A stretch of DNA of 63,314 bases, the filler included. It is 4 parts of 4 records of this genome, joined end to end, with 100 filler letters (N's around TTAATTAATTAA, not from the genome) between each part and the next. Parts side by side here need not be neighbours in the genome. Positions count along the whole stretch, not along the records: positions 1 to 14,380 come from SRR33789315_44; 3 more parts are not named here. One strand, 5' to 3'. Made by a program: the position numbers and the translations under genes. Every line of letters begins with the position of its first letter. Within the stretch, counting starts at the first letter, position 1. This document shows positions 1-63,314 of the stretch, in pieces. The notes beneath the pieces were generated by a model. That model had not been told where the DNA came from. It saw nothing but the letters and a program-made list of their open reading frames with translations, and searched no databases.

Positions 1-48
1 TGCAGGGTGTTGTGGGGGCTGGAGGCTAGATACCTCCGGCTACCCGAT
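1..48 (+). mobile_element. 3' end (end of domain V plus domain VI) of a group IIC intron, attC-targeting type; the rest lies left of the window
   Basis: GGGTGTTGTGGGGGCTGGAGG-ctagata-CCTCCGGCT-A-CCCGAT forms a DVI hairpin with a bulged A at 42 and an AT 3' terminus. The 3' exon starts TATGT, i.e. a split ACATA|AC attC R'' box on the minus strand. Confidence 0.75.
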
Positions 49-61
49 TATGTGTGTACTA

Positions 62-826
62 TTAAGCAATGTAGATTTGTCCTTCTTTATGCTTATTGTT
101 CACTTTTTTTTCTCTTTCATTAAAGCTTGAAATAAATACTAATAATTCTTCAGCAAAACCTGTTGTTGTACGTCCTAGATATAAATCTTGTGTATCATCT
201 AACTTACACAACATCATTCTACTAACATTATCCGTATTTATTAATCCGTTTCCTTTTAAGTCTCCCCAAATAAAATCAATATAATCGTCATCTTCAGATA
301 ATTCTGGAAAAGCTATTTTTATATACAATTTTAGATCTCGACCATTTTCTAAGGTAGTTTTATTTTTCTCAATAAACATATATGGGTTTGAATAAAAACT
401 TAATACTTTAATGTGCCAAGTAGAAAATTTTTCAATAAGATTAAAAAAAGATATTTCCTTCTCCTTATCACTGGTTAGTGCAGAGTGGACCAATGCATTT
501 TTCAACCACTTAACTTTTTCATCTTGCTTGAGCTTCATAGCTATAGGAGTTGCTAGCATCAAAGCGTCCATAAGATTTTCATTCTTTTTCAAATCATTTT
601 CTGAATAACCATTCTCCATGATTTCATTAATTGCCTCTGTTACTGCTAACATCCATGCTTCTTTTCTTTTCTCCATTGGAGACACAAAAAAATAATCAAA
701 ACACTCAATACTCATTCCACCAAAAACAGGTATTCCAGCTAAAACAAGCTTAGTAATCCGATGAATTTTATCTCCATTACTCTCACAAGGAGGGCTAATT
801 AAATTTTTATCAATCATAGTGCTCAC
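62..826 (-). CDS. Hypothetical protein, probable integron gene-cassette ORF (weak Abi-alpha/DUF4393-like appearance)
   Basis: 254-aa low-GC ORF. The stop is 8 nt from the split R'' box, and the start is preceded by the R'-like ATTATGC at 834-840 (minus). The family call is by eye only. Confidence 0.65.
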   Translation of the reverse strand: MSTMIDKNLISPPCESNGDKIHRITKLVLAGIPVFGGMSIECFDYFFVSPMEKRKEAWMLAVTEAINEIMENGYSENDLKKNENLMDALMLATPIAMKLKQDEKVKWLKNALVHSALTSDKEKEISFFNLIEKFSTWHIKVLSFYSNPYMFIEKNKTTLENGRDLKLYIKIAFPELSEDDDYIDFIWGDLKGNGLINTDNVSRMMLCKLDDTQDLYLGRTTTGFAEELLVFISSFNEREKKVNNKHKEGQIYIA

Positions 827-833
827 TTTAGGT

Positions 834-890
834 GCATAATATTTTATAGCACACGAATCGCGCGTATTTCTGCTTGTATAACGCTCATTT
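834..890 (-). other. Degenerate attC-like right half / cassette boundary
   Basis: The minus strand reads ...GCGTTATAcaagcagaaATACGCGCGATTCGTGTGCTATAAAATATTATGC. TTATGC is near-complementary to the cassette's ACATAAC R'' box. Confidence 0.4.
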
Positions 891-907
891 TTCTAATTAA
901 TATACTT

Positions 908-939
908 TTACCAAATTACCAAATTACCAAATTACCAAA
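908..939. repeat. Tandem repeat (TTACCAAA)x4
   Basis: Four exact 8-bp copies read directly. Confidence 0.95.
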
Positions 940-1075
940 GATATCACTATCTCTAGGTTTCTATTATCTTTAATCAAATCTAAATGGAACAATGTGCGCG
1001 CCTGGCCCATTTACTTGAATATGTGAGCAAACAACAATTTGACCACTGAACTAGCTATTATATTTAGTCAATATC

Positions 1076-1201
1076 AATGTCCGGTTATCGCTCATGCTAA
1101 TGGAAAAGGAGGCTACCATTCCATTAGCATGAGCGAATTGCCGCCATTGCTCTTCCTTACCCTCAAGGGCAAGTGCAGGGCAAGAGCGGCTATACGACAT
1201 T
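1076..1201. other. Multi-hairpin non-coding structured element
   Basis: Perfect 18-bp inverted repeat at 1088-1105/1119-1136. A second stem GCTCTT...AAGAGC contains an inner CCCT/AGGG hairpin. An outer AATGTC/GACATT stem closes the structure. Confidence 0.7.
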
Positions 1202-1319
1202 CAAAATTGTATAGGAAGAATGTATGTTTAGGTGTCGTTAATGTGGATTGATAAAGAGGTGATATAAAGGCTCCAACGACTCAGTCATAGAATAGAGTCG
1301 CGGATTGCCTTGTTTTTTG

Positions 1320-2573
1320 TTAAAGGGGGCGCCACTTTCCAGGTTCTTTCACAATTTTTAATTCGGGAATAAAGCATTTTGGAAAATCGGTGAGCTTGTC
1401 AACAACACACAAGTAAAACGCAGCTTTGAAAGTCTTAACCGCAAGAGGGAAGTTGCCCGAGAGGTAGGCTGTGATCCCTCCGACTAAGAATGCTTTAATT
1501 GCGCACTCCTTACCAACTGAAATAATGAGGCGCTCAACATCCACCTCAGCAACGATCATTAAATATAGCTCTTCTGTTGTCCAGCGCGTTTGAAGCTGAG
1601 GATATGAAATGGTAATTTTAACGCATCCAACTTTTATGCGTTTTGTTCGCCACTTAATTCTGAACTCGGGATAACCTATAATGGTGGCAAGTTTTTTATC
1701 CTCTTTAACCGTTAAATCGCTACAGGGGAGATCATCTTCAGACAATTCATTTATGGCCGCTTCATAACGTTCCTCTTGAGTTATTGGCGCTTTATATGTA
1801 TGTTCGGCAAGTTCAGGCAATGCAGGGATATTCGAAATATGTTGCACGCTGGAAAATACAATTCTAAGTTGCGTCTCGTCAGCCAATTCTCCAATCCGTC
1901 TCGTTTGTCGACCATCTTCCCCTATTACCCAGCTGTCTTGCCAGTATTCGTCTGCTTGACTTCTAGGTCGAAGAGATAAAAACCGATCTAGTCCAGATGT
2001 GACAGCGCGAAGTCTTGTTCTGCGAAGCACTATTTTCGGAACGACATTATATAGTTCGGCCGAAATGTTTTGGTCTTCTAAGGTTGCAATAATGCTACCA
2101 ACATTGGGGTTCTTTGCGTCAGCTAAATCAAACTGGCTAATAATTTCTTTCTCTTGCGCAGTGCTGGCCGTGTCTGAAATGAATAAATCACTAAATAGGG
2201 TACATTCTAGTTCATGCTGAATCGGGATGTCCATGGTGCTTACTGTGTATGATGCCGTGTCTTTGTATATTTTGTATGTTGCGCGTGCGCAAGTGTTTAA
2301 CACGAGGTTTTGATCTTCTACTGTTCTTTCCTCGTCACTGTCTGCGGGGTCACCTAGCACTTCTAAAAAGGCTCCGGCTTTGAGAGATTTTTTAAACACC
2401 ATCCTTGCATCTAGTTGAAATGCGGATTTTGGGTCTGAGGTCCACTCGGCATTCGAGTTGGCTATGCGAGTGTTAGGATAGCTTTTAAGCCACGTTAAGT
2501 CGGTTTCTTGTTTAAAATAATCAATGATATTTGGGTCATTGAGGTTAAGGTCTGCTTGTAAAATAACTGTCAT
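1320..2573 (-). CDS. Hypothetical protein (417 aa), transposon cargo
   Basis: Long ORF with a GGAGA RBS before the ATG at 2573. Acidic N-terminal two-thirds; basic, Cys-containing C-terminus with a hydrophobic hairpin. No family recognised. Confidence 0.8.
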   Translation of the reverse strand: MTVILQADLNLNDPNIIDYFKQETDLTWLKSYPNTRIANSNAEWTSDPKSAFQLDARMVFKKSLKAGAFLEVLGDPADSDEERTVEDQNLVLNTCARATYKIYKDTASYTVSTMDIPIQHELECTLFSDLFISDTASTAQEKEIISQFDLADAKNPNVGSIIATLEDQNISAELYNVVPKIVLRRTRLRAVTSGLDRFLSLRPRSQADEYWQDSWVIGEDGRQTRRIGELADETQLRIVFSSVQHISNIPALPELAEHTYKAPITQEERYEAAINELSEDDLPCSDLTVKEDKKLATIIGYPEFRIKWRTKRIKVGCVKITISYPQLQTRWTTEELYLMIVAEVDVERLIISVGKECAIKAFLVGGITAYLSGNFPLAVKTFKAAFYLCVVDKLTDFPKCFIPELKIVKEPGKWRPL

Positions 2574-2846
2574 ATGCACTTCTCCATTTGTGATTATAGT
2601 TATCAAATGAAAGTATATGCTATTCATAGTAAAGGTGGTTAATTTTTAATCACTTTATGCGTTTGGCAGGCAGTCTGGTTTGGTGTCTCCTACCACCCTA
2701 AAATGAGTGCGTTTATGCGCTTAGCCTCTGAAGGATGATAGAATGCACTGCCCTTAGCGGTTTTTCGACTGGTCGCTAAGACGTTTTGTTTGAAAATGAG
2801 AATTTTTTATGTTCGCTATCCGGTTGTAAATCGCCGTAAAACAACT

Positions 2847-3131
2847 CTATGCTGACGTCTCGCTCATTTCGGACTTACAGAGATCACGATAATGCCTGCT
2901 TAATTGTTGGTTCTGCCCTTTTTTGAGGTAGCCTGAAGCGCTACCGAGGGCTGAGACTATCCCACATTTAGGGCATAAAGCTGTCTGTTTATCATCAGTC
3001 CACGCTGAAATTTCTTCAGTTTTAAATGTACTTAAACAATTAAAGCACCCATATAAAGCGCTGTTCATTATCGCTTCTGTGTGGCGACTCGACATCTTAT
3101 GGGCTTTTTTGAGTTTAAATATACTGAACAT
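2847..3131 (-). CDS. Small zinc-ribbon protein (GCFxC ... TALCPxCG), C-terminus possibly altered
   Basis: Two CxxC pairs (GCFNC, CPKCG) and a GAGGAG RBS before the ATG at 3131. Confidence 0.65.
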   Translation of the reverse strand: MFSIFKLKKAHKMSSRHTEAIMNSALYGCFNCLSTFKTEEISAWTDDKQTALCPKCGIVSALGSASGYLKKGQNQQLSRHYRDLCKSEMSETSA

Positions 3132-3185
3132 TTTATTCTCCTCGTGCGACATTAGGACCAATGGCTCGCTGTGAAATAATTGTCA

Positions 3186-3389
3186 TCACTTGACCTCTCG
3201 CATTTTTTGATTAGCAAGCAGATTTGAAATCGCTTCTAGTATGATGGCGGCATCTGCGACATTGTTCGTTAATGCACCTTCATCACCGTAGAAGAAACTA
3301 ACATTGCCGTTTCGACCAATTACGCACGCGGCGAGAGCGTCGTCCAGGAGGGTTTGGCAAACCTTCGCGTTGTTATCATTCGTATTCAT
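3186..3389 (-). CDS. Small hypothetical protein (67 aa)
   Basis: AGGA RBS before the ATG at 3389; co-oriented directly downstream of hipA. Confidence 0.55.
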   Translation of the reverse strand: MNTNDNNAKVCQTLLDDALAACVIGRNGNVSFFYGDEGALTNNVADAAIILEAISNLLANQKMREVK

Positions 3390-3447
3390 TGTCTTTTCCT
3401 GTTGGGCTGAGAGATATGCACATAACTGCTTAAGCAATCTATTATTG

Positions 3448-4770
3448 TTAGAAAAGCGTGTGCTGAATTTCATCAAATAGCGCAACTTCATCAAGAAAAT
3501 GCGTGGTTCGCTTTTTGATAAGTTCTATCAATTGAACCAGGTAGCGGTTTTCCAGTCGCGAGAGTCTAGCGTCATGACAAAGTGATAACGAAGCTGAACT
3601 AATGCATGCCTTTGCGACATCCGACAGAACTTTTTTGAGTTGCTCTGGCGGTATATCTACCTCTTCGGCAAAGCACAGCAGATGAAACGCAGTGATAGCA
3701 TCAATATCAAATTCATCGCCAATAGCCATGGCCAGTGAAGTATCCAGTTGTGGGTCATCCATTGCTTCAAAGACAATCGAAACGAGGTCGTAAAATGGAG
3801 CCAAGTGAACACCGAATTGGTCGATGTAAAAGCTTATGTTTTTCGCGTGGGCATCGCTGTTACCGATAATAAGATTGAAGCTCACCCAGACTAATAGTTG
3901 ATATATGGCATCATCAGACTGGCAATGCTCCCGGACAAAATCGAAGAGCTGAGGCAGGTTTGCGCCGTCGCGACAATGTGCGACATCAGGATGTGAGCCG
4001 TAGATACGCTCATATTTGTGCTCTGGCGGCAAGTTCAGTGCCTGACAACCGTCAATGATGTGGCGTTTACTGACTGAGCCATCCTCGTGAATATCTCTAT
4101 CAAATCGCTTCACAAGCAATACTTGATATTGCCGTTCGTCACTCCTAAGCCTTTGCAATGTGGTTTTTGCAACAGGTAAACCAATCTTTTCCGCAAATCT
4201 CATACAGAACAGTTCATTGAGCACGAGATACGACCTTTTGGGCTCAAACTTCACTATGTGAGTGGTGGGGAGCGAGGTATTACCCAAATGGAATGTGCCA
4301 TCTTTTTTAACATGGACATTGAGCTTTTTCTGAACGCCTGCCACGCCAAGACGAAATTTGCCATTAAAGAGTACGACGTCGCTGCCCAAGGATAATCTTG
4401 ATGCGAGCTCTTGTTCGGACAACTCCTGCACATCTAACTCAATAGCCCTAGGGACTTCAAAATGTAAGATACCCGCAGTGTCTGAGGCAATATGCTTGAG
4501 AGGGCCGACAATGTCATTGCGTGAGAGATAAAACGAGTGGAGTAAAAACTCCAAACCAATTCCCTCCGGCAGTAAATTTTTGAGAAAACGCAAGGTGCTT
4601 TGGGTCTCAATACGCTCGCTGATTGGCAAATGTGGTGAGAGAGCATACCCGACCGCTGACCATGTTTTGTCATATTTAAATTCACAACTGACTGGAGAGA
4701 TGAAAGTAAGTGTGCCTACCCTCTGAGATTCAGCGTAGACGATATAGGTAATGGATTTTTTATAAGTCAT
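3448..4770 (-). CDS. hipA: HipA-family Ser/Thr kinase toxin (HipA N-terminal + HipA_C domains)
   Basis: Motifs FEYDxxW/LSPHLP-like, NLLPEG, GVAGVQKK, HIVKFE, NExFCM, GNSDAHAKNIS and LAPFYDL. Confidence 0.9.
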   Translation of the reverse strand: MTYKKSITYIVYAESQRVGTLTFISPVSCEFKYDKTWSAVGYALSPHLPISERIETQSTLRFLKNLLPEGIGLEFLLHSFYLSRNDIVGPLKHIASDTAGILHFEVPRAIELDVQELSEQELASRLSLGSDVVLFNGKFRLGVAGVQKKLNVHVKKDGTFHLGNTSLPTTHIVKFEPKRSYLVLNELFCMRFAEKIGLPVAKTTLQRLRSDERQYQVLLVKRFDRDIHEDGSVSKRHIIDGCQALNLPPEHKYERIYGSHPDVAHCRDGANLPQLFDFVREHCQSDDAIYQLLVWVSFNLIIGNSDAHAKNISFYIDQFGVHLAPFYDLVSIVFEAMDDPQLDTSLAMAIGDEFDIDAITAFHLLCFAEEVDIPPEQLKKVLSDVAKACISSASLSLCHDARLSRLENRYLVQLIELIKKRTTHFLDEVALFDEIQHTLF

Positions 4771-5050
4771 AAGGGGCTTGGCGCTCGAATGACGGTGTTA
4801 ACTCGATAGTTAACTTCAAGTTCGCTAGCGATATTCGCTTTAACATACCGTTCTTTCGTAACCCTTGAAGGCACGAAAAAGCCAATCACTTCTTCTACAT
4901 TCTCGCAAACGTTGTCTGAAAACTGGTCGCGCTCATCCGCCCAACGGCTGCATTTCGTTCTATGGAAAATGAGTTTTCGTCCTTTTGTTTTGTTCAAACT
5001 CAAAAGGCCACACATGAGGTTTAATATCGCAGACTTGCAGTAGACCATGA

Positions 5051-6025
5051 CTATGCTCCTTCTTCGCGAATAAGACGCCGTGTTAGCTCGTGTTCAGCTC
5101 CAAGGTATTCGAGCATCAATAAGATACTGACAGGTGGCACGGATGCGCTCCTGTAAGCCATCCAGACTAGATTAAGCAGCTTTTGGTTAGCTTTCAGTAC
5201 CGCTGGTTTATCCTGAAAATAGAGCGACAGCAGATTGTCATCGAGGCTGTTTGAAAAGCTAATGCGCATATTAGTCATTGTTTTACGCATTGACACAGAA
5301 GGGCGGGTGGGTAATGACGGATAACCAAGCCGCTCTCGCATCCTTTGCGTTATTTCATCAAGCGTTAGATTAGTTGATTTGGCTTGTAGTGCAGCACTCA
5401 CTGCTTCTAACCAGTGTGCTGTTGCTGGTAGATTTAAACCAAGTGATTGATACTCTTCCTTGCAAGACGGGCACGAAGTCTCTTCAGGTGGCAACCAAGA
5501 TGTATTAAAACTGGTAAAACGAAAGCCACAGGAAGTACACGTTGATAGTAAAGGGAAGCCGTGTCGGTAGCAGCGCAGCATCGTGGGTATTTGATGATAG
5601 GTATGCCAGTATGCGCCTCCGTAGCTCTTTGTATCTTCTGCCACGCAATCAGCACACCAACGCCAGTGATGTGCTGCTTTAAGGTGCTTTTGTAAGCCAG
5701 GCTGAACCTTTATGTTACTCATGGACAGTAACGTATCATCCGCAAATAATCGGTGTTCTGCGGCGGGTAAAAACGGGCGGTAGTAATTCAGGAGCGTATG
5801 TTCCTGAAGCAAAATATCGAAGGACATACTCTGCTCATAGTGCCGGGCAATTTCGCTATAAAGCGGCCGCCAAACCGCCATTGGCGTTATTGTGGATAGA
5901 TTCTGAAAATACGGTAAGCAAGTCCGCCGAAATTCTTTATGGCCTGATTGATTAAACCACCGTGCCAATGCACCTAATAGATGCTCATTGGGCAGTAGGT
6001 GTGGTAGCGCAATTTTAGCGTTCAT
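5051..6025 (-). CDS. tniQ: TniQ/TnsD-family target selector, short form (~324 aa)
   Basis: N-terminal LPxxLPNExLxGxLxR; zinc motifs WCADC, HQIP..CYRH, CTSC and CPSC; overlaps the tnsC stop. Likely start is the ATG at 6025. Confidence 0.9.
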   Translation of the reverse strand: MNAKIALPHLLPNEHLLGALARWFNQSGHKEFRRTCLPYFQNLSTITPMAVWRPLYSEIARHYEQSMSFDILLQEHTLLNYYRPFLPAAEHRLFADDTLLSMSNIKVQPGLQKHLKAAHHWRWCADCVAEDTKSYGGAYWHTYHQIPTMLRCYRHGFPLLSTCTSCGFRFTSFNTSWLPPEETSCPSCKEEYQSLGLNLPATAHWLEAVSAALQAKSTNLTLDEITQRMRERLGYPSLPTRPSVSMRKTMTNMRISFSNSLDDNLLSLYFQDKPAVLKANQKLLNLVWMAYRSASVPPVSILLMLEYLGAEHELTRRLIREEGA

Positions 6026-7463
6026 TGCTGAATTTATCTTTATCGATGAATTTTGGAATGAGTAACCCGAGTCCTTCAGTCGGGGCATCTGCTGACTTCA
6101 ACACTTTCGGTATAGGCGGCAGCTGTGCTTTATCCGCTTCATCAACGGCCTTTTTTTCGGCATTTGAGTACACGGCGATTTTGTCCTTATTATCTCTCAG
6201 TTTCTGCTCATATCGCGCTGTATTGCCTGCTCTTAATGCAATAAGTGCAGGCTCGATGAGATGAAACTGCGTTTTAAAAACGGTATTAAGTAGCTTAATG
6301 TCGTAAGTACAGTGATATTTTTCCTGTTTGGATGCCTGCTGGCGCATCGTTAGTAATGTTTCATGATGCTGGTGGGCAAGCCGGGTCATGATGGCGGGAA
6401 GGCCACAAGATAAGTGATGAAACGTCTTTTTAAACGCTTGATGCTCAGTTTGTTGTCCTTCGATGACGAGTCCTGGTGGGAAAAGCGCATCAAAGAATTT
6501 ACTGTAATACGCCGAATCCGGCAGATGTGTTTTGAGCTGAAACTCTCTGTCATTCAGCATACGTCGAACGGTCGTCATATCATGTCCCAGGCGCTCATCT
6601 CCTGCCTTTAAGGTATCGAATAATTCCACACCTTGGCGCGTTGAACTAAGAAGAATAGGGATACCTATTTTGTTAAAGAGCGCCTCCAAAATCTGCAAAC
6701 TTGGGCTGTCTTTGATTTTGTTGTAACCGAGCATAAATTGCAGCTCATCAATATGCACAAGGCCAATACTGTGATGCATAGTGATGTTTTGCATCACAGC
6801 CATCAGCTTATCGACAGAGTGCTTACCATTATCATCGGTCCATTTTTTGGCATAACTGTCATCGTAATCATTTTCTAGCGCTGTATCGACGGCACGAAGA
6901 AAGCTGTTTACCATGGCTTTTGGAGAGCCATTGGGGGGTAAATCAAAGGAAATCCACACTAACTGCTTTTTAGTGAGGTGCTTGGCGTTATAACGTTGAT
7001 GTTGGATTGCTTGCGGTATTTGCTGTAACACCCGACGAATAATAGTGGTTTTTCCCGTGCCGGATTCGCCAATCACAAGGGCTGTTGGTGCCGTTGTTAT
7101 CCCACTGACATCACTTGGGTTAAACTGACGACCATGGCGCATCGCTGAGGCTACTCTGTCTCCCATTTTGCGCATTTGGGCAGAGAAAGGATTACGTCTT
7201 ACATAACCAAACAAAATGAGGCTCATTACTTTAACATAGAGCCCCCAGGTTTGTGCTGCCGGGATGTGGATATCAGTGAGTTGCCGCAATTGTGTCATCT
7301 GATAGATAACCGGAAGCTCCCAAAAATTAGTCATAATATCGGCATGAACAGTCAATCGTTCCAGTAAAGCTGATTGACTCAATTCAATTTTGATCGCTTC
7401 TGTCAGCGGGTTGTCATTTAAGTTTTCGTCCATATGCGGCTGGTAATCTGCATCAATTGGCAT
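6015..7463 (-). CDS. tnsC: TnsC AAA+ ATPase transposition regulator
   Basis: N-terminal NPLTEAI, Walker A GESGTGKT, Walker B LVHIDE; lies between tnsB and tniQ. Confidence 0.92.
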   Translation of the reverse strand: MPIDADYQPHMDENLNDNPLTEAIKIELSQSALLERLTVHADIMTNFWELPVIYQMTQLRQLTDIHIPAAQTWGLYVKVMSLILFGYVRRNPFSAQMRKMGDRVASAMRHGRQFNPSDVSGITTAPTALVIGESGTGKTTIIRRVLQQIPQAIQHQRYNAKHLTKKQLVWISFDLPPNGSPKAMVNSFLRAVDTALENDYDDSYAKKWTDDNGKHSVDKLMAVMQNITMHHSIGLVHIDELQFMLGYNKIKDSPSLQILEALFNKIGIPILLSSTRQGVELFDTLKAGDERLGHDMTTVRRMLNDREFQLKTHLPDSAYYSKFFDALFPPGLVIEGQQTEHQAFKKTFHHLSCGLPAIMTRLAHQHHETLLTMRQQASKQEKYHCTYDIKLLNTVFKTQFHLIEPALIALRAGNTARYEQKLRDNKDKIAVYSNAEKKAVDEADKAQLPPIPKVLKSADAPTEGLGLLIPKFIDKDKFSNER

Positions 7464-7468
7464 ATCTG

Positions 7469-9700
7469 TTAATCCCCGAATAGTTCATTATCTAAATCGT
7501 CATATAGCAGGCTATCAGGCCCTTTGATGGTTGTTTTTTCGTTCGATAGTTGTTCTTGAACCTCAAGTGCATGTTTGACTTGATGAATAGCAGCATATTG
7601 TCGTTGAAGCTCTTTAGTGCGCGGATTCATGCCTAATCGAGTGTTGTCTGGGGTACTCGCAATAATGTCTTCATTCAGGCGTATCAACTGCTGTGAGCAC
7701 TGCTCTTTGAACATTCGTAACTTTTTCATGTTGAGCTGATTTTTATGGCGTTTATCCTTAAATTGCTCAAGCAAATGAAGAACAGGCTCCCAGTGCTGGT
7801 CGATAAATGGACTTTCGTTATTAACATCTTTTGAATCGAAACGGATATATTGATTATCTTCCGTTTTATGCCATATATGTGATGTCCATTGTCGCCAACG
7901 TTTGACCGGAATTTTGAATGCGCCGGAATGCTTCGCACGAGTAAACCATCCGGCCTTTTTAGCGTAATCTGAGTAATAAACTAAGCCATCTAAGTAAACC
8001 CCATCACTGCGGACCGACGCCAACTCCTCCGGTAAAAATGCCCAACGAATACGCCCTGTATCTTCAGATGTCACAACACGACCACCATTCATTTCTTGCT
8101 TTAAACTGTGCTTGAACAGTGCATTAGGGGTGATATCGATATCCTCTCGGATCGCATTAATATTAAAGCGATTTAAGCGGTCAGCGGAATTGTTATAAAG
8201 AACAATGACGTTAATGATTTCAGCGACGAGCGAGTCATAGTCTAAGATCGCGTGATTTGATGGATGCTGCTCACCGCGCTGAGGTGCCTCGGGGAGAGCT
8301 CCTGGTATATAATGAACTGTGGCATCGTTGAGCGTTTTAAACTTGCGCTCAACAATCCCTTTAGCATCACCACGAAAAACTGCGGTGAAGTTGTAGCCGC
8401 GTATTCCAATTTCTGATTTCAAAACGGATGTAATCAAGCGATCTGGATGTTCCGTGCCGTTATCAACCGTGACTTCAACTGGGATATGATGGGCCGGCCA
8501 ATCGTCTTGTGTGATGATGACGCCAAATTTGGCGGCGAACTCGACTTTATCGCTACATGCATTAACAAGCGCCTGACTCGCCCCGGCCCAGTTCGGACCA
8601 TCGAATCCAATGTAGAAGCCGACAATGGCCGTTGAAAACACATCAATGACAAGATATAACACAGGCCGTCCCATGCTAAATTGTCCTGATGTATCAAATG
8701 GATAGCGAATATATAAATCAAGAACGGTTGCATCAACTTCATAACGAAACGTAGCTCCGATAACCCCATCGTGGGCACTTCCTTGACGGTCTGCATAGTC
8801 CTTTTCATAGGTAATATAACCATATCGAATTTTTAAATATTCTGTTTTGTTAACAATCTGCTTGAAGTGATAGCGTAGCTGCGATTCAGATAAAGAATCA
8901 CATTCGTCAAATGGGATACGCGTTTCAGTTTTGACGTTATCGATGATGCGCTCTAGGGATATCGACTCAAAATTATATTGATAAATCTCAATCGCTTTAT
9001 AATAGGTAAACTTCGGATAACGTTTGCGGCCTTCTTTGGATTTCATAAATGCTACAACTTGGCGTATCCGTTTTTTATGCTCCTCTGTTATCCCCATACT
9101 TTTTGAGCGGCTTTGACTATTGTCTGCTTTACCGCGACCGCGCTTTATATTAGATGGCTCATCGATTTTGTCAGGTAAAAAATAATTCTTCCCGACATTT
9201 TTAAGCTTCACCGGTAGCAACGCGTTATGCGTGCATCCAAACACGATAAAACGATTAAATGCATTGTAGTAAGCGCTTGTAGTTTGCCATGCTTCATCCC
9301 CTAAGCGCTCACGGTTTGACGTTAATAGCTGCTCAACTTCTGCTGCGATACCGTGTTCGTATAGGTACTGACAAATCAATTTTTCAGACGTTAATGGTTC
9401 AATGAAAGAGAATTTTCTGTCACGCTTTTTAAGCCAGGTATGTCGACCAAGTCGTTTTAACGTTTCGTCGCTATAAGACATTTCTGCTGGCATGTCGTAA
9501 TGTGATGAGTTTGCCGTTTGCTTTTTCAGCATTTTCTCTATGTCCGAAAACTGCTTGATATTGGGTTTACTGACGTTGTTGGCACTAAGGGCCTGCTCCA
9601 TGTCTGCAACGGCAGCCTGTTTTCTGCGCAGGTTGACATGGCATACAAGGTACGTAATTTTACTTTCTTCATCTGTGATGACTTGCCCTACATAGATCAT
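7469..9700 (-). CDS. tnsB: TnsB DDE transposase (743 aa)
   Basis: Catalytic triad YEVDAT / VTVDNG / KGIVERKF and GRPVLYLVIDVFS. The start overlaps the tnsA stop as ATGA at 9697-9700. Confidence 0.93.
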   Translation of the reverse strand: MIYVGQVITDEESKITYLVCHVNLRRKQAAVADMEQALSANNVSKPNIKQFSDIEKMLKKQTANSSHYDMPAEMSYSDETLKRLGRHTWLKKRDRKFSFIEPLTSEKLICQYLYEHGIAAEVEQLLTSNRERLGDEAWQTTSAYYNAFNRFIVFGCTHNALLPVKLKNVGKNYFLPDKIDEPSNIKRGRGKADNSQSRSKSMGITEEHKKRIRQVVAFMKSKEGRKRYPKFTYYKAIEIYQYNFESISLERIIDNVKTETRIPFDECDSLSESQLRYHFKQIVNKTEYLKIRYGYITYEKDYADRQGSAHDGVIGATFRYEVDATVLDLYIRYPFDTSGQFSMGRPVLYLVIDVFSTAIVGFYIGFDGPNWAGASQALVNACSDKVEFAAKFGVIITQDDWPAHHIPVEVTVDNGTEHPDRLITSVLKSEIGIRGYNFTAVFRGDAKGIVERKFKTLNDATVHYIPGALPEAPQRGEQHPSNHAILDYDSLVAEIINVIVLYNNSADRLNRFNINAIREDIDITPNALFKHSLKQEMNGGRVVTSEDTGRIRWAFLPEELASVRSDGVYLDGLVYYSDYAKKAGWFTRAKHSGAFKIPVKRWRQWTSHIWHKTEDNQYIRFDSKDVNNESPFIDQHWEPVLHLLEQFKDKRHKNQLNMKKLRMFKEQCSQQLIRLNEDIIASTPDNTRLGMNPRTKELQRQYAAIHQVKHALEVQEQLSNEKTTIKGPDSLLYDDLDNELFGD

Positions 9701-10518
9701 ATGTTGAGCTCGACAGGACGGAATAGTCTGATATAACGCGTTGTATCCACTGGCAATAAATGACGTAAACACGCATATTGAAATAGGGCTTGAACTCGCT
9801 CAAGGGGCTGACTTAACAAGGCTTCAAGCTGTTTGAAATGGCATTGTAGTTCTGCGCGGGGGGACGTCATCCAGGTATGAATGAACGCAATGCAAAACTC
9901 TCGCAACTCATCAACTGACGCTTCAACATGTGCGGCAAGTAAGAAATAATTAAAATTCCACGCCTCGGCTTTAGTTGCATCACGCTCGGTCACAACTTGG
10001 TAATCAGTGTTACGTCGAAGCCAATATTGGCGTTCTATTTCAAATTTTTGCCATATCCTTTGGTCTTTTTGCTGAACATTGCCATTGTCATCTTCTTCAT
10101 AGATTTCATCAAAGTACTTGAATGTATAGGCAATGTGATAATGCCCTTCTGACTGCCCTGCATATTTGACGAGAAAATCTGTCGTCATCACATAAGCGAT
10201 GTTAGTTTTGTAATTGCGGGGATGGATAAGATTCAGCTCGACTGCGATGTCGAGTGTTTCATCAACATCGAGAGGAAACTGCTCTAAAACGTCAACTCGA
10301 TTTGGTGCTAACAGCAGTTTTTTGTATGTACGAGACTCGCCGTCGGATAAGAGATGCACATTACGTTTTTGCAGCGGACAGAAGTTCCAGTGACGTCGGC
10401 CGACTTGGCGCACATCACGCACAGTCAAATACGGTTTATAAATTCCCGTTTTTTCAATGTCTAGCTTCCATGCGTTTAGTTTGATTATGTCTTTGTTACT
10501 AACGGTAATGTTTGCCAT
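9697..10518 (-). CDS. tnsA: TnsA endonuclease
   Basis: Motifs YKPYL, HLLSDGE, EQFPL, HP..VMTTDFL and KFEIERQYW. The start is uncertain (10518, 10524 or 10554). Confidence 0.9.
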   Translation of the reverse strand: MANITVSNKDIIKLNAWKLDIEKTGIYKPYLTVRDVRQVGRRHWNFCPLQKRNVHLLSDGESRTYKKLLLAPNRVDVLEQFPLDVDETLDIAVELNLIHPRNYKTNIAYVMTTDFLVKYAGQSEGHYHIAYTFKYFDEIYEEDDNGNVQQKDQRIWQKFEIERQYWLRRNTDYQVVTERDATKAEAWNFNYFLLAAHVEASVDELREFCIAFIHTWMTSPRAELQCHFKQLEALLSQPLERVQALFQYACLRHLLPVDTTRYIRLFRPVELNI

Positions 10519-11123
10519 TTGCATGCTGCATTCGATTGGGTGAATTTTGAGCACGGTACAGCAAAAAAAAGTTTTTTGTAAGACTGTTTGTTATTCTATT
10601 TATTTGTTATAATTCAGCAACTTACATAATATATCGGAATTATAGATTTAGTCAATTCAAACGATATTTGAGCACATATTTTGATAAAATATGTCACTCT
10701 GCAAGATGTTGATTTTATTGTGTTTTTTTTATCATCGTTTTTTAGTGAATTTTTCACTTTTTTATGAATTTTTTAAAGAAATACTGTTATTTTTTATACG
10801 TTTCATATGTCTCACATACCAGTTTGGTTGAGCAAAAATACAACCAAATCACTCGTTTCTAACGTTATGTTTCTACTGAATAAATCTCAAATTATTGCAA
10901 CATCATTTCTCCAAAGAAATAGCAAAAAAATAATGCATTTTTGGCATGTAAAACTAACCTTAAAAACCAGAAAAAATAATCGGAATTTTTACATTAATAG
11001 TATGAGTATCTAAATAGGTTATTATCAAAGTGATGATAACCTACTACTGATTTAAATGGGGGGGGCTTTTTTAGATAACGCTTCTAGTTTGATAAAACGT
11101 CAAAAAATACGGTACTGAATATC

Positions 11124-11405
11124 ATGAGTATTCATCAAGAAAACCACACTGACGGAAGACCCCTCTACAACGTTGGAACGCTTTTCTTGGATGTGCAAGA
11201 CCCTCTTTTCACTTGTCACAGCGATAGAACTGTCCGCTGGTTAGAAAATGCCCAGTTTCATATCTGCGGTCACGTTCACGAAGGTTATGGCGTTTGGAGA
11301 ATGGGAAACACAACACTCCTCAACGCTAGCGTGTTTACATGGCGATACCAACCAACAAACTTACCGATTGAGTTTGAAATTATTCTAGGAAAAAAAGGCG
11401 TATGA
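11124..11405 (+). pseudogene. C-terminal fragment of a calcineurin-like metallophosphoesterase
   Basis: HICGHVHEGYG...LLNAS is the final GHxH motif; the N-terminal metal motifs are absent. Confidence 0.6.
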
Positions 11406-11485
11406 ATGATGGGGGTTTTTTGCCTCATGTTTAACGTTTCATTAATCCAAAGGTTATGGGCAATACCTACGAGGTTTTATTGTTA

Positions 11486-11776
11486 TCACGAGATAATTGC
11501 TCGTTGATATAGCTGTGCATATCGGTCACATAGTAAGCCAAAATCCAATGGCTCTTTGCCCATGATATCGACTTGTGGGGTAGGGATCCCTGTTGGTTCG
11601 TCCACGTCAATGTAGTAAACATGTATTTGCACCGTTTCACTACTTAGGCGATTCAGCTCACTCATCAATCTCAGGAAGAGAAACTGATAGCGTTCATTAA
11701 TCTCGGCATAACAAGACAACACGAGATTAGTATGATCACCGATAAAGTTGGTAAGCCTGTTGTTGTCGAGGTACAT
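11486..11776 (-). CDS. Hypothetical protein or gene fragment
   Basis: 96-aa ORF with protein-like composition and no clear RBS; may be the 3' remnant of a broken gene. Confidence 0.35.
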   Translation of the reverse strand: MYLDNNRLTNFIGDHTNLVLSCYAEINERYQFLFLRLMSELNRLSSETVQIHVYYIDVDEPTGIPTPQVDIMGKEPLDFGLLCDRYAQLYQRAIIS

Positions 11777-12118
11777 ACTGTTTTCCGAGTTTAGGGATAT
11801 CTTTAACGCTTGAGTATACCGCCTTCTAATATCAGAGCCACCCCCTTAAAACTGAGATTTGGGGAACTATTGAACTCAAGTGAATTTTCATTTTTACCGG
11901 CTTCACCGCAAAAACCAGTTGTTTGAATATGTCCATCTATGGAATACTCGGGTAAATAACTTTGGCTTAAATGTATTGATTTTTTCAATAATTCTTTTCC
12001 AGAAACACAGCAATTTATAACTATGTAACTTCTATTAGTAGGCTTCTTAGTTAGGGACGGGCAGTTAGCTTTTGGGAATTTATGAAAAATATACTCGTTA
12101 AATAAAGTTTGGTAAGGG

Positions 12119-13885
12119 GTGCTTGTGATATATGAAAATGTTGAAGGTAAATTTTTGGACTTTTTGCATAATCCAGTTTGCAATGCAGCGATGCTAAATA
12201 AAGGTTTTAGTTCTTCAGTTTTGCCTTCATTTTTATATAGATTGATGTCTTATTTCAAAGAGCACTCAGCTATTGATAATTTCGAATTATATTTCTTAAA
12301 AAAGTTAGCTAATATTGAACATGAAATAGCAAGCATAAATAAGAAATGTGGGAGTGACGATGTCTTAGAGCGGGAGGTTATACTTAGTTCTTTGTCTAAG
12401 TACCTTTCCATAGAAATCCACTCTATTGAGCGAGAAAATGAACTGCCAATCTCTAAAGAACAATTGTCTGTATTTAAAGAAAAGGAGGTTTTTGTAAAGT
12501 TTGAGTATCATTTTAATAGGCTGAGTGAGCATTTTAATATTGATGGTGGACGTATTTTACAAATAGTAAAAAATAAAAATATTTGGATTTTATTCTATTT
12601 AAGTGAAATTTATTTTTTATATAAGCAAGGGATGCTGGAAGCGTCTTATAGTGGTAAAAAAATAACTTTCACGATGCCGGATACAATATCAAAAACTCGT
12701 TTTAAGTCATATTGGCTAAGTGAGATTTTAGAAAGTTTGTCACAACAAGCAGATAAAGAAATGTTAAAGGGATTTTCAGAGTTTATTCAGAGAGGCCGTC
12801 TTGAATTTGTCGCAACTAACTTAGTTGAACAGGTGTTGGATAAAATATTTTCCATTAAGCCGAAATATCTTGATAAGAGCCAACTAAATTCTGAACAATA
12901 TATCTTAATGAAAGATTTAATCTGTATTTATTCAGTAATATATTCCCTGTCCTTAAAAGGTGTAAAAAATATTTCCGCTACTTATTTTATTAATAGTGGC
13001 TTAGTAAAATGTTCTTCGTTAACGTTTGTCCAAAAACACTTGAATCAAATTCATCGGAAGTTTAAAGGGGTTTATTCAACTATAGAGTTAAATGGAAGTG
13101 AGTTCACCTTAGGTAATTTTGAGTTCAAATTTGGAATTAGATATTTTGTTGGTGAGCTTGTCTTAAAAAAACAAAAGGAAGTCAGAGGGAAGGACTTTCC
13201 AGGTGAACTCGGAGATATTTTTGATAAAGTTTATGTTAGTAATTATTTGAAAAGCTTAGATGGAGGTTTTTTAACTGTATTTCCCGAGTTTCAACCCAGT
13301 AAATCTAACAAATCCAGTAAATCTGGTGAAATTAAAGGCTACGATATTGATGTTGTTGTGAGAGATAATAGGACAGAGCAGTATTACTTTATTCAAGTAA
13401 AGTATCTATTATCTAAGCTGCCAAAATTTCTGTCTGAACGCATCTATAATTTCAAAAAAGATTCGATTGGTAAGGGGTTTGATCCTCAACTATTGCAGTT
13501 AAAAAATAATTTTAATGACCCATTGATTAGAGAGAAACTTAAAAATCATGGACTCGATAAAGCTACACTTGAAAACAGTCACTTTGTTTTGTTACATAAT
13601 TTACCATACCTGAATTTTTATAAGGCCCAAGGGGTTCTTTTTTTTGAGTGGAATTTAGCAAGGAATATTCTGAAAAATGGAAAAATTTATTGGTATGAGG
13701 AGGGAATTTCAGGGTCTACATCTTCGAGTGAAAAATTGGAGCTATTTGATATGGAAAAGATAGTAGAAAGCTATTTCTCTAATAAGAAATTTGGGCGAGA
13801 ATTAACAACGTATTTTGAGTTGAACCAACGTTCTAGATTAATATTAAAAGATGGTAAAATGGTCATTGATTGTCCTCTTCTTTAG
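12119..13885 (+). CDS. Large low-GC protein with a C-terminal PD-(D/E)XK-like nuclease domain; candidate defence cargo
   Basis: 588 aa with a TAAGGGG RBS and the motif GDIFD...YDIDVVV...YFIQVK. The stop is 2 bp from the innermost transposon-end repeat. Confidence 0.75.
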   Translation: MLVIYENVEGKFLDFLHNPVCNAAMLNKGFSSSVLPSFLYRLMSYFKEHSAIDNFELYFLKKLANIEHEIASINKKCGSDDVLEREVILSSLSKYLSIEIHSIERENELPISKEQLSVFKEKEVFVKFEYHFNRLSEHFNIDGGRILQIVKNKNIWILFYLSEIYFLYKQGMLEASYSGKKITFTMPDTISKTRFKSYWLSEILESLSQQADKEMLKGFSEFIQRGRLEFVATNLVEQVLDKIFSIKPKYLDKSQLNSEQYILMKDLICIYSVIYSLSLKGVKNISATYFINSGLVKCSSLTFVQKHLNQIHRKFKGVYSTIELNGSEFTLGNFEFKFGIRYFVGELVLKKQKEVRGKDFPGELGDIFDKVYVSNYLKSLDGGFLTVFPEFQPSKSNKSSKSGEIKGYDIDVVVRDNRTEQYYFIQVKYLLSKLPKFLSERIYNFKKDSIGKGFDPQLLQLKNNFNDPLIREKLKNHGLDKATLENSHFVLLHNLPYLNFYKAQGVLFFEWNLARNILKNGKIYWYEEGISGSTSSSEKLELFDMEKIVESYFSNKKFGRELTTYFELNQRSRLILKDGKMVIDCPLL

Positions 13886-13887
13886 TG

Positions 13888-14026
13888 GTCACAAACTTTA
13901 TTTAATATTCACAAATTGGTTATTAGGGACAGTTAAAGTTTGAGTCACAAACTCTATTAAGAATCTGGCAAAATTTTAATTGGCGCTTTCAATATTTGCA
14001 GTCACAAACTTAATTAACAGTCATCA
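13888..14026 (-). repeat. Tn7-like transposon end with three TnsB-binding-type direct repeats
   Basis: GTCACAAACT-N4/5-TTAA at 13888, 13944 and 14001 (spacing 56 and 57 bp), with a weaker copy at 13908. The inward-reading terminus is TGATGACT followed by the first repeat. Confidence 0.75.
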
Positions 14027-14149
14027 TCTACGTCATCCTAGCAACCTCAGCGGCATTGCCGTCGCTGCTCGCCCCAATCACATAGTACAGCTATGCTCAT
14101 GGGGTCTCGCAGCTCGGCAGCTTTGCTGAGGCTCCTATGATTTAGTAGA
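14027..14149. repeat. ERIC-like palindromic repeat (MITE type)
   Basis: 123-bp imperfect palindrome TCTAC...GTAGA with the core CCCCAATCACATAG...CTATGCTCATGGGG characteristic of Vibrio-type ERIC sequences. Confidence 0.8.
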
Positions 14150-14179
14150 AACGGTTTACATGAATTTGCAAGATTGAAG

Positions 14180-14203
14180 AAACGAGCTTAGGCTCGTTTT
14201 TTT
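14180..14203 (+). terminator. Rho-independent terminator
   Basis: AAACGAGC-ttag-GCTCGTTT followed by a T tract. Confidence 0.75.
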
Positions 14204-14214
14204 GTTTTGTGGCT

Positions 14215-14360
14215 GTGCCACTTTATGTGCTGTGCTTATCTAGCATTCGCTGCGCTTATTAAGCATGCGCCATGCGCACTAAGCATGTGCTTTGCACACG
14301 GAGCATTCACTTCGTTCACCGTCATCCATGACGTTTTTGTCTCACATCCTTGAGAGCCAG
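14215..14360. repeat. Cluster of short REP-like palindromes
   Basis: Units include AAGCATGCGCCATGCGCAC, AAGCATGTGCTTTGCACAC, CGTCATCCATGACG and CTCACATCCTTGAG. Confidence 0.55.
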
Positions 14361-14380
14361 TTACTCTTTCTTCTACAGCC

Positions 14381-14480
14381 NNNNNNNNNNNNNNNNNNNN
14401 NNNNNNNNNNNNNNNNNNNNNNNNTTAATTAATTAANNNNNNNNNNNNNNNNNNNNNNNNNNNNNNNNNNNNNNNNNNNN
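14381..14480. other. Artificial contig linker
   Basis: N run containing TTAATTAATTAA (stop codons in all six frames). Confidence 0.98.
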
Positions 14481-14553
14481 CCAACCGACGTTGCGCCAAC
14501 CGACGTTGCGGTAACCGACGTTGCGCCAACCGCGTTGCGTCAACCAAGTTGCA
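14481..14553. repeat. Tandem ~15-bp palindromic repeat CCAACCGACGTTGCG, about 5 copies, degenerating rightwards
   Basis: Read directly; truncated by the contig edge. Confidence 0.9.
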
Positions 14554-14639
14554 CTTAGTGCTGCTAAGCTATTGGAGCTGAGTTCTTTTGGCTCTTATCT
14601 GCAATTCTAATGATCTTGAGTATAGAGTTTAGATGTAAA

Positions 14640-15524
14640 CTAAGGATTTACAATAATCGCTAAAGCGCCAAAAAGTCCCGAGTGCTGTCCTAAGCCAGGT
14701 AGGCAAATAATCTTATCTAGGGTGACGTTAGCGGGCATATGCACGTAGTTGGCAAGAGAGTGTTCGGTATACTTAATTATCTTGGTTAGCAAACCCGGCT
14801 TACTCATTACACCACCGCCCAAAATAATTTTTTGTGCACTGTAGCCAACAATCAGATTGTGACATAAGCTGGCCATCACTTGAGCTTGAATATCCCATGC
14901 TTGATGATGTTCATCCAACGTATCAGCCGGCTGTTGCCAAATTTGTCCTAGCGCAGTGCCGGAGGCCAGCCCCTCTACACAATTACCATGAAAGGGGCAA
15001 ATACCTTGGATCCCTTTGGGCGCGGGCACCAGCAGATGACCAATTTCTGGATGAACCAAGCCATGTAAGGGACGGCCATTTATCACCACCCCACCCCCCA
15101 CTCCAGTGCCAACAGTAATATAAATACTGACATCACACCCTTGTGAAGCTCCCCACTGATATTCGGCCAACGCAGCAGCGTTGACGTCAGTATCAATAAA
15201 TACCTCACAATGGAGAACTTGTTTAAGCCTCTCGACCATAGGGGTATGACTCCAAAATGGCTTTGGTGTCACTGTAATATTACCGAAACTGCTGGAATGT
15301 TGGTCTAAATCCAATGGACCAAAACAAGCTAAGCCCAATTGCTTAAAATTATAGCCTTTTCCTACCTGCTGCTTAAAAAAGTCACAAACCAAACCAAGGG
15401 TTTGCTCTGGTGTAGTGGTAGCAATACGAGTTTGTGCATAAATATTTCGTTGTGTATCCACAATAGCGCAATTGAATTTCGTTCCACCAGCTTCTATTAC
15501 GGCGAAATATGTGTTGTCTGTCAT
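14640..15524 (-). CDS. ROK-family fructokinase
   Basis: Motifs IEAGGTKF, DTDVNAAALAE, GTGVGGG, HPEIGH and CPFHGNCVEGLASG. Confidence 0.9.
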   Translation of the reverse strand: MTDNTYFAVIEAGGTKFNCAIVDTQRNIYAQTRIATTTPEQTLGLVCDFFKQQVGKGYNFKQLGLACFGPLDLDQHSSSFGNITVTPKPFWSHTPMVERLKQVLHCEVFIDTDVNAAALAEYQWGASQGCDVSIYITVGTGVGGGVVINGRPLHGLVHPEIGHLLVPAPKGIQGICPFHGNCVEGLASGTALGQIWQQPADTLDEHHQAWDIQAQVMASLCHNLIVGYSAQKIILGGGVMSKPGLLTKIIKYTEHSLANYVHMPANVTLDKIICLPGLGQHSGLFGALAIIVNP

Positions 15525-16801
15525 ATTCTTGGTGATCCATATTCTGACGCTTCGATTTCTGCTAAGCGTTTTTCTGTTGGGTTATAAAAATAATTGTATA
15601 ATAAGCCCACGAAAAGTAAGCCGGTAAACACCGTGGCAACGATAAAACCGTATTTTGCATCGCCCCCAAAGGCATCACTTACCACTCCCATAATAAACGG
15701 GCCGAGCGCTGCCCCTGCAGCGGTAAAAAACAAAATCACCCCAGCAACAGTGCCATGCTCTCGCTTGGTAAAACAGCTAATTCCTTTCGAATTAAGGGTT
15801 GGGTAAATAACCGACATAAAGATCCCTGTTAACGGGAAGGTGTACAAGGCGACGGCCTTGCCACCAACTAATCCAGCTAAAAAGCACAGTAAAATAGCAC
15901 AACTAAACAACAATAAAACCAAAGCCCAATTAAGCCGCTGCATCATCCATATACCGAAAAAACGACCTAGTGCGCGTAATGCAAAAAACACCGAGACCGC
16001 ATACATGGCTAAGTTTTTTTGTGCATCACTTGTGTAACAAGCAAAAGTAGCACTGATATCTTGTGCGCCACACACCAAATAGCTGGGCATCCACACATAA
16101 ATGGCACTCTCTGCCGCCACATATAAAAAAGTAGCAATAGAAAAACCCATGGCGTAGGGATTGCTTAACAGTTTGAGACTACTCCCTATATTGATAGGCG
16201 TATTGGATTCAGCCTTTGGGTTGTGCTTAGGATAATTAGCTTTCCAGGCCATCACAATTAACAAGGTACATATCGCCCCGGCCAGCACGTAGAGTAATTT
16301 CCAGTCAACCCCTGAACGTACCATCCAGGCCACGATTAACGGCCCAATTATCGCTCCCAAACCAAAAAATGCTTCAGCACCATTCATGGTGCCTGTATGC
16401 TCTTTAGTTGAACGAGAAATATCGCCAATTAAAGCCAGAGCCGCGGTTTTAAAAATACCAACGGCTATGCCTGACAAGGTAATTAGTCCAAGAATGAAAC
16501 CAAAACTATTAGCAGCTAAAAAGAAATAACAAGAAATAGCAAATAGGGATAAACCTAATATTATGGCTTTTTTTCGACCAAATCTATCCGCTAAATAACC
16601 GAGGAATAATCCAGAAAAAGCAATACCAATCATAAATAACGAATGCATCAGACTTGCTTGAGTATTATTCACTTCAAACTGACGTTTTACTTCTTTAATG
16701 ATCTCACCAACCGAATCGGAGGTCATCGCAAACATCATAAACATCAGGTATGTCAGCCAACGAATTAATGTATTGCTGTTTGAGTTTTGCGCAACTGCCA
16801 T
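15521..16801 (-). CDS. MFS sugar transporter (FucP/GluP-like)
   Basis: About 12 hydrophobic segments, the GYLADRFGRKK motif, and a fructokinase neighbour. Confidence 0.88.
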   Translation of the reverse strand: MAVAQNSNSNTLIRWLTYLMFMMFAMTSDSVGEIIKEVKRQFEVNNTQASLMHSLFMIGIAFSGLFLGYLADRFGRKKAIILGLSLFAISCYFFLAANSFGFILGLITLSGIAVGIFKTAALALIGDISRSTKEHTGTMNGAEAFFGLGAIIGPLIVAWMVRSGVDWKLLYVLAGAICTLLIVMAWKANYPKHNPKAESNTPINIGSSLKLLSNPYAMGFSIATFLYVAAESAIYVWMPSYLVCGAQDISATFACYTSDAQKNLAMYAVSVFFALRALGRFFGIWMMQRLNWALVLLLFSCAILLCFLAGLVGGKAVALYTFPLTGIFMSVIYPTLNSKGISCFTKREHGTVAGVILFFTAAGAALGPFIMGVVSDAFGGDAKYGFIVATVFTGLLFVGLLYNYFYNPTEKRLAEIEASEYGSPRI

Positions 16802-17071
16802 TCCAAATCATCCTGTAAAATATAAATATCTAAGAAAATACCAATTCACCCAATATAAACACTTAACTATACCCACCCTCTTAAAGTTGCAGCATTGTTG
16901 GCTCACTTGTTTGATCACCTAAATGTCATTCCAACGCTAAAGGATATATAGATTACGTAGCCTTCTTTCTTAATGGCATTCAACACAAATAACGACAACA
17001 GTGACAAGCACAAATAATCTACATTTATTCGCTATTTAATCGTCCTGTTATCAATGTCTTATCAAGTAAAA

Positions 17072-17160
17072 CTTAATCGTTTAAGACTAATGTAGCAAAA
17101 TTAACAAACAAATGTTGAGTTGTAAACCTTATGTAAAAATAAATTGCAAACCAGTTTACA
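17072..17160. promoter_or_regulatory. Two LacI-type operator palindromes in the divergent promoter region
   Basis: CTTAATCGTTTAAG (17072-17085) and TGCAAACCAGTTTACA (17145-17160). Confidence 0.5.
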
Positions 17161-17224
17161 TGCCAATGCAATATAGCTAGTTGTATATTTGAATCAATTA
17201 CCTTAAACCTATCAGCTAACTAGG

Positions 17225-18393
17225 GCGTGTTATGTAGACTTATTTGCTGGTGATCTCAAAAGCTTAAAAAACACAATCCTTAGCTAACAGACTTAGGCGT
17301 AACTTACCTGCATTTAATGCCATTATACGATGATCCTAAAGGTGATAGTGATGGCGGATATGCTGTGTCTAATTACCGTAAAGTAAATGAAAAGTTAGGT
17401 AATATTGACGACTTAAAAGTACTCGCCATTGCATTAGATAAAGCAAGTATTAGCTTAGTATTAGATTTTGTATTTAACCATACCTCTGATGAACATACTT
17501 GGCCAATGGCCGCTAAGTCAGGCGAGGTAATTTCACTTGGAATGAACAAGCCCCAAAATGGGTGTGGACCACTTTTAACAGTTTTCAGTGGGATTTAAAT
17601 TATGCTAATCCTGCGGTATTTAATGCCATCACAGAAGAGATGTTATTTTTAGCCAATATAGCTTGTGAAGCCTTACGTTTAGACGCTTTGGCTTTTATTT
17701 GGAAAGAAATGGACACCGATTGCGAAAATCAACAAAATGCTCATACCCTTATTCAAGCGTTTAACCGTTGTTTACAAATATGTGCACCGGCCGTGGCATT
17801 CAAATCAGAAGCCAAAGTGCATCCTGATGAAGTAGTCAAATATATTGATAAGCAAGAATGTCAGCTATCTTACAACCTTCTTTTGATGGCATTAATTTGG
17901 GAGAGTTTAGCGACTCGTAATACTCAATTACTTACCCATTCCATGCACAAGAGTTTTGTCATATCCCCAGATTGCGCATGGGTAAACTATGTGCGCTGTC
18001 ATGATGATCGTTGGATACATCGGATTGCCTTAAGCCATCAAGTTATTAAACAAGCTAGTCACCCTAAGTCAGCCCAGTTTGAAGTATCTCAAGGCTTAAA
18101 AACTCATATAACTTCGTCAAAAGCATGAGGTATTTGGCCAGAGTCAAACTCACATTATTGAAACTGAAAATCCCCATATATTTGCTTAGAGGCGGTTTAA
18201 TGAGAAAGGCCACTATCTATTGGCATTGTGTAATTTTAGTGAACATAGTCAACAGCTAAATGCCAGTATATTGCAGTACTTAGAGGGAAAGCCTGTACTA
18301 AATTTAATCAATAGAAAATATATGCAAGGCCACGACTCAGCAATCAAATTAAATCCATATGAAGTGATGTGGCTTACCAATAAAGAGCACTAA
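17225..18393 (+). pseudogene. Amylosucrase/sucrose hydrolase (GH13) pseudogene
   Basis: Fragments [67 protein letters not shown] and PYEVMWL lie in different frames, with frameshifts, stops and internal deletions. Confidence 0.9.
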
Positions 18394-18419
18394 GGCATAC
18401 TTAAGCGTTAGATAGAAGG

Positions 18420-19457
18420 TTATTTGCAACTTTGTCTAATGACTAAACGTGTTTCAAGTATACATTGCTCTTCGGTACGTCCTTCGAGCAACATCTTGGC
18501 AGCGATACGCCCTTTTTCTATACTCTGCTGACTGACCGTGGTTAAAGTTGGCATACTACGTGATGCTTCTGGTATGTCATCAAAACCAGTGACTTGCAAT
18601 TGCTGTGGCACTGCAATGCCTAATTCACTGGCAACACGCAATGCAGCAAGGGCAATAACATCACTCATGCAAAATAAAATATTCGGTAACGGTGTCGACG
18701 TTAACGCTTCTCGAGCAGCAATTTCAGCTCTTTCCGGTGAATTTATTGGTATATGCCAAATTTTATCCGCCGCAATACAAGTGCCCTTATCATCAGCTGC
18801 ACGTATATATCCAGCCAGTCGTGCTCTTGAAATTTCTTGGCTTTGACTCGTCAAGTCCTCGGCTGTTAACCGACACACACGTGACGACTCTATTAATCGC
18901 AGACCCAGAACTGCAACTTGCGGTTTTTCAATTTTACGTAAAGCATGAGAACTGATGACATAGGCACCTTGCTCGTTATCAATATTAACCGAACCAGTAC
19001 CTGAAAATTCAAAATCTACCGCAACAACTGGCTTACCGGTCCGTAAAATATGCTTAAAAGCATTTCCCTTCAACGCGCCATATAAAATAAATCCATCAGG
19101 TAATGATTCGGCACTATTTTGCTCTGCGGAGTTCTCGCCACTAGATAACAATAACAATTGCTTTTTTTTATCCACTAACACTTCAGCTATTCCTTGCAAA
19201 AGTTGATTAGCAACTGGATCTGAAAAACTGTAACTGATGGAATCGGCAAGCATTACACCAATGACACCCGACTCCCCCCTGCGCAGCGAACGAGCAGCTA
19301 AATTAGGACCAAAATAGCCAAGTTCTGCTGATTGCTTCAATATTCTATCTCGCAACTTTGCAGATAGTTGGTCTGGACGGTTAAATGCATTTGACACCGT
19401 AGCCGTAGACACCCCCAATTTTTCAGCGACTTGTTTAAGATTTAATTTAGTTTTGAT
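18420..19457 (-). CDS. LacI-family transcriptional regulator (start codon appears to be ATC or lost)
   Basis: The HTH KLNLKQVAEKLGVSTATVSNAF extends upstream of the TTG at 19418. GFDDIP and PTLTTV are present in the ligand-binding domain. Confidence 0.85.
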   Translation of the reverse strand: MKTKLNLKQVAEKLGVSTATVSNAFNRPDQLSAKLRDRILKQSAELGYFGPNLAARSLRRGESGVIGVMLADSISYSFSDPVANQLLQGIAEVLVDKKKQLLLLSSGENSAEQNSAESLPDGFILYGALKGNAFKHILRTGKPVVAVDFEFSGTGSVNIDNEQGAYVISSHALRKIEKPQVAVLGLRLIESSRVCRLTAEDLTSQSQEISRARLAGYIRAADDKGTCIAADKIWHIPINSPERAEIAAREALTSTPLPNILFCMSDVIALAALRVASELGIAVPQQLQVTGFDDIPEASRSMPTLTTVSQQSIEKGRIAAKMLLEGRTEEQCILETRLVIRQSCK

Positions 19458-19608
19458 AAAAATATCTCTAACTACTTCATTATAATGGTCTAGTAGCTTA
19501 CCTAAGACAGTGAAAGTTGACTACCAACAAATAAAATTTATGGAGATAGATCAACTAAGAAATAACGGAAATTGGCAAATTGTTCCCCACTCCAAGAAGC
19601 AATGTGAC

Positions 19609-19774
19609 TAGGGCGTGCTGACCTTTGGTGAGTTTTTTTGCAGCCGTTTGTAGCATTTTTATACAAGACAGAGTGAGCGAGGTGTCGTTGTGCTACATGA
19701 ACCAACGATAACGCAGTAGAAATAGGCTAAAAGCACTGCCCGAAGGGTTCAACCCAAAAGATAAACACGTCCTA
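19609..19774. mobile_element. MITE (~166 bp) with IS5-family-like terminal inverted repeats
   Basis: TIRs TAGGGCGTGCTGACCTTT / AAAGATAAACACGTCCTA, TA at both ends, no ORF. Confidence 0.75.
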
Positions 19775-19980
19775 AGACCTTGATATTTAGTCGGAAAAAT
19801 TATGGTGTTTTTTAAAAGTATTTAACCTTAGCTATTGTTACAACATGATCAAGCCCACATGCATAAAGAATACTCAGAGATGTGCAGCTAAATTCTGGTG
19901 TTTGCTAAGATCTGGTCTATGTTAAAAGTAACCAAACAAAATGACTGTTTAACCTAAACTCAATTTTAAAAGGATGAATC

Positions 19981-20175
19981 ATGAGTGTGACTACAACTAC
20001 CGAATTTAGCTGCCCTTATTGTATGGAAGATAATGATATTGAAGTTGACCCTGACAACGATTTAAATCAGCAACAAATTGTCGATTGTCAGGTGTGTTGC
20101 AATCCTATTGAAATTACGGTGACAAAGGGTATTCACGATAATTTTAATGTGATAGCAATGACGGACAGAGAATAG
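19981..20175 (+). CDS. CPXCG-motif cysteine-rich small protein
   Basis: CPYC ... DCQVCCNPI. Confidence 0.85.
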   Translation: MSVTTTTEFSCPYCMEDNDIEVDPDNDLNQQQIVDCQVCCNPIEITVTKGIHDNFNVIAMTDRE

Positions 20176-20263
20176 AATGTTAGTGTATAAGGCCTTTGTT
20201 CTTAACCAATAACAGAAGCTTGAAACAAGGGTTGTTGGGTAGTTGATAGGAAACGATTTTAAC

Positions 20264-20617
20264 ATGATAACTCTGTATTTTGCTCCTCATGGGCTTCAGC
20301 TACTTTTGAGTCAGGTAAAAGGTGAAAGGGAGCTAATTAAAGTCGTTAGCCAAGAAATTGAAAATTACCAATTTGCTACCCAGATTGATAGCAATGAACT
20401 TGATCTGGCCTACGCAGCCGCAGGGGGGCCCTCCCCGTGGACCTTGGCAGACAATCTTCCAGCCCTTTCACCGACACCAAGCCGCAAAGCAACCTTCGGT
20501 GATATTTTGGTTGAAACAGATACTGGCTATGTCAATTTAGCGACCCCAGCAGGATTTATTCCTTTAGTTGATAGCGAATGTCATTTGGGCATATTACGAA
20601 AAAAACAATTCAATTGA
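20264..20617 (+). CDS. Hypothetical protein
   Basis: Co-oriented ORF of ~117 aa with an AGGA RBS nearby. Confidence 0.65.
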   Translation: MITLYFAPHGLQLLLSQVKGERELIKVVSQEIENYQFATQIDSNELDLAYAAAGGPSPWTLADNLPALSPTPSRKATFGDILVETDTGYVNLATPAGFIPLVDSECHLGILRKKQFN

Positions 20618-20689
20618 ACATACTGCAGCACACAAACCATATTGCTTGCTTTACACTAAACTTATACTCACGAATTAATATTACTCACT

Positions 20690-21367
20690 ATGTCTTATGA
20701 ATCTATTCTCGCAGAAATACTCACTTGGGTTACGTCTTATAAAACCAATTTGCTGGGCACCTGCTTGGCACTGTTTTGCTATCTTTTAGTCACACGCTTT
20801 ACCCTTCCTCGATTAACTAAATCAACCGATGATAGCGGTTTTAAAAGTGAACAGGTTGCCAAGGCTTACCATATGGTAAGATTGGTCACCGCTACCGTGA
20901 CTATTGCTATTATCTTGCTATTTTGGGGAATTGATTTTAGCGGTTTGTTGATCTTTTCAACCTCCATGATCACTTTATTGGGTGTTGCCCTATTTGCCAG
21001 TTGGTCAATTTTAAGTAACATCACTTCGTTTTTTATTATGTTATTTCATACCTCATTTCGCCGTGGTAATTTTATTCGAATAATCGATGCTGACAACTAT
21101 ATCGAAGGTTACATCTCAGAATTAGGCTTGCTAAACACTAAACTGACAACCAGCAAAAATGAATTAGTTATCTACCCAAATAACCTGTTACTCGCTCGCC
21201 CAATTTTTGTAAATCCACTAAGAAAACTTAATGAAATGGGTAAAATTACCGATATTCAGTCAATAAGAGAGCTAACACCAGAGACATCTGTTTCATTATC
21301 TTCCGATAAGGATCAACCTATAGAATTAGAGGCCAGTGACAAGCAGGTGAATAAAGACAAGCAATGA
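20690..21367 (+). CDS. Small-conductance mechanosensitive channel family protein
   Basis: Three TM segments, then ILSNITS...FRRGNFIRI...G.I.ELG...IYPNN. Confidence 0.85.
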   Translation: MSYESILAEILTWVTSYKTNLLGTCLALFCYLLVTRFTLPRLTKSTDDSGFKSEQVAKAYHMVRLVTATVTIAIILLFWGIDFSGLLIFSTSMITLLGVALFASWSILSNITSFFIMLFHTSFRRGNFIRIIDADNYIEGYISELGLLNTKLTTSKNELVIYPNNLLLARPIFVNPLRKLNEMGKITDIQSIRELTPETSVSLSSDKDQPIELEASDKQVNKDKQ

Positions 21368-22332
21368 CCCTATGCAACAAGCCTTATCAACAAATTCATA
21401 TTATTTGTCTATGCAGCTACTTATGGTGTGTCAGTTTTAACTTGTCTGGAGAACAAATAGAGTTCAAAAAAAACAAACAACAACAAGGTATCCAATTTAA
21501 TTATCAATGGGTAGATAGCGCCTCTCAAACCCAACAGCTTGAATTTTTATTGCCTACAAATCAATTTAATCGCCAAACTCACAAACGATTTGTCAGTCAC
21601 TTAGCTCAACAATATATCTATATTGCGTTGCATAAAGCGGCTCAAAAAATTGATCCGAGAGAGGCTACCGTTACTATTCAACGTCAACCGCAAAATATTC
21701 AAGTCAAAGTCAATAGTCGGTCAGAAAAACTCCTGACAAAATGGCAAAGCGCCATGAAAGAAAGCGAGAAAGAGGCTTTTGACCAATACTTACAAGACAA
21801 TTATTACAGTCGTTTTATGTCATATCTAGGACAAGAGGCGATCAAGCCAGATCATTTACGTTACATCAACGAAAACAAATTGCCCTTATTACCGGTTGCT
21901 CAAGGGATTTACGAAAAATTGCCTCAGAACAGTGAAAGTCGAACCTATATCAATGTTTTGCTTAGCTGGGTTCAGAGTATTCCTTACAATGCCTTAGAAA
22001 ATCGTATGACCTCAAATGGCGCGGGCTTTTTACCGCCATTAGCCGTTATTGGAAATAACCAAGGAGATTGTGATAGCAAATCGGTGTTAACGGCCAGTCT
22101 TATACGCTCACTATTGCCCGATGTTAAATTGGTGATGTTATATTTACCTCAACATGCGTTGTTGGGGATCAGTTTGCCCTTCCGGAATGATGAAGCAACA
22201 TTTAACATCAATGGCGTCGATTATTTATTGTTTGACCCCACCGGACCTGCGGTCTTTCCACTTGGGATAATATCCCCCAAAAGTAATACCGATATTGCCA
22301 ATGGTTTATACAGTTATGAACAAATCCCATAA
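21364..22332 (+). CDS. Exported protein with a transglutaminase-like Cys-His-Asp motif
   Basis: WVQSIPY, GDCDSKS, HALLG and FDPTGP. Confidence 0.7.
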   Translation: MTLCNKPYQQIHIICLCSYLWCVSFNLSGEQIEFKKNKQQQGIQFNYQWVDSASQTQQLEFLLPTNQFNRQTHKRFVSHLAQQYIYIALHKAAQKIDPREATVTIQRQPQNIQVKVNSRSEKLLTKWQSAMKESEKEAFDQYLQDNYYSRFMSYLGQEAIKPDHLRYINENKLPLLPVAQGIYEKLPQNSESRTYINVLLSWVQSIPYNALENRMTSNGAGFLPPLAVIGNNQGDCDSKSVLTASLIRSLLPDVKLVMLYLPQHALLGISLPFRNDEATFNINGVDYLLFDPTGPAVFPLGIISPKSNTDIANGLYSYEQIP

Positions 22333-22476
22333 AATCTAAGAATAATGTATTTTTATCTTTCCGCATTGAACACCCTTAGGTAATTTTTACATTCTATGAA
22401 TACAATTCTACAAGTAAAATCCAATATTTCTATCAGGAAATAAAATTAAGTTATTTAAAAACATATAGTTAAGTGT

Positions 22477-22492
22477 TGGCACTGAATTCGCT
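22477..22492 (+). promoter_or_regulatory. Sigma54-type (-24/-12) promoter upstream of the BON gene
   Basis: TGGCACTGAATTCGCT fits GG-N10-GC. Confidence 0.6.
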
Positions 22493-22528
22493 TTAGCAAT
22501 AATGTCGAAACAAAGAAGGAGACATAAA

Positions 22529-23080
22529 ATGAAACATACAACTTGTTCATTACTTATTGCAGCAGCCTTAACCACTACCTCAATTGGTGTCAATGCCGAA
22601 ACAACTTGGACCGACAGCGCCAAAGATGCTTGGATTGACGGTAAAGCTGAAACTACCTTGTTATTTAATGAAAACCTTGATTCATTTGATATTAATACCG
22701 ACGTTAAAAATGGCGTGGTAACGCTGACCGGTAAAGTGGAGACTGAAGTAGATAAAGCCTTAGCGTCAGAGCTTATCGAATCTTTAGATGGTGTAGAGAG
22801 TGTTGAAAATCACCTCACCGTGATGGATCAGAATACCGCGTCAGAAACAGCCATGGTGCTTCAAGCGTTAAAAGACTCAAAGGTAGAGTCTGTGGTTAAA
22901 ACTCGCCTGTTATTCGAATCTGAAGTGAGTGGTAGTGATATCGAAGTAGAAGTTGAAGAAGGTATTGTAACGCTAGAAGGAAAAGTCAGCTCTGATTCAG
23001 AACGTGATTTAGCCGTTGCCATCGCTAAAAATACCACTGACGTTAAACGTGTTGTCAATAATATTACTATTGGTAAGTAA
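22529..23080 (+). CDS. OsmY-like double BON-domain periplasmic protein
   Basis: Signal peptide plus two BON domains (DAWID..., GVVTLTG; DSKVE..., GIVTLEG); AGGAG RBS. Confidence 0.88.
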   Translation: MKHTTCSLLIAAALTTTSIGVNAETTWTDSAKDAWIDGKAETTLLFNENLDSFDINTDVKNGVVTLTGKVETEVDKALASELIESLDGVESVENHLTVMDQNTASETAMVLQALKDSKVESVVKTRLLFESEVSGSDIEVEVEEGIVTLEGKVSSDSERDLAVAIAKNTTDVKRVVNNITIGK

Positions 23081-23100
23081 CCTCAACTCAGGTTATTTAG

Positions 23101-23132
23101 TAAGCGCCCTTTTAGGGCGCTTAGCGTTTTTT
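23101..23132 (+). terminator. Rho-independent terminator
   Basis: TAAGCGCCCT-ttt-AGGGCGCTTA followed by a T tract. Confidence 0.75.
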
Positions 23133-23177
23133 AAATAAGCCGTTTCACTGTCAATTGTATCCTTTATTATTTTACCC

Positions 23178-24029
23178 TTATTCTTGTGGCCTGACATGCA
23201 AGTAGCTGGCAAACCGCGGAATACGATTGTTTGTTAAACCATAATATTTAAAAGTAATGATTGCACCTAATGGCGGAGGGTTTTGACGCTCTAGATCGCT
23301 AAATCCAGAACCTATTTTAAAACGCCTACCATCTTCCATTTCAACCAATACAGCACCGAGCTGGTTGAGGTACTTTCCTTTGCCGGGTAAATGGCTAATC
23401 ACTTTGGCTTCGGCATCCTGATACAACTTTAGCTTTAACAAATGTTCACTGCGGCCATCTTGATAATAAGCAAGTTGATGATGCAGCATGAGACCTTCGG
23501 CACCGTTTTTTACCCACTCATTCAGCTTATTCATTAAGGCCGATGGGGCTGGTACTTTAAATTGAGGGATTAATTGTAAAAAAGCACTATTACTTTTAGT
23601 TACTAGGTCTTGCATGGCAACAATGCGTTCACTAAAAGTTCCTTGGTGCTTAGGTAAATCAAACAACATGTAGCGAATATTACGCCAATCTTCTGTTGGC
23701 GTATCACGCATAACAATGGATACGGTTTGTTCAAATTGCCCACGACCTAACCACAATTCGCCTTCGAGCATTTGTGCAGGAAAATCAGCTACAAACCAAG
23801 CTGGAGTGTGAATATTATTGCCGTTTTTCGTGGTCAATGAGTGTCCGTTCCAGCGAGCACGAATACCGTCTAATTTTTCACTTATCCAATATTCTTCAAC
23901 GGGGATATCGTCGTGAAAGATTGTCGCTAACTGTAGAGGGCTATCATCAGAGGCCTTGCCGACTGAATATCCTATAAGATAAGTGATTAGAAAAAGACAA
24001 ATACCAAGAAAATAGTTGAATTTAGCCAT
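23178..24029 (-). CDS. Minimal ATP-dependent DNA ligase with signal peptide (LigE type)
   Basis: Motif I SEKLDGIR, EGELW, EGLML, LLKLK, OB-fold IGSGFSD and PRFASY; hydrophobic N-terminus. Confidence 0.9.
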   Translation of the reverse strand: MAKFNYFLGICLFLITYLIGYSVGKASDDSPLQLATIFHDDIPVEEYWISEKLDGIRARWNGHSLTTKNGNNIHTPAWFVADFPAQMLEGELWLGRGQFEQTVSIVMRDTPTEDWRNIRYMLFDLPKHQGTFSERIVAMQDLVTKSNSAFLQLIPQFKVPAPSALMNKLNEWVKNGAEGLMLHHQLAYYQDGRSEHLLKLKLYQDAEAKVISHLPGKGKYLNQLGAVLVEMEDGRRFKIGSGFSDLERQNPPPLGAIITFKYYGLTNNRIPRFASYLHVRPQE

Positions 24030-24189
24030 ATTCATTGAATTCCATCTCGTCGAATACACTAAAGCGTAGTTCAGATATCGTTTAATGGTTAATTTATTTT
24101 ACTAACAATATAAGTAGCCGCACGATTAGCGGAGCAACAGTTTGGTAAACAAACCATGCAGCATTAAAAGGCTGCATGGTCTTTAAAAT

Positions 24190-25686
24190 TTAATTTGATT
24201 CAATAAATTGATGAATATCTGCCGCCAACTTTTTAAGGGAGGGTTGATGCAAATACATCATGTGTCCTGCCTCATAGTAGGTTTGGGTTACACGACTAAG
24301 GTCAATACCATGGCGGGCAAAAGTATATTCACCATCAAAGAATGGCGTTGAATAATCAAAATAGCCACTCGCCAATAGTACTTTCATATTGGGATTTTTA
24401 CGCATTTCTAAGGCAAGAGCGGGGGCAGAATTAACGTACTTGGGCTCTTTACCTTTTTCCAAACTGCGGTCCCACACCCAACCTTTATTGACTTCACTCG
24501 AACTGACGACATAATCACGTGACCAATCGACGTTTAATTCTTTGTGCAAATAATCATTCAATCCTGCGGTATACGCCGCTGATACCGCCACACTGGCAGC
24601 ATCATATTTAGGTGATAGTGACAAATCATCAATTTCATTAGAGCTATAACGAGAGTCAAGTCTTCCTACCGCAAGGCCTTTATCTGCCAACAATAACTTA
24701 GTTTGTCGAGTCGCAGTTACGCGTAAATTAGCTCTTTTGATAGTCTCTAATGGCAATCCAGTGTATTTGGCTAATTTAATGGCTATTTGCTCAAATTTTC
24801 GACCACTTAAGGTGCTACCTTTAAATAGTGCAGGCAAGTATTCATCGACTGCAAAGGCTTTAACCTCAACCATTAAGTCACTCAGTGTAATGCTCTGTTG
24901 ATCAATTTTATGATGATACCAAGCGGTTGCAGCCATAGTTGGCAAATAGGTCACAAAGGCCACTAAATTGTCTTCAACAGGAGTACTACCGGTGTAATCC
25001 AAGGCCTGACTGATTAACATCACACCATTCATCCGCATAGGACTTTTTCTGTCATCCAAGTAGGGCATCATTGCAGCTGCTCTGGTCGTGCCAAAACTCT
25101 CTCCCGCTAGATATTTTGGTGAATTCCATCGTTTATTTAACCTCACCCATTGTTTGATGATGTTACTGACTGAACGTGCATCTTCATCTAAGCCCCAAAC
25201 ATCTTTGGCTGAGCCCTTACCCGCAAGTTTACTAAATCCCGTTCCAATAGGATCAATAAACACCATATCGGTAAGATCTAATGGGCTATAAGGATTATCA
25301 ATCAAACGATAGGGGGCATTACCGGCATCTTGTGCATCGCTCGGGACATCAACAATTTTGGGTCCCAATAAGCCCATGTGTAGCCATATTGATGCAGAGC
25401 CAGGGCCACCATTAAATACAAAAGTGACGGGTCTGTCACTTTTAGCATTGACAATGTATGCGGTCGTAACAGCATCTGCAATGACTTCATTTTTTTCATT
25501 CAATAAATGCAAGTTACTGACGGTGGCAGTGTAGCTGACGGTTTTGCCATTGAATGTGCCCTTATGCTTAGTACCAAAAGATTGTAATTCTGGCACTGGC
25601 AGAGTTTTGTCATCCGACTTTTTATCATCTGCCGCGTAAATGGATAAATTAAACAGTAAACAACAAACAAAGAGCAATAAACGCAT
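24190..25686 (-). CDS. S10-family serine carboxypeptidase, secreted
   Basis: FNGGPGSAS, IDPIGTGFS, GESFG and GHMMY; signal peptide. Confidence 0.9.
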   Translation of the reverse strand: MRLLLFVCCLLFNLSIYAADDKKSDDKTLPVPELQSFGTKHKGTFNGKTVSYTATVSNLHLLNEKNEVIADAVTTAYIVNAKSDRPVTFVFNGGPGSASIWLHMGLLGPKIVDVPSDAQDAGNAPYRLIDNPYSPLDLTDMVFIDPIGTGFSKLAGKGSAKDVWGLDEDARSVSNIIKQWVRLNKRWNSPKYLAGESFGTTRAAAMMPYLDDRKSPMRMNGVMLISQALDYTGSTPVEDNLVAFVTYLPTMAATAWYHHKIDQQSITLSDLMVEVKAFAVDEYLPALFKGSTLSGRKFEQIAIKLAKYTGLPLETIKRANLRVTATRQTKLLLADKGLAVGRLDSRYSSNEIDDLSLSPKYDAASVAVSAAYTAGLNDYLHKELNVDWSRDYVVSSSEVNKGWVWDRSLEKGKEPKYVNSAPALALEMRKNPNMKVLLASGYFDYSTPFFDGEYTFARHGIDLSRVTQTYYEAGHMMYLHQPSLKKLAADIHQFIESN

Positions 25687-25879
25687 TTTTGAATCCTTAT
25701 AAATTTAGAGGTGACAAGGTTAGAGCATCTACAACCTGTATGTATAGTAAAAATCCGATATGAAGCATAACAACTTGCCATCTTTGAAAAATTTACAACA
25801 TTGCGTAAAAAGTTACTATTTTACTACGGTTTATAAAGATATAGAAAACATTTACCAATAAAATCATTGACTTAAAAAA

Positions 25880-25895
25880 TGGCTCATTTTTAGCT
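25880..25895 (+). promoter_or_regulatory. Sigma54-type promoter
   Basis: TGGCTCATTTTTAGCT fits GG-N10-GC, upstream of ORF 25951. Confidence 0.5.
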
Positions 25896-25950
25896 TGGGA
25901 AGAATGATATTTAAGAAAACAAAACAAATTATGAGCACTTAGGGGGAGAA

Positions 25951-26190
25951 ATGTTTTCAAATAATAATACATTGGTGTCCAATGAGGCGGTTACCGCATG
26001 CATTTATGACGAAACAAATGTTGGTGTTTGGTTGGTTTTTACCAAAAATCTTCCGGAATTCATTCCCGACATAGACAAGCAGGCTTATTCACAAACACTC
26101 AATTATTTAGCGACTTATTCTGCCATGCGCAACAATATTTATCGCTTCTTCGAAGCCCTAAAGGCTAATAATGCCCATTTATCTAGTTAA
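25951..26190 (+). CDS. Small hypothetical protein
   Basis: 79 aa with a strong AGGGGGAG RBS. Confidence 0.65.
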   Translation: MFSNNNTLVSNEAVTACIYDETNVGVWLVFTKNLPEFIPDIDKQAYSQTLNYLATYSAMRNNIYRFFEALKANNAHLSS

Positions 26191-26226
26191 TATAAGTCAG
26201 CAATACCATTGCAATCACAAACGGGC

Positions 26227-27204
26227 TTATTTCAGCACTAGTTCTGTCAATAATGGGAAATGGTCGGAGCCAATTTCAGGCAAACGGGCCAAGTTGACCA
26301 ACTCAAAGTCGTTACTGTGAAAGATATGATCTAAGGGCCATCGCGCCAACATGTTCTGCGCATGAAAGGTGTTGAAGGCTCCACGTCCAATACGAGGGTC
26401 TTGTAAGCGGCTGATACGCAGAAAAGCTTGAGTTGTAGGAGACCAAGCAACATCATTTAAATCACCACCAACCAAAAGGGGTAAGTTCTTTTGGTTTTTA
26501 TTATTGACGATTTCTTTTGCTAAACTCAGTAATTCAATATCTCTCTTGGTCGCTTTTTCATTCTCTGTAGGGCTGGGGGGAGCTGGATGCAAAAAGTGAC
26601 AGCGAATTTTCTCACCACTTTCTAGGGTTGCAAGGCAATGAATCGATGGCACTCCTTTTTCGACCCGTTCTTGTTTGACAATATCCGTTAACGGAATTCG
26701 ACTTAAAACATGCATACCGTATAAATTTTCAAGAGGGTAATTCACCCGATATCGATAAATATCATGCAAAGGAGTGAGAGCCTCCTCCCACCAAATATTA
26801 CTTTCTAGCGTAACCAATATGTGGGGTTCATGTTTATTGACTAATGCAATCAACTTGTGAACGTCACGATTGGTCATTAACACATTGGCATTCATTAACC
26901 TAATCGTGCGATTTGAGTCCACCGTTACTGATTGTTTAACCGTGGCAGAAACCAAGGGCGTGTAAGGCAAAATCCAATAAAGTTGATAACCGAGGGCTGA
27001 CAAATTAACCGCGATAAAAATTGCCATGTAAAGGGCTTCTTGCTGACAAAACACAAGGATCAGCAACATGTTAACAATTAATAAAAATGCTATTTGTAGT
27101 CTCGGAAACTCCCAAACCCTCACCATCCAATGATCACTGGGCAGCAAAGGAGCCAAGGTGAGTAGCGTAAGAAAAACACTTGAAATACTAAAAATCGTCA
27201 ACAT
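26227..27204 (-). CDS. Endonuclease/exonuclease/phosphatase family membrane protein
   Basis: NVL, LE, HPAPP, GDLND, LDHIF and GSDHFP; N-terminal TM segments. Confidence 0.9.
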   Translation of the reverse strand: MLTIFSISSVFLTLLTLAPLLPSDHWMVRVWEFPRLQIAFLLIVNMLLILVFCQQEALYMAIFIAVNLSALGYQLYWILPYTPLVSATVKQSVTVDSNRTIRLMNANVLMTNRDVHKLIALVNKHEPHILVTLESNIWWEEALTPLHDIYRYRVNYPLENLYGMHVLSRIPLTDIVKQERVEKGVPSIHCLATLESGEKIRCHFLHPAPPSPTENEKATKRDIELLSLAKEIVNNKNQKNLPLLVGGDLNDVAWSPTTQAFLRISRLQDPRIGRGAFNTFHAQNMLARWPLDHIFHSNDFELVNLARLPEIGSDHFPLLTELVLK

Positions 27205-27517
27205 TATTTTCCGGCCAATTTTAAGATTAATAGACTCTCATATCCCGCACGCAATGGGCTCAACAACGGTTAATTAATTTGAGAACAGCAGAGTGGTTTA
27301 AATTTTATAATTAAATTTTGATAAAAGATTTTTAATGATGACATAAATTAGCATCAAAGGTGACTTTTGTATGCTAACCCCATCTTCTTCTTATGATTAA
27401 TGGCAAAGTTGCTTAATCTCTTAGTTCTGCAGTAGCGTTTCAGAATGGAACAATAATTGCGTCACTATGAGTGTGTATCAAGCACGGGTAAAACACAAAA
27501 AAATAAAGGAGAAGACA

Positions 27518-28264
27518 ATGAATAAGAAAGCAGTGTTATACCGGATGGTAAGCGACCAACATATTTGTCCCTTTGGTTTACGATCTAAAGAACTGTTAAA
27601 GCGCCAAGGTTACCAGGTTGAGGATCATAAGCTCAGCTCACGAGAAGAAACAGATCAATTTAAAGACCAGCATGATGTTAAAACCACACCGCAAACTTTT
27701 ATAGATGATAGACACATTGGCGGCTATGACGACCTGCGTGAGTATTTCGGAATGAGCAAAGCAGGTCAAAATGGTACAACCTATACACCTGTCATCGCTA
27801 TTTTCAGCTTGGCGGCATTACTAGCCATAGCGATTCAATATGCGTTTCATGCTGCCGTTTTTTCAGTGCGCACCCTATTACTTTTTATCGCACTATCCAT
27901 GGTGATGTTAGCCCTGCAAAAACTCAAAGACTTATTCAGTTTTACCAACTCATTTATCACTTACGACTTACTGGCCATGCGCTATATACCTTATGCTTAC
28001 CTTTATCCCTTTCTCGAAGCCTACGCAGGTATCGGTATGATAGCCAACCTGCCCACCCTGTGGGTTGCACCAGTATCGCTGTTTATAGGCACTGTAGGTG
28101 CAATATCGGTTATCAAAGCCGTGTACATAGACAAACGTGAACTAAAATGCGCCTGTGTGGGTGGAGACAGTAATGTCCCTCTTGGTTTTGTGTCCCTTAT
28201 CGAAAATCTATTTATGATAGGAGGCGGTCTTTTGATGTTAATGATGATGATGATGATGATGTAA
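27518..28264 (+). CDS. Glutaredoxin-like + MauE/DoxX membrane protein
   Basis: CPFG, TTPQTF, IGGYDDL and KCACVGG. Confidence 0.85.
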   Translation: MNKKAVLYRMVSDQHICPFGLRSKELLKRQGYQVEDHKLSSREETDQFKDQHDVKTTPQTFIDDRHIGGYDDLREYFGMSKAGQNGTTYTPVIAIFSLAALLAIAIQYAFHAAVFSVRTLLLFIALSMVMLALQKLKDLFSFTNSFITYDLLAMRYIPYAYLYPFLEAYAGIGMIANLPTLWVAPVSLFIGTVGAISVIKAVYIDKRELKCACVGGDSNVPLGFVSLIENLFMIGGGLLMLMMMMMMM

Positions 28265-28391
28265 AACATCACAAAGAGAAAAATTGATTAAGTAAAATTT
28301 CAAAATGAAAGATCAATGTTGACTCAGATCAAAAATACCTTGCTCCACTCCCTTTAAACTGCATCTGAACTCAGTTAAAAGGTGAATTATC

Positions 28392-28628
28392 ATGAAACAG
28401 AATGTTGGAATTTTAGATACAGCGATCCGTGGAATTATTGCGGTCATTTGCTTAGCTGTAGCCATCCAAGGTTTGTATCCTTTAGCAGTCAATATTGCCC
28501 TTGTCGTGTTTGGCGTATTGCTCTGGACCTCAGCTAGTTTTGGGGTGTGCTTCCTTTACAAAGCACTCGGTATAGATACCTACCCTAATGGTGGACATGG
28601 TTTGTACCAGTATTACCCTAGGCACTAA
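28392..28628 (+). CDS. DUF2892 (YgaP-like) membrane protein
   Basis: NVGxLDxxIR ... GVCFLYKALGIDT. Confidence 0.8.
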   Translation: MKQNVGILDTAIRGIIAVICLAVAIQGLYPLAVNIALVVFGVLLWTSASFGVCFLYKALGIDTYPNGGHGLYQYYPRH

Positions 28629-28678
28629 CATCTTGATACCTTGCCAGAACAGGGTATTCGCAATAGTTAAAAATATTA

Positions 28679-28701
28679 GGCCCAGTCACTAAGACTGGGC
28701 C
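28679..28701. terminator. Hairpin between convergent genes
   Basis: GGCCCAGTC-actaa-GACTGGGCC. Confidence 0.6.
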
Positions 28702-28725
28702 CTCAAACAGCTGATCACACTCCCC

Positions 28726-29532
28726 TTACCACTGCGGTGCGAAATCGGGATCAACCAAGCGTTGTTCAGTATCTAAGCTTGCAATTTTTTCCATCTGTTC
28801 AGCGCTTAAACGCAGCTCACTCGCCAAATAATTACTTTTGATATGTTCAACGTTAGTCGACGCAGGAATAGGAATAATGCCTTGCTGCATTTGCCACGCC
28901 AAGGCAATCGTGGCTGGATTCGTGTTGTGTACTTTGGCGATTTGTTTTAGCACTGGGTCTTCCATTACTTTGCCATTACCCAATGGCATGTATCCTACAA
29001 CAGTGATGCCATTGGCTTGACAATAATTCACTAGCTTCTTGTTTTGAAAGTGAGGATGCACTTCAATTTGGTTGACTGAAATATTTTCTTTGCCAATCAC
29101 CGAAAAAGCTTGTTCAAGCAATGGAATAGTAAAATTCGACACCCCGATAGCCCTTGTATAACCTTTATTTTCGCAATCACATAAGCATTTAAGGTATTCC
29201 TCCATGGATACTTTGTCTTGTGGTGAAGGCCAATGAATAAGTAGTAGATCCACGTAATCCGTACGCAGTCGCTCTAAACTCGCCTTTACGCTATCTTCAA
29301 AATCTTCTTTTGAAAAATGATCAAACCATACTTTAGTGGTTAAAAATAGTTCCTTTCGACCCACCTTTGACTGTTCGATAGCGTCACCCACACCTTCTTC
29401 GTTGCGATAAATTTGAGCGGTATCAACATGCCTAAACCCCGTATCTAGGGCACTATCAATTGCATTCTTAAGTGATTCACCAGACAAGCGGAAAGTACCA
29501 AATCCTGGACTAGGAATATTTACCGTATACAT
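28726..29532 (-). CDS. dkgB: Aldo/keto reductase (2,5-didehydrogluconate reductase DkgB-like)
   Basis: GFGTFRL, DTAQIY, TTKVW, LLIHWP, IGVSNF and NQIEVHP. Confidence 0.8.
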   Translation of the reverse strand: MYTVNIPSPGFGTFRLSGESLKNAIDSALDTGFRHVDTAQIYRNEEGVGDAIEQSKVGRKELFLTTKVWFDHFSKEDFEDSVKASLERLRTDYVDLLLIHWPSPQDKVSMEEYLKCLCDCENKGYTRAIGVSNFTIPLLEQAFSVIGKENISVNQIEVHPHFQNKKLVNYCQANGITVVGYMPLGNGKVMEDPVLKQIAKVHNTNPATIALAWQMQQGIIPIPASTNVEHIKSNYLASELRLSAEQMEKIASLDTEQRLVDPDFAPQW

Positions 29533-29926
29533 ACTAGGATCTCCTTTGTAGCAAAAAGAAGAATGATGAAAGTTTAATGCCAAGATTAATACCTGCTATT
29601 TAAAAGGGAATAGCCACTCCTCTCTAGTGACGCATTGCTCATTAACCACTGGACTCATTCTGAGTGCCTATTTATTTAATAGGGTTGATATAAGACATTG
29701 ATAAATATTTTTTTAAATTACCTTACTTGAGAGTATGTAACTCTTGCAAACAATACATAAGAATTACATTCACCGAATGGACTGCCATAACCTAGTTCCT
29801 TTTAACAAAGGCCCTCTTGATTAAGAATTAACTCAACATAACAAACTCAAGGTATATGATAAATAAATGTAACCATTCCACGTGCTGCATTGTCTTTACT
29901 ACAATAGCCGGACGTATAAGGACATT

Positions 29927-30478
29927 ATGTATTCCTCGAAAGGATTTAATCAGGTATTAAGCGTAGAGTGTTTAATTCAGGCAAAGCGTAAAACGCCAGA
30001 GGCGCTGAAACATCTATATAAATGTTATGCGAACGCTTGCTATACGACAGCTTATCGACTCAGTGGCAATGCGTCGCTTGCCACCGACATCACTCACGAC
30101 GCATTTCTGGTGATATTCGAAAAGCTAAATACATTTGTTGGTAGTCCAGAACAATTTGGTGGCTGGCTGAAACGTATTGTGGTGAATAAAACGATTAACC
30201 GTTTGAAATTCGACATGCGTTTTGTTGAAGAAGAGCAAGTTTCTGATAGACAAAGCCCCTTGTTTAATAGTCAGTGGCTCGATGTATCTCTAGATTTAGA
30301 GCGATTACTTGAACAGTTATCCAAGCAACAACGGACTGTTTTATGGCTGTATGAAGTTGAAGGCTATAGCCATTCTGAGATCGCCACTATGTTTGATAAA
30401 TCAGTCAGTTTTTCCAAAGTAACGCTATTGCGTGCTTACCGTTCTTTACGCATATTAGCCGAGGCAACCCATGAATAA
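29927..30478 (+). CDS. ECF sigma factor
   Basis: Region 2 (DITHDAF, FGGWLKRIVVN) and region 4 (EGYSHSEIA). Confidence 0.88.
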   Translation: MYSSKGFNQVLSVECLIQAKRKTPEALKHLYKCYANACYTTAYRLSGNASLATDITHDAFLVIFEKLNTFVGSPEQFGGWLKRIVVNKTINRLKFDMRFVEEEQVSDRQSPLFNSQWLDVSLDLERLLEQLSKQQRTVLWLYEVEGYSHSEIATMFDKSVSFSKVTLLRAYRSLRILAEATHE

Positions 30479-31055
30479 ACATTTAACTGTTCAACAATTA
30501 ATCGAATTTGATGAGCATGCCCACAGCCACATACTGAGCTGTGATCAATGTCGAGATAACCTACAACATCTCACTCAGATCCGCAGTAGATTACATGAAA
30601 TGCCGTTGTTAGTTGCCCCTGCTGCCCTTGAGCTGCAAATCGACGTTTATTTGCAAAACCAAAGCACATCACTAAATCCTCAAGCGTCAAGCTACAAAAA
30701 GACCTTTGCTTGGCAAACCGCTTACCTTGCAATGGCTGCTTCGGTGGTCGTCATAGTGGCAATTAGTGGGTGGCGTATCACAGCGCCTGATAAGGAAAAC
30801 GTCTACACAGAGTTAGCGCAAATGATCGACAAAAACAATCAATTGTTTGATCAACAAACAAATGAAGTGACCAACACCATTGGGTTTATTGATTTACAAC
30901 TTGATGATGAGCTAACTGCACTCGATGCAAAGATACAAAACGCCTATTTAAACCATGCCTCGGCACAACAAAAACTAAGATTATGGGAACAACGGTATCA
31001 GTTGCTTAGCAAAATCAAACAATCTCAACTTGCTTCGAATCGCCACAAAATTTAA
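30471..31055 (+). CDS. Putative ZAS-type anti-sigma factor
   Basis: HxxxCxxC (HILSCDQC), one TM segment, and overlap with the sigma gene stop. Confidence 0.8.
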   Translation: MNKHLTVQQLIEFDEHAHSHILSCDQCRDNLQHLTQIRSRLHEMPLLVAPAALELQIDVYLQNQSTSLNPQASSYKKTFAWQTAYLAMAASVVVIVAISGWRITAPDKENVYTELAQMIDKNNQLFDQQTNEVTNTIGFIDLQLDDELTALDAKIQNAYLNHASAQQKLRLWEQRYQLLSKIKQSQLASNRHKI

Positions 31056-31065
31056 GGAAAATGAC

Positions 31066-32985
31066 ATGTATAAACTCGTCACATTCGTATTGTTGTTAAG
31101 TTGCACCGGGCTAGGGGCGCAAACTCTAAGCTCTGAATCGCAGCAGAGCATAGAAAACCTCAAAAAAGAATTACAAACTGAATTTGCTCATATTATCTCA
31201 CAAGCAAATGAGCAAAATATTCCTTTATCAGCACTGAGATACACTATAAGTCGTCCCAAACATGACTCAGCTTACCTAGGTATTATTTTCGAGCCCCATG
31301 AAGATGGGCTAAAAATTCTATCCATTAGACCCAACAGTGCTGCTGCAATAGCTAATCTAAAAGTAGGTATGATCATTACCCACATTAATGGTCTATCGGT
31401 AACATCCCAGAGCAGTAAAAGCACTAGCGAACTGTTTAGCAACAGGTTGCGGGCAGTTGATAGCCTAATACTCAAGTTCAAAGAGTTTGACGCACCACTA
31501 ACGCTGGATATGATGGGCGCAGCACGAAATAGACCACCTTACCGTTTGGCAATCAGTACAAACATGCCACGTAGCCCGGTCCCCCCTGAAATGCGAAAAA
31601 ACCTGCAAACATTAACCGCTGGGCTAATTAATATAATTACTCAAAGACTGGTTAATATTGTTGAATATGAAACGGCCAAAGATGACAACGTCGACATGAT
31701 TAACTTCGAGCTAGCAGATAGCGTAGAAGAGTCCCTCTCTTACCAATTAACCGTAGGAGACTATCCTGACTCTCCTTACCGACTACCCCAACATGATTAT
31801 TTTGCTGATGGACGGATCCCACATCTTGAGCCTTGTGGTAGTGAACAGTGCCGCAAACTCTTTATCAATTATATGGCTATCCGTCGCAGTAAGGAATCAG
31901 GAGCCTTATGGCAATTACGCGGAGCTCAATTCTCTGCAGCCGGTTATGGCACTGAGCAAAGGGTCAGAATGGCAAAGGAACAATTCAATATGATTGCTAA
32001 GTTTACTGATTTGCCCTACGCCAATGCCATGGTCGGCAAATTAGCTCTGGAACATTCCAATGAGCCTATTAGTGCATCGGTATATTTACGTCGTGCCGTT
32101 GCTGGTGAGCAAGCTGATCCAGAAGCTCTTCGCCTACTAAGCAGTATTTATGCTAATCCAGATTTTGGTGTCATTATGCCAGAGGAAGCGACCCGCTATC
32201 AGCAATTGGCAGAAAAATACCCTTTACCTACTTTTAGCCTGCCAGCAGAAGAATTTTTGGCCCGCGAACTTGCGCTCTATCCAGAATTTAGTAGTGATTT
32301 TGAAAAGAGGTACCGGCCATCGACTCGGCCAAGAAATGAAGTTATTACCTTACGAGGCAGCGCAGGAATATATCCTTATTTAGTGCTAAAAGACTTACCA
32401 AACTGTCAAACAAAGCTGTGTCAACATCACTTTAAAACGCACTTTATCTTAGATCGGTCTACATCCAATCAAGTGGTATCTCAAATGAGATTGGGAGAGA
32501 TGTATAAGGCGGGTTATGGTGTAGAACAAAATCTGCTGAGAGCCATTTCCTACTTTGAAGATGCCGCACGAGCAAATATCCCTTACGCACAGTATCAAAT
32601 GGCTATTATCGCATTTCAACTAAACGAAAAAATTGACTATGCCAAGTTAATGTTAGAGCGTGCTGCTAATGCGGGTTATCGCCCCGCAATGGTTACACTG
32701 CGGTTTCAATACATAAGGGGTGAGCATAGAGAAAAAGACCCAATCCAAGCTGACTTTTGGGAAAAGCGCTATCAAGCTGTTAATGAGGTTGAAAAAAATG
32801 TACCCCAGCCGAGTGACGAAGTTAGTCCCTCGGAGCGCATAGTAGGGAAATTAGAACACTATTTGATTGATCTGGACGAGTTGTTTGATGCAGAATCACG
32901 AGTATTGGGTAGTAGAGCATCGAACTACGTCGATGGTCGAGTATTTGAATTACCACTCACCTTTAACGATGCACCACCACAATGA
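31066..32985 (+). CDS. Exported PDZ-domain + Sel1-like repeat protein
   Basis: Signal peptide, PDZ (YLGIIF...SAAAIANLKVGMIITHING) and Sel1 repeats (LGEMYKAGYGVEQN...A..YF..AA). Confidence 0.8.
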   Translation: MYKLVTFVLLLSCTGLGAQTLSSESQQSIENLKKELQTEFAHIISQANEQNIPLSALRYTISRPKHDSAYLGIIFEPHEDGLKILSIRPNSAAAIANLKVGMIITHINGLSVTSQSSKSTSELFSNRLRAVDSLILKFKEFDAPLTLDMMGAARNRPPYRLAISTNMPRSPVPPEMRKNLQTLTAGLINIITQRLVNIVEYETAKDDNVDMINFELADSVEESLSYQLTVGDYPDSPYRLPQHDYFADGRIPHLEPCGSEQCRKLFINYMAIRRSKESGALWQLRGAQFSAAGYGTEQRVRMAKEQFNMIAKFTDLPYANAMVGKLALEHSNEPISASVYLRRAVAGEQADPEALRLLSSIYANPDFGVIMPEEATRYQQLAEKYPLPTFSLPAEEFLARELALYPEFSSDFEKRYRPSTRPRNEVITLRGSAGIYPYLVLKDLPNCQTKLCQHHFKTHFILDRSTSNQVVSQMRLGEMYKAGYGVEQNLLRAISYFEDAARANIPYAQYQMAIIAFQLNEKIDYAKLMLERAANAGYRPAMVTLRFQYIRGEHREKDPIQADFWEKRYQAVNEVEKNVPQPSDEVSPSERIVGKLEHYLIDLDELFDAESRVLGSRASNYVDGRVFELPLTFNDAPPQ

Positions 32986-33038
32986 ACGCATAGCAGGTTT
33001 GTTAAAAACAGATCTGCTGCTTTTGTGTCGATGCTATT

Positions 33039-33072
33039 ATACCAATGAGTAGTGACAACTACTCATTGGTAT
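33039..33072. repeat. Perfect 15-bp inverted repeat between convergent genes
   Basis: ATACCAATGAGTAGT-gaca-ACTACTCATTGGTAT. Confidence 0.85.
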
Positions 33073-33099
33073 TACAAAACCAGCCTTATTAATCAGTGA

Positions 33100-34257
33100 T
33101 TACTCCATCGGCTCTAGTTTTAACAAACGTCCGCCAGTGCCATCTTCTAACACATAGATTGCGCCCTCAGGGCCTTGCTCAACTTCACGTATGCGCTTTC
33201 CCCATTCATAACGTGCCGCTTCTTTGGGTGTTTGTTTTTCACCTCGGTTATCAAGGTCAAGATCAACTCTTATTAATGCCTTGGATGACAAGCCACCAAT
33301 GAAAGCTTGTCCCTTCCAGTCAGCAAAATCTTGCCCGTGGTAAATCATTAAACCCGCTGGGCTAATAGCCGGTACCCAAGCGATGTCGGGAGCCTGAAAT
33401 ATTGGCATAGCAGCGTGATTGAGGATTTTAGTGCCGTTGTAATGGTTTCCTTCTGACACAAAAGGATAGCCATAATTAGTCGCACGGATAATACGATTTA
33501 ATTCATCACCACCAAATGGCCCCATTTCATGCGTCCAAAGGGTACCTTGATTATCAAAGGCAATACCTAAGGGGTTGCGATGACCCAGCGACCAAACCTG
33601 ATCTGCTACTTTGCCATTGCCCACAAAGGGATTATCTGCAGGAATGCTACCATCCCAATTCAGGCGAATAACCTTCCCTAAGTTCATGGCCATATTTTGG
33701 GCGGGATTAAACTTTTGTCTATCACCTGAAGTAATAAATAAGTAGCCATCGGGAGAGTGGGCAAGTCGATGACTATAATGGCCATTACCGGTCATTTTCG
33801 GACTTTGTGTCCAAATAATCGCACGTTCAGATAAGTTCGCCTGATCAGCCGATAGACTCAGTTTTGCTCGTTCAACCACAGCACCGCTCAAACTGTCATC
33901 ATTTTTGTCGCGCTCAACATAAGACAAAAACACTGCGCCTGATGTGGCAAAATCATTGGCGAGTATGATGTCTCCCATACCACCTTGACCACGCATATTG
34001 ACCTTAGGTGACAGGGCTACCTGTGATAGTTTTTGCCCGCTTTGACTCAACAGCCAAATTTCACCACTTTTTTCCGTCACCAGTGCCCGGCCATCAGGTA
34101 AAAAGGTCATTGCCCACGCGCTGTCAAATACCGCTAGTGGAGTTGCATGTAATTTAATTCCGTCATTACCTTCAATAGTAAAAGCAGCGCTCTGTGCTAA
34201 CGCCCCCTTCGAGGTAGCGAAAATAATGAACAAGAAAGCCGTCAATAGTCTTTTCAT
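33100..34257 (-). CDS. PQQ-dependent glucose/sorbosone dehydrogenase (YliI-like)
   Basis: WAMTFLPDG, GQGG, GHRNPLG, EMGPFGGDELN and NYGYP. Confidence 0.88.
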   Translation of the reverse strand: MKRLLTAFLFIIFATSKGALAQSAAFTIEGNDGIKLHATPLAVFDSAWAMTFLPDGRALVTEKSGEIWLLSQSGQKLSQVALSPKVNMRGQGGMGDIILANDFATSGAVFLSYVERDKNDDSLSGAVVERAKLSLSADQANLSERAIIWTQSPKMTGNGHYSHRLAHSPDGYLFITSGDRQKFNPAQNMAMNLGKVIRLNWDGSIPADNPFVGNGKVADQVWSLGHRNPLGIAFDNQGTLWTHEMGPFGGDELNRIIRATNYGYPFVSEGNHYNGTKILNHAAMPIFQAPDIAWVPAISPAGLMIYHGQDFADWKGQAFIGGLSSKALIRVDLDLDNRGEKQTPKEAARYEWGKRIREVEQGPEGAIYVLEDGTGGRLLKLEPME

Positions 34258-34364
34258 AAGTCAGTTTCCTTTTTATTTTGTTACTAGTTGTTTACGCAAA
34301 AAGCAGAAATTCGATCAGGTTTTAACCGTATCTGAATCGCTACAGCAACTTTTTTCAAGTCGTA

Positions 34365-34389
34365 AAAAAAGGCTGTAATCAGCCTTTTT
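34365..34389 (-). terminator. Rho-independent terminator
   Basis: AAAAAAGGCT-gtaatc-AGCCTTTTT. Confidence 0.7.
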
Positions 34390-34420
34390 ATGTCATTGCT
34401 TAAATTTTGCTGTTGCAAAA

Positions 34421-34615
34421 TTAACAGTCGGTGTCTTTCGCTCCAGCACCTTCTTTTACTTCCTCGCAAGCATCTTCGACAGCATTGCCCGCATCAGTAA
34501 CCATCTCATCAACTTTTTCACCTGCTTCTTCAGCATCATTGTCGCTACAAGCAGCAACCAATGTAAGTGAACTAAAAATCATGGCTAAAAGAGTCAGCTT
34601 TTTTAATGAATTCAT
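34421..34615 (-). CDS. Small acidic lipoprotein
   Basis: Lipobox VAAC; AEEAGEKVDE...VEDACE. Confidence 0.8.
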   Translation of the reverse strand: MNSLKKLTLLAMIFSSLTLVAACSDNDAEEAGEKVDEMVTDAGNAVEDACEEVKEGAGAKDTDC

Positions 34616-34663
34616 ATTAAATCTCCGTATTACTGTTAATATTATTTTTTGTGTTGTAGGACT

Positions 34664-34834
34664 CTAAACACTCTTTCCGCGGAATGCGTTTCCTAACAAA
34701 GAAAGAACTAATAAAAGTAAAAACACAAAAAATACGATTTTCGCAATTCCTGCTGCTGCGCCAGCTATACCGCCAAAACCTAATACACCAGCCAAGATAG
34801 CAACGATTAAAAAAATGAGTACCCAACGTAACAT
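34664..34834 (-). CDS. ytjA: DUF1328/UPF0391 small membrane protein (absent from the ORF track)
   Basis: Manual translation: [65 protein letters not shown]. Confidence 0.9.
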
Positions 34835-34893
34835 AATATTCTCCTTAGTAATTTTAGACTTTATATTTAATTAGTTAACTCGATTTAACTTAA

Positions 34894-34938
34894 TGCGCCA
34901 TTCATGCCAACTTAATAAAAAACAATAAGTATTTGATT
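34894..34938 (-). promoter_or_regulatory. Sigma54-type promoter with an upstream IHF consensus site
   Basis: TGGCATGAATGGCGCA at 34894-34909; AATCAAATACTTA at 34926-34938 matches WATCAA-N4-TTR. Confidence 0.6.
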
Positions 34939-35334
34939 TTAAAGAGTTTTAAATAAAATTATTAATGACCTGCTAAGAATAAGTAAAAAAACGGTGAAAT
35001 ATTTACACTTTGAAATGGAACAAATTGCAGGCTAAACATCTTTGTCGCCATAAGTCATTTAAACACGCTCGAACAGAACGAGTTCACACATGCCTGACAG
35101 TCTTTTTTCTCACATCAATAATGGATAACGCAGTTTGAAGGGCTTAATATGAGCTTACTCCCGATACAGCAAGCACATCCAACTAAAATTCTAGTTTCTG
35201 ATTGTAATAATTGTCGCGAGTGGTAACTCATTCAACAACAAGACGGCTCAGCCCCAAGGATCCAAGCCACTATTTTACATTATATTAGGTATTAATTTAT
35301 GCAAAATATTAAATCGATGAAGAACTGCCCATTC

Positions 35335-36318
35335 CTAGGCTTTAGTTTCATCCATCTTGTCCTTATTTTTTTTTAAATCTTTGGGAATTGTATCAGCCAC
35401 AAAAGCTCCCCGTTGACCCATAGGTTTTTCGCGCCCCCCTGTGCTGTCTCGGGTAGTTTGATGTTCCATCGCGGCATTAAATTCAGCTCCCAAAAGAATG
35501 ATGTAGGCACTTAGATAGAACCACATCAATAACACGACTACCCCTCCCAGTGAGCCATAAGTTTTATCGTATTGAGCAAACTGCGAAAGATAGATTGAAA
35601 AACCAAATGAAAATAAAATCCACAACAGGCTAGCAACAATCGAACCTGGGGTTACCCAACGCCATTTTGCCAGATGTCGATAGGGACCCAAGCGATAAAA
35701 TGTGGCTAATGCAAGATTAAATATTACTGCTAGAAATGGCCAAGCTAACCACTGAACCAGCGATGCGCCGTAGTTTTTCAAACCAAGATAAGAAAAAAAT
35801 ACCGGCATTAAGGCAATGCTAAATAAGGTCAATGACAACAACAACACCGCGCCGAATGTAAAACACACACGCATTAACATATTCATTAAAAAGCCGCGGT
35901 TGTGTTTTTGTCCATAGGTAATATTGCATGCCGTTATCATGGCTTGCGCACCTTTACTGGCACTCCACACGGCAAATAAGGTACTAATAATAGCCCCCGT
36001 TCCTAAGGCAGTATGGGATTTGTTAATGATCAGGCCCACTTGGGTTTGAATGATGTCTCGACCTTGCTCAGGAATAATGCCAATTAATAGGGATAACTGC
36101 TGTTGTAATTGCTCTGGCGATACCATCAAGCCATAAACTGAAATAACCGCAGCCAACATCGGAAATACGGCCAACAGAAAATAAAAGCCAACCCCTGCGG
36201 CAATCAGCGACAGATTGTCGTCGAGCATATTTTTCACGGTGCGTTGTAAAATATCCCACCATCCTCGCCAAGGAACCTCTCGTGGTGTATTGGCATTTTG
36301 ACCTCGTGTAGTCGTCAC
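35335..36318 (-). CDS. YihY/virulence factor BrkB family membrane protein
   Basis: AAGVGFYFLLAVFP, PGSIVA, YGSLGGVVVLLMWFY and GAEFNA. Confidence 0.9.
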   Translation of the reverse strand: MTTTRGQNANTPREVPWRGWWDILQRTVKNMLDDNLSLIAAGVGFYFLLAVFPMLAAVISVYGLMVSPEQLQQQLSLLIGIIPEQGRDIIQTQVGLIINKSHTALGTGAIISTLFAVWSASKGAQAMITACNITYGQKHNRGFLMNMLMRVCFTFGAVLLLSLTLFSIALMPVFFSYLGLKNYGASLVQWLAWPFLAVIFNLALATFYRLGPYRHLAKWRWVTPGSIVASLLWILFSFGFSIYLSQFAQYDKTYGSLGGVVVLLMWFYLSAYIILLGAEFNAAMEHQTTRDSTGGREKPMGQRGAFVADTIPKDLKKNKDKMDETKA

Positions 36319-36535
36319 TGGGTAGTCCCTGTAGTATGTTGATATACTTTTGCATTGTTATATCTAAAGGCATTCAACATCAATTTCCTTCATATATAAT
36401 GGTGTATTTAGCACTGCGATTAACACAAAGTACTGATCAATAATTTTACCAACCTTCCTCGTGCAAGAGCTTAGATTCAATAATGAGACTACAAGGACTA
36501 TGCCATTACTTTGGACTTTAGTTTTATAACAATAT

Positions 36536-36571
36536 CCTTGGAGTAGAAATTTAAAAATTTCTACTCCAAGG
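36536..36571. repeat. Perfect 17-bp inverted repeat
   Basis: CCTTGGAGTAGAAATTT-aa-AAATTTCTACTCCAAGG. Confidence 0.85.
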
Positions 36572-36848
36572 TGGTATCAGCAACACATTGAGTTTTCTAC
36601 CTATGCAGGATTAATTGTTGGTGAGCAGGTCTATCAAACGTGGAGGAGCATTAAAGCCAAGGCAGAATCAAGAATATATTGCTGACTCTTTGACCCCTGA
36701 CGTACTAAGTACAAATAAGTCATTTTCATTAAGCATAACTTAACAGCGCCATCCAGTTTATAAATATACAAGACTTAGTAATACCTGTTTGCTTAACTGG
36801 TTGTTGTAACTTTGTTTAAATTAACCTGAGATCTGGTTAAGCCAGCAT

Positions 36849-36948
36849 NNNNNNNNNNNNNNNNNNNNNNNNNNNNNNNNNNNNNNNNNNNNTTAATTAA
36901 TTAANNNNNNNNNNNNNNNNNNNNNNNNNNNNNNNNNNNNNNNNNNNN
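36849..36948. other. Artificial contig linker
   Basis: N run containing TTAATTAATTAA. Confidence 0.98.
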
Positions 36949-36949
36949 C

Positions 36950-37528
36950 GATATATACAGTCACCAAGCCAGAATCGTCTTGGCTGAAAAAGGTGTAGGT
37001 GTTGAAATTTGTTATACCGATCCAAACAATTTACCTGAAGATCTGATTGATCTAAACCCCTATGGCACAGTGCCTACGCTCGTAGATAGAGAATTAGTGT
37101 TGTACAACTCGCATATTATTATGGAGTATTTGGACGAACGTTTCCCTCATCCCCCGTTAATGCCCGTGTATCCAGTATCTCGCGGTCAAAGTCGTTTGAC
37201 TATGCACAGAATACAAACTAATTGGTATGTTCTGGCAGAACAAATTTTACAAGGTAAAGGCGATGTAGAAGCGGCACGTAATGAACTACGTGAAGCGTTA
37301 CTCAGCCTTGCTCCTTTATTTGCTGAAACGCCGTTTTTTATGAGTGAAGAGTTCAGTTTAGTTGATTGTTATTTAGCTCCTTTGTTATGGCGTTTACCTG
37401 CCCTTAAAATTGAACTAACTGGCAACGGCAGTAAAGATGTTCGTGCTTATATGAAGCGTATTTTCGAGCGTAGTTCGTTCAAAGCGTCTTTAACCGATCA
37501 AGAACGTGAAATTCATAATCCATTGTAA
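36950..37528 (+). CDS. sspA: Stringent starvation protein A (5' end cut by the gap)
   Basis: DIYSHQARIVLAEKGV, NPYGTVPTLVDRELVLY and YLDERFPHPPLMPVYP. Confidence 0.95.
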   Translation, partial: DIYSHQARIVLAEKGVGVEICYTDPNNLPEDLIDLNPYGTVPTLVDRELVLYNSHIIMEYLDERFPHPPLMPVYPVSRGQSRLTMHRIQTNWYVLAEQILQGKGDVEAARNELREALLSLAPLFAETPFFMSEEFSLVDCYLAPLLWRLPALKIELTGNGSKDVRAYMKRIFERSSFKASLTDQEREIHNPL

Positions 37529-37539
37529 GTTGTAAGACT

Positions 37540-37938
37540 ATGACACCAAATCAACCCTATTTATTACGCGCTTTTTATGAGTGGATTGTTGACAATGACC
37601 TCACTCCATATTTAGTGGTTAATGCTAATTACCCTGGAACGCAAGTTCCCCAGGAGCATGTGCAAGCAGGCCAGATTGTATTAAACGTCTCACCTTCTTC
37701 TACCGGTAATTTGCTGATGGGTAATGTTGATGTGACTTTCGACGCGCGTTTTGGCGGAGTTGCCCGTAATTTAGTGGTGCCTTGCAAAGCGGTTTTAGCG
37801 ATTTATGCCAAAGAAAATGGCGCCGGAACAGTATTCACCCCTGAAGATGAAATAGATGCGGATGAGACTGTTATGGATGTTCCTGAAGCGCAGGTACCGG
37901 CTAAAAAAGGCAAACCAACGTTGACGGTTGTAAAGTAG
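37540..37938 (+). CDS. sspB: ClpXP adaptor SspB
   Basis: PYLLRAFYEWIVDN, ARFGG, AIYAKENG and C-terminal LTVVK. Confidence 0.95.
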   Translation: MTPNQPYLLRAFYEWIVDNDLTPYLVVNANYPGTQVPQEHVQAGQIVLNVSPSSTGNLLMGNVDVTFDARFGGVARNLVVPCKAVLAIYAKENGAGTVFTPEDEIDADETVMDVPEAQVPAKKGKPTLTVVK

Positions 37939-37967
37939 TTTAAAACAGCATCGCTTAAACCAATTTT

Positions 37968-37992
37968 AAAGGGCAACGTTGTTGCCCTTTTT
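37968..37992. terminator. Bidirectional terminator
   Basis: AAAGGGCAAC-gtt-GTTGCCCTTTTT. Confidence 0.8.
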
Positions 37993-38054
37993 GCTTTTAA
38001 CCCAGCGGTAGTTTAGCTTATCTCTGGTAGATTGAATGGGTATATTAATTACGT

Positions 38055-38633
38055 TTACTGGTATTCAAACGCTTTCACAACTTGTTTTACGCCAGTTATA
38101 TTGCGGGTGATGTCTGATGCAATGTTAGCCTCAGCATGGGTCACCAAGCCCATCAAAAAAACTTCTGAATTTTCTACTTCTATTTCAATATTTAATCCGT
38201 CTATTCGTTTGTCTGCAATAAGCTGGGTTTTGACTTTAGACGCTAACCATAAATCATTGGCTGCGGTGCTTGTTGAAATGGGGGAGCCTAAACGAATTTG
38301 ATTATGGATTTTTTTAATATTGCTGACTGAGCTTGCCGTCGTTTGCGCGAGTTGGATCAACTCATTGGTTGGGGCTTGTCCAACCAACAACGCAGTACCA
38401 TTAAAAACCTGTACCGTTATATTAGTTTGGTTCTTTAATTCCTCAACGCCAGTTAAAGCCACCGACAGTCGGCTGGCTGCGGTTTTATCATCCACTTGTG
38501 CTCCTAGAGAACGTCTATCATGAGCTGCAGAGGCTGCACCCACTCCAGCCCCAATAACTAATGCAGCACAGCCCTGTAGGGTAAGTGTGGCTGAAATTAG
38601 TGCAATTAGTAATGTATTTTTATGCTTTAACAC
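38055..38633 (-). CDS. dolP: Dual BON-domain lipoprotein DolP/YraP
   Basis: Lipobox LQGC, DRRSLGAQVDD, and position in the yra operon. Confidence 0.88.
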   Translation of the reverse strand: MLKHKNTLLIALISATLTLQGCAALVIGAGVGAASAAHDRRSLGAQVDDKTAASRLSVALTGVEELKNQTNITVQVFNGTALLVGQAPTNELIQLAQTTASSVSNIKKIHNQIRLGSPISTSTAANDLWLASKVKTQLIADKRIDGLNIEIEVENSEVFLMGLVTHAEANIASDITRNITGVKQVVKAFEYQ

Positions 38634-38634
38634 C

Positions 38635-39267
<633 letters not shown>

Positions 39268-39642
39268 CTAAATGTTTTGTAACCAATTATATTCAGCTTG
39301 ACCCTTAGGATTTAATTCAATGCCAACGAGATCAATTCGATAAGAAATAACACTCGGATTGAGTTGCTTTTGATGTAAATAATGAGCAATCGCTGACTCA
39401 AATTTACGTCGCTTACTGGCATGAAAATACTCTATTGCATTGCCGTACTGTGTTTTACTTCTGAATTTTACTTCAATAAAAACCAGCGTTTCGTTACTTT
39501 GCATGATTAAGTCAATTTCGCCACTACGGCAACGATAGTTATTTTGTAAAAATACGAGTCCTTGCCGCTCAAGGTAGTTTTGCGCTAATTTTTCCGCATG
39601 ACTGCCAACTAGCGGAGATAAAGCCTGCTTAATCCACTGCAA
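39268..39642 (-). CDS. yraN: YraN family nuclease-like protein
   Basis: GEIDLIM...LVFIEVKFR. Confidence 0.9.
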   Translation of the reverse strand: MQWIKQALSPLVGSHAEKLAQNYLERQGLVFLQNNYRCRSGEIDLIMQSNETLVFIEVKFRSKTQYGNAIEYFHASKRRKFESAIAHYLHQKQLNPSVISYRIDLVGIELNPKGQAEYNWLQNI

Positions 39643-41572
39643 GTAAGGACACTCTATCTTGGATAACCTTGGCTAACGGTAGTTGGCGGTGAAGTACGCC
39701 TTTGTCATCAATATTCAATTTGCCCGTTAAACCCGATTTTGTAACTTGTGGTAGCTGTTTTAAGTAGCGTAAATCTTTAATTAATTCATAGGCATCAAAG
39801 CCCATGGCAAATAGACGTAACAGCGCATCTTGTCTTTGCGGCCATAATTCGTTTATCTCATTGGATAACTCGGGCCAGCTGTGATTGGGTAACATCCATG
39901 GCATATCGCTGAATGTTAGGTTACGCAAGTCACGCAAACTATTCTTACTTAGCTCTAAACTATAACTTCTGGATGAGGCAAATACGGCTAATGAATGACC
40001 TGCAGATGGGGTCAAGCTTGCTTCTATAATTGGATTTAACAACTCTGTTTGCTCTGGGCTAGCAAATAAGATAATAACATCAACATCTTGCCTGTTACGT
40101 TCTTCTCCAAAAACTTCTACGTTTGCCACATTCTCCATTTGTCTTATGCGATTTTTACTTTGTGCCACATCCAGTAATCCTTCAACTTGTTCACGCATAT
40201 CTTTACTATCTGAAAATATCGCGACACTGGGCTGTTTCATGGGAATGTCGCCGGCTAACCATGTTTCAACAAATGCATCGGTCATTCTGCTCGTTACACT
40301 ATTATCTGCCGTAAATATAATAGGGTGTTTAAACCCTTTTCTTTTAATATATTGGGCCAATTGTTGAGCTTCATCTTCCGGGGCAAGGGCAAAGAAATAA
40401 TGTTCTTTTGTAGGTTGTGGGGCGCCACTCGTTAAATTAATGGCACGATTTAACACACTGGTATTTTCATTTCGATTCAAAGCCAGCATAATTTTGTCGC
40501 TAGGTAAAACATCAACCAAGCCGCTAATGTTCTCTTTAAGTAATGGGCCAATGATAAAATCAAAATCTGCCACTAGTGCATTCAGCTCTTCAGGACTTTT
40601 TAAATTTGAATCAAAAAAGCGTAGTTGTTGAAATTCTTGGCCACTAATACCTTGTAGCTCACTTAATTGAGGGGCCGAGTTTAGTGTCTCGGGAGGCAAA
40701 TTGGCCGTCGATAAATTTTGCAGATAGGCTGCCAGAATACCTTCTTTTAGAACAAGGCCTTGACTCGCTAATCGTCCTGTCAAGGGCAGAAGTACAGCAA
40801 TCTTGCGCGCTTGAATCGTTTTTATCTGCAGACTAGCGTCTACTTCTGATGGTAATGATTTTGCTAAGGGATGCTCACTATTGCGCTGTTGCCACAAGGA
40901 AACTTGCTCTGCAAATTCCACGGGATCTAAACCATAGCTGCGCAAAATAATACTAAGTTGTAACCAAGGTTGTAGTTTGTTTGGTTTGCTCTGGGCCTTT
41001 TTTAATTCGGTGGTGTCGAGATGTTGTAGCCACTGCCAAATTTGCTGGCTTTTTTCGTCTTCAGGCATAGAGGTTTTTAATAGATACTCACTTGCCAAAA
41101 CCCACTGTCGTTGCTGACTTAATATGGTTGCCTGTAGCCGATAATAACGTTGTTCGTAACCCGCTATAGGAACTAGTTTACTCAACATGGCGTGAGCTTG
41201 GGCATTGGCTGCAACCGATGCGAGAGACAGTAAAGATTCAGTTATAAGTAAATTTGCAATATTGCTTTGACGTTCCTCAGACAACTCAGGTCTCAATACT
41301 TGCAGTAATTTAATGCTTTTTTCAAACTGATTTTCTTGATATAGCGCATCTGCTGCTTTTAATAGCAACTCGTTGCGTTGTTCAACCGAGCCTGTTTGAG
41401 CAAAGATTTCTTCGGCTTTTTTTAGATAATTTTCATTATGTTCAATAGGCTCCGATGAAGGTTGGCTAACATGGCTACTTTTACTGGGCAGTTCAACTCG
41501 TTTAGGGGAAGTGCTACAAGAGATAACCAGAGTCACCATTAATATTAATGTTAAAAATCTAAACATGCCCAT
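39629..41572 (-). CDS. lpoA: Penicillin-binding protein activator LpoA
   Basis: Lipoprotein with IAVLLPLTG, IIGPLLK, LAPEDEA, RLFAMGFDAY and GLTGKL. Confidence 0.9.
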   Translation of the reverse strand: MGMFRFLTLILMVTLVISCSTSPKRVELPSKSSHVSQPSSEPIEHNENYLKKAEEIFAQTGSVEQRNELLLKAADALYQENQFEKSIKLLQVLRPELSEERQSNIANLLITESLLSLASVAANAQAHAMLSKLVPIAGYEQRYYRLQATILSQQRQWVLASEYLLKTSMPEDEKSQQIWQWLQHLDTTELKKAQSKPNKLQPWLQLSIILRSYGLDPVEFAEQVSLWQQRNSEHPLAKSLPSEVDASLQIKTIQARKIAVLLPLTGRLASQGLVLKEGILAAYLQNLSTANLPPETLNSAPQLSELQGISGQEFQQLRFFDSNLKSPEELNALVADFDFIIGPLLKENISGLVDVLPSDKIMLALNRNENTSVLNRAINLTSGAPQPTKEHYFFALAPEDEAQQLAQYIKRKGFKHPIIFTADNSVTSRMTDAFVETWLAGDIPMKQPSVAIFSDSKDMREQVEGLLDVAQSKNRIRQMENVANVEVFGEERNRQDVDVIILFASPEQTELLNPIIEASLTPSAGHSLAVFASSRSYSLELSKNSLRDLRNLTFSDMPWMLPNHSWPELSNEINELWPQRQDALLRLFAMGFDAYELIKDLRYLKQLPQVTKSGLTGKLNIDDKGVLHRQLPLAKVIQDRVSLLAVD

Positions 41573-41685
41573 TGCACAAACTCAGTAAAAAAAGTGATGA
41601 ATAGTTTATAGTAACGATAAGAAATATCTACCCGCATAGTTGATGTCTTGAGCTGGCGAAAATTGCCTATTTGGCTTGATTTGGA

Positions 41686-42534
41686 GTGTTATTAGTGATT
41701 GAAGTAGGAAAGTTGTTCATAGTGCCAACACCGATTGGTAATTTAAGTGATATAAGTCACCGTGCATTAAAGGTATTAGCAGAAGTTGATTTAATTGCGG
41801 CAGAAGACACTCGGCACAGTTTAAAATTACTGCAACACTACGATATTCAAACTAAACTTATTTCATTGCACGATCACAACGAAACGCAACGCGCCACTCA
41901 ACTGATCGCCAAATTGCAACAAGGTCAAAACGTCGCGTTAATTTCTGATGCAGGAACTCCCCTTATTAGTGACCCCGGTTATAGTTTAGTTAATCAATGC
42001 AGGGCTGCAGGATTAATCGTTATTCCATTACCCGGTCCCTGCGCGGCGATTACTGCCTTAAGTGCTGCAGGGTTGCCAACGGATCGTTTTTGCTTTGAAG
42101 GTTTTTTGCCGGTTAAAATGCAAGCTAAACATCAGGCTCTTGCCGCCTTGCTTCTTGAACCCGCCACAAGCGTTTTTTACGAATCACCAAGGCGTATTGC
42201 TCAAACCTTGGGCGATATTGTAGAGGTCTTAGGGACTGAAAGAGATGTGGTGCTGGCAAAAGAGCTGACTAAAACCTTTGAAACGTTTTATAGCGGGACT
42301 GCTGGAGAATGCTTAGAGTGGCTGCAAGCTGATGCAAATCACCAACGTGGTGAGTTTGTCTTAATGGTAGCAGGGATTAAATTGAGTCAAACCGAGGTTT
42401 CATCCGAAGCACTTAGTCTCTTAAAACTGCTGATGAAAGAACTACCCTTAAAAAAAGCCGCCGCAATAACCGCAGAGCATTTTACCTTAAAGAAGAATGT
42501 TTTGTATCAACTCGGCTTAGAACTAAATCAGTGA
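41686..42534 (+). CDS. rsmI: 16S rRNA C1402 2'-O-methyltransferase
   Basis: [25 protein letters not shown] and FYESP. Confidence 0.95.
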
Positions 42535-42753
42535 ATTTAAGGGCCGCTTTTTTTAATTCCCTTATTGTCTAAAGGTTGTTGAATATCTTGACGATAAATA
42601 ACTAGATTTAGTCATCATAGATACTAATTAGCCGAGATAAAGATGAAATTCACCCTAACTCAAAAATTAATGTATTTTTTCACTTTAAACTTGCTCTTTA
42701 TTTGTTAAAACTGAAATGTTTGCTAATTTGAAAGGGGTGATAAACAAAGTAGA

Positions 42754-42769
42754 CGGCACAAGTTTTGCT
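42754..42769 (+). promoter_or_regulatory. Sigma54-type promoter
   Basis: CGGCACAAGTTTTGCT. Confidence 0.6.
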
Positions 42770-42784
42770 TAGTCGTGATAGCAA

Positions 42785-43318
42785 ATGAATAAATATAGAG
42801 TGAATGCAGTGCCAATCATATTAGACGTAGAAGCCAGTGGTTTTGGAGCGCAAAGCTACCCGATTGAAGTTGGCGTTATTAAACAAAATGGAGATCGTTA
42901 TTGTAGTTTGATTAAACCCCATAAAAGTTGGAGTCACTGGGATAATGAAGCGCAGAGTTTACACGGCATTTCTCGGGAGTTATTGCAGAAAAAAGGACGA
43001 GATATTGGCGAGATCTGCACAGAACTCAACCAGTTTTTATTTAACCAAACTGCCTATTCAGACGGTTGGGTAGTTGATAATCCTTGGCTAATCAAACTAT
43101 TTTGTACTGCAAGGGTTAATATGGAATTCAACATCAGCCCTTTAGAAATGATACTGACCGAGGGCCAAATGGACTTGTGGCATTTAACCAAAGATAATTT
43201 AGAAACAAACTTAAAATTACCTAGGCATCGCGCCAGCAATGATGCCGCACTTATTCAATATACTTATAAAATTACTCAGGATTTATCTTCTACATTAGTT
43301 CATCAAAGTGTCACTTAA
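42785..43318 (+). CDS. DEDDh 3'-5' exonuclease-family protein
   Basis: LDVEASG, YPIEVG, HGI and HRASNDA. Confidence 0.85.
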   Translation: MNKYRVNAVPIILDVEASGFGAQSYPIEVGVIKQNGDRYCSLIKPHKSWSHWDNEAQSLHGISRELLQKKGRDIGEICTELNQFLFNQTAYSDGWVVDNPWLIKLFCTARVNMEFNISPLEMILTEGQMDLWHLTKDNLETNLKLPRHRASNDAALIQYTYKITQDLSSTLVHQSVT

Positions 43319-43498
43319 TCAGTCTTAGCGACATTTCAATTTTTTGTATGTCTATACCTCAATCATTCTGCCATGCGCGTTTAGAACTAACTTGGTTATA
43401 GAGTGCAAATTAACTATCTATTTTTCAAATTGCTGTTATAAAACTGCTCCCAATAGCCACCTATTTTTTATTCATTCCTTCAGCCCTTTTTTCGTCAT

Positions 43499-44170
43499 TT
43501 GAGTGTCTTAATTATGCATGCGTTTCCCAATGCTGACCTGTTATCAGAAAGCCTAATAGATTTGGTTGCTGGTACATTAACCAACCAAGGATTTATTGTT
43601 GTAAATGAATTTCTACCGGTAGCTATTGCTGAAGGCTTGTTAATAGAGGTTCAACAGTTGCCTGAGTATGTATTTAAACCTGCAGCTATTGGTCGTGAGG
43701 ATAGCCAGCAGTTAAATGCTAAGGTTCGCAGCAATACACTTTATTGGTTAAATGGCTCCTCTTTGGTGCAACAGCAATATCTTGCAGCAATGGAGCAGTT
43801 AAGAGTCGGCCTAAATCGACGACTTTTCATGGGATTATTTGATTTTGAAAGCCACTATTCACACTATGCACCGGGAGATTTTTATAAGCGCCACGTAGAT
43901 GCTTTTAAAGGTTCGAGTAACAGAGTGCTAAGCACAGTAATGTATTTGAATACTGCTTGGAATGCCGCTGATGAGGGAGAATTAATCCTCTATAAAGATG
44001 AATCCACAATAGTGTTAGAAACGGTGATACCAAAGCTAAATAATTGTGTCATATTTTTAAGTGACCGGTTTCCTCACGAAGTTAAGGTGACACAGAAAGA
44101 CCGTTTCTGTATTGCTGGTTGGTATAGAGTGAATAACAGTCTGGATGGGCAGCTAGATCCACCGCGCTAA
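43499..44170 (+). CDS. 2OG-Fe(II) prolyl-hydroxylase-like oxygenase
   Basis: HVD...NR.LS...YLN, HEV and RFCIAGW. Confidence 0.88.
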   Translation: MSVLIMHAFPNADLLSESLIDLVAGTLTNQGFIVVNEFLPVAIAEGLLIEVQQLPEYVFKPAAIGREDSQQLNAKVRSNTLYWLNGSSLVQQQYLAAMEQLRVGLNRRLFMGLFDFESHYSHYAPGDFYKRHVDAFKGSSNRVLSTVMYLNTAWNAADEGELILYKDESTIVLETVIPKLNNCVIFLSDRFPHEVKVTQKDRFCIAGWYRVNNSLDGQLDPPR

Positions 44171-44339
44171 AAACAGTATTTTGCACTTTTTGTTTGCGTA
44201 GTAAAACAGGATGCAATCTCTTTTCTTGGCAAACGTAACTTAATAGACTTCTATGACCTATTAATTATGACTAACAAAGACTTCGATTTATTTGAGTGCT
44301 AAAGTCTTGTTCTTCGACAACATACATGACGGATAATTC

Positions 44340-45947
44340 GTGAACTTAAGAAGCAGTAATATTAAAAAACTGCCTGACAGTGTCTTTGATGTCTTAATAG
44401 TAGGCGGTGGCATAAATGGCGCGGTATCGGCTGCCGCACTAGCGGCCAAAGGCGCAAAGGTGGCTCTCATCGACAAGGGAGATTTTGCCGGTTTCACCAG
44501 TTCAAATTCGTCTAATTTAGCGTGGGGCGGAATCAAATACCTTGAAAGTTATGAGTTTTCCCTAGTCAGTAAACTGTGTAAAAGTCGCAATCATTTGATG
44601 CGTAGTTATCCTTCAACAGTAAAAGAAATTAGGTTCTTTACCAGCATTCAGCAGGGCTTTCGCCTGCATCCCATGTTTATCTATGCGGGTACCTTGTTGT
44701 ATTGGATGATGGGGCGTTTATTTACGCAAATGCCTGCTTATCTGTCTGCTACAAAGATTAAAAAATTAGAAAAATCCATCAACACGACAAATGTTAGTGG
44801 GGGTTTTGAGTACTCAGATGCTTATCTTTATGATAACGATGCGCGCTTTGTCTTTAATTTTATTCGTTCAAGCATGAGCTATGGCTGTATTGCCGCGAAT
44901 TATATTGAAGCTACGAGTACTAAACGCGTGGGCGACATTTGGCATACGGAGGCCAGAAATACCATCGATGGGGCGATATTTACCATTCGTTCTAAAGTGT
45001 TTATTAATGCTGCGGGACCTTTTGTTGATGAGCTTAATCACACAAACCTGCAAAAAACTGAGCATCATCATGTGTTTTCGAAAGGAGTCCATTTGATTGT
45101 TAATAAACTGACATCGAGCAACAAAGTGCTGACTTTTTTTGCCAATGACGGTCGGTTGTTTTTTGTTATTCCAATGGGACCCGTTACTTGCATAGGCACT
45201 ACTGATACCCAAGTAGACAGTCCAATATCATCGGTTACTGACAATGACAGACAATTTATACTCGATAACGTGAATCAATTGCTGGTGTTAGATAAGCCGT
45301 TAACGACACAAGATATTATTGCGGAACGGTGCGGGGTGAGACCTTTAGCCATTAAAGACGCTGGCAAAAATGCAGATTGGGTACAGTTATCACGTAAACA
45401 TGCCATCGATATTAATCAATCACAGCACTATGTTTCAATTTTTGGTGGTAAGTTAACGGATTGCATTAACGTTGGTGAAGAGGTGGTTGGCCTAGTTGAA
45501 ACATTAGGTATTTCACTACCTCATCGCGATTTTGTTTGGTATGGCGAGCCCGACGAAAGTGTTAAAAATGAATTTATGCATCGCGCTAAATTGATGAATT
45601 TTGATGGCATGACGCCTAAGAGCTCATCTGAACCCTTAACGAAACGCTTTTGGCGTCGTTATGGTCGCAATGCGATTAATATGTTAGAAACTATTCGCGA
45701 AAATCCTAAGATGGCCGAGCTTTTAATTGAAAACTCAGAATACCTGAGAGTTGAAATTCAGCATGCCGCCGAACGAGAGATGGTGACCAAATTAGAAGAC
45801 TTTTTACGTCGGCGTTCGAAAATTTCTTTGGTTTTACCTAGATCGGCCATTATGGCTTCGCCGGGATTAAAGGAAGCTTGCCAAATACTATTTGGTGAAC
45901 AAGCGCAAGAGAAGTTACAGGAATATATCGATAGTAGTGATCGTTGA
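44340..45947 (+). CDS. FAD-dependent glycerol-3-phosphate dehydrogenase/oxidase family protein
   Basis: IVGGGING, TSSNSS, NAAGPF, IGTTD and GGKLT. Confidence 0.85.
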   Translation: MNLRSSNIKKLPDSVFDVLIVGGGINGAVSAAALAAKGAKVALIDKGDFAGFTSSNSSNLAWGGIKYLESYEFSLVSKLCKSRNHLMRSYPSTVKEIRFFTSIQQGFRLHPMFIYAGTLLYWMMGRLFTQMPAYLSATKIKKLEKSINTTNVSGGFEYSDAYLYDNDARFVFNFIRSSMSYGCIAANYIEATSTKRVGDIWHTEARNTIDGAIFTIRSKVFINAAGPFVDELNHTNLQKTEHHHVFSKGVHLIVNKLTSSNKVLTFFANDGRLFFVIPMGPVTCIGTTDTQVDSPISSVTDNDRQFILDNVNQLLVLDKPLTTQDIIAERCGVRPLAIKDAGKNADWVQLSRKHAIDINQSQHYVSIFGGKLTDCINVGEEVVGLVETLGISLPHRDFVWYGEPDESVKNEFMHRAKLMNFDGMTPKSSSEPLTKRFWRRYGRNAINMLETIRENPKMAELLIENSEYLRVEIQHAAEREMVTKLEDFLRRRSKISLVLPRSAIMASPGLKEACQILFGEQAQEKLQEYIDSSDR

Positions 45948-45996
45948 AATTTACCTGCAAGGTATTGTTGTCAGCGTTAATACTGCTTGTTTGGTG

Positions 45997-46524
45997 TTAC
46001 AAACTATCTGCCAACGATTCGGCTGAGTCCTGCATTAATTGTTTAGCACGCGTTATTTGTTGATCATCCTTAGTTTGTACGACTACTGTCCATTTATTAT
46101 GGCTTGTAGCCTGTCTAGTTTGATTAATCAAAGCATCATGATCGGGACGCAAGGTTACTAGACCGGCAATTAACAAACCAACAAAAGTGCCTGCAGGGGC
46201 TAAGGCAATGAATACCATCTGTGGGTTTGATGTCGTCAAAGTAGGTCCGTATATAGTTAGTAGTGCAGCTATCACTAGCCCTACTACCAATCCATAGCTT
46301 CCAAAAATAAGGTGTGATTTTAGTAAGGTTTGACCAATCCCTCTGCTATCAGGCTCAAGCTTTTGTCCGAATTTAGGATCGTTGGGCGGGATCAAACTGA
46401 CTTCCTCTGACGAAAATCCACCTTTATCCTTTAAATCCTGTATCGCCTGCTGAGCGCTGACTTCTTGCTCGTAGACTCCTGCCACTTTGCCCGAATGTCG
46501 TTCGTCAATCACATGAAATTTCAT
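45997..46524 (-). CDS. Conserved hypothetical membrane protein (2 TM)
   Basis: 175 aa with two hydrophobic segments; GGAG RBS. Confidence 0.75.
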   Translation of the reverse strand: MKFHVIDERHSGKVAGVYEQEVSAQQAIQDLKDKGGFSSEEVSLIPPNDPKFGQKLEPDSRGIGQTLLKSHLIFGSYGLVVGLVIAALLTIYGPTLTTSNPQMVFIALAPAGTFVGLLIAGLVTLRPDHDALINQTRQATSHNKWTVVVQTKDDQQITRAKQLMQDSAESLADSL

Positions 46525-46609
46525 TACTCCGCTCCTCTAATAAGCTGAACTGTTGGCGTTTTATTGTCGTTATAAGTATTTTTACAGCGCGTTCTTTAGC
46601 CTATGAAGT

Positions 46610-46625
46610 TGCAAGGCAGGTGCCA
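46610..46625 (-). promoter_or_regulatory. Sigma54-type promoter (consensus match)
   Basis: The minus strand reads TGGCACCTGCCTTGCA. Confidence 0.7.
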
Positions 46626-47140
46626 AGGTGCTTAGCTTGATAAAATTCTGAATATGTGTACTCGTCCTTCACCCATTTACCCTCGATGTTTTTGTGATAG
46701 GTTTGTTTGACAGCAGACTATGCCACTTTATGAGCAACGTCCTCGCGGCTATTGTCAACCCTGTGCTTTTGCGGCTTGGCATATTGCTGCCAAGCGCTAT
46801 TGAAAGCTTCTTAATAAATTTCTTGGGCTCGTTTAGGCAGTACATTGCTTAACGCTTCAGGTAATTCATTGCGTTGTGTATAAGGCCTTTTTAATCCTGT
46901 GTTTTTACTGAGCATTGTAGAAACAGCAAACCTTATTCCAAAGCCTACTGCAACGTGTAAACAACACAAACCCTTGTATTAAAATGTGAAATCTTTGCAA
47001 GGTGAGTAAAAATTACACAGTACTGTACTGAGGAACAATAGGATAAAAAGCTAAAGTTGCAAGAATAGTTTGAGGGTTTACACTAGCCGTAAATTTTTTG
47101 TTAGCCCAGCGTTGTGCGGGGTTTTTGAACCAAAGGAAAA

Positions 47141-48757
47141 ATGATTATTATGCCTCATACTTTTTCGTCTTTACGGGCGGTGCTTTGTTATGCACTTTGT
47201 TTTTTACATCAGGGTTTAAGCTCAGCGGCACAGTTACCAGACGTTGATTTGAAAAATGTTGCTCAACATATAAAGATCCTAGCGTCGGACAAATTTGCTG
47301 GACGGGGGCCGCTAACGGCTGGAGAAAAGTTAACCATTGATTATTTGCGTGATGAATATCAGCACTTAGGTTTACAACCCGGTAATGGTGATAGTTATTT
47401 TCAGGCAGTGCCAATGGCTAAAATTACCCCAGATCAGTCAATGCTTCTCAATATTGGACAATACTATTTTAAAGCGGGGGAAGACTTTACCGCGCGCACC
47501 GAGCAAATTAGTGAATTGATTAATATTGATAATTCACCCTTGGTATTTGTGGGGTATGGTATTAATGCGCCCGAATATGACTGGAATGATTATCAAGGAG
47601 TTGATGTAAAGGGTAAAACCGTTATTGTTTTGGTTAATGATCCTGGTTTTGCAACCCAAGATCCCAGTTTGTTTACTGGGAATGCCATGACCTATTATGG
47701 TCGCTGGACCTATAAGTATGAAGAAGCGGCTCGTCAGGGAGCCAAGGCAGTGTTGATTGTGCATGAGACTGCACCCGCTGCTTATCCTTGGAGTGTGGTT
47801 GAAAGTTCAAATACAGGTAGTAAATATACTTTGGTTGATAACCATAAAAATGCCAGCAAATTGCCTATTATGGGATGGCTGCAATTAGCAGTGACCGAAA
47901 AAATATTTAAGCAAGCAGGTTTTGATTATCAGCAACTTAAACAGCAGGCCCTAAGTGATTCGTTCAAAGCTATTGAATTTAAGCAAAAGGCAAACTTAAG
48001 TTTGAAAAGTAAGATTGAATTTGCAGAAAGCCATAATGTTTTGGCAAAAATTAAAGGGGCTGAGTACCCTGATGAATACGTTATTGTTAGTGCACATTGG
48101 GATCATTTTGGAACTAAACAAACCGCAGAAGGCGAGATAATTTACAATGGTGCCGTTGATAATGCATCAGGCACAGCGGGGACGCTAGAATTAGCAAGAA
48201 TAATGATGCAGCAACATAGACAACAACCTTTTGAGCGTTCTATCTTGTTTGTTAATTTTACTGCTGAAGAAACAGGCATGATTGGGTCACAAATGTTTGC
48301 AGATGGCTCAGTTGTGCCCACCAAACAAATGGTTGCCTTGCTCAACATCGATGGTATGAATGTGATGGACGGCGTTGATTACGTTTTGCAATATGGTGAA
48401 AACTTGTCAGAAATGGAAGACTATTTATTAACTGCAACCGCCAAGCAAAAGCGCAAAGTAAAACTGGATCCTAGACCGCAGAATGGCTTGTTTTTTCGCT
48501 CTGATCACTTTTCTCTGGCCAAGCAAGGTGTGCCCAGCTTGCTGTTTATGAGTTTGGGAGACACTGATCCTGACTACATCGCTCATAAATATCACAAAGC
48601 CGCGGATGATTATTCTGCTGACTGGTCATTGGGTGGGGTTAAACAAGATCTTGAATTGATGAGAAACATTACGTTAGTGTTGGCAAATTCAAGAGACTGG
48701 CCGCGCTGGAAAGCAGAGTCTGATTTTAAGAAACGTCGATTAATTGATCTGCATTGA
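47141..48757 (+). CDS. M28 metallopeptidase with PA domain
   Basis: SAHWDH, GAVDNASG, TAEE, NIDG, RSDH and KYH. Confidence 0.92.
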   Translation: MIIMPHTFSSLRAVLCYALCFLHQGLSSAAQLPDVDLKNVAQHIKILASDKFAGRGPLTAGEKLTIDYLRDEYQHLGLQPGNGDSYFQAVPMAKITPDQSMLLNIGQYYFKAGEDFTARTEQISELINIDNSPLVFVGYGINAPEYDWNDYQGVDVKGKTVIVLVNDPGFATQDPSLFTGNAMTYYGRWTYKYEEAARQGAKAVLIVHETAPAAYPWSVVESSNTGSKYTLVDNHKNASKLPIMGWLQLAVTEKIFKQAGFDYQQLKQQALSDSFKAIEFKQKANLSLKSKIEFAESHNVLAKIKGAEYPDEYVIVSAHWDHFGTKQTAEGEIIYNGAVDNASGTAGTLELARIMMQQHRQQPFERSILFVNFTAEETGMIGSQMFADGSVVPTKQMVALLNIDGMNVMDGVDYVLQYGENLSEMEDYLLTATAKQKRKVKLDPRPQNGLFFRSDHFSLAKQGVPSLLFMSLGDTDPDYIAHKYHKAADDYSADWSLGGVKQDLELMRNITLVLANSRDWPRWKAESDFKKRRLIDLH

Positions 48758-49091
48758 TATTAACTTCAGTGCTTGGTGAATAGACTATGGCGTTTCATCA
48801 AATTTTTATAAGGTTGGGATCTGTTCGCCTTCACTGTTTGGATGAAATATGTAAATAAGCTGTAGCGATGGGGTGACAAAGACGGACAAATATAAGATAC
48901 TTTTGCCCGTTTTTACTCAATTTAGTCGCCTGCGGAGTCAATTATTGATGCTGCGAATGTGGCTCAGTGCGGAGAAATATTCTGCTATGACTCGTTCTGA
49001 TTTCGTTGGTTTTAGTACTTGAAATAAGTTTTTTCGTCAGCATTTCAATTAAGTCCAAGTTATTTTAAATAATTATAAAGAGAAGTATTCC

Positions 49092-49856
49092 ATGTCAATG
49101 AACTATGTCCCATTAGAAAAAGTAAAACATAAAGATATTCGTATTAATATTAAGCACGATTTCGCTCATGCAAAAGATGCCCACTTAGCCGCTGCATCAT
49201 TAAGAGAATATGCTCAACTGGCTAGTTGTATGCCGATTGTTTTTATTCAAGATCCCAAAACTGACATGACTCACAGTGTTGTTATGTTAGGTACCGAGCA
49301 AGGCGTAAATATGTATACGCAAACGGGTACTTGGAGTGCTCATAGCGTACCTTTGAACATTCAACGTTATCCTTTTGATGTGCGTCCTGATGGCGAAAAA
49401 TTAGGGGTATACCTTGATGAAAACAGCCCCTTGGTAGGAAAAGATGAAGGGGAGCTATTGTTCACTGAAGCAGGTGAAGCCACGCCATTTTTACAAAATC
49501 GCCAGCAATTGCTGTCTGATTTAGCGAGTAGTGAAATGGCAACTCAACGTTTTATTAAAAAAATCATTGAACTGGATTTGTTAGATAATATTTCTTTGCG
49601 ACTTCAATACGCAAATGGTCAGCAGCGTAATATTAATGGCATTAAGACCATCAATGAAAAACGTTTGTTAGCCCTAAGTGATGAGCAAACACTCGAATTG
49701 CATAAAGCTGGCTTCTTGGGGGCTATTTATGCCGTGCTTTTGTCTTTGAGTCAGCTTAACCGTTTGGTGCAACTGTCTTCACAGAGTGAAACGCCTATCC
49801 GTGCTTTGCAAATTCAGGTTGAAGAGGCGGCGAAAGAAGAAACGGCTACGGCCTAA
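49092..49856 (+). CDS. SapC family protein
   Basis: PIVF, W...SVP..IQRYPF, INEKRL..L and GFLGAIYA.LLSL. Confidence 0.85.
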   Translation: MSMNYVPLEKVKHKDIRINIKHDFAHAKDAHLAAASLREYAQLASCMPIVFIQDPKTDMTHSVVMLGTEQGVNMYTQTGTWSAHSVPLNIQRYPFDVRPDGEKLGVYLDENSPLVGKDEGELLFTEAGEATPFLQNRQQLLSDLASSEMATQRFIKKIIELDLLDNISLRLQYANGQQRNINGIKTINEKRLLALSDEQTLELHKAGFLGAIYAVLLSLSQLNRLVQLSSQSETPIRALQIQVEEAAKEETATA

Positions 49857-49871
49857 TTTAAACGCTAGATT

Positions 49872-49907
49872 AAAAGCCCTGAATACCTGCGTATTCGGGG
49901 CTTTTTT
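49872..49907. terminator. Rho-independent terminator
   Basis: AAAAGCCCTGAATAC-ctgc-GTATTCGGGGCTTTTTT. Confidence 0.8.
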
Positions 49908-49987
49908 GTGGAGATTATTTCTTTAGCTTAGCGTTTTGTAATCTAATTGGTATAAAGTGCGACTATCAATATAAGAGAGATTAGGTT

Positions 49988-51445
49988 TTAAGAAAATAAA
50001 CGCTCTGCATGGGTGACTAAGCCGGAAGTAACACTGCCAAAATGATCACCAATAACAATTTCTAGTTCAGGCAATACACTCTTTATCCAGTTTTGCACCA
50101 CAGGAGACATCGCGGTTCCTCCTGTCACATACAAGGTATCGGGCTGGGTACCTGCTAATCGAATAGCTTCTGTCATTAAAAACTTAAATTTATTCAGTTC
50201 GTCATTAACTGCATCACTTAATTCATCCCGAGTGATCGCGACATTAAAATCTTGCTCAATGAATTGAAGTGGTAAGGCTATTGACGTTTGGTCGGACAAC
50301 AATATCTTAGCTTGCTCTGCACTGCGGCTTACTCTGAGTCCAAATTTACCATCGCTTAGGGCCTTTAAACGCTTGAGTCGAGGGTCTAAGGCCATGGTGC
50401 AATAACGTGCTAACTCTTTTTGGGTTCGTAGAGAATTGAAATCTTGCTGAGCACTCACATCATTAACGCTGACCGCTTGCTTGAAGAGATTGTTAGGCAC
50501 GGGCAGTCCATTGGTGAGCAAACTATTTTTACCAAAATGTGGCATTATTGTCATAAGTGCAAGCTTATTATCTAGATCAATCCCGCCAATACGCTGACCT
50601 GTATGACTGAGTATACAATTTTTACGCTCATCCAAATGCACATAACTCGGACCAATTTTAATAACAGAGCAATCCGTTGTCCCCCCGCCTAAATCTAAAA
50701 TAAGTACTATTTTGTCTTTTGTTAGTTGCCGTTCATAATCAAAGGCCGCAGCAACCGGCTCCATTAAAAATTCCACTTCTTTAAATCCGACATTTTTTGC
50801 CGCTTCATCAATGATTTTTAGCGCTTGGCTATTACCGTCTTTACCTAACAAACCATGAAAATTAACCGGCCTGCCTATGACGATGTTGTTGAGTCCAGTT
50901 TGTTTGATGCTTTCTGTTTCATGCTTGATGTAAGTCAGCATTTTTTCAACAATCGCAGTGAAAACCACCTTTTGTGCTGAGCTTATATCAGCCCCTAAAA
51001 ATGACTTAGGTGATTTTATGTAAAATCCACTTTCAGGCTCGTTAATATGGGTCAACTCTGCTTCTTCACCGAATAAAATATGGCTTTTGGAGTTTAAGGC
51101 CTCTACGATGCTTTGTGATCTTTTGTCGCTGACCGCTCTTTCGCGATGTTCTTTTCTGAGTTGCTGACGAACAACGCTAATGAGCTGTTCTTCTGATAGG
51201 GTATGGCTGCTGTTAATTTCTGCTAGCGACTTTTTAGAGGCGCTTTGTTCACGCTTATAAGCGGCAATCCGTCCATTAAGTTCAGCCTGAGAGATGTTGA
51301 CGCTTGGGAAGTTGTCTTTTTCTATAAACAAGCAAGATGGTAGTCTGTTTTTACCGCCTTCTAATGGGATCAAAGTAGGTTGTTTATTAAGCATTATTCC
51401 AATGGAACAATTAGACGTGCCGAAGTCTAGCCCTGCATGCATCAA
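49988..51445 (-). CDS. yegD: Hsp70-like chaperone YegD
   Basis: GLDFGTSNC, IKSPKSFLG, IGRPVNF, EPVAAA, DLGGGTTD and FGSVTSGL. Confidence 0.88.
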   Translation of the reverse strand: MMHAGLDFGTSNCSIGIMLNKQPTLIPLEGGKNRLPSCLFIEKDNFPSVNISQAELNGRIAAYKREQSASKKSLAEINSSHTLSEEQLISVVRQQLRKEHRERAVSDKRSQSIVEALNSKSHILFGEEAELTHINEPESGFYIKSPKSFLGADISSAQKVVFTAIVEKMLTYIKHETESIKQTGLNNIVIGRPVNFHGLLGKDGNSQALKIIDEAAKNVGFKEVEFLMEPVAAAFDYERQLTKDKIVLILDLGGGTTDCSVIKIGPSYVHLDERKNCILSHTGQRIGGIDLDNKLALMTIMPHFGKNSLLTNGLPVPNNLFKQAVSVNDVSAQQDFNSLRTQKELARYCTMALDPRLKRLKALSDGKFGLRVSRSAEQAKILLSDQTSIALPLQFIEQDFNVAITRDELSDAVNDELNKFKFLMTEAIRLAGTQPDTLYVTGGTAMSPVVQNWIKSVLPELEIVIGDHFGSVTSGLVTHAERLFS

Positions 51446-51562
51446 TTTAAGTCCTTGTGGGATTGAAGTATTTCAGGCATTTTAATATAAAAAACACTTC
51501 ATTTGGCAAAGATGATCGCAGGCTGGCAGATTTAACTTTATTAAGTGATCAACGAGGTTCCT

Positions 51563-53299
51563 ATGTTTAGTTTAACGACATTAGTTCGAATTAGCATCGT
51601 GTTGGCTTTATCGGTATTCAGTTTATGGGCTTGCACTGACACAGCCCCCAAACGTCAGATTAGGGTATCTTTTGAACAACTGCACAGTGACCTTCCCGTA
51701 GATGGTCGGCTGCTTTTAATTGTGGCCAAAAACAACAAACAAGAACCGCGATTTCAAGTGAGTAGTGGCCCTGATGGGGCACAAATTTTTGGCCAGAATG
51801 TAGAGGGCTTAAGGTCTGGTAAAGATGTGGTTTTTGACGGCAGTCAATTTGGCTTTCCACTGCCTAGTCTTAGTAAACTGTCTAAGGGGGACTATTATAT
51901 TCAGGCAGTGTTTCACAAATACGATACCTTTCAATTATCAACTGGACATACGGTTAAGTTGCCGATGGATCAGGGAGAAGGTCAACAGTGGAATGTATCC
52001 CCCGGAAATTGGTTTAGTACAGCGCAAAAGATCGCATTGAATGATGAACTCGTCTTACATATCACCCTTAACAACTTGATACCTCCAATCGCTAAACCTC
52101 AAGACAGTCAGTACGTAAAACACATCCAAATTAAAAGTGAGCTGCTTAGTCAGTTTTGGGGGCGTGATATGTATATTGGTGCCCATGTGCTGATACCTGA
52201 GGGTTTTGATGAGCATCCCGAAGTGAGATATCCCCTTGCAGTGTTTCATGGACATTTTCCCGATGACTTTGGAGGTTGGCGCACCACACCACCTGATCCT
52301 AACTTAACATGTATTAATTCAAGTCGTTTTAATTTGCCATGTTATAACCGAATCGAACAACAAGAGGCCTATGATTTTTATCGGCAATGGACAGGACCTA
52401 ATTTTCCCCGCATGTTAATCATAGAAATCCAACATCCCACACCGTATTACGATGACAGCTATGCGGTTAATAGCGCATCACAAGGACCATGGGGAGATGC
52501 GATTAATCAAGAACTTATCCCTTACATTGAACAACAATATAGAGGAATAGGAGAGGGGTGGGCGCGCTTTTTATATGGCGGCTCTACGGGTGGATGGGAA
52601 GCTATAGCGACACAGGTTTTTTATCCTGATGATTACAATGGTGCTTTTATTGGTTGCCCAGACCCTATCGACTTTAGAGCTTATACGCTAATTAATATCT
52701 ATGACGATGACAATGCTTATTTTGTCGAAGGGGACTTTAAAAAGGTAGCACGTCCAGGCCATCGTAATTGGCTTGGCCATGTTAGTTTGAACATCATTGA
52801 TGACAATTACCTGGAACTTGTATTGGGCGATAAAGGCCGCTCTGGTGGCCAATACGACATTTGGGAAGCGACTTTTTCTCCACAAGGAGAAGAGGGCTAT
52901 CCGCTGCGTTTATGGGATAAGAAAACCGGTGAAATCAATCACCAAGTTGCCGAGTATTGGCGGGATAATTACGATTTGCGCTACATTATGGAGCGAGATT
53001 GGGAGACTCTAGGACCTAAGTTACAAGGTAAGTTGCACATTTATGTGGGGGATATGGATAATTACTATCTTAACAATGCGGTATATTTAGCCGAAGACTT
53101 TTTGAATAGTACCACTAGTCCCCATTATGATGGCCTAGTAGACTATGGTGATCGAGCAGAACATTGTTGGAATGGCGACCATCAAAACGGTAATGGCATT
53201 TCACGCTTACGGTATAATTCGATGTATATTGATAAGATACTTCAGCGCATGGAAAAAACTGCTCCTAAAGGCGCGGACCTTAAAAGTTGGCAATATTGA
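51563..53299 (+). CDS. Lipoprotein with an alpha/beta-hydrolase (esterase-like) domain
   Basis: Lipobox LWAC, YPL..FHG, ELIPYIE and the nucleophile elbow GGSTGG. Confidence 0.8.
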   Translation: MFSLTTLVRISIVLALSVFSLWACTDTAPKRQIRVSFEQLHSDLPVDGRLLLIVAKNNKQEPRFQVSSGPDGAQIFGQNVEGLRSGKDVVFDGSQFGFPLPSLSKLSKGDYYIQAVFHKYDTFQLSTGHTVKLPMDQGEGQQWNVSPGNWFSTAQKIALNDELVLHITLNNLIPPIAKPQDSQYVKHIQIKSELLSQFWGRDMYIGAHVLIPEGFDEHPEVRYPLAVFHGHFPDDFGGWRTTPPDPNLTCINSSRFNLPCYNRIEQQEAYDFYRQWTGPNFPRMLIIEIQHPTPYYDDSYAVNSASQGPWGDAINQELIPYIEQQYRGIGEGWARFLYGGSTGGWEAIATQVFYPDDYNGAFIGCPDPIDFRAYTLINIYDDDNAYFVEGDFKKVARPGHRNWLGHVSLNIIDDNYLELVLGDKGRSGGQYDIWEATFSPQGEEGYPLRLWDKKTGEINHQVAEYWRDNYDLRYIMERDWETLGPKLQGKLHIYVGDMDNYYLNNAVYLAEDFLNSTTSPHYDGLVDYGDRAEHCWNGDHQNGNGISRLRYNSMYIDKILQRMEKTAPKGADLKSWQY

Positions 53300-53350
53300 T
53301 GGGGGCAATAGGCGGGCAAGCACCCGCTTAACGATTAGATTTCTTTAAAA

Positions 53351-54004
53351 TTAAAACTGGTTTACACCCTTGTCATCAGCAACCAAAACCACATCTGCGC
53401 CTCGCACTGCAAATAAGCCATTGGTGACCACACCAACAATATTATTTAAGGCTTTCTCTAGTTCTATAGGTTTGAGAATTTCCAGATTATAAACATCTAA
53501 AATCACGTTACCGTTGTCGGTAATAACCCCTTTACGATAAACCGGATCGCCACCTAGTTTAACTATTTCTCGGGCAACATAAGAGCGCGCCATTGGAATA
53601 ACTTCTACCGGGAGGGGAAAGGTGCCGAGGACGCCGACCTGTTTAGAGTCATCAACGATACATATGAATTTTTTAGCCACGGAAGAGACAATTTTTTCCC
53701 GAGTTAAGGCTGCACCGCCGCCTTTAATCATATGTTTGTGTTTGGTGACTTCGTCTGCTCCGTCGACATAGATATCAAAAGAACCCACAGAGTTTAGATC
53801 AAATACTTCAATACCCAGAGCTTGTAATTTTTTGGTCGACACTTCCGAACTGGATACTGCCCCTTGAATTTTGTTGGCTATGGTACCTAATGCTTCGATA
53901 AAATAATTGGTGGTTGAGCCAGTGCCCACTCCAATGATGGCGTCATTCTCAACAAATTTCAGGGCTGCGAGGGCTGCAGCTTGCTTTTTTTGATCTTGGT
54001 TCAT
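53351..54004 (-). CDS. rpiA: Ribose-5-phosphate isomerase A
   Basis: GVGTGST, DGADE and [11 protein letters not shown]. Confidence 0.96.
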
Positions 54005-54068
54005 ATCTGTTTTTCTGTGAAATTAGATGAGGCACTAGTGTAACTCATCGCGCATCAAGATCGGATAA

Positions 54069-54662
54069 TCAAAACGCAAAAATTTGCTTAGGGGTAATAA
54101 CCTTATTGAGAGGGAAGTCCCATTGTTGATTAGGAAGTTGTTCACTTTGCTGACAATCGTGGGCTAAACCTATTACTTCCGTAGAATAAGAGCCTAACGC
54201 TAAAGGTGCTAAGGTGCGATCATAATATCCCCCCCCCATGCCAAGTCGATTGCCATGTTGATCGAAAGACACTAAGGGGCTAAAAATAATATCGATGGAG
54301 CTTAGAAGAACGATGTTTTGTTCTATATAAAGAGGTTCAGGTATACCGTATTGGTTGGCTTCAAGCTGAGTGTTTTGGTGATATTGACTAAAAAGTAGAT
54401 GCCCAGCTTTAGTTGGATGAATAATGGGTAACAATACCGTTTTATTATTTTTCCAGCAGTATTCAATAAGGTAACTAGGATTAATTTCACCGTCATTGGC
54501 AAGATAAAACGCCATAGTTTGTGCTTGGATAAAAGACTGATCGCTAAGGCATTGATTTAATAAATCTTGTGCTGCCATGTTTTGCTGTTCAAAATTTAGC
54601 TGCTGACGTCGAGCTCTGAAATGTTGGCGTAATAGGTCTCTTGAGTGACTAAGTTCTGGCAT
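54069..54662 (-). CDS. ygfA: 5-formyltetrahydrofolate cyclo-ligase
   Basis: GIPEP and GNRLGMGGGYYDR. Confidence 0.93.
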   Translation of the reverse strand: MPELSHSRDLLRQHFRARRQQLNFEQQNMAAQDLLNQCLSDQSFIQAQTMAFYLANDGEINPSYLIEYCWKNNKTVLLPIIHPTKAGHLLFSQYHQNTQLEANQYGIPEPLYIEQNIVLLSSIDIIFSPLVSFDQHGNRLGMGGGYYDRTLAPLALGSYSTEVIGLAHDCQQSEQLPNQQWDFPLNKVITPKQIFAF

Positions 54663-54757
54663 GGTGCAAACCCGAAAAGGAATTATGCGGGGATTTAGCT
54701 AATAAGCCCAAGACTGTGATTGTCAGCCTTGGGTTTAATTGCATATACATAAATAAC

Positions 54758-55705
54758 TTAGTTTAAGGCGTAAGTATCGGTATAAAGTTTGGTGAGTCGC
54801 TCACCATCAACCTTCACCGCAACATTAATTTTTCGAGCATTTAACCAGTGCGGACTGGGGGTTGTATTGTCTGGCGCTACTGAGGTCTGCCCAATGTTTA
54901 AAGGATCAGTAGAAACTCTTGCATGTCCACGGGTTAACTCAAACAAACTGGGATCAACTAAATGTGCAAGTGGCATGGTATCGTGGAAAAAGCAGACCTT
55001 TTCTTCACGATGTTCTGAATAAAATTCCACATAGAATTGCGCTGCATCATGCACAAAACCTCCGAATTTTTCATTTTTGGTTTTCAGTGTCGTCAAAAAA
55101 TCAGGGCTGAAAGGGACTTGTAATGTGACGTCTAAACCAAACATAGTCACTTCCCAGTCTGCGGCGAATACAATTTCTGCTGCATATGCGTCATTCCAAA
55201 TATTGGCTTCAGCAACTGGAGTGACATTACCGGGTACAAAGGCTGCTCCACCCATGATTGAAACCCCCTTGATTAAGCGAGGTAACTCGGGCTCTAAGCG
55301 CAGGGCTAGCGCTAAATTACCTAAGGGACCGATGGCCACAAGGGTAATCTCACCAGGATGTTGGCGGGCCATATCTACGATAAATTGAGCGGAACTACGA
55401 GGGTCTAATTTGGCCGATTTGGCTGGTGGAAAATTGATATTGCCAAAGCCATCGTCACCATGCACAAAATGGGCATAACCTGATTCCTTACCTACCCAAG
55501 GCATTGCTACACCTTTACAAACGGGTATATTCTTCCCAGCCAATTCACATAGGGTTAAGGCATTTTGTGCCGCCATGGTAACCGGCACATTACCGAATAC
55601 TGTGGTTAAACCCAATACTTCAATTTCCGGTGATTGAAAGGCAAAAAAGATGGCCATTGCATCATCGATACCTGGGTCGGTATCTAATATAATTTTGTGA
55701 CTCAT
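54758..55705 (-). CDS. Nucleoside hydrolase (IU-NH family)
   Basis: DTDPGIDD, VHGDDG, GPLGN, AEANIWND and HD. Confidence 0.93.
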   Translation of the reverse strand: MSHKIILDTDPGIDDAMAIFFAFQSPEIEVLGLTTVFGNVPVTMAAQNALTLCELAGKNIPVCKGVAMPWVGKESGYAHFVHGDDGFGNINFPPAKSAKLDPRSSAQFIVDMARQHPGEITLVAIGPLGNLALALRLEPELPRLIKGVSIMGGAAFVPGNVTPVAEANIWNDAYAAEIVFAADWEVTMFGLDVTLQVPFSPDFLTTLKTKNEKFGGFVHDAAQFYVEFYSEHREEKVCFFHDTMPLAHLVDPSLFELTRGHARVSTDPLNIGQTSVAPDNTTPSPHWLNARKINVAVKVDGERLTKLYTDTYALN

Positions 55706-55731
55706 AGCTGTGTTCTCACTTTAGTATAGAG

Positions 55732-56625
55732 TTACTGCCGTTTGGCAAGAAAACGATTGACTTCTTCTTTAGTTGGTATTGACTGAGCGGCACCCGCTTT
55801 CGTTACGGCTAGCGCCGAAGCTGCACAGGCTCTTGCTAGGGCAGTTTTAGAATCTGTGTGACTACTATAGGCTGACAAGAAAAAACCAATAAAAGTATCA
55901 CCCGCTGCGGTGGTATCAACCGCTGTAACTTCAAACGCGGATACGTTGATAGTTTTATCTTTTTTTAACATTCGGACGCCGGCTTTGCCCAAGGTGATTA
56001 ATACTTCGGCATGGGCCCACTCTCGCCGAAAATAGGCTTCCATCTGTTCTAGTTCATGTTGACCAGAAAGCTCCTGTGCCTCTACTTCATTGACAATTAA
56101 CAAATCAACACAGTGAAGCGGTAAGTCTTTTACTGATTCAGTCATGGGGGCGGGATTAAAAGCAACCTTTAACCCTTTCTCTTTGGCGTGTAACAAAATT
56201 TCATCAATGGCGTTTGTTTCATTTTGGGTTAATACCCAATCCGATGATTTAACCCCGTCTAAAGCATATGTAATATCTTTAGAATTCAATTCATGGTTAG
56301 CACCGCCAAATAAAACAATGGCATTTTCACCAGAAGGGCTTACTTGAATAATGGCGTGACCAGAGGGACTCTCTGTACAACTAACATGCTTGCAGTTGAT
56401 ATTGTCTTTGATCATTGTTTGCTTAAATTCAGCGTCTGCTTGGTTTATTTTACCAACGTGCCAAACATCCGAACCCGCTCGTGCTAAGGCGATTGATTGA
56501 TTTGCACCTTTGCCACCAAGCAACTGTTGATAGCCGCTTGAAGCAATAGTTTCGCCGGGTTGAACAAAGTGCTCAACTTGATAGACATGGTCAATATTGA
56601 TTGAGCCAAAATTTATAACGCCCAT
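55732..56625 (-). CDS. rbsK: Ribokinase
   Basis: GSINID, GGKGANQ, NPAP and DTTAAGDTF. Confidence 0.88.
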   Translation of the reverse strand: MGVINFGSINIDHVYQVEHFVQPGETIASSGYQQLLGGKGANQSIALARAGSDVWHVGKINQADAEFKQTMIKDNINCKHVSCTESPSGHAIIQVSPSGENAIVLFGGANHELNSKDITYALDGVKSSDWVLTQNETNAIDEILLHAKEKGLKVAFNPAPMTESVKDLPLHCVDLLIVNEVEAQELSGQHELEQMEAYFRREWAHAEVLITLGKAGVRMLKKDKTINVSAFEVTAVDTTAAGDTFIGFFLSAYSSHTDSKTALARACAASALAVTKAGAAQSIPTKEEVNRFLAKRQ

Positions 56626-56742
56626 TGACTTGCGCCTTTTGTTAATTCGTTGCAGCTTCAATACTCGCTAAGAAAGCAGTTTGAGCGTCACGGGTTGAAA
56701 GCAATCACTAAATATAACTCTATTCAGACCATCTGGTCTAGT

Positions 56743-57153
56743 CTAAGAAAAAATAGCTAATAACTGTTGGATTAAATTTCGTCTCGGCACAAATTCCCTA
56801 GTATCGCTTAAAAATAATCGTACAGAAACCGTTGCCCCATGGCCCCAAGGCCACCAAGCGACCATAACTTTGGGATTTAGACTGGGATCTTCACTGAGTA
56901 ATTGTTGATTTTTAACCAGCTTAGCAAACCCCCCAGCCTTATGTTTTATTTCGTCAGGTGCTTTTTTAACGGACTTTGCATTTAACTGATAGGGAAGTAG
57001 TTGGCGTAAAACGCTCATAACCTGTTTTTCTTTGTCCACTGAAAACTCAGCCAGCATGACCTGCTCAACATCGTTAAACTTCCATTTGACTATCGGTGCC
57101 AATGCGTCGATCACTACTTTTCCATGAGTTCGTAATTCTTCTTCTTTGGTCAT
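56743..57153 (-). CDS. Conserved hypothetical protein
   Basis: 136 aa with an AWWPWGHG motif. Confidence 0.75.
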   Translation of the reverse strand: MTKEEELRTHGKVVIDALAPIVKWKFNDVEQVMLAEFSVDKEKQVMSVLRQLLPYQLNAKSVKKAPDEIKHKAGGFAKLVKNQQLLSEDPSLNPKVMVAWWPWGHGATVSVRLFLSDTREFVPRRNLIQQLLAIFS

Positions 57154-57180
57154 TTTGATACCGGTGATCTTAAATAAATC

Positions 57181-57241
57181 TGGGTGCCTCCCAAGATCCC
57201 GCTGTTCAGAGAGCGCCCGTGAACCGAAAGTTCAGGGCGGA
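57181..57241 (-). ncRNA. ssrS: 6S RNA, 3' portion (truncated by the gap)
   Basis: The minus strand CCCTGAACTTTCGGTTCACGGG...CAGCGGGATCTTGGGAG resembles the 6S 3' half; it lies upstream of ygfA. Confidence 0.75.
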
Positions 57242-57341
57242 NNNNNNNNNNNNNNNNNNNNNNNNNNNNNNNNNNNNNNNNNNNNTTAATTAATTAANNN
57301 NNNNNNNNNNNNNNNNNNNNNNNNNNNNNNNNNNNNNNNNN
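57242..57341. other. Artificial contig linker
   Basis: N run containing TTAATTAATTAA. Confidence 0.98.
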
Positions 57342-57356
57342 ACGTAACTTTGGCAT
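57342..57356 (-). CDS. ilvD: First five codons (MPKLR) of a probable dihydroxy-acid dehydratase, cut by the gap
   Basis: ATG CCA AAG TTA CGT with an AAAGGTG RBS, downstream of an ilv-type attenuator. Confidence 0.6.
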
Positions 57357-57459
57357 GTTTGACACCTTTTAATCTAAGTTGAAGCAGCAATTCACTGCTC
57401 GATAAAATTGAGTTTGTTCATTCTGAGAAAAATGGCTAAATCATATTGAAGCCATTAAT

Positions 57460-57491
57460 AAAAAACCCCCGGACTTTCGTGCGGGGGCTTA
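57460..57491 (-). terminator. Attenuator terminator of the ilv leader
   Basis: The minus strand reads GCCCCCGC-acgaaa-GTCCGGGGG-TTTTTT. Confidence 0.75.
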
Positions 57492-57512
57492 GTGTTCTGA
57501 CTTTCGTCAGCA

Positions 57513-57602
57513 CTATCCCCGTCGCCTAATAATCACCAACTGCATAATTAAAGCAGGAAAGGCCATTATTTTCACAAGATCGCACGTTTTGCAGCAGGGC
57601 AT
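57513..57602 (-). CDS. Branched-chain amino acid leader peptide (start may be 57602, 57575 or 57566)
   Basis: Manual translation ends ...MAFPALIMQLVIIRRRG*, with a Leu/Ile/Val run just before the terminator. Confidence 0.65.
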   Translation of the reverse strand: MPCCKTCDLVKIMAFPALIMQLVIIRRRG

Positions 57603-57771
57603 AGGGCATTAAATCTAATATATCGTCACTGAGTATATAGGTAACACGAACACAAACGAGCAAGCAAGCTCTGTTATATGCTTTTTTGAAGGAGTATATA
57701 TTCAAATTGGCCTAATCAATGGCTAATTTGCCACAATTAAATCTAAGAGCGTATGATGTCGCCTCTAGTAT

Positions 57772-58413
57772 ATGAGGAAGTTTATGAACACGTGGCTACA
57801 TTGGGTTGATTTAATCGGCGTGGCGGTATTTGCCGTTTCGGGCACCTTAATGGCTTATAAAAAACACATGGACGGTTTTGGCGTCGTGGTGCTGGCCTCA
57901 GTTACTGCCATAGGCGGCGGCACCCTGCGGGATATGATCCTCGACTTACCAGTGTTTTGGGTACAAGACCCAAGTTACTTTTACGCCATTGTTATCGCAG
58001 CATTTCTCACCATCATTTGGTTAAGAACTAAAAACACCTTTCCGCTGCACTATTTGCTATTCGCTGATGCCATAGGTTTAGCTTTTTTTAATGTTATGGG
58101 ATTACAAAAAGCCCTCAGCTCTGGTGCACCAGCAGTTATTGCCATAGCCCTTGGCACCATGACGGGGGTATTTGGCGGCTTAATTCGCGATGTTATTTGC
58201 CGAGAAATCCCACTAGTACTAAAAGGCGAACTGTATGCTACCGCTTGTATCTTGGGTGGTGCGAGCTATATCAGCTTGATGCTATTAGGCTTAAACCCTG
58301 TTATGTGCCTTATCGCGGGGTTTTTACTGACACTATTGGCACGCTTAGGGGCCATGAAGTGGCATTGGCACTTGCCTGTTTTTCAAGCCCATAAAGAAGT
58401 GAAAGACAAATAG
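57772..58413 (+). CDS. TRIC cation channel family protein (YadS/UPF0126)
   Basis: FAVSG, TAIGGGTLRD, DAIGLAFF and GGLIRDV. Confidence 0.9.
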   Translation: MRKFMNTWLHWVDLIGVAVFAVSGTLMAYKKHMDGFGVVVLASVTAIGGGTLRDMILDLPVFWVQDPSYFYAIVIAAFLTIIWLRTKNTFPLHYLLFADAIGLAFFNVMGLQKALSSGAPAVIAIALGTMTGVFGGLIRDVICREIPLVLKGELYATACILGGASYISLMLLGLNPVMCLIAGFLLTLLARLGAMKWHWHLPVFQAHKEVKDK

Positions 58414-58567
58414 CGTTAGATACTTTTTATTGTTTAACGATTGAAACAGCAAAATGACTTTTTAAGATTAAAGTTGTAATAAAAAACAATCAATTGAGAC
58501 TGTTGCTAACACTACAAATAAGCTAACAAAGAATCCTCTTGAAGAGGCTATTATTCAGGAAGTTAAA

Positions 58568-59497
58568 ATGGAATTAGATGTTTGTAATGTCAGCAAGCAC
58601 TACAGCAATGTGCTTGCGGTGAAACAACTTTCGTTTCAGGTTAAACAGGGAGAGATTTTTGCTTTGCTCGGCCCTAATGGGGCAGGTAAATCCTCATTAA
58701 TTAGAATGCTAACCGGTTTCACCCAAGCCGATGAGGGCACGATTAAACTCAGCATGGATGGACAAACATATTCTTCGATCCCTGCCAACACCTTAGGCTA
58801 TTTACCAGAAGACAGAGGTTTGTACCCTGAAAAATCATCGCTAAAAAACATTGTCTATTTTGCGCAACTTAATGGGGTCAGTAAAAATGTTGCCTTGCAA
58901 GACGCCGAATATTGGTTGGCGCGTTTTGATTTACTCGAGCGTAAAGACGACCCACTCAAATCACTGTCTAAAGGCAACCAACAAAAAATCCAGCTTATTA
59001 CGGCGGTTATCCACCGTCCGCGCTGGGTCATACTCGATGAGCCATTTTCAGGTCTGGACCCAGTCAATCAAGAAAAAGTCGTGGTCTTTTTGACTGAATT
59101 AAAAGCTAAGGGTATGACCGTAATATTAAGTGCTCACCAAATGGCGATGGTGGAAAAATTGGCAGACAGAATGTTGTTATTAAATAAGGGGCAAAGCGTG
59201 TTTTATGGGACCCTTGATGATATTAGACAACAAGCAAATATTTCTGGGGTGTTAAGCGCCAAATTTGACCAAGCCCTCGACAGCGAAAAAACCGCAGTAC
59301 AACTTAAAGACCTGCAATATCATTTACCAGAACCAAATACCCTGAGTATTAGTCTTAACAGTGAACTGGCTCTCAATAAGTTGTTAATCATTTTGCCGCA
59401 ACTGGGGGTGTTGACGAGTCTACAAAGTGAAAAGCTAGACCTACACCAACTCTATCTCAATGCCATTGCCAGCCATGGAGGCGAAAATAATGAATAA
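58568..59497 (+). CDS. ABC transporter ATP-binding protein
   Basis: GPNGAGKS, LSKGNQQK and ILDEPFSGLDP. Confidence 0.93.
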   Translation: MELDVCNVSKHYSNVLAVKQLSFQVKQGEIFALLGPNGAGKSSLIRMLTGFTQADEGTIKLSMDGQTYSSIPANTLGYLPEDRGLYPEKSSLKNIVYFAQLNGVSKNVALQDAEYWLARFDLLERKDDPLKSLSKGNQQKIQLITAVIHRPRWVILDEPFSGLDPVNQEKVVVFLTELKAKGMTVILSAHQMAMVEKLADRMLLLNKGQSVFYGTLDDIRQQANISGVLSAKFDQALDSEKTAVQLKDLQYHLPEPNTLSISLNSELALNKLLIILPQLGVLTSLQSEKLDLHQLYLNAIASHGGENNE

Positions 59498-60701
59498 GCA
59501 ACAAAATCAATGGCGCCAAACGTGGTTAGTGACATCTTGGGAGTTCATGCATTTTTTTAAATGGAAACAAGAACTCGTATCAAAACTGATTATGCTGGGT
59601 ATCGCCTCGGTAGTGTTTGTATGGCAACAAGTCAAAGACGAACAACAAGATGTTTACCGCATCGCAGTGCCTGCCAGTATTAACCAGCCAACAAGTAGCA
59701 ACACCTATCAATTTATTCAAACCAGCAAAACACTTGAAACGCTGCAAACTGAATTAAGTGAACAACAAAAATGGGATGCGATTTTAGTTGAAAAAAACAA
59801 CCCCGATGGTAGCAAACAAGTCAGTATTTATAGCCAAGATCAGCAAACTTGGTTAGCCCAGCTACAACAAAATTTATTGAATTTCTACACATTGAGTTAT
59901 GCCACCCACCTCGGTTTAGCACAACAGCAGTTGGCAGTGCTAAATGCACCGGCCAGAATTGAATTTCATTATTTAGATCAACGTATTAAAAATGATAGTG
60001 ATGCCAGCAAAGCCACTGCTATTGGTATTCTCGTGCTGCTATTGGCAGGTATGTTTACCTCATTTGGTCAACTATTTGCCAGTGTCACCGGTGAAAAACA
60101 ACAACGGGTTACCGAACAACTTTACTCATGCATTAGCCCGCAAACTTGGATTGATGGAAAAATTCTGGGACAAATGTTCCATGCTATTAAAGTGATGTTT
60201 AGCACTCTAATCACCGGACTACTGGGTTATGCATTTATGGAGATCATCATAAATGGTGAGTCGGTTGATTTAAGTATTATAGAATGGCGCATGCTGCCGT
60301 GGTTTGGACTATTTGCTATCAGTGGAGTGTATCTATGCACCGCTTTTATGGCAGCAATAGCCGCCGCAATCGACGACCCCAATCACAGTGCAAAAACCAG
60401 CTTAATGCTGCTACCACTGGTACCGATCATTCTGACATTTTTGGTGATGGACACTCCCGCTGGTTGGGCTTTAAATTTTCTGAGCTTTTTTCCGCTCACC
60501 TCATTTGCAGCCATGCCGGTCAAAATGTCGATGATTGATATTCCCTTATGGCAACCTTTGTTGTCTCTTGCTTTGCTACTTGGATTAAGCTTTTGGATAA
60601 GAGGCGCGGCTGGCAGACTATTTAAAATGGGCATGAGCATGTACGGCAAAGAGCCTTCAGTTAAAATGATGTTTCGCTGGATGCTAAAGGCCAAGACATA
60701 A
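59490..60701 (+). CDS. ABC-2 type permease (NatB-like)
   Basis: EKQQRVTEQL, GKILG and multiple TM segments. Confidence 0.88.
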   Translation: MNKQQNQWRQTWLVTSWEFMHFFKWKQELVSKLIMLGIASVVFVWQQVKDEQQDVYRIAVPASINQPTSSNTYQFIQTSKTLETLQTELSEQQKWDAILVEKNNPDGSKQVSIYSQDQQTWLAQLQQNLLNFYTLSYATHLGLAQQQLAVLNAPARIEFHYLDQRIKNDSDASKATAIGILVLLLAGMFTSFGQLFASVTGEKQQRVTEQLYSCISPQTWIDGKILGQMFHAIKVMFSTLITGLLGYAFMEIIINGESVDLSIIEWRMLPWFGLFAISGVYLCTAFMAAIAAAIDDPNHSAKTSLMLLPLVPIILTFLVMDTPAGWALNFLSFFPLTSFAAMPVKMSMIDIPLWQPLLSLALLLGLSFWIRGAAGRLFKMGMSMYGKEPSVKMMFRWMLKAKT

Positions 60702-60767
60702 ATTCGCAATTTGCCAAGGATTGGCTAGCCTTAAACAAGCACATGTTCCTGCAAATGGAGTTGCCTG

Positions 60768-62282
60768 ATGTCCTTAGCCCTTGTTTATTCTCGCGCCAGT
60801 GTGGGCATAGACGCCCCGCTGATAAATGTAGAAGTACATTTAGCTAACGGCCTACCTTGTTTTAATTTAGTGGGTTTGCCAGAAGCCTCGGTGCGTGAGG
60901 CTAAAGACAGAGTGCGTAGCGCCTTAATCAATTCTGGTTTCGAATTCCCTGCAAAACGTATAACGGTAAATTTAGCACCCGCAGATTTACCCAAAGACGG
61001 CGGGCGTTTTGATCTCGCCATTGCCATTGGTATTATTGCCGCTAGTTATGAACTCCCTGCTGCACAGTTGCAGCAACTCGAATTGGTAGGGGAGCTAGCT
61101 CTATCGGGTGAAATAAGACCCATTAGCGGAGCCCTGCCTTTTGCTTACGCCTGCTCACAGGCTAAACGTCATGCCATACTGCCTGCAGATAACGCTGCTG
61201 AAGCCTCATTGATATCCGATGCAAAAAACATTGGCGCTCACCAACTGCTTGATGTATTTCACCATATCATGGGGCAAAAGCCCCTGAGCTATTACCAAAG
61301 CCAAACCACTCCTCAAGAGGCTAGCTACGACAATGATTTACAAGATGTCGTTGGTCAAGGCGCAGCTAAGCGTGCCTTAGAAATCGCAGCAGCAGGCAGT
61401 CATAATTTATTGTTTACTGGTCCGCCAGGAACCGGTAAAACCATGTTAGCCAGTCGCCTAATCACCATATTACCTCCCATGAACGATGAAGAAGCACTTG
61501 CCAGTGCGGCCATTCATTCGATTGTAGGCAAACCCGTTGATCCAGCCACATGGAAACAACGGCCGTTTCGCCACCCCCATCACACCAGCTCAGCAGTCGC
61601 CCTAGTTGGCGGAGGCAGTATCCCGCGCCCCGGCGAAATTTCACTAGCCCATCATGGGGTATTATTTTTAGATGAACTTCCTGAATTTGACCGAAAAGTC
61701 CTCGATGTATTACGAGAGCCATTAGAGTCTGGTACCGTATCGATATCCCGGGCCGCAAGACAAGCGCAATTTCCCGCCCAGTTCCAACTTGTTGCTGCCA
61801 TGAATCCCAGCCCAACGGGCAGTCTTAATGATGGTCGCTCTACCTCTGACCAAGTTTTACGTTACCTCAATCGAATATCCGGCCCTTTTTTAGACCGTAT
61901 CGATCTGCAGGTAGATGTACCTAAATTACCCGCTGATGACTTTTCAAAACAAGTCAAAGAGCGCGGGGAAAGCAGTGCTGCAGTTCGCATCAGAGTATTA
62001 GCCGCAAGACAATTACAATTAAGCCGTCAAGGCAAAACCAATGCCCAATTAGGCAGCAAAGAAGTCGCTCAACACTGCAAGCTAAGGGAAGAAGACCAGC
62101 TGTTCTTACAACGTGCAGTCGAAAAACTCGGCTTATCACTGCGTACATATCACCGCGTACTCAAGGTCGCCCGCAGCATTGCCGATCTTAACGGCATTGT
62201 ACAAATAGAGCGCCAACACTTAGCCGAAGCGCTGCATTATCGGGCGTTTGATCGGATGTTAGCGCAATTGGCGAATAATTGA
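60768..62282 (+). CDS. comM: YifB/ComM Mg-chelatase-like AAA ATPase (intact)
   Basis: NLAPADLPK, GPPGTGKT, PGEISLAHHGVLFLDELPEF and SGPFLDRID. Confidence 0.95.
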   Translation: MSLALVYSRASVGIDAPLINVEVHLANGLPCFNLVGLPEASVREAKDRVRSALINSGFEFPAKRITVNLAPADLPKDGGRFDLAIAIGIIAASYELPAAQLQQLELVGELALSGEIRPISGALPFAYACSQAKRHAILPADNAAEASLISDAKNIGAHQLLDVFHHIMGQKPLSYYQSQTTPQEASYDNDLQDVVGQGAAKRALEIAAAGSHNLLFTGPPGTGKTMLASRLITILPPMNDEEALASAAIHSIVGKPVDPATWKQRPFRHPHHTSSAVALVGGGSIPRPGEISLAHHGVLFLDELPEFDRKVLDVLREPLESGTVSISRAARQAQFPAQFQLVAAMNPSPTGSLNDGRSTSDQVLRYLNRISGPFLDRIDLQVDVPKLPADDFSKQVKERGESSAAVRIRVLAARQLQLSRQGKTNAQLGSKEVAQHCKLREEDQLFLQRAVEKLGLSLRTYHRVLKVARSIADLNGIVQIERQHLAEALHYRAFDRMLAQLANN

Positions 62283-62301
62283 TTTTGTTTAAAAGCGTTT
62301 A

Positions 62302-62396
62302 AAGCACGCGCTGTGCTTAGTGGCCGAAGGCCATGCAATGTGCACGAAGTGCATGCTGTGTTATCGAAGCGCTAAGTGCGCGCAGCGCATATGCTT
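62302..62396. repeat. REP-like palindrome cluster between convergent comM and ilvY
   Basis: TGGCCGAAGGCCA, TGCACGAAGTGCA and TGCGCGCAGCGCA hairpins; similar to the 14215-14360 units. Confidence 0.6.
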
Positions 62397-63251
62397 TTAA
62401 CAACTAAACAACGCCTGTATGGCAGGCTCATTCGCCCGTTTGTGCAGGCAACACAAACCCAGTTTGTAAGGCTCTATATCATTCAAAACAATGCGATTAA
62501 CCTTGTTTGCCACTATCGAATTATCCAATACCACTTGCGGCACTATGCCCAAACCACAACCTAAGGCCACCATACTCACGATAGCTTCGTTACCCCCCAC
62601 CGTGGCGTAAACTCTAGGGCGTATGCCTTTTTCAGCAAACCAGTGATGCACAATCCGTTTAGTGGGCCCAGATTCCGGTAATATCATTGAGTGTTGTCGC
62701 CAATCAACTTGGCTTAGTTGCTGCAGCAGGCTGTCTTTAGGCGCAATCAGTACTAAGGGCACATCCTCTAGTGGCATAAACAATAACTCTGCCGGAAAAT
62801 CAGGGGTATGAATGGCGATGGCAGCATCGGTTTCTTGTTGCATCACTTTACTCACTGACAGCGCCGGATCACCTGTAGACAGGTGAATTTCAACCCGCGG
62901 ATATTTGTGCCTGAAGTTATTCACCAACTTAGGTAGGTGACTATAACTGGCGGTGACCGAACAGAACAAACTGAGGTCACCTTGTAATACCTGATGGTCC
63001 TGCTGCAACTCCCATTTGACCTTTTTCCATTCAGCCAGAGTGTGCTGACTAAAGTTAAGTAACTTAAGGCCAGCAGCCGTAATTTTAACGCTACGATTAT
63101 CTCGCACAAATAATGCGGTGCCGCATTCTTCCTCTAAGCGCTGGATGGCTCGACTAAGAGTAGAAGGACTCACAAACAAGGCATCAGAGGTCTTAGCAAA
63201 ATGTAAGCTGGTGGCGAGATGTTGAAATAGCTCTAAGCTGCGTATGTCCAT
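62397..63251 (-). CDS. ilvY: LysR-family activator IlvY
   Basis: LHFAKTS...VSPSTLSR.IQRLEEE, LFCSVTASYSHLP and GGNEAIVSMVALGCG. Confidence 0.92.
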   Translation of the reverse strand: MDIRSLELFQHLATSLHFAKTSDALFVSPSTLSRAIQRLEEECGTALFVRDNRSVKITAAGLKLLNFSQHTLAEWKKVKWELQQDHQVLQGDLSLFCSVTASYSHLPKLVNNFRHKYPRVEIHLSTGDPALSVSKVMQQETDAAIAIHTPDFPAELLFMPLEDVPLVLIAPKDSLLQQLSQVDWRQHSMILPESGPTKRIVHHWFAEKGIRPRVYATVGGNEAIVSMVALGCGLGIVPQVVLDNSIVANKVNRIVLNDIEPYKLGLCCLHKRANEPAIQALFSC

Positions 63252-63266
63252 AAAAAAACCTTAATA

Positions 63267-63303
63267 TTGCAGAATATGCAACGTCACATTGCAAATATAT
63301 CAT
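63267..63303. promoter_or_regulatory. IlvY operators O1/O2 in the ilvY-ilvC divergent promoter
   Basis: TTGCAGAATATGCAA (63267-63281) and ATTGCAAATATATCAT (63288-63303). Confidence 0.65.
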
Positions 63304-63314
63304 TTTAAACAATA

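Follow-up and report, generated by a model that had tools for sequence, protein, structure and literature searches.

A Tn7-like element with a short TniQ and no visible tnsD, probably a rearranged derivative of a dual tniQ-tnsD family

Gene content and ends of the element

The window, by which we mean the whole stretch of 63,314 nucleotides that was analysed, is a stitched draft in which the element part covers 14.4 kb. The contig carrying this part corresponds to positions 1-14380, ends at 14380 and is followed by an assembly linker. Hence, genes beyond 14480 are no neighbours of the element. The 14 kb on which a preliminary description was based are the whole contig, and the element is therefore visible only in part. 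Both contig ends are high-copy repeats, the left one (1-50) lying some 5 kb beyond tniQ. On the contig are the 14 kb next to the left end of a Tn7-like element, with these features:

3186-3389, minus strand: orf67, downstream of hipA; 72.5% identity (tblastn) to a 67-aa homologue at L001 3349-3552
3448-4770, minus strand: hipA-family kinase gene, cargo of toxin-antitoxin type (HipA_C, E 5.6e-46; Couple_hipA, E 9e-15)
4767-5048, minus strand: orf93, where tnsD stands in relatives; no family match and no homologue in the fetched loci
5051-6025, minus strand: short tniQ; catalogued product of 324 aa from the second Met, longest frame 5051-6088; PF06527 at residues 29-180
6015-7463, minus strand: tnsC, AAA+ regulator of 482 aa; AAA_22 and TniB (Pfam); Tn7 TnsC 8glu, E 1.3e-24
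7469-9772, minus strand: tnsB, DDE transposase; longest frame 767 aa; Tn7 TnsB 7pik, E 1.1e-41, over residues 272-613 (catalytic region)
9697-10554, minus strand: tnsA; longest frame 285 aa; PF08722, E 3e-13; Tn7 TnsA 1f1z, E 2.8e-12
11124-11405, plus strand: PDC-S10-like fragment, C-terminal piece only (PADLOC PDC-S10, E 4.9e-12, profile positions 172-216 of 223)
11486-11776, minus strand: orf96; 53% identical to L001 2527-2808
12119-13885, plus strand: orf588, low-GC cargo (GC 0.31); no Pfam, NCBIfam or PADLOC match
13887-14026, plus strand: transposon end of left-end architecture; three 20-nt TnsB-type sites starting at 13887, 13943 and 14000
14027-14380, no strand: flank outside the element, with a high-copy hairpin repeat and a terminator-like hairpin
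14381-14480, no strand: assembly linker (N run, TTAATTAATTAA, N run)

The intact tnsA-tnsB-tnsC-tniQ operon with a TniQ of about 324 aa, reported in the preliminary description, is confirmed by the reading frames, Pfam and the structure matches. It lies on the minus strand at 5051-10554, and its neighbouring genes overlap or abut. Encoding TnsA, TnsB, TnsC and a TniQ-domain protein, the element is a genuine Tn7-like transposon. Each of the four genes gives one unbroken tblastn segment against a relative from Alteromonas, with 69% identity for TnsB (over 762 residues) and 67% for TnsC. TnsA is 53-60% identical to its relatives, in one segment each, and since these align from residue 10-17 its true start is probably a later Met. 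The longest TnsB frame (767 aa) compares with 742-756 aa in the relatives; tnsB has no Pfam or NCBIfam match, and its D, D, E motif was assigned by eye from the translation.

The element end has its three sites spaced by 56 and 57, with a 7-nt terminal stretch ending in TCA at 14026; its alignment with the Alteromonas left end is in register. The terminus was placed at 14026 by comparing six ends and from loose ends at 14026/14027 in two other sequencing runs (X8, X1), and contigs from other contexts start matching the flank at this same point. In these two runs summed contig depth reaches 118-236 over the flank, against 7-9 over the tns genes, and the flank shows variant joints at 14065-14174. 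Positions 14027-14031 (TCTAC) would be the target duplication. Only this one end is on the contig, and a matching 5-bp duplication is seen in the Alteromonas relative only.

Among the cargo, hipA is 68% identical to a hipA located upstream of tnsA in the Alteromonas element, where orf67 accompanies it; orf96, also shared with that element, is there on the side of the tns block opposite to its place in the window copy. The preliminary description had proposed hipA and the small frames as possible targeting partners. Yet, hipA, orf67 and orf96 were matched in the Alteromonas element only and in none of the other fetched loci, and HipA kinases are described as ordinary Tn7-like cargo in the accessible part of Benler 2021. 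The atlas neighbours of orf588 are hypothetical proteins of 545-577 aa, with minority labels (NERD, Upx-like, Hjc) that are leads only; judging from these, it is possibly a defence nuclease.

A short TniQ in a family that carries tnsD

The preliminary description had left room for the short tniQ being a recently truncated tnsD. This is ruled out by end-to-end homologues of similar length: the 11 closest have 317-330 aa and invariant CxxC pairs, and the cluster representatives with E <= 1e-30 (n=54) have 302-340 aa and match end to end, save one 208-aa fragment. The short form is thus natural, and sequence comparison places TniQ in a large family of proteins with 300-340 aa. Its hhalign alignment (probability 99.3%) takes in only residues 11-267 of TnsD, and proteins of TnsD length match only the first ~160 positions of its profile. 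The Pfam scan of TniQ did not find PF15978. Against the PDB, the sole match of the profile is Tn7 TnsD(1-318), and the I-F3 TniQ chains were not reached at E <= 1; the PADLOC TniQ_IB profile matches TniQ at E 1.9e-16. An AF2 model predicts a helical domain, a zinc-finger region and a second helical domain. These comparisons indicate that the short TniQ is a TniQ core without the DNA-reading extension. We infer that it acts as a co-factor of TnsD or as an adaptor for a second pathway, and not as a stand-alone selector.

Which genes co-occur with TniQ homologues had been pointed out beforehand as an informative comparison, and the answer is tnsD. It follows tniQ in all nine family loci with DNA downstream of tniQ (L001-L004, L007-L011), Pfam finding PF06527 plus PF15978 on three of these nine, and in all 19 short-tniQ loci from 18 of 401 sampled genomes belonging to the same taxonomic order. 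As two of the 19 repeat earlier loci, this makes 26 distinct loci, and in 26 of 26 tniQ is directly followed by a tnsD-type gene of 444-514 aa that abuts or overlaps it. The idea of an undescribed target-selection route, raised in the preliminary description, does not stand up to this pattern. The family core operon is tnsA-tnsB-tnsC-tniQ (~320 aa)-tnsD (~485 aa), the long TnsD consisting of a TniQ core plus a C-terminal TnsD/helix-turn-helix region. Only this core is conserved across the family; cargo varies and is mostly made of defence genes, and no cas genes or CRISPR were seen in the scanned frames of the relatives. The hosts are marine gammaproteobacteria (Alteromonas, Colwellia, Shewanella, Aliagarivorans and relatives).

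In six of the seven relatives examined for this (G001, L002, L003, L004, G157, G194) the end of gcvP precedes the right end, at 7-17 nt in five of them and ~140 nt in L004; in the seventh (G073) the right end is beside a different gene. The Alteromonas element, 33.9 kb long, has matching 5-bp GTTGG duplications at both ends. The relatives thus appear, from their sequences, to form a coherent family homing to the 3' end of gcvP. This attachment site was not found in the searchable literature, and supplementary tables may list it. For the window copy, gcvP adjacency is known from the relatives only: its flank is a high-copy repeat, and there is no gcvP in the window, the right end of the element being off the contig.

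At the syntenic place of tnsD, the window copy has a 93-codon frame, orf93, and then hipA. The start of orf93 is preceded by GGAG 7 nt before the ATG, and its stop overlaps the hipA start. Across the whole 63 kb, a profile search of frames of at least 50 codons found no second TniQ/TnsD-like frame, even with the threshold at E 10, and tblastn found no tnsD remnant there; this search took in the other three contigs of the window, which are a small part of a genome. The absence of TnsD, TnsE, TnsF and Cas genes, as first described, is borne out on the contig (1-14380). In the frames of the contig that were scanned, Pfam and PADLOC found no Cas, TnsE or recombinase families, no TnsF-like gene was recognised in the family-profile scans, and of the repeat families listed for 1-15000, the 20 largest include none that is CRISPR-like.

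The orientation of the operon also differs. In seven of seven relatives the right end, with three packed sites at a spacing of 18 and 21, is located upstream of tnsA, and in four of four with a visible left end this end lies downstream of the operon and has its three sites 53-58 apart. In the window copy, a left-type end, so assigned from site spacing and likeness to the relatives, lies 3.5 kb upstream of tnsA, the reverse of these four, and there is no packed right-end cluster between tnsA and this end. The tns block here points away from the left end and in the relatives towards it; in agreement, hipA matches the Alteromonas copy plus-to-plus and the tns genes plus-to-minus.

At least three other runs contain variants of the element that are 95-99% alike. 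In X8, tnsB and tnsC have 38 differences in 4253 nt, fewer for their length than the stretch from the 3' part of tniQ through orf93 to hipA, with 31 in 1205. All four tns genes are intact; in an element long dead, breaks would be expected. Both observations are counterpoints to reading the copy as a derivative. Synonymous and non-synonymous counts rest on the 40 of 291 differences that were listed. Among these, 11 of 13 in orf93 change a residue, suggesting that it is not a conserved gene, hipA has 5 synonymous to 10 non-synonymous, and in the C-terminal third of tniQ the ratio is 6 non-synonymous to 5 synonymous, which hints weakly at relaxed constraint.

Origin of the tnsD-less arrangement

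Since the relatives always carry tnsD after tniQ and insert at gcvP, we regard the window copy as a derivative that has lost tnsD. With tnsD removed and the tns block reversed, it is probably a rearranged derivative of a dual tniQ-tnsD element, most likely unable to home to gcvP on its own. On the model of Tn7 and glmS, the TnsD of the family would bind the conserved 3' coding end of gcvP and then recruit TnsC and TnsAB, which would paste the element a few bases past the gcvP stop codon with a 5-bp duplication. In the window copy, tnsD is cleanly gone, with the hipA module now abutting tniQ, and the copy may be immobile or dependent on TnsD supplied from elsewhere. One might suspect the assembly instead, the window being a stitched draft whose element contig ends in high-copy repeats at both sides. 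But a chimeric or mis-oriented contig is hardly credible: the junction of tniQ, orf93 and hipA is bridged independently in two runs from different studies, by X8 record 30 (4450-5654) and X2 record 10 (4959-5296), which means that the tnsD deletion is not an assembly error; X8 records 31 and 32 span tniQ to 11926, and X2 record 16 joins the left end to its flank (13888-14201).

The copy could also be a complete functional element whose tnsD, or other selector, lies off the contig, either further left within this element, where the same rearrangement would have carried it, or in trans on a second element of the family. The contig stops at the repeat at 1-50, about 5 kb past tniQ, when the element of the Alteromonas relative measures 33.9 kb, the tns genes are unbroken, and the surroundings of the core show clear shuffling of cargo and gene order. 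Yet, the other three contigs hold no TnsD-like frame, for the small part of a genome that they cover, and because tnsD adjoins tniQ in 26 of 26 relatives a displaced tnsD would have no precedent among them, which makes this rather unlikely. Less likely still is a natural TniQ-only element, in which the short TniQ, alone or with an unrecognised partner (a host factor, or hipA/orf67/orf96), would follow a TnsD-independent route. Runs from at least three studies do contain the block from orf67 to orf96, with intact tnsABC-tniQ, at 95-99% identity, and the X8 copy of this block is embedded in different sequence on either side (records 28, 32). Moreover, hipA, orf67 and orf96 are retained in the Alteromonas element (53-72% identity) while other cargo differs, and small TniQs are proposed as adaptors for additional selectors in the accessible text of Faure 2023. 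But this TniQ lacks the DNA-reading extension, only tnsD co-occurs with it across the family, and the trio is absent from all other relatives; the tns block is also mis-oriented relative to the sole visible end, and the tniQ counts given above hint, weakly, at relaxed constraint. The loss of tnsD from a rearranged copy thus remains the reading we favour.

Place among known systems and meaning

Prototypic Tn7 of E. coli uses TnsABC+D to home to glmS. The best solved-structure matches of all four window proteins are Tn7 proteins, and the asymmetry of the ends, with packed sites at the right and spaced sites at the left, is that of Tn7, as are, in the relatives, the 5-bp duplication and the insertion just downstream of a conserved gene with the right end beside it. 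In contrast with Tn7, there is no TnsE and there is an extra short TniQ, the relatives target gcvP rather than glmS and carry 2.9-20 kb of cargo between the right end and tnsA, and the window copy is without TnsD. Tn6022 has TniQ plus TnsF and targets comM; TnsF, of ~500 aa, has zinc fingers and an inactivated tyrosine-recombinase fold and is operonic with tniQ. The likeness is a short TniQ needing a separate DNA-binding partner encoded next door, but here the family relies on a TnsD paralogue for this part. A Tn6022-like element is improbable, as tniQ is followed by the 93-codon frame and hipA and no recombinase family appears in the profile scans. Tn5053/Tn402 has TniA, TniB, TniQ and TniR, lacks TnsA and carries a resolvase gene and res site; it is ruled out by the presence of TnsA and by profile scans finding no resolvase family on the contig.

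In CRISPR-associated transposons of Tn7017-type I-F3 and types I-B and I-D, TniQ serves Cascade and TnsD serves homing, according to the available portion of PMC11406308. The family likewise has two TniQ-family proteins of unequal size, the small one core-only like the Cascade adaptors. Yet, the cas genes and array that define CRISPR-associated transposons (I-F3, I-B, I-D, V-K) are not found in the visible 14.4 kb. A dual tniQ-tnsD layout without CRISPR has already been described, in the accessible part of Faure 2023 (Mol Cell). That class and the window copy both have TnsA, TnsB, TnsC and a small core-only TniQ, and the close relatives of the copy, with a small TniQ followed by a TnsD of more than 400 aa and defence-rich cargo, resemble it further. 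In the window copy the TnsD half is missing and the tns block has the opposite orientation with respect to the left end. The copy descends from this dual class, and the defining second gene is absent from the visible DNA.

There is nothing exceptional in the window element as found: it is a copy, decayed or rearranged, of a known Tn7-like class and does not qualify as a new targeting mechanism. Were it a natural TniQ-only element, the short TniQ would have a function of its own and a tnsD-less lineage present in several marine samples would be mobile by an undescribed route. As a derivative, it draws attention to the family, in which the pairing of the short TniQ with TnsD holds in 26 of 26 loci across deep divergence. 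This constancy sharpens the question, posed in the accessible part of Faure et al., about the role of the small paralogue in dual elements without CRISPR, for which the window copy, a natural tnsD deletion, may be a usable test case.

Gene layout of the window element

The window joins at least four contigs, with runs of N around a stop-linker (TTAATTAATTAA) at 14381-14480, 36849-36948 and 57242-57341. Because it was stitched from separate contigs, genes on either side of a linker are not physically linked. The Tn7-like element lies on a contig of 14.38 kb (for the TniQ of the window, the longest contig in the database measures 14380 nt), so that genes beyond 14480, ROK and MFS genes among them, are no neighbours of the tns genes. 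That contig carries the following features.

Features of the contig carrying the Tn7-like element
9697-10554, minus strand: tnsA
7469-9772, minus strand: tnsB
6015-7463, minus strand: tnsC
5051-6025 as catalogued (longest frame to 6088), minus strand: tniQ
4767-5048, minus strand: orf93, a 93-codon frame
3448-4770, minus strand: hipA
3186-3389, minus strand: orf67, a small gene
2847-3161, 1320-2627 and 62-826, minus strand: three frames without family matches
11124-11405, right of tnsA: gene fragment
11486-11776, right of tnsA: orf96, a small gene
12119-13885, plus strand: orf588, a 588-codon gene of low GC content
Starts at 13887, 13943 and 14000: three 20-nt repeats

The preliminary description had seen here a tnsA-tnsB-tnsC-tniQ operon with a short TniQ and no tnsD. 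The gene layout bears this out, as do matches to Tn7 structures: TnsB, which has no family match in Pfam or NCBIfam, matches Tn7 TnsB (E 1.1e-41), and prototypic Tn7 proteins are the best or only solved relatives of TnsC, TnsA and the TniQ profile. With three TnsDs of the family as queries, tblastn matched only the paralogous tniQ in the window, and profile searches of all frames of at least 50 codons in the whole window gave no second TniQ/TnsD frame even at E 10. The tniQ stop is followed by GGAG, an ATG and then orf93, whose own stop overlaps the hipA start. A homologue of orf93 is absent from every fetched locus, and the DNA likeness of this stretch to the region upstream of the Alteromonas hipA is no higher than in shuffled controls. 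Rfam at gathering thresholds and ARAGORN gave no RNA genes in the window, hence no RNA-gene attachment site is visible.

The match of the 93-codon frame at 11124-11405 to PDC-S10, a PADLOC candidate family, is confined to the final ~45 positions; the frame is a gene fragment, the remains of a deletion or rearrangement beside the region upstream of tnsA. The gene orf588 (588 aa, 31% GC) has no family match; its Atlas neighbours are hypothetical proteins of 545-577 aa, a minority of them labelled NERD, Upx-like anti-phage or Hjc, and a role as a defence nuclease, in the cargo slot adjoining the left end, is possible. The Atlas search with orf435 returned nothing usable (best score 0.86). A short tandem repeat, four copies of TTACCAAA, lies at 908-939. 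The next contig opens with about three tandem copies of a 15-nt unit (AACCGACGTTGCGCC-like, 14483-14532) and at 17317-18128 carries two adjacent frames (93 and 188 aa), each matching parts of an alpha-amylase catalytic domain, which are probably one gene split by a frameshift or sequencing error.

The short TniQ and its TnsD partner

The 11 nearest homologues of TniQ measure 317-330 aa, are 37-54% identical to it and share invariant CxxC pairs and a conserved C-terminus. When the TniQ profile was searched against 1.84 billion cluster representatives, 54 proteins matched at E <= 1e-30; all are 302-340 aa long and aligned across nearly the whole profile, save a single 208-aa fragment. Matches to proteins of TnsD length (about 470-640 aa) start only near E 1e-24 and are confined to about the first 160 profile positions. 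This length distribution led us to reject a recent truncation of tnsD as the origin of tniQ. Profile-profile comparison aligned the short TniQ to residues 11-267 of the family TnsD (probability 99.3%). The AF2 model, of moderate quality (pLDDT 63.3) and relied on for domain order only, consists of two helical domains with a zinc-finger region between them; its sole significant Foldseek match is Tn7 TnsD(1-318) bound to TnsC, at a low TM-score (0.33-0.36). The short form corresponds to the 'core' of Faure et al. 2023.

Pattern-based scans of species-representative genomes and metagenomes gave ten loci. Nine have DNA downstream of tniQ, and in all nine a gene of 483-486 aa, or one cut by the contig edge, follows directly; the tenth (29% identical) stops too early to count. 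On the three loci scanned for domains this gene carries PF06527 and PF15978 (TnsD), with helix-turn-helix matches on one. Among 401 genomes of the same order, short-tniQ matches occurred in 18, at 19 loci, and in 19/19 the next frame matches the TnsD profile over its length. Together with the earlier loci, two of which recur among the 19, this makes 26 distinct loci, and tnsD directly follows the short tniQ in all 26. The preliminary description had suggested asking which genes co-occur with close TniQ homologues, and this is the answer. Its interpretation survives in part: TniQ is naturally short, a member of a 302-340 aa family, but the proposed undescribed targeting route is not supported: the relatives pair tniQ with tnsD. 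The tandem tniQ-tnsD arrangement is already known as a class: Faure et al. 2023 have about 1,000 such loci and also raise the question of the role of the short TniQ in CRISPR-less dual elements.

Only tnsA, tnsB, tnsC, tniQ and tnsD are conserved across the family. Beyond these genes the cargo varies and is made up largely of defence genes (Lamassu, viperin-like, Nsn, AAA_13 ATPases, a TerB/BrxD-like/helicase set), and no cas genes were seen in the relatives' loci scanned. In 7/7 relatives the right end, upstream of tnsA, carries three abutting sites at spacings of 18 and 21; in 4/4 the left end, downstream of the operon, has its three sites 53-58 apart. The terminus lies 7 nt past the outermost site and reads inward TG(A/G)T(A/G)AC in the six ends compared. 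The Alteromonas element spans 33.9 kb (G001:C1, about 3315577-3349447) and is flanked on both sides by GTTGG, a 5-bp duplication 3 nt past the gcvP stop codon. Some 20 kb of cargo separates its right end from tnsA, among it Lamassu (LmuA and an SMC-like ATPase), an RND efflux set and two cation-efflux genes; after its tnsD come a TerB-N/TerB-C protein, a BrxC/D-like ATPase and a DEAD helicase.

The end of gcvP lies just before the right end in six of the seven relatives whose right flank was examined (7-17 nt away in five, about 140 nt in L004). The seventh, L037 (G073:C7:29200-32000), is more distant; it has the same end repeats and tniQ-tnsD pair and adjoins a non-gcvP gene, which suggests a switch of attachment site together with TnsD divergence. 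Recognition of glmS by Tn7 TnsD is the established precedent for target reading by this protein. By analogy, the family TnsD would read the conserved C-terminal coding sequence of gcvP. We found no paper in the searchable literature linking a Tn7-like element to gcvP, a site that supplementary tables may list; Table 1 of the review PMC11406308 does not give gcvP as an attachment site, nor does the accessible text of Benler 2021.

End type and cargo order in the window copy

The visible end of the window element is of the left type, with spacings of 56 and 57, and aligns in register with that of the Alteromonas element. It sits upstream of tnsA, at a distance of 3.5 kb, and the operon is transcribed away from it, the opposite of the arrangement in every relative whose left end is visible (four of four). 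We found no packed right-type cluster between tnsA and 14026, and because there is no right end there, we rejected a separate nested element as the owner of the end at 14026. The preliminary description had asked for the element's other end; no second end was found anywhere in 1-14380. A stretch of ~110 nt upstream of tnsA, conserved with the Alteromonas element, is a promoter-like region and not a transposon end.

The window and Alteromonas elements share hipA (68% identity), orf67 (72%) and orf96 (53%), at differing positions. These genes, i.e. hipA, the 67-aa gene just downstream and a gene of 96-117 aa (window 3186-4770 and 11486-11776; Alteromonas locus L001, 2512-4954), are kept with the tns core, and all other cargo differs between the two; no HipB-like gene was recognised beside either hipA. 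In Alteromonas all three lie upstream of tnsA, whereas in the window hipA and orf67 follow tniQ and orf96 lies across the operon. Between window and Alteromonas, hipA aligns plus-to-plus and the tns genes plus-to-minus. These altered positions and strands therefore need at least two breakpoints, at which we found no repeats accounting for the rearrangement.

Other public sequencing runs (X1, X2 and X8) contain contigs with 95-99% identical versions of 3161-11926; together they cover the window contig except about 480-2880 and 12000-13900, gaps that do not count as evidence of absence. X8 records 31 and 32 extend to 11926, and the boundary of the element is confirmed in X8 and X1 by loose ends at 14026/14027. 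Summed contig depth in these two runs is 118-1678 over 1-50 and 14027-14380, against 7-9 over the tns genes; these high-copy repeats explain the contig breaks. The repeat at 14027-14380 contains a long hairpin, and in other contigs its core of ~104-108 nt is replaced by 16-18 other letters, in the manner of REP or MITE-type elements. Against the window, X8 shows 38 differences in 4253 positions over tnsC-tnsB (5626-9878) and 31 in 1205 across the tniQ 3' end, orf93 and hipA; with the latter count, X8 is probably a different sample from the one behind the window. Coding effects were classed for 40 of 291 differences, a small sample chosen by the tool: 11 of 13 are non-synonymous in orf93, 6 of 11 in tniQ residues 204-341 and 10 of 15 in hipA. 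The counts would fit a non-coding orf93 and, from these 40 of 291 differences, hint at weak constraint on tniQ.

Origin and mobility of the window copy

The most economical reading, and in our judgement a fairly probable one, is that the window copy descends from a dual tniQ-tnsD element homing to gcvP, has lost tnsD and was rearranged internally; it would be immobile or would need TnsD from another source. We regard an assembly artefact as highly improbable: the tniQ/orf93 boundary is bridged by X8 record 30 (4450-5654) and X2 record 10 (4959-5296), and X2 record 16 spans the left end with its flank, so the arrangement is not an assembly error. Overlapping pieces in X1 cover both sides of 5050, none with 31 letters on each side, and were not counted as bridging.

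The main rival to a rearranged, tnsD-less descendant places tnsD beyond the contig or in trans. The contig ends before any second transposon end, and the place directly after tniQ, where the relatives carry tnsD, is taken by orf93; we hold this rival to be unlikely, though the least so of the alternatives. In our view the short TniQ cannot select targets alone, because it has no DNA-reading part and never occurs without TnsD in the 26 relatives, and we find a targeting route using TniQ only quite improbable.

Broken copies are common in this Tn7-like family: tnsC is in two pieces in a Shewanella locus (L003, 8559-10011), tnsA is split in a metagenome locus (L009, 1709-2496), and tniQ has an internal stop in genome G020 (L016 and L032). 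If its tnsD is lost, the window copy would be immobile, or would rely on a TnsD from elsewhere.
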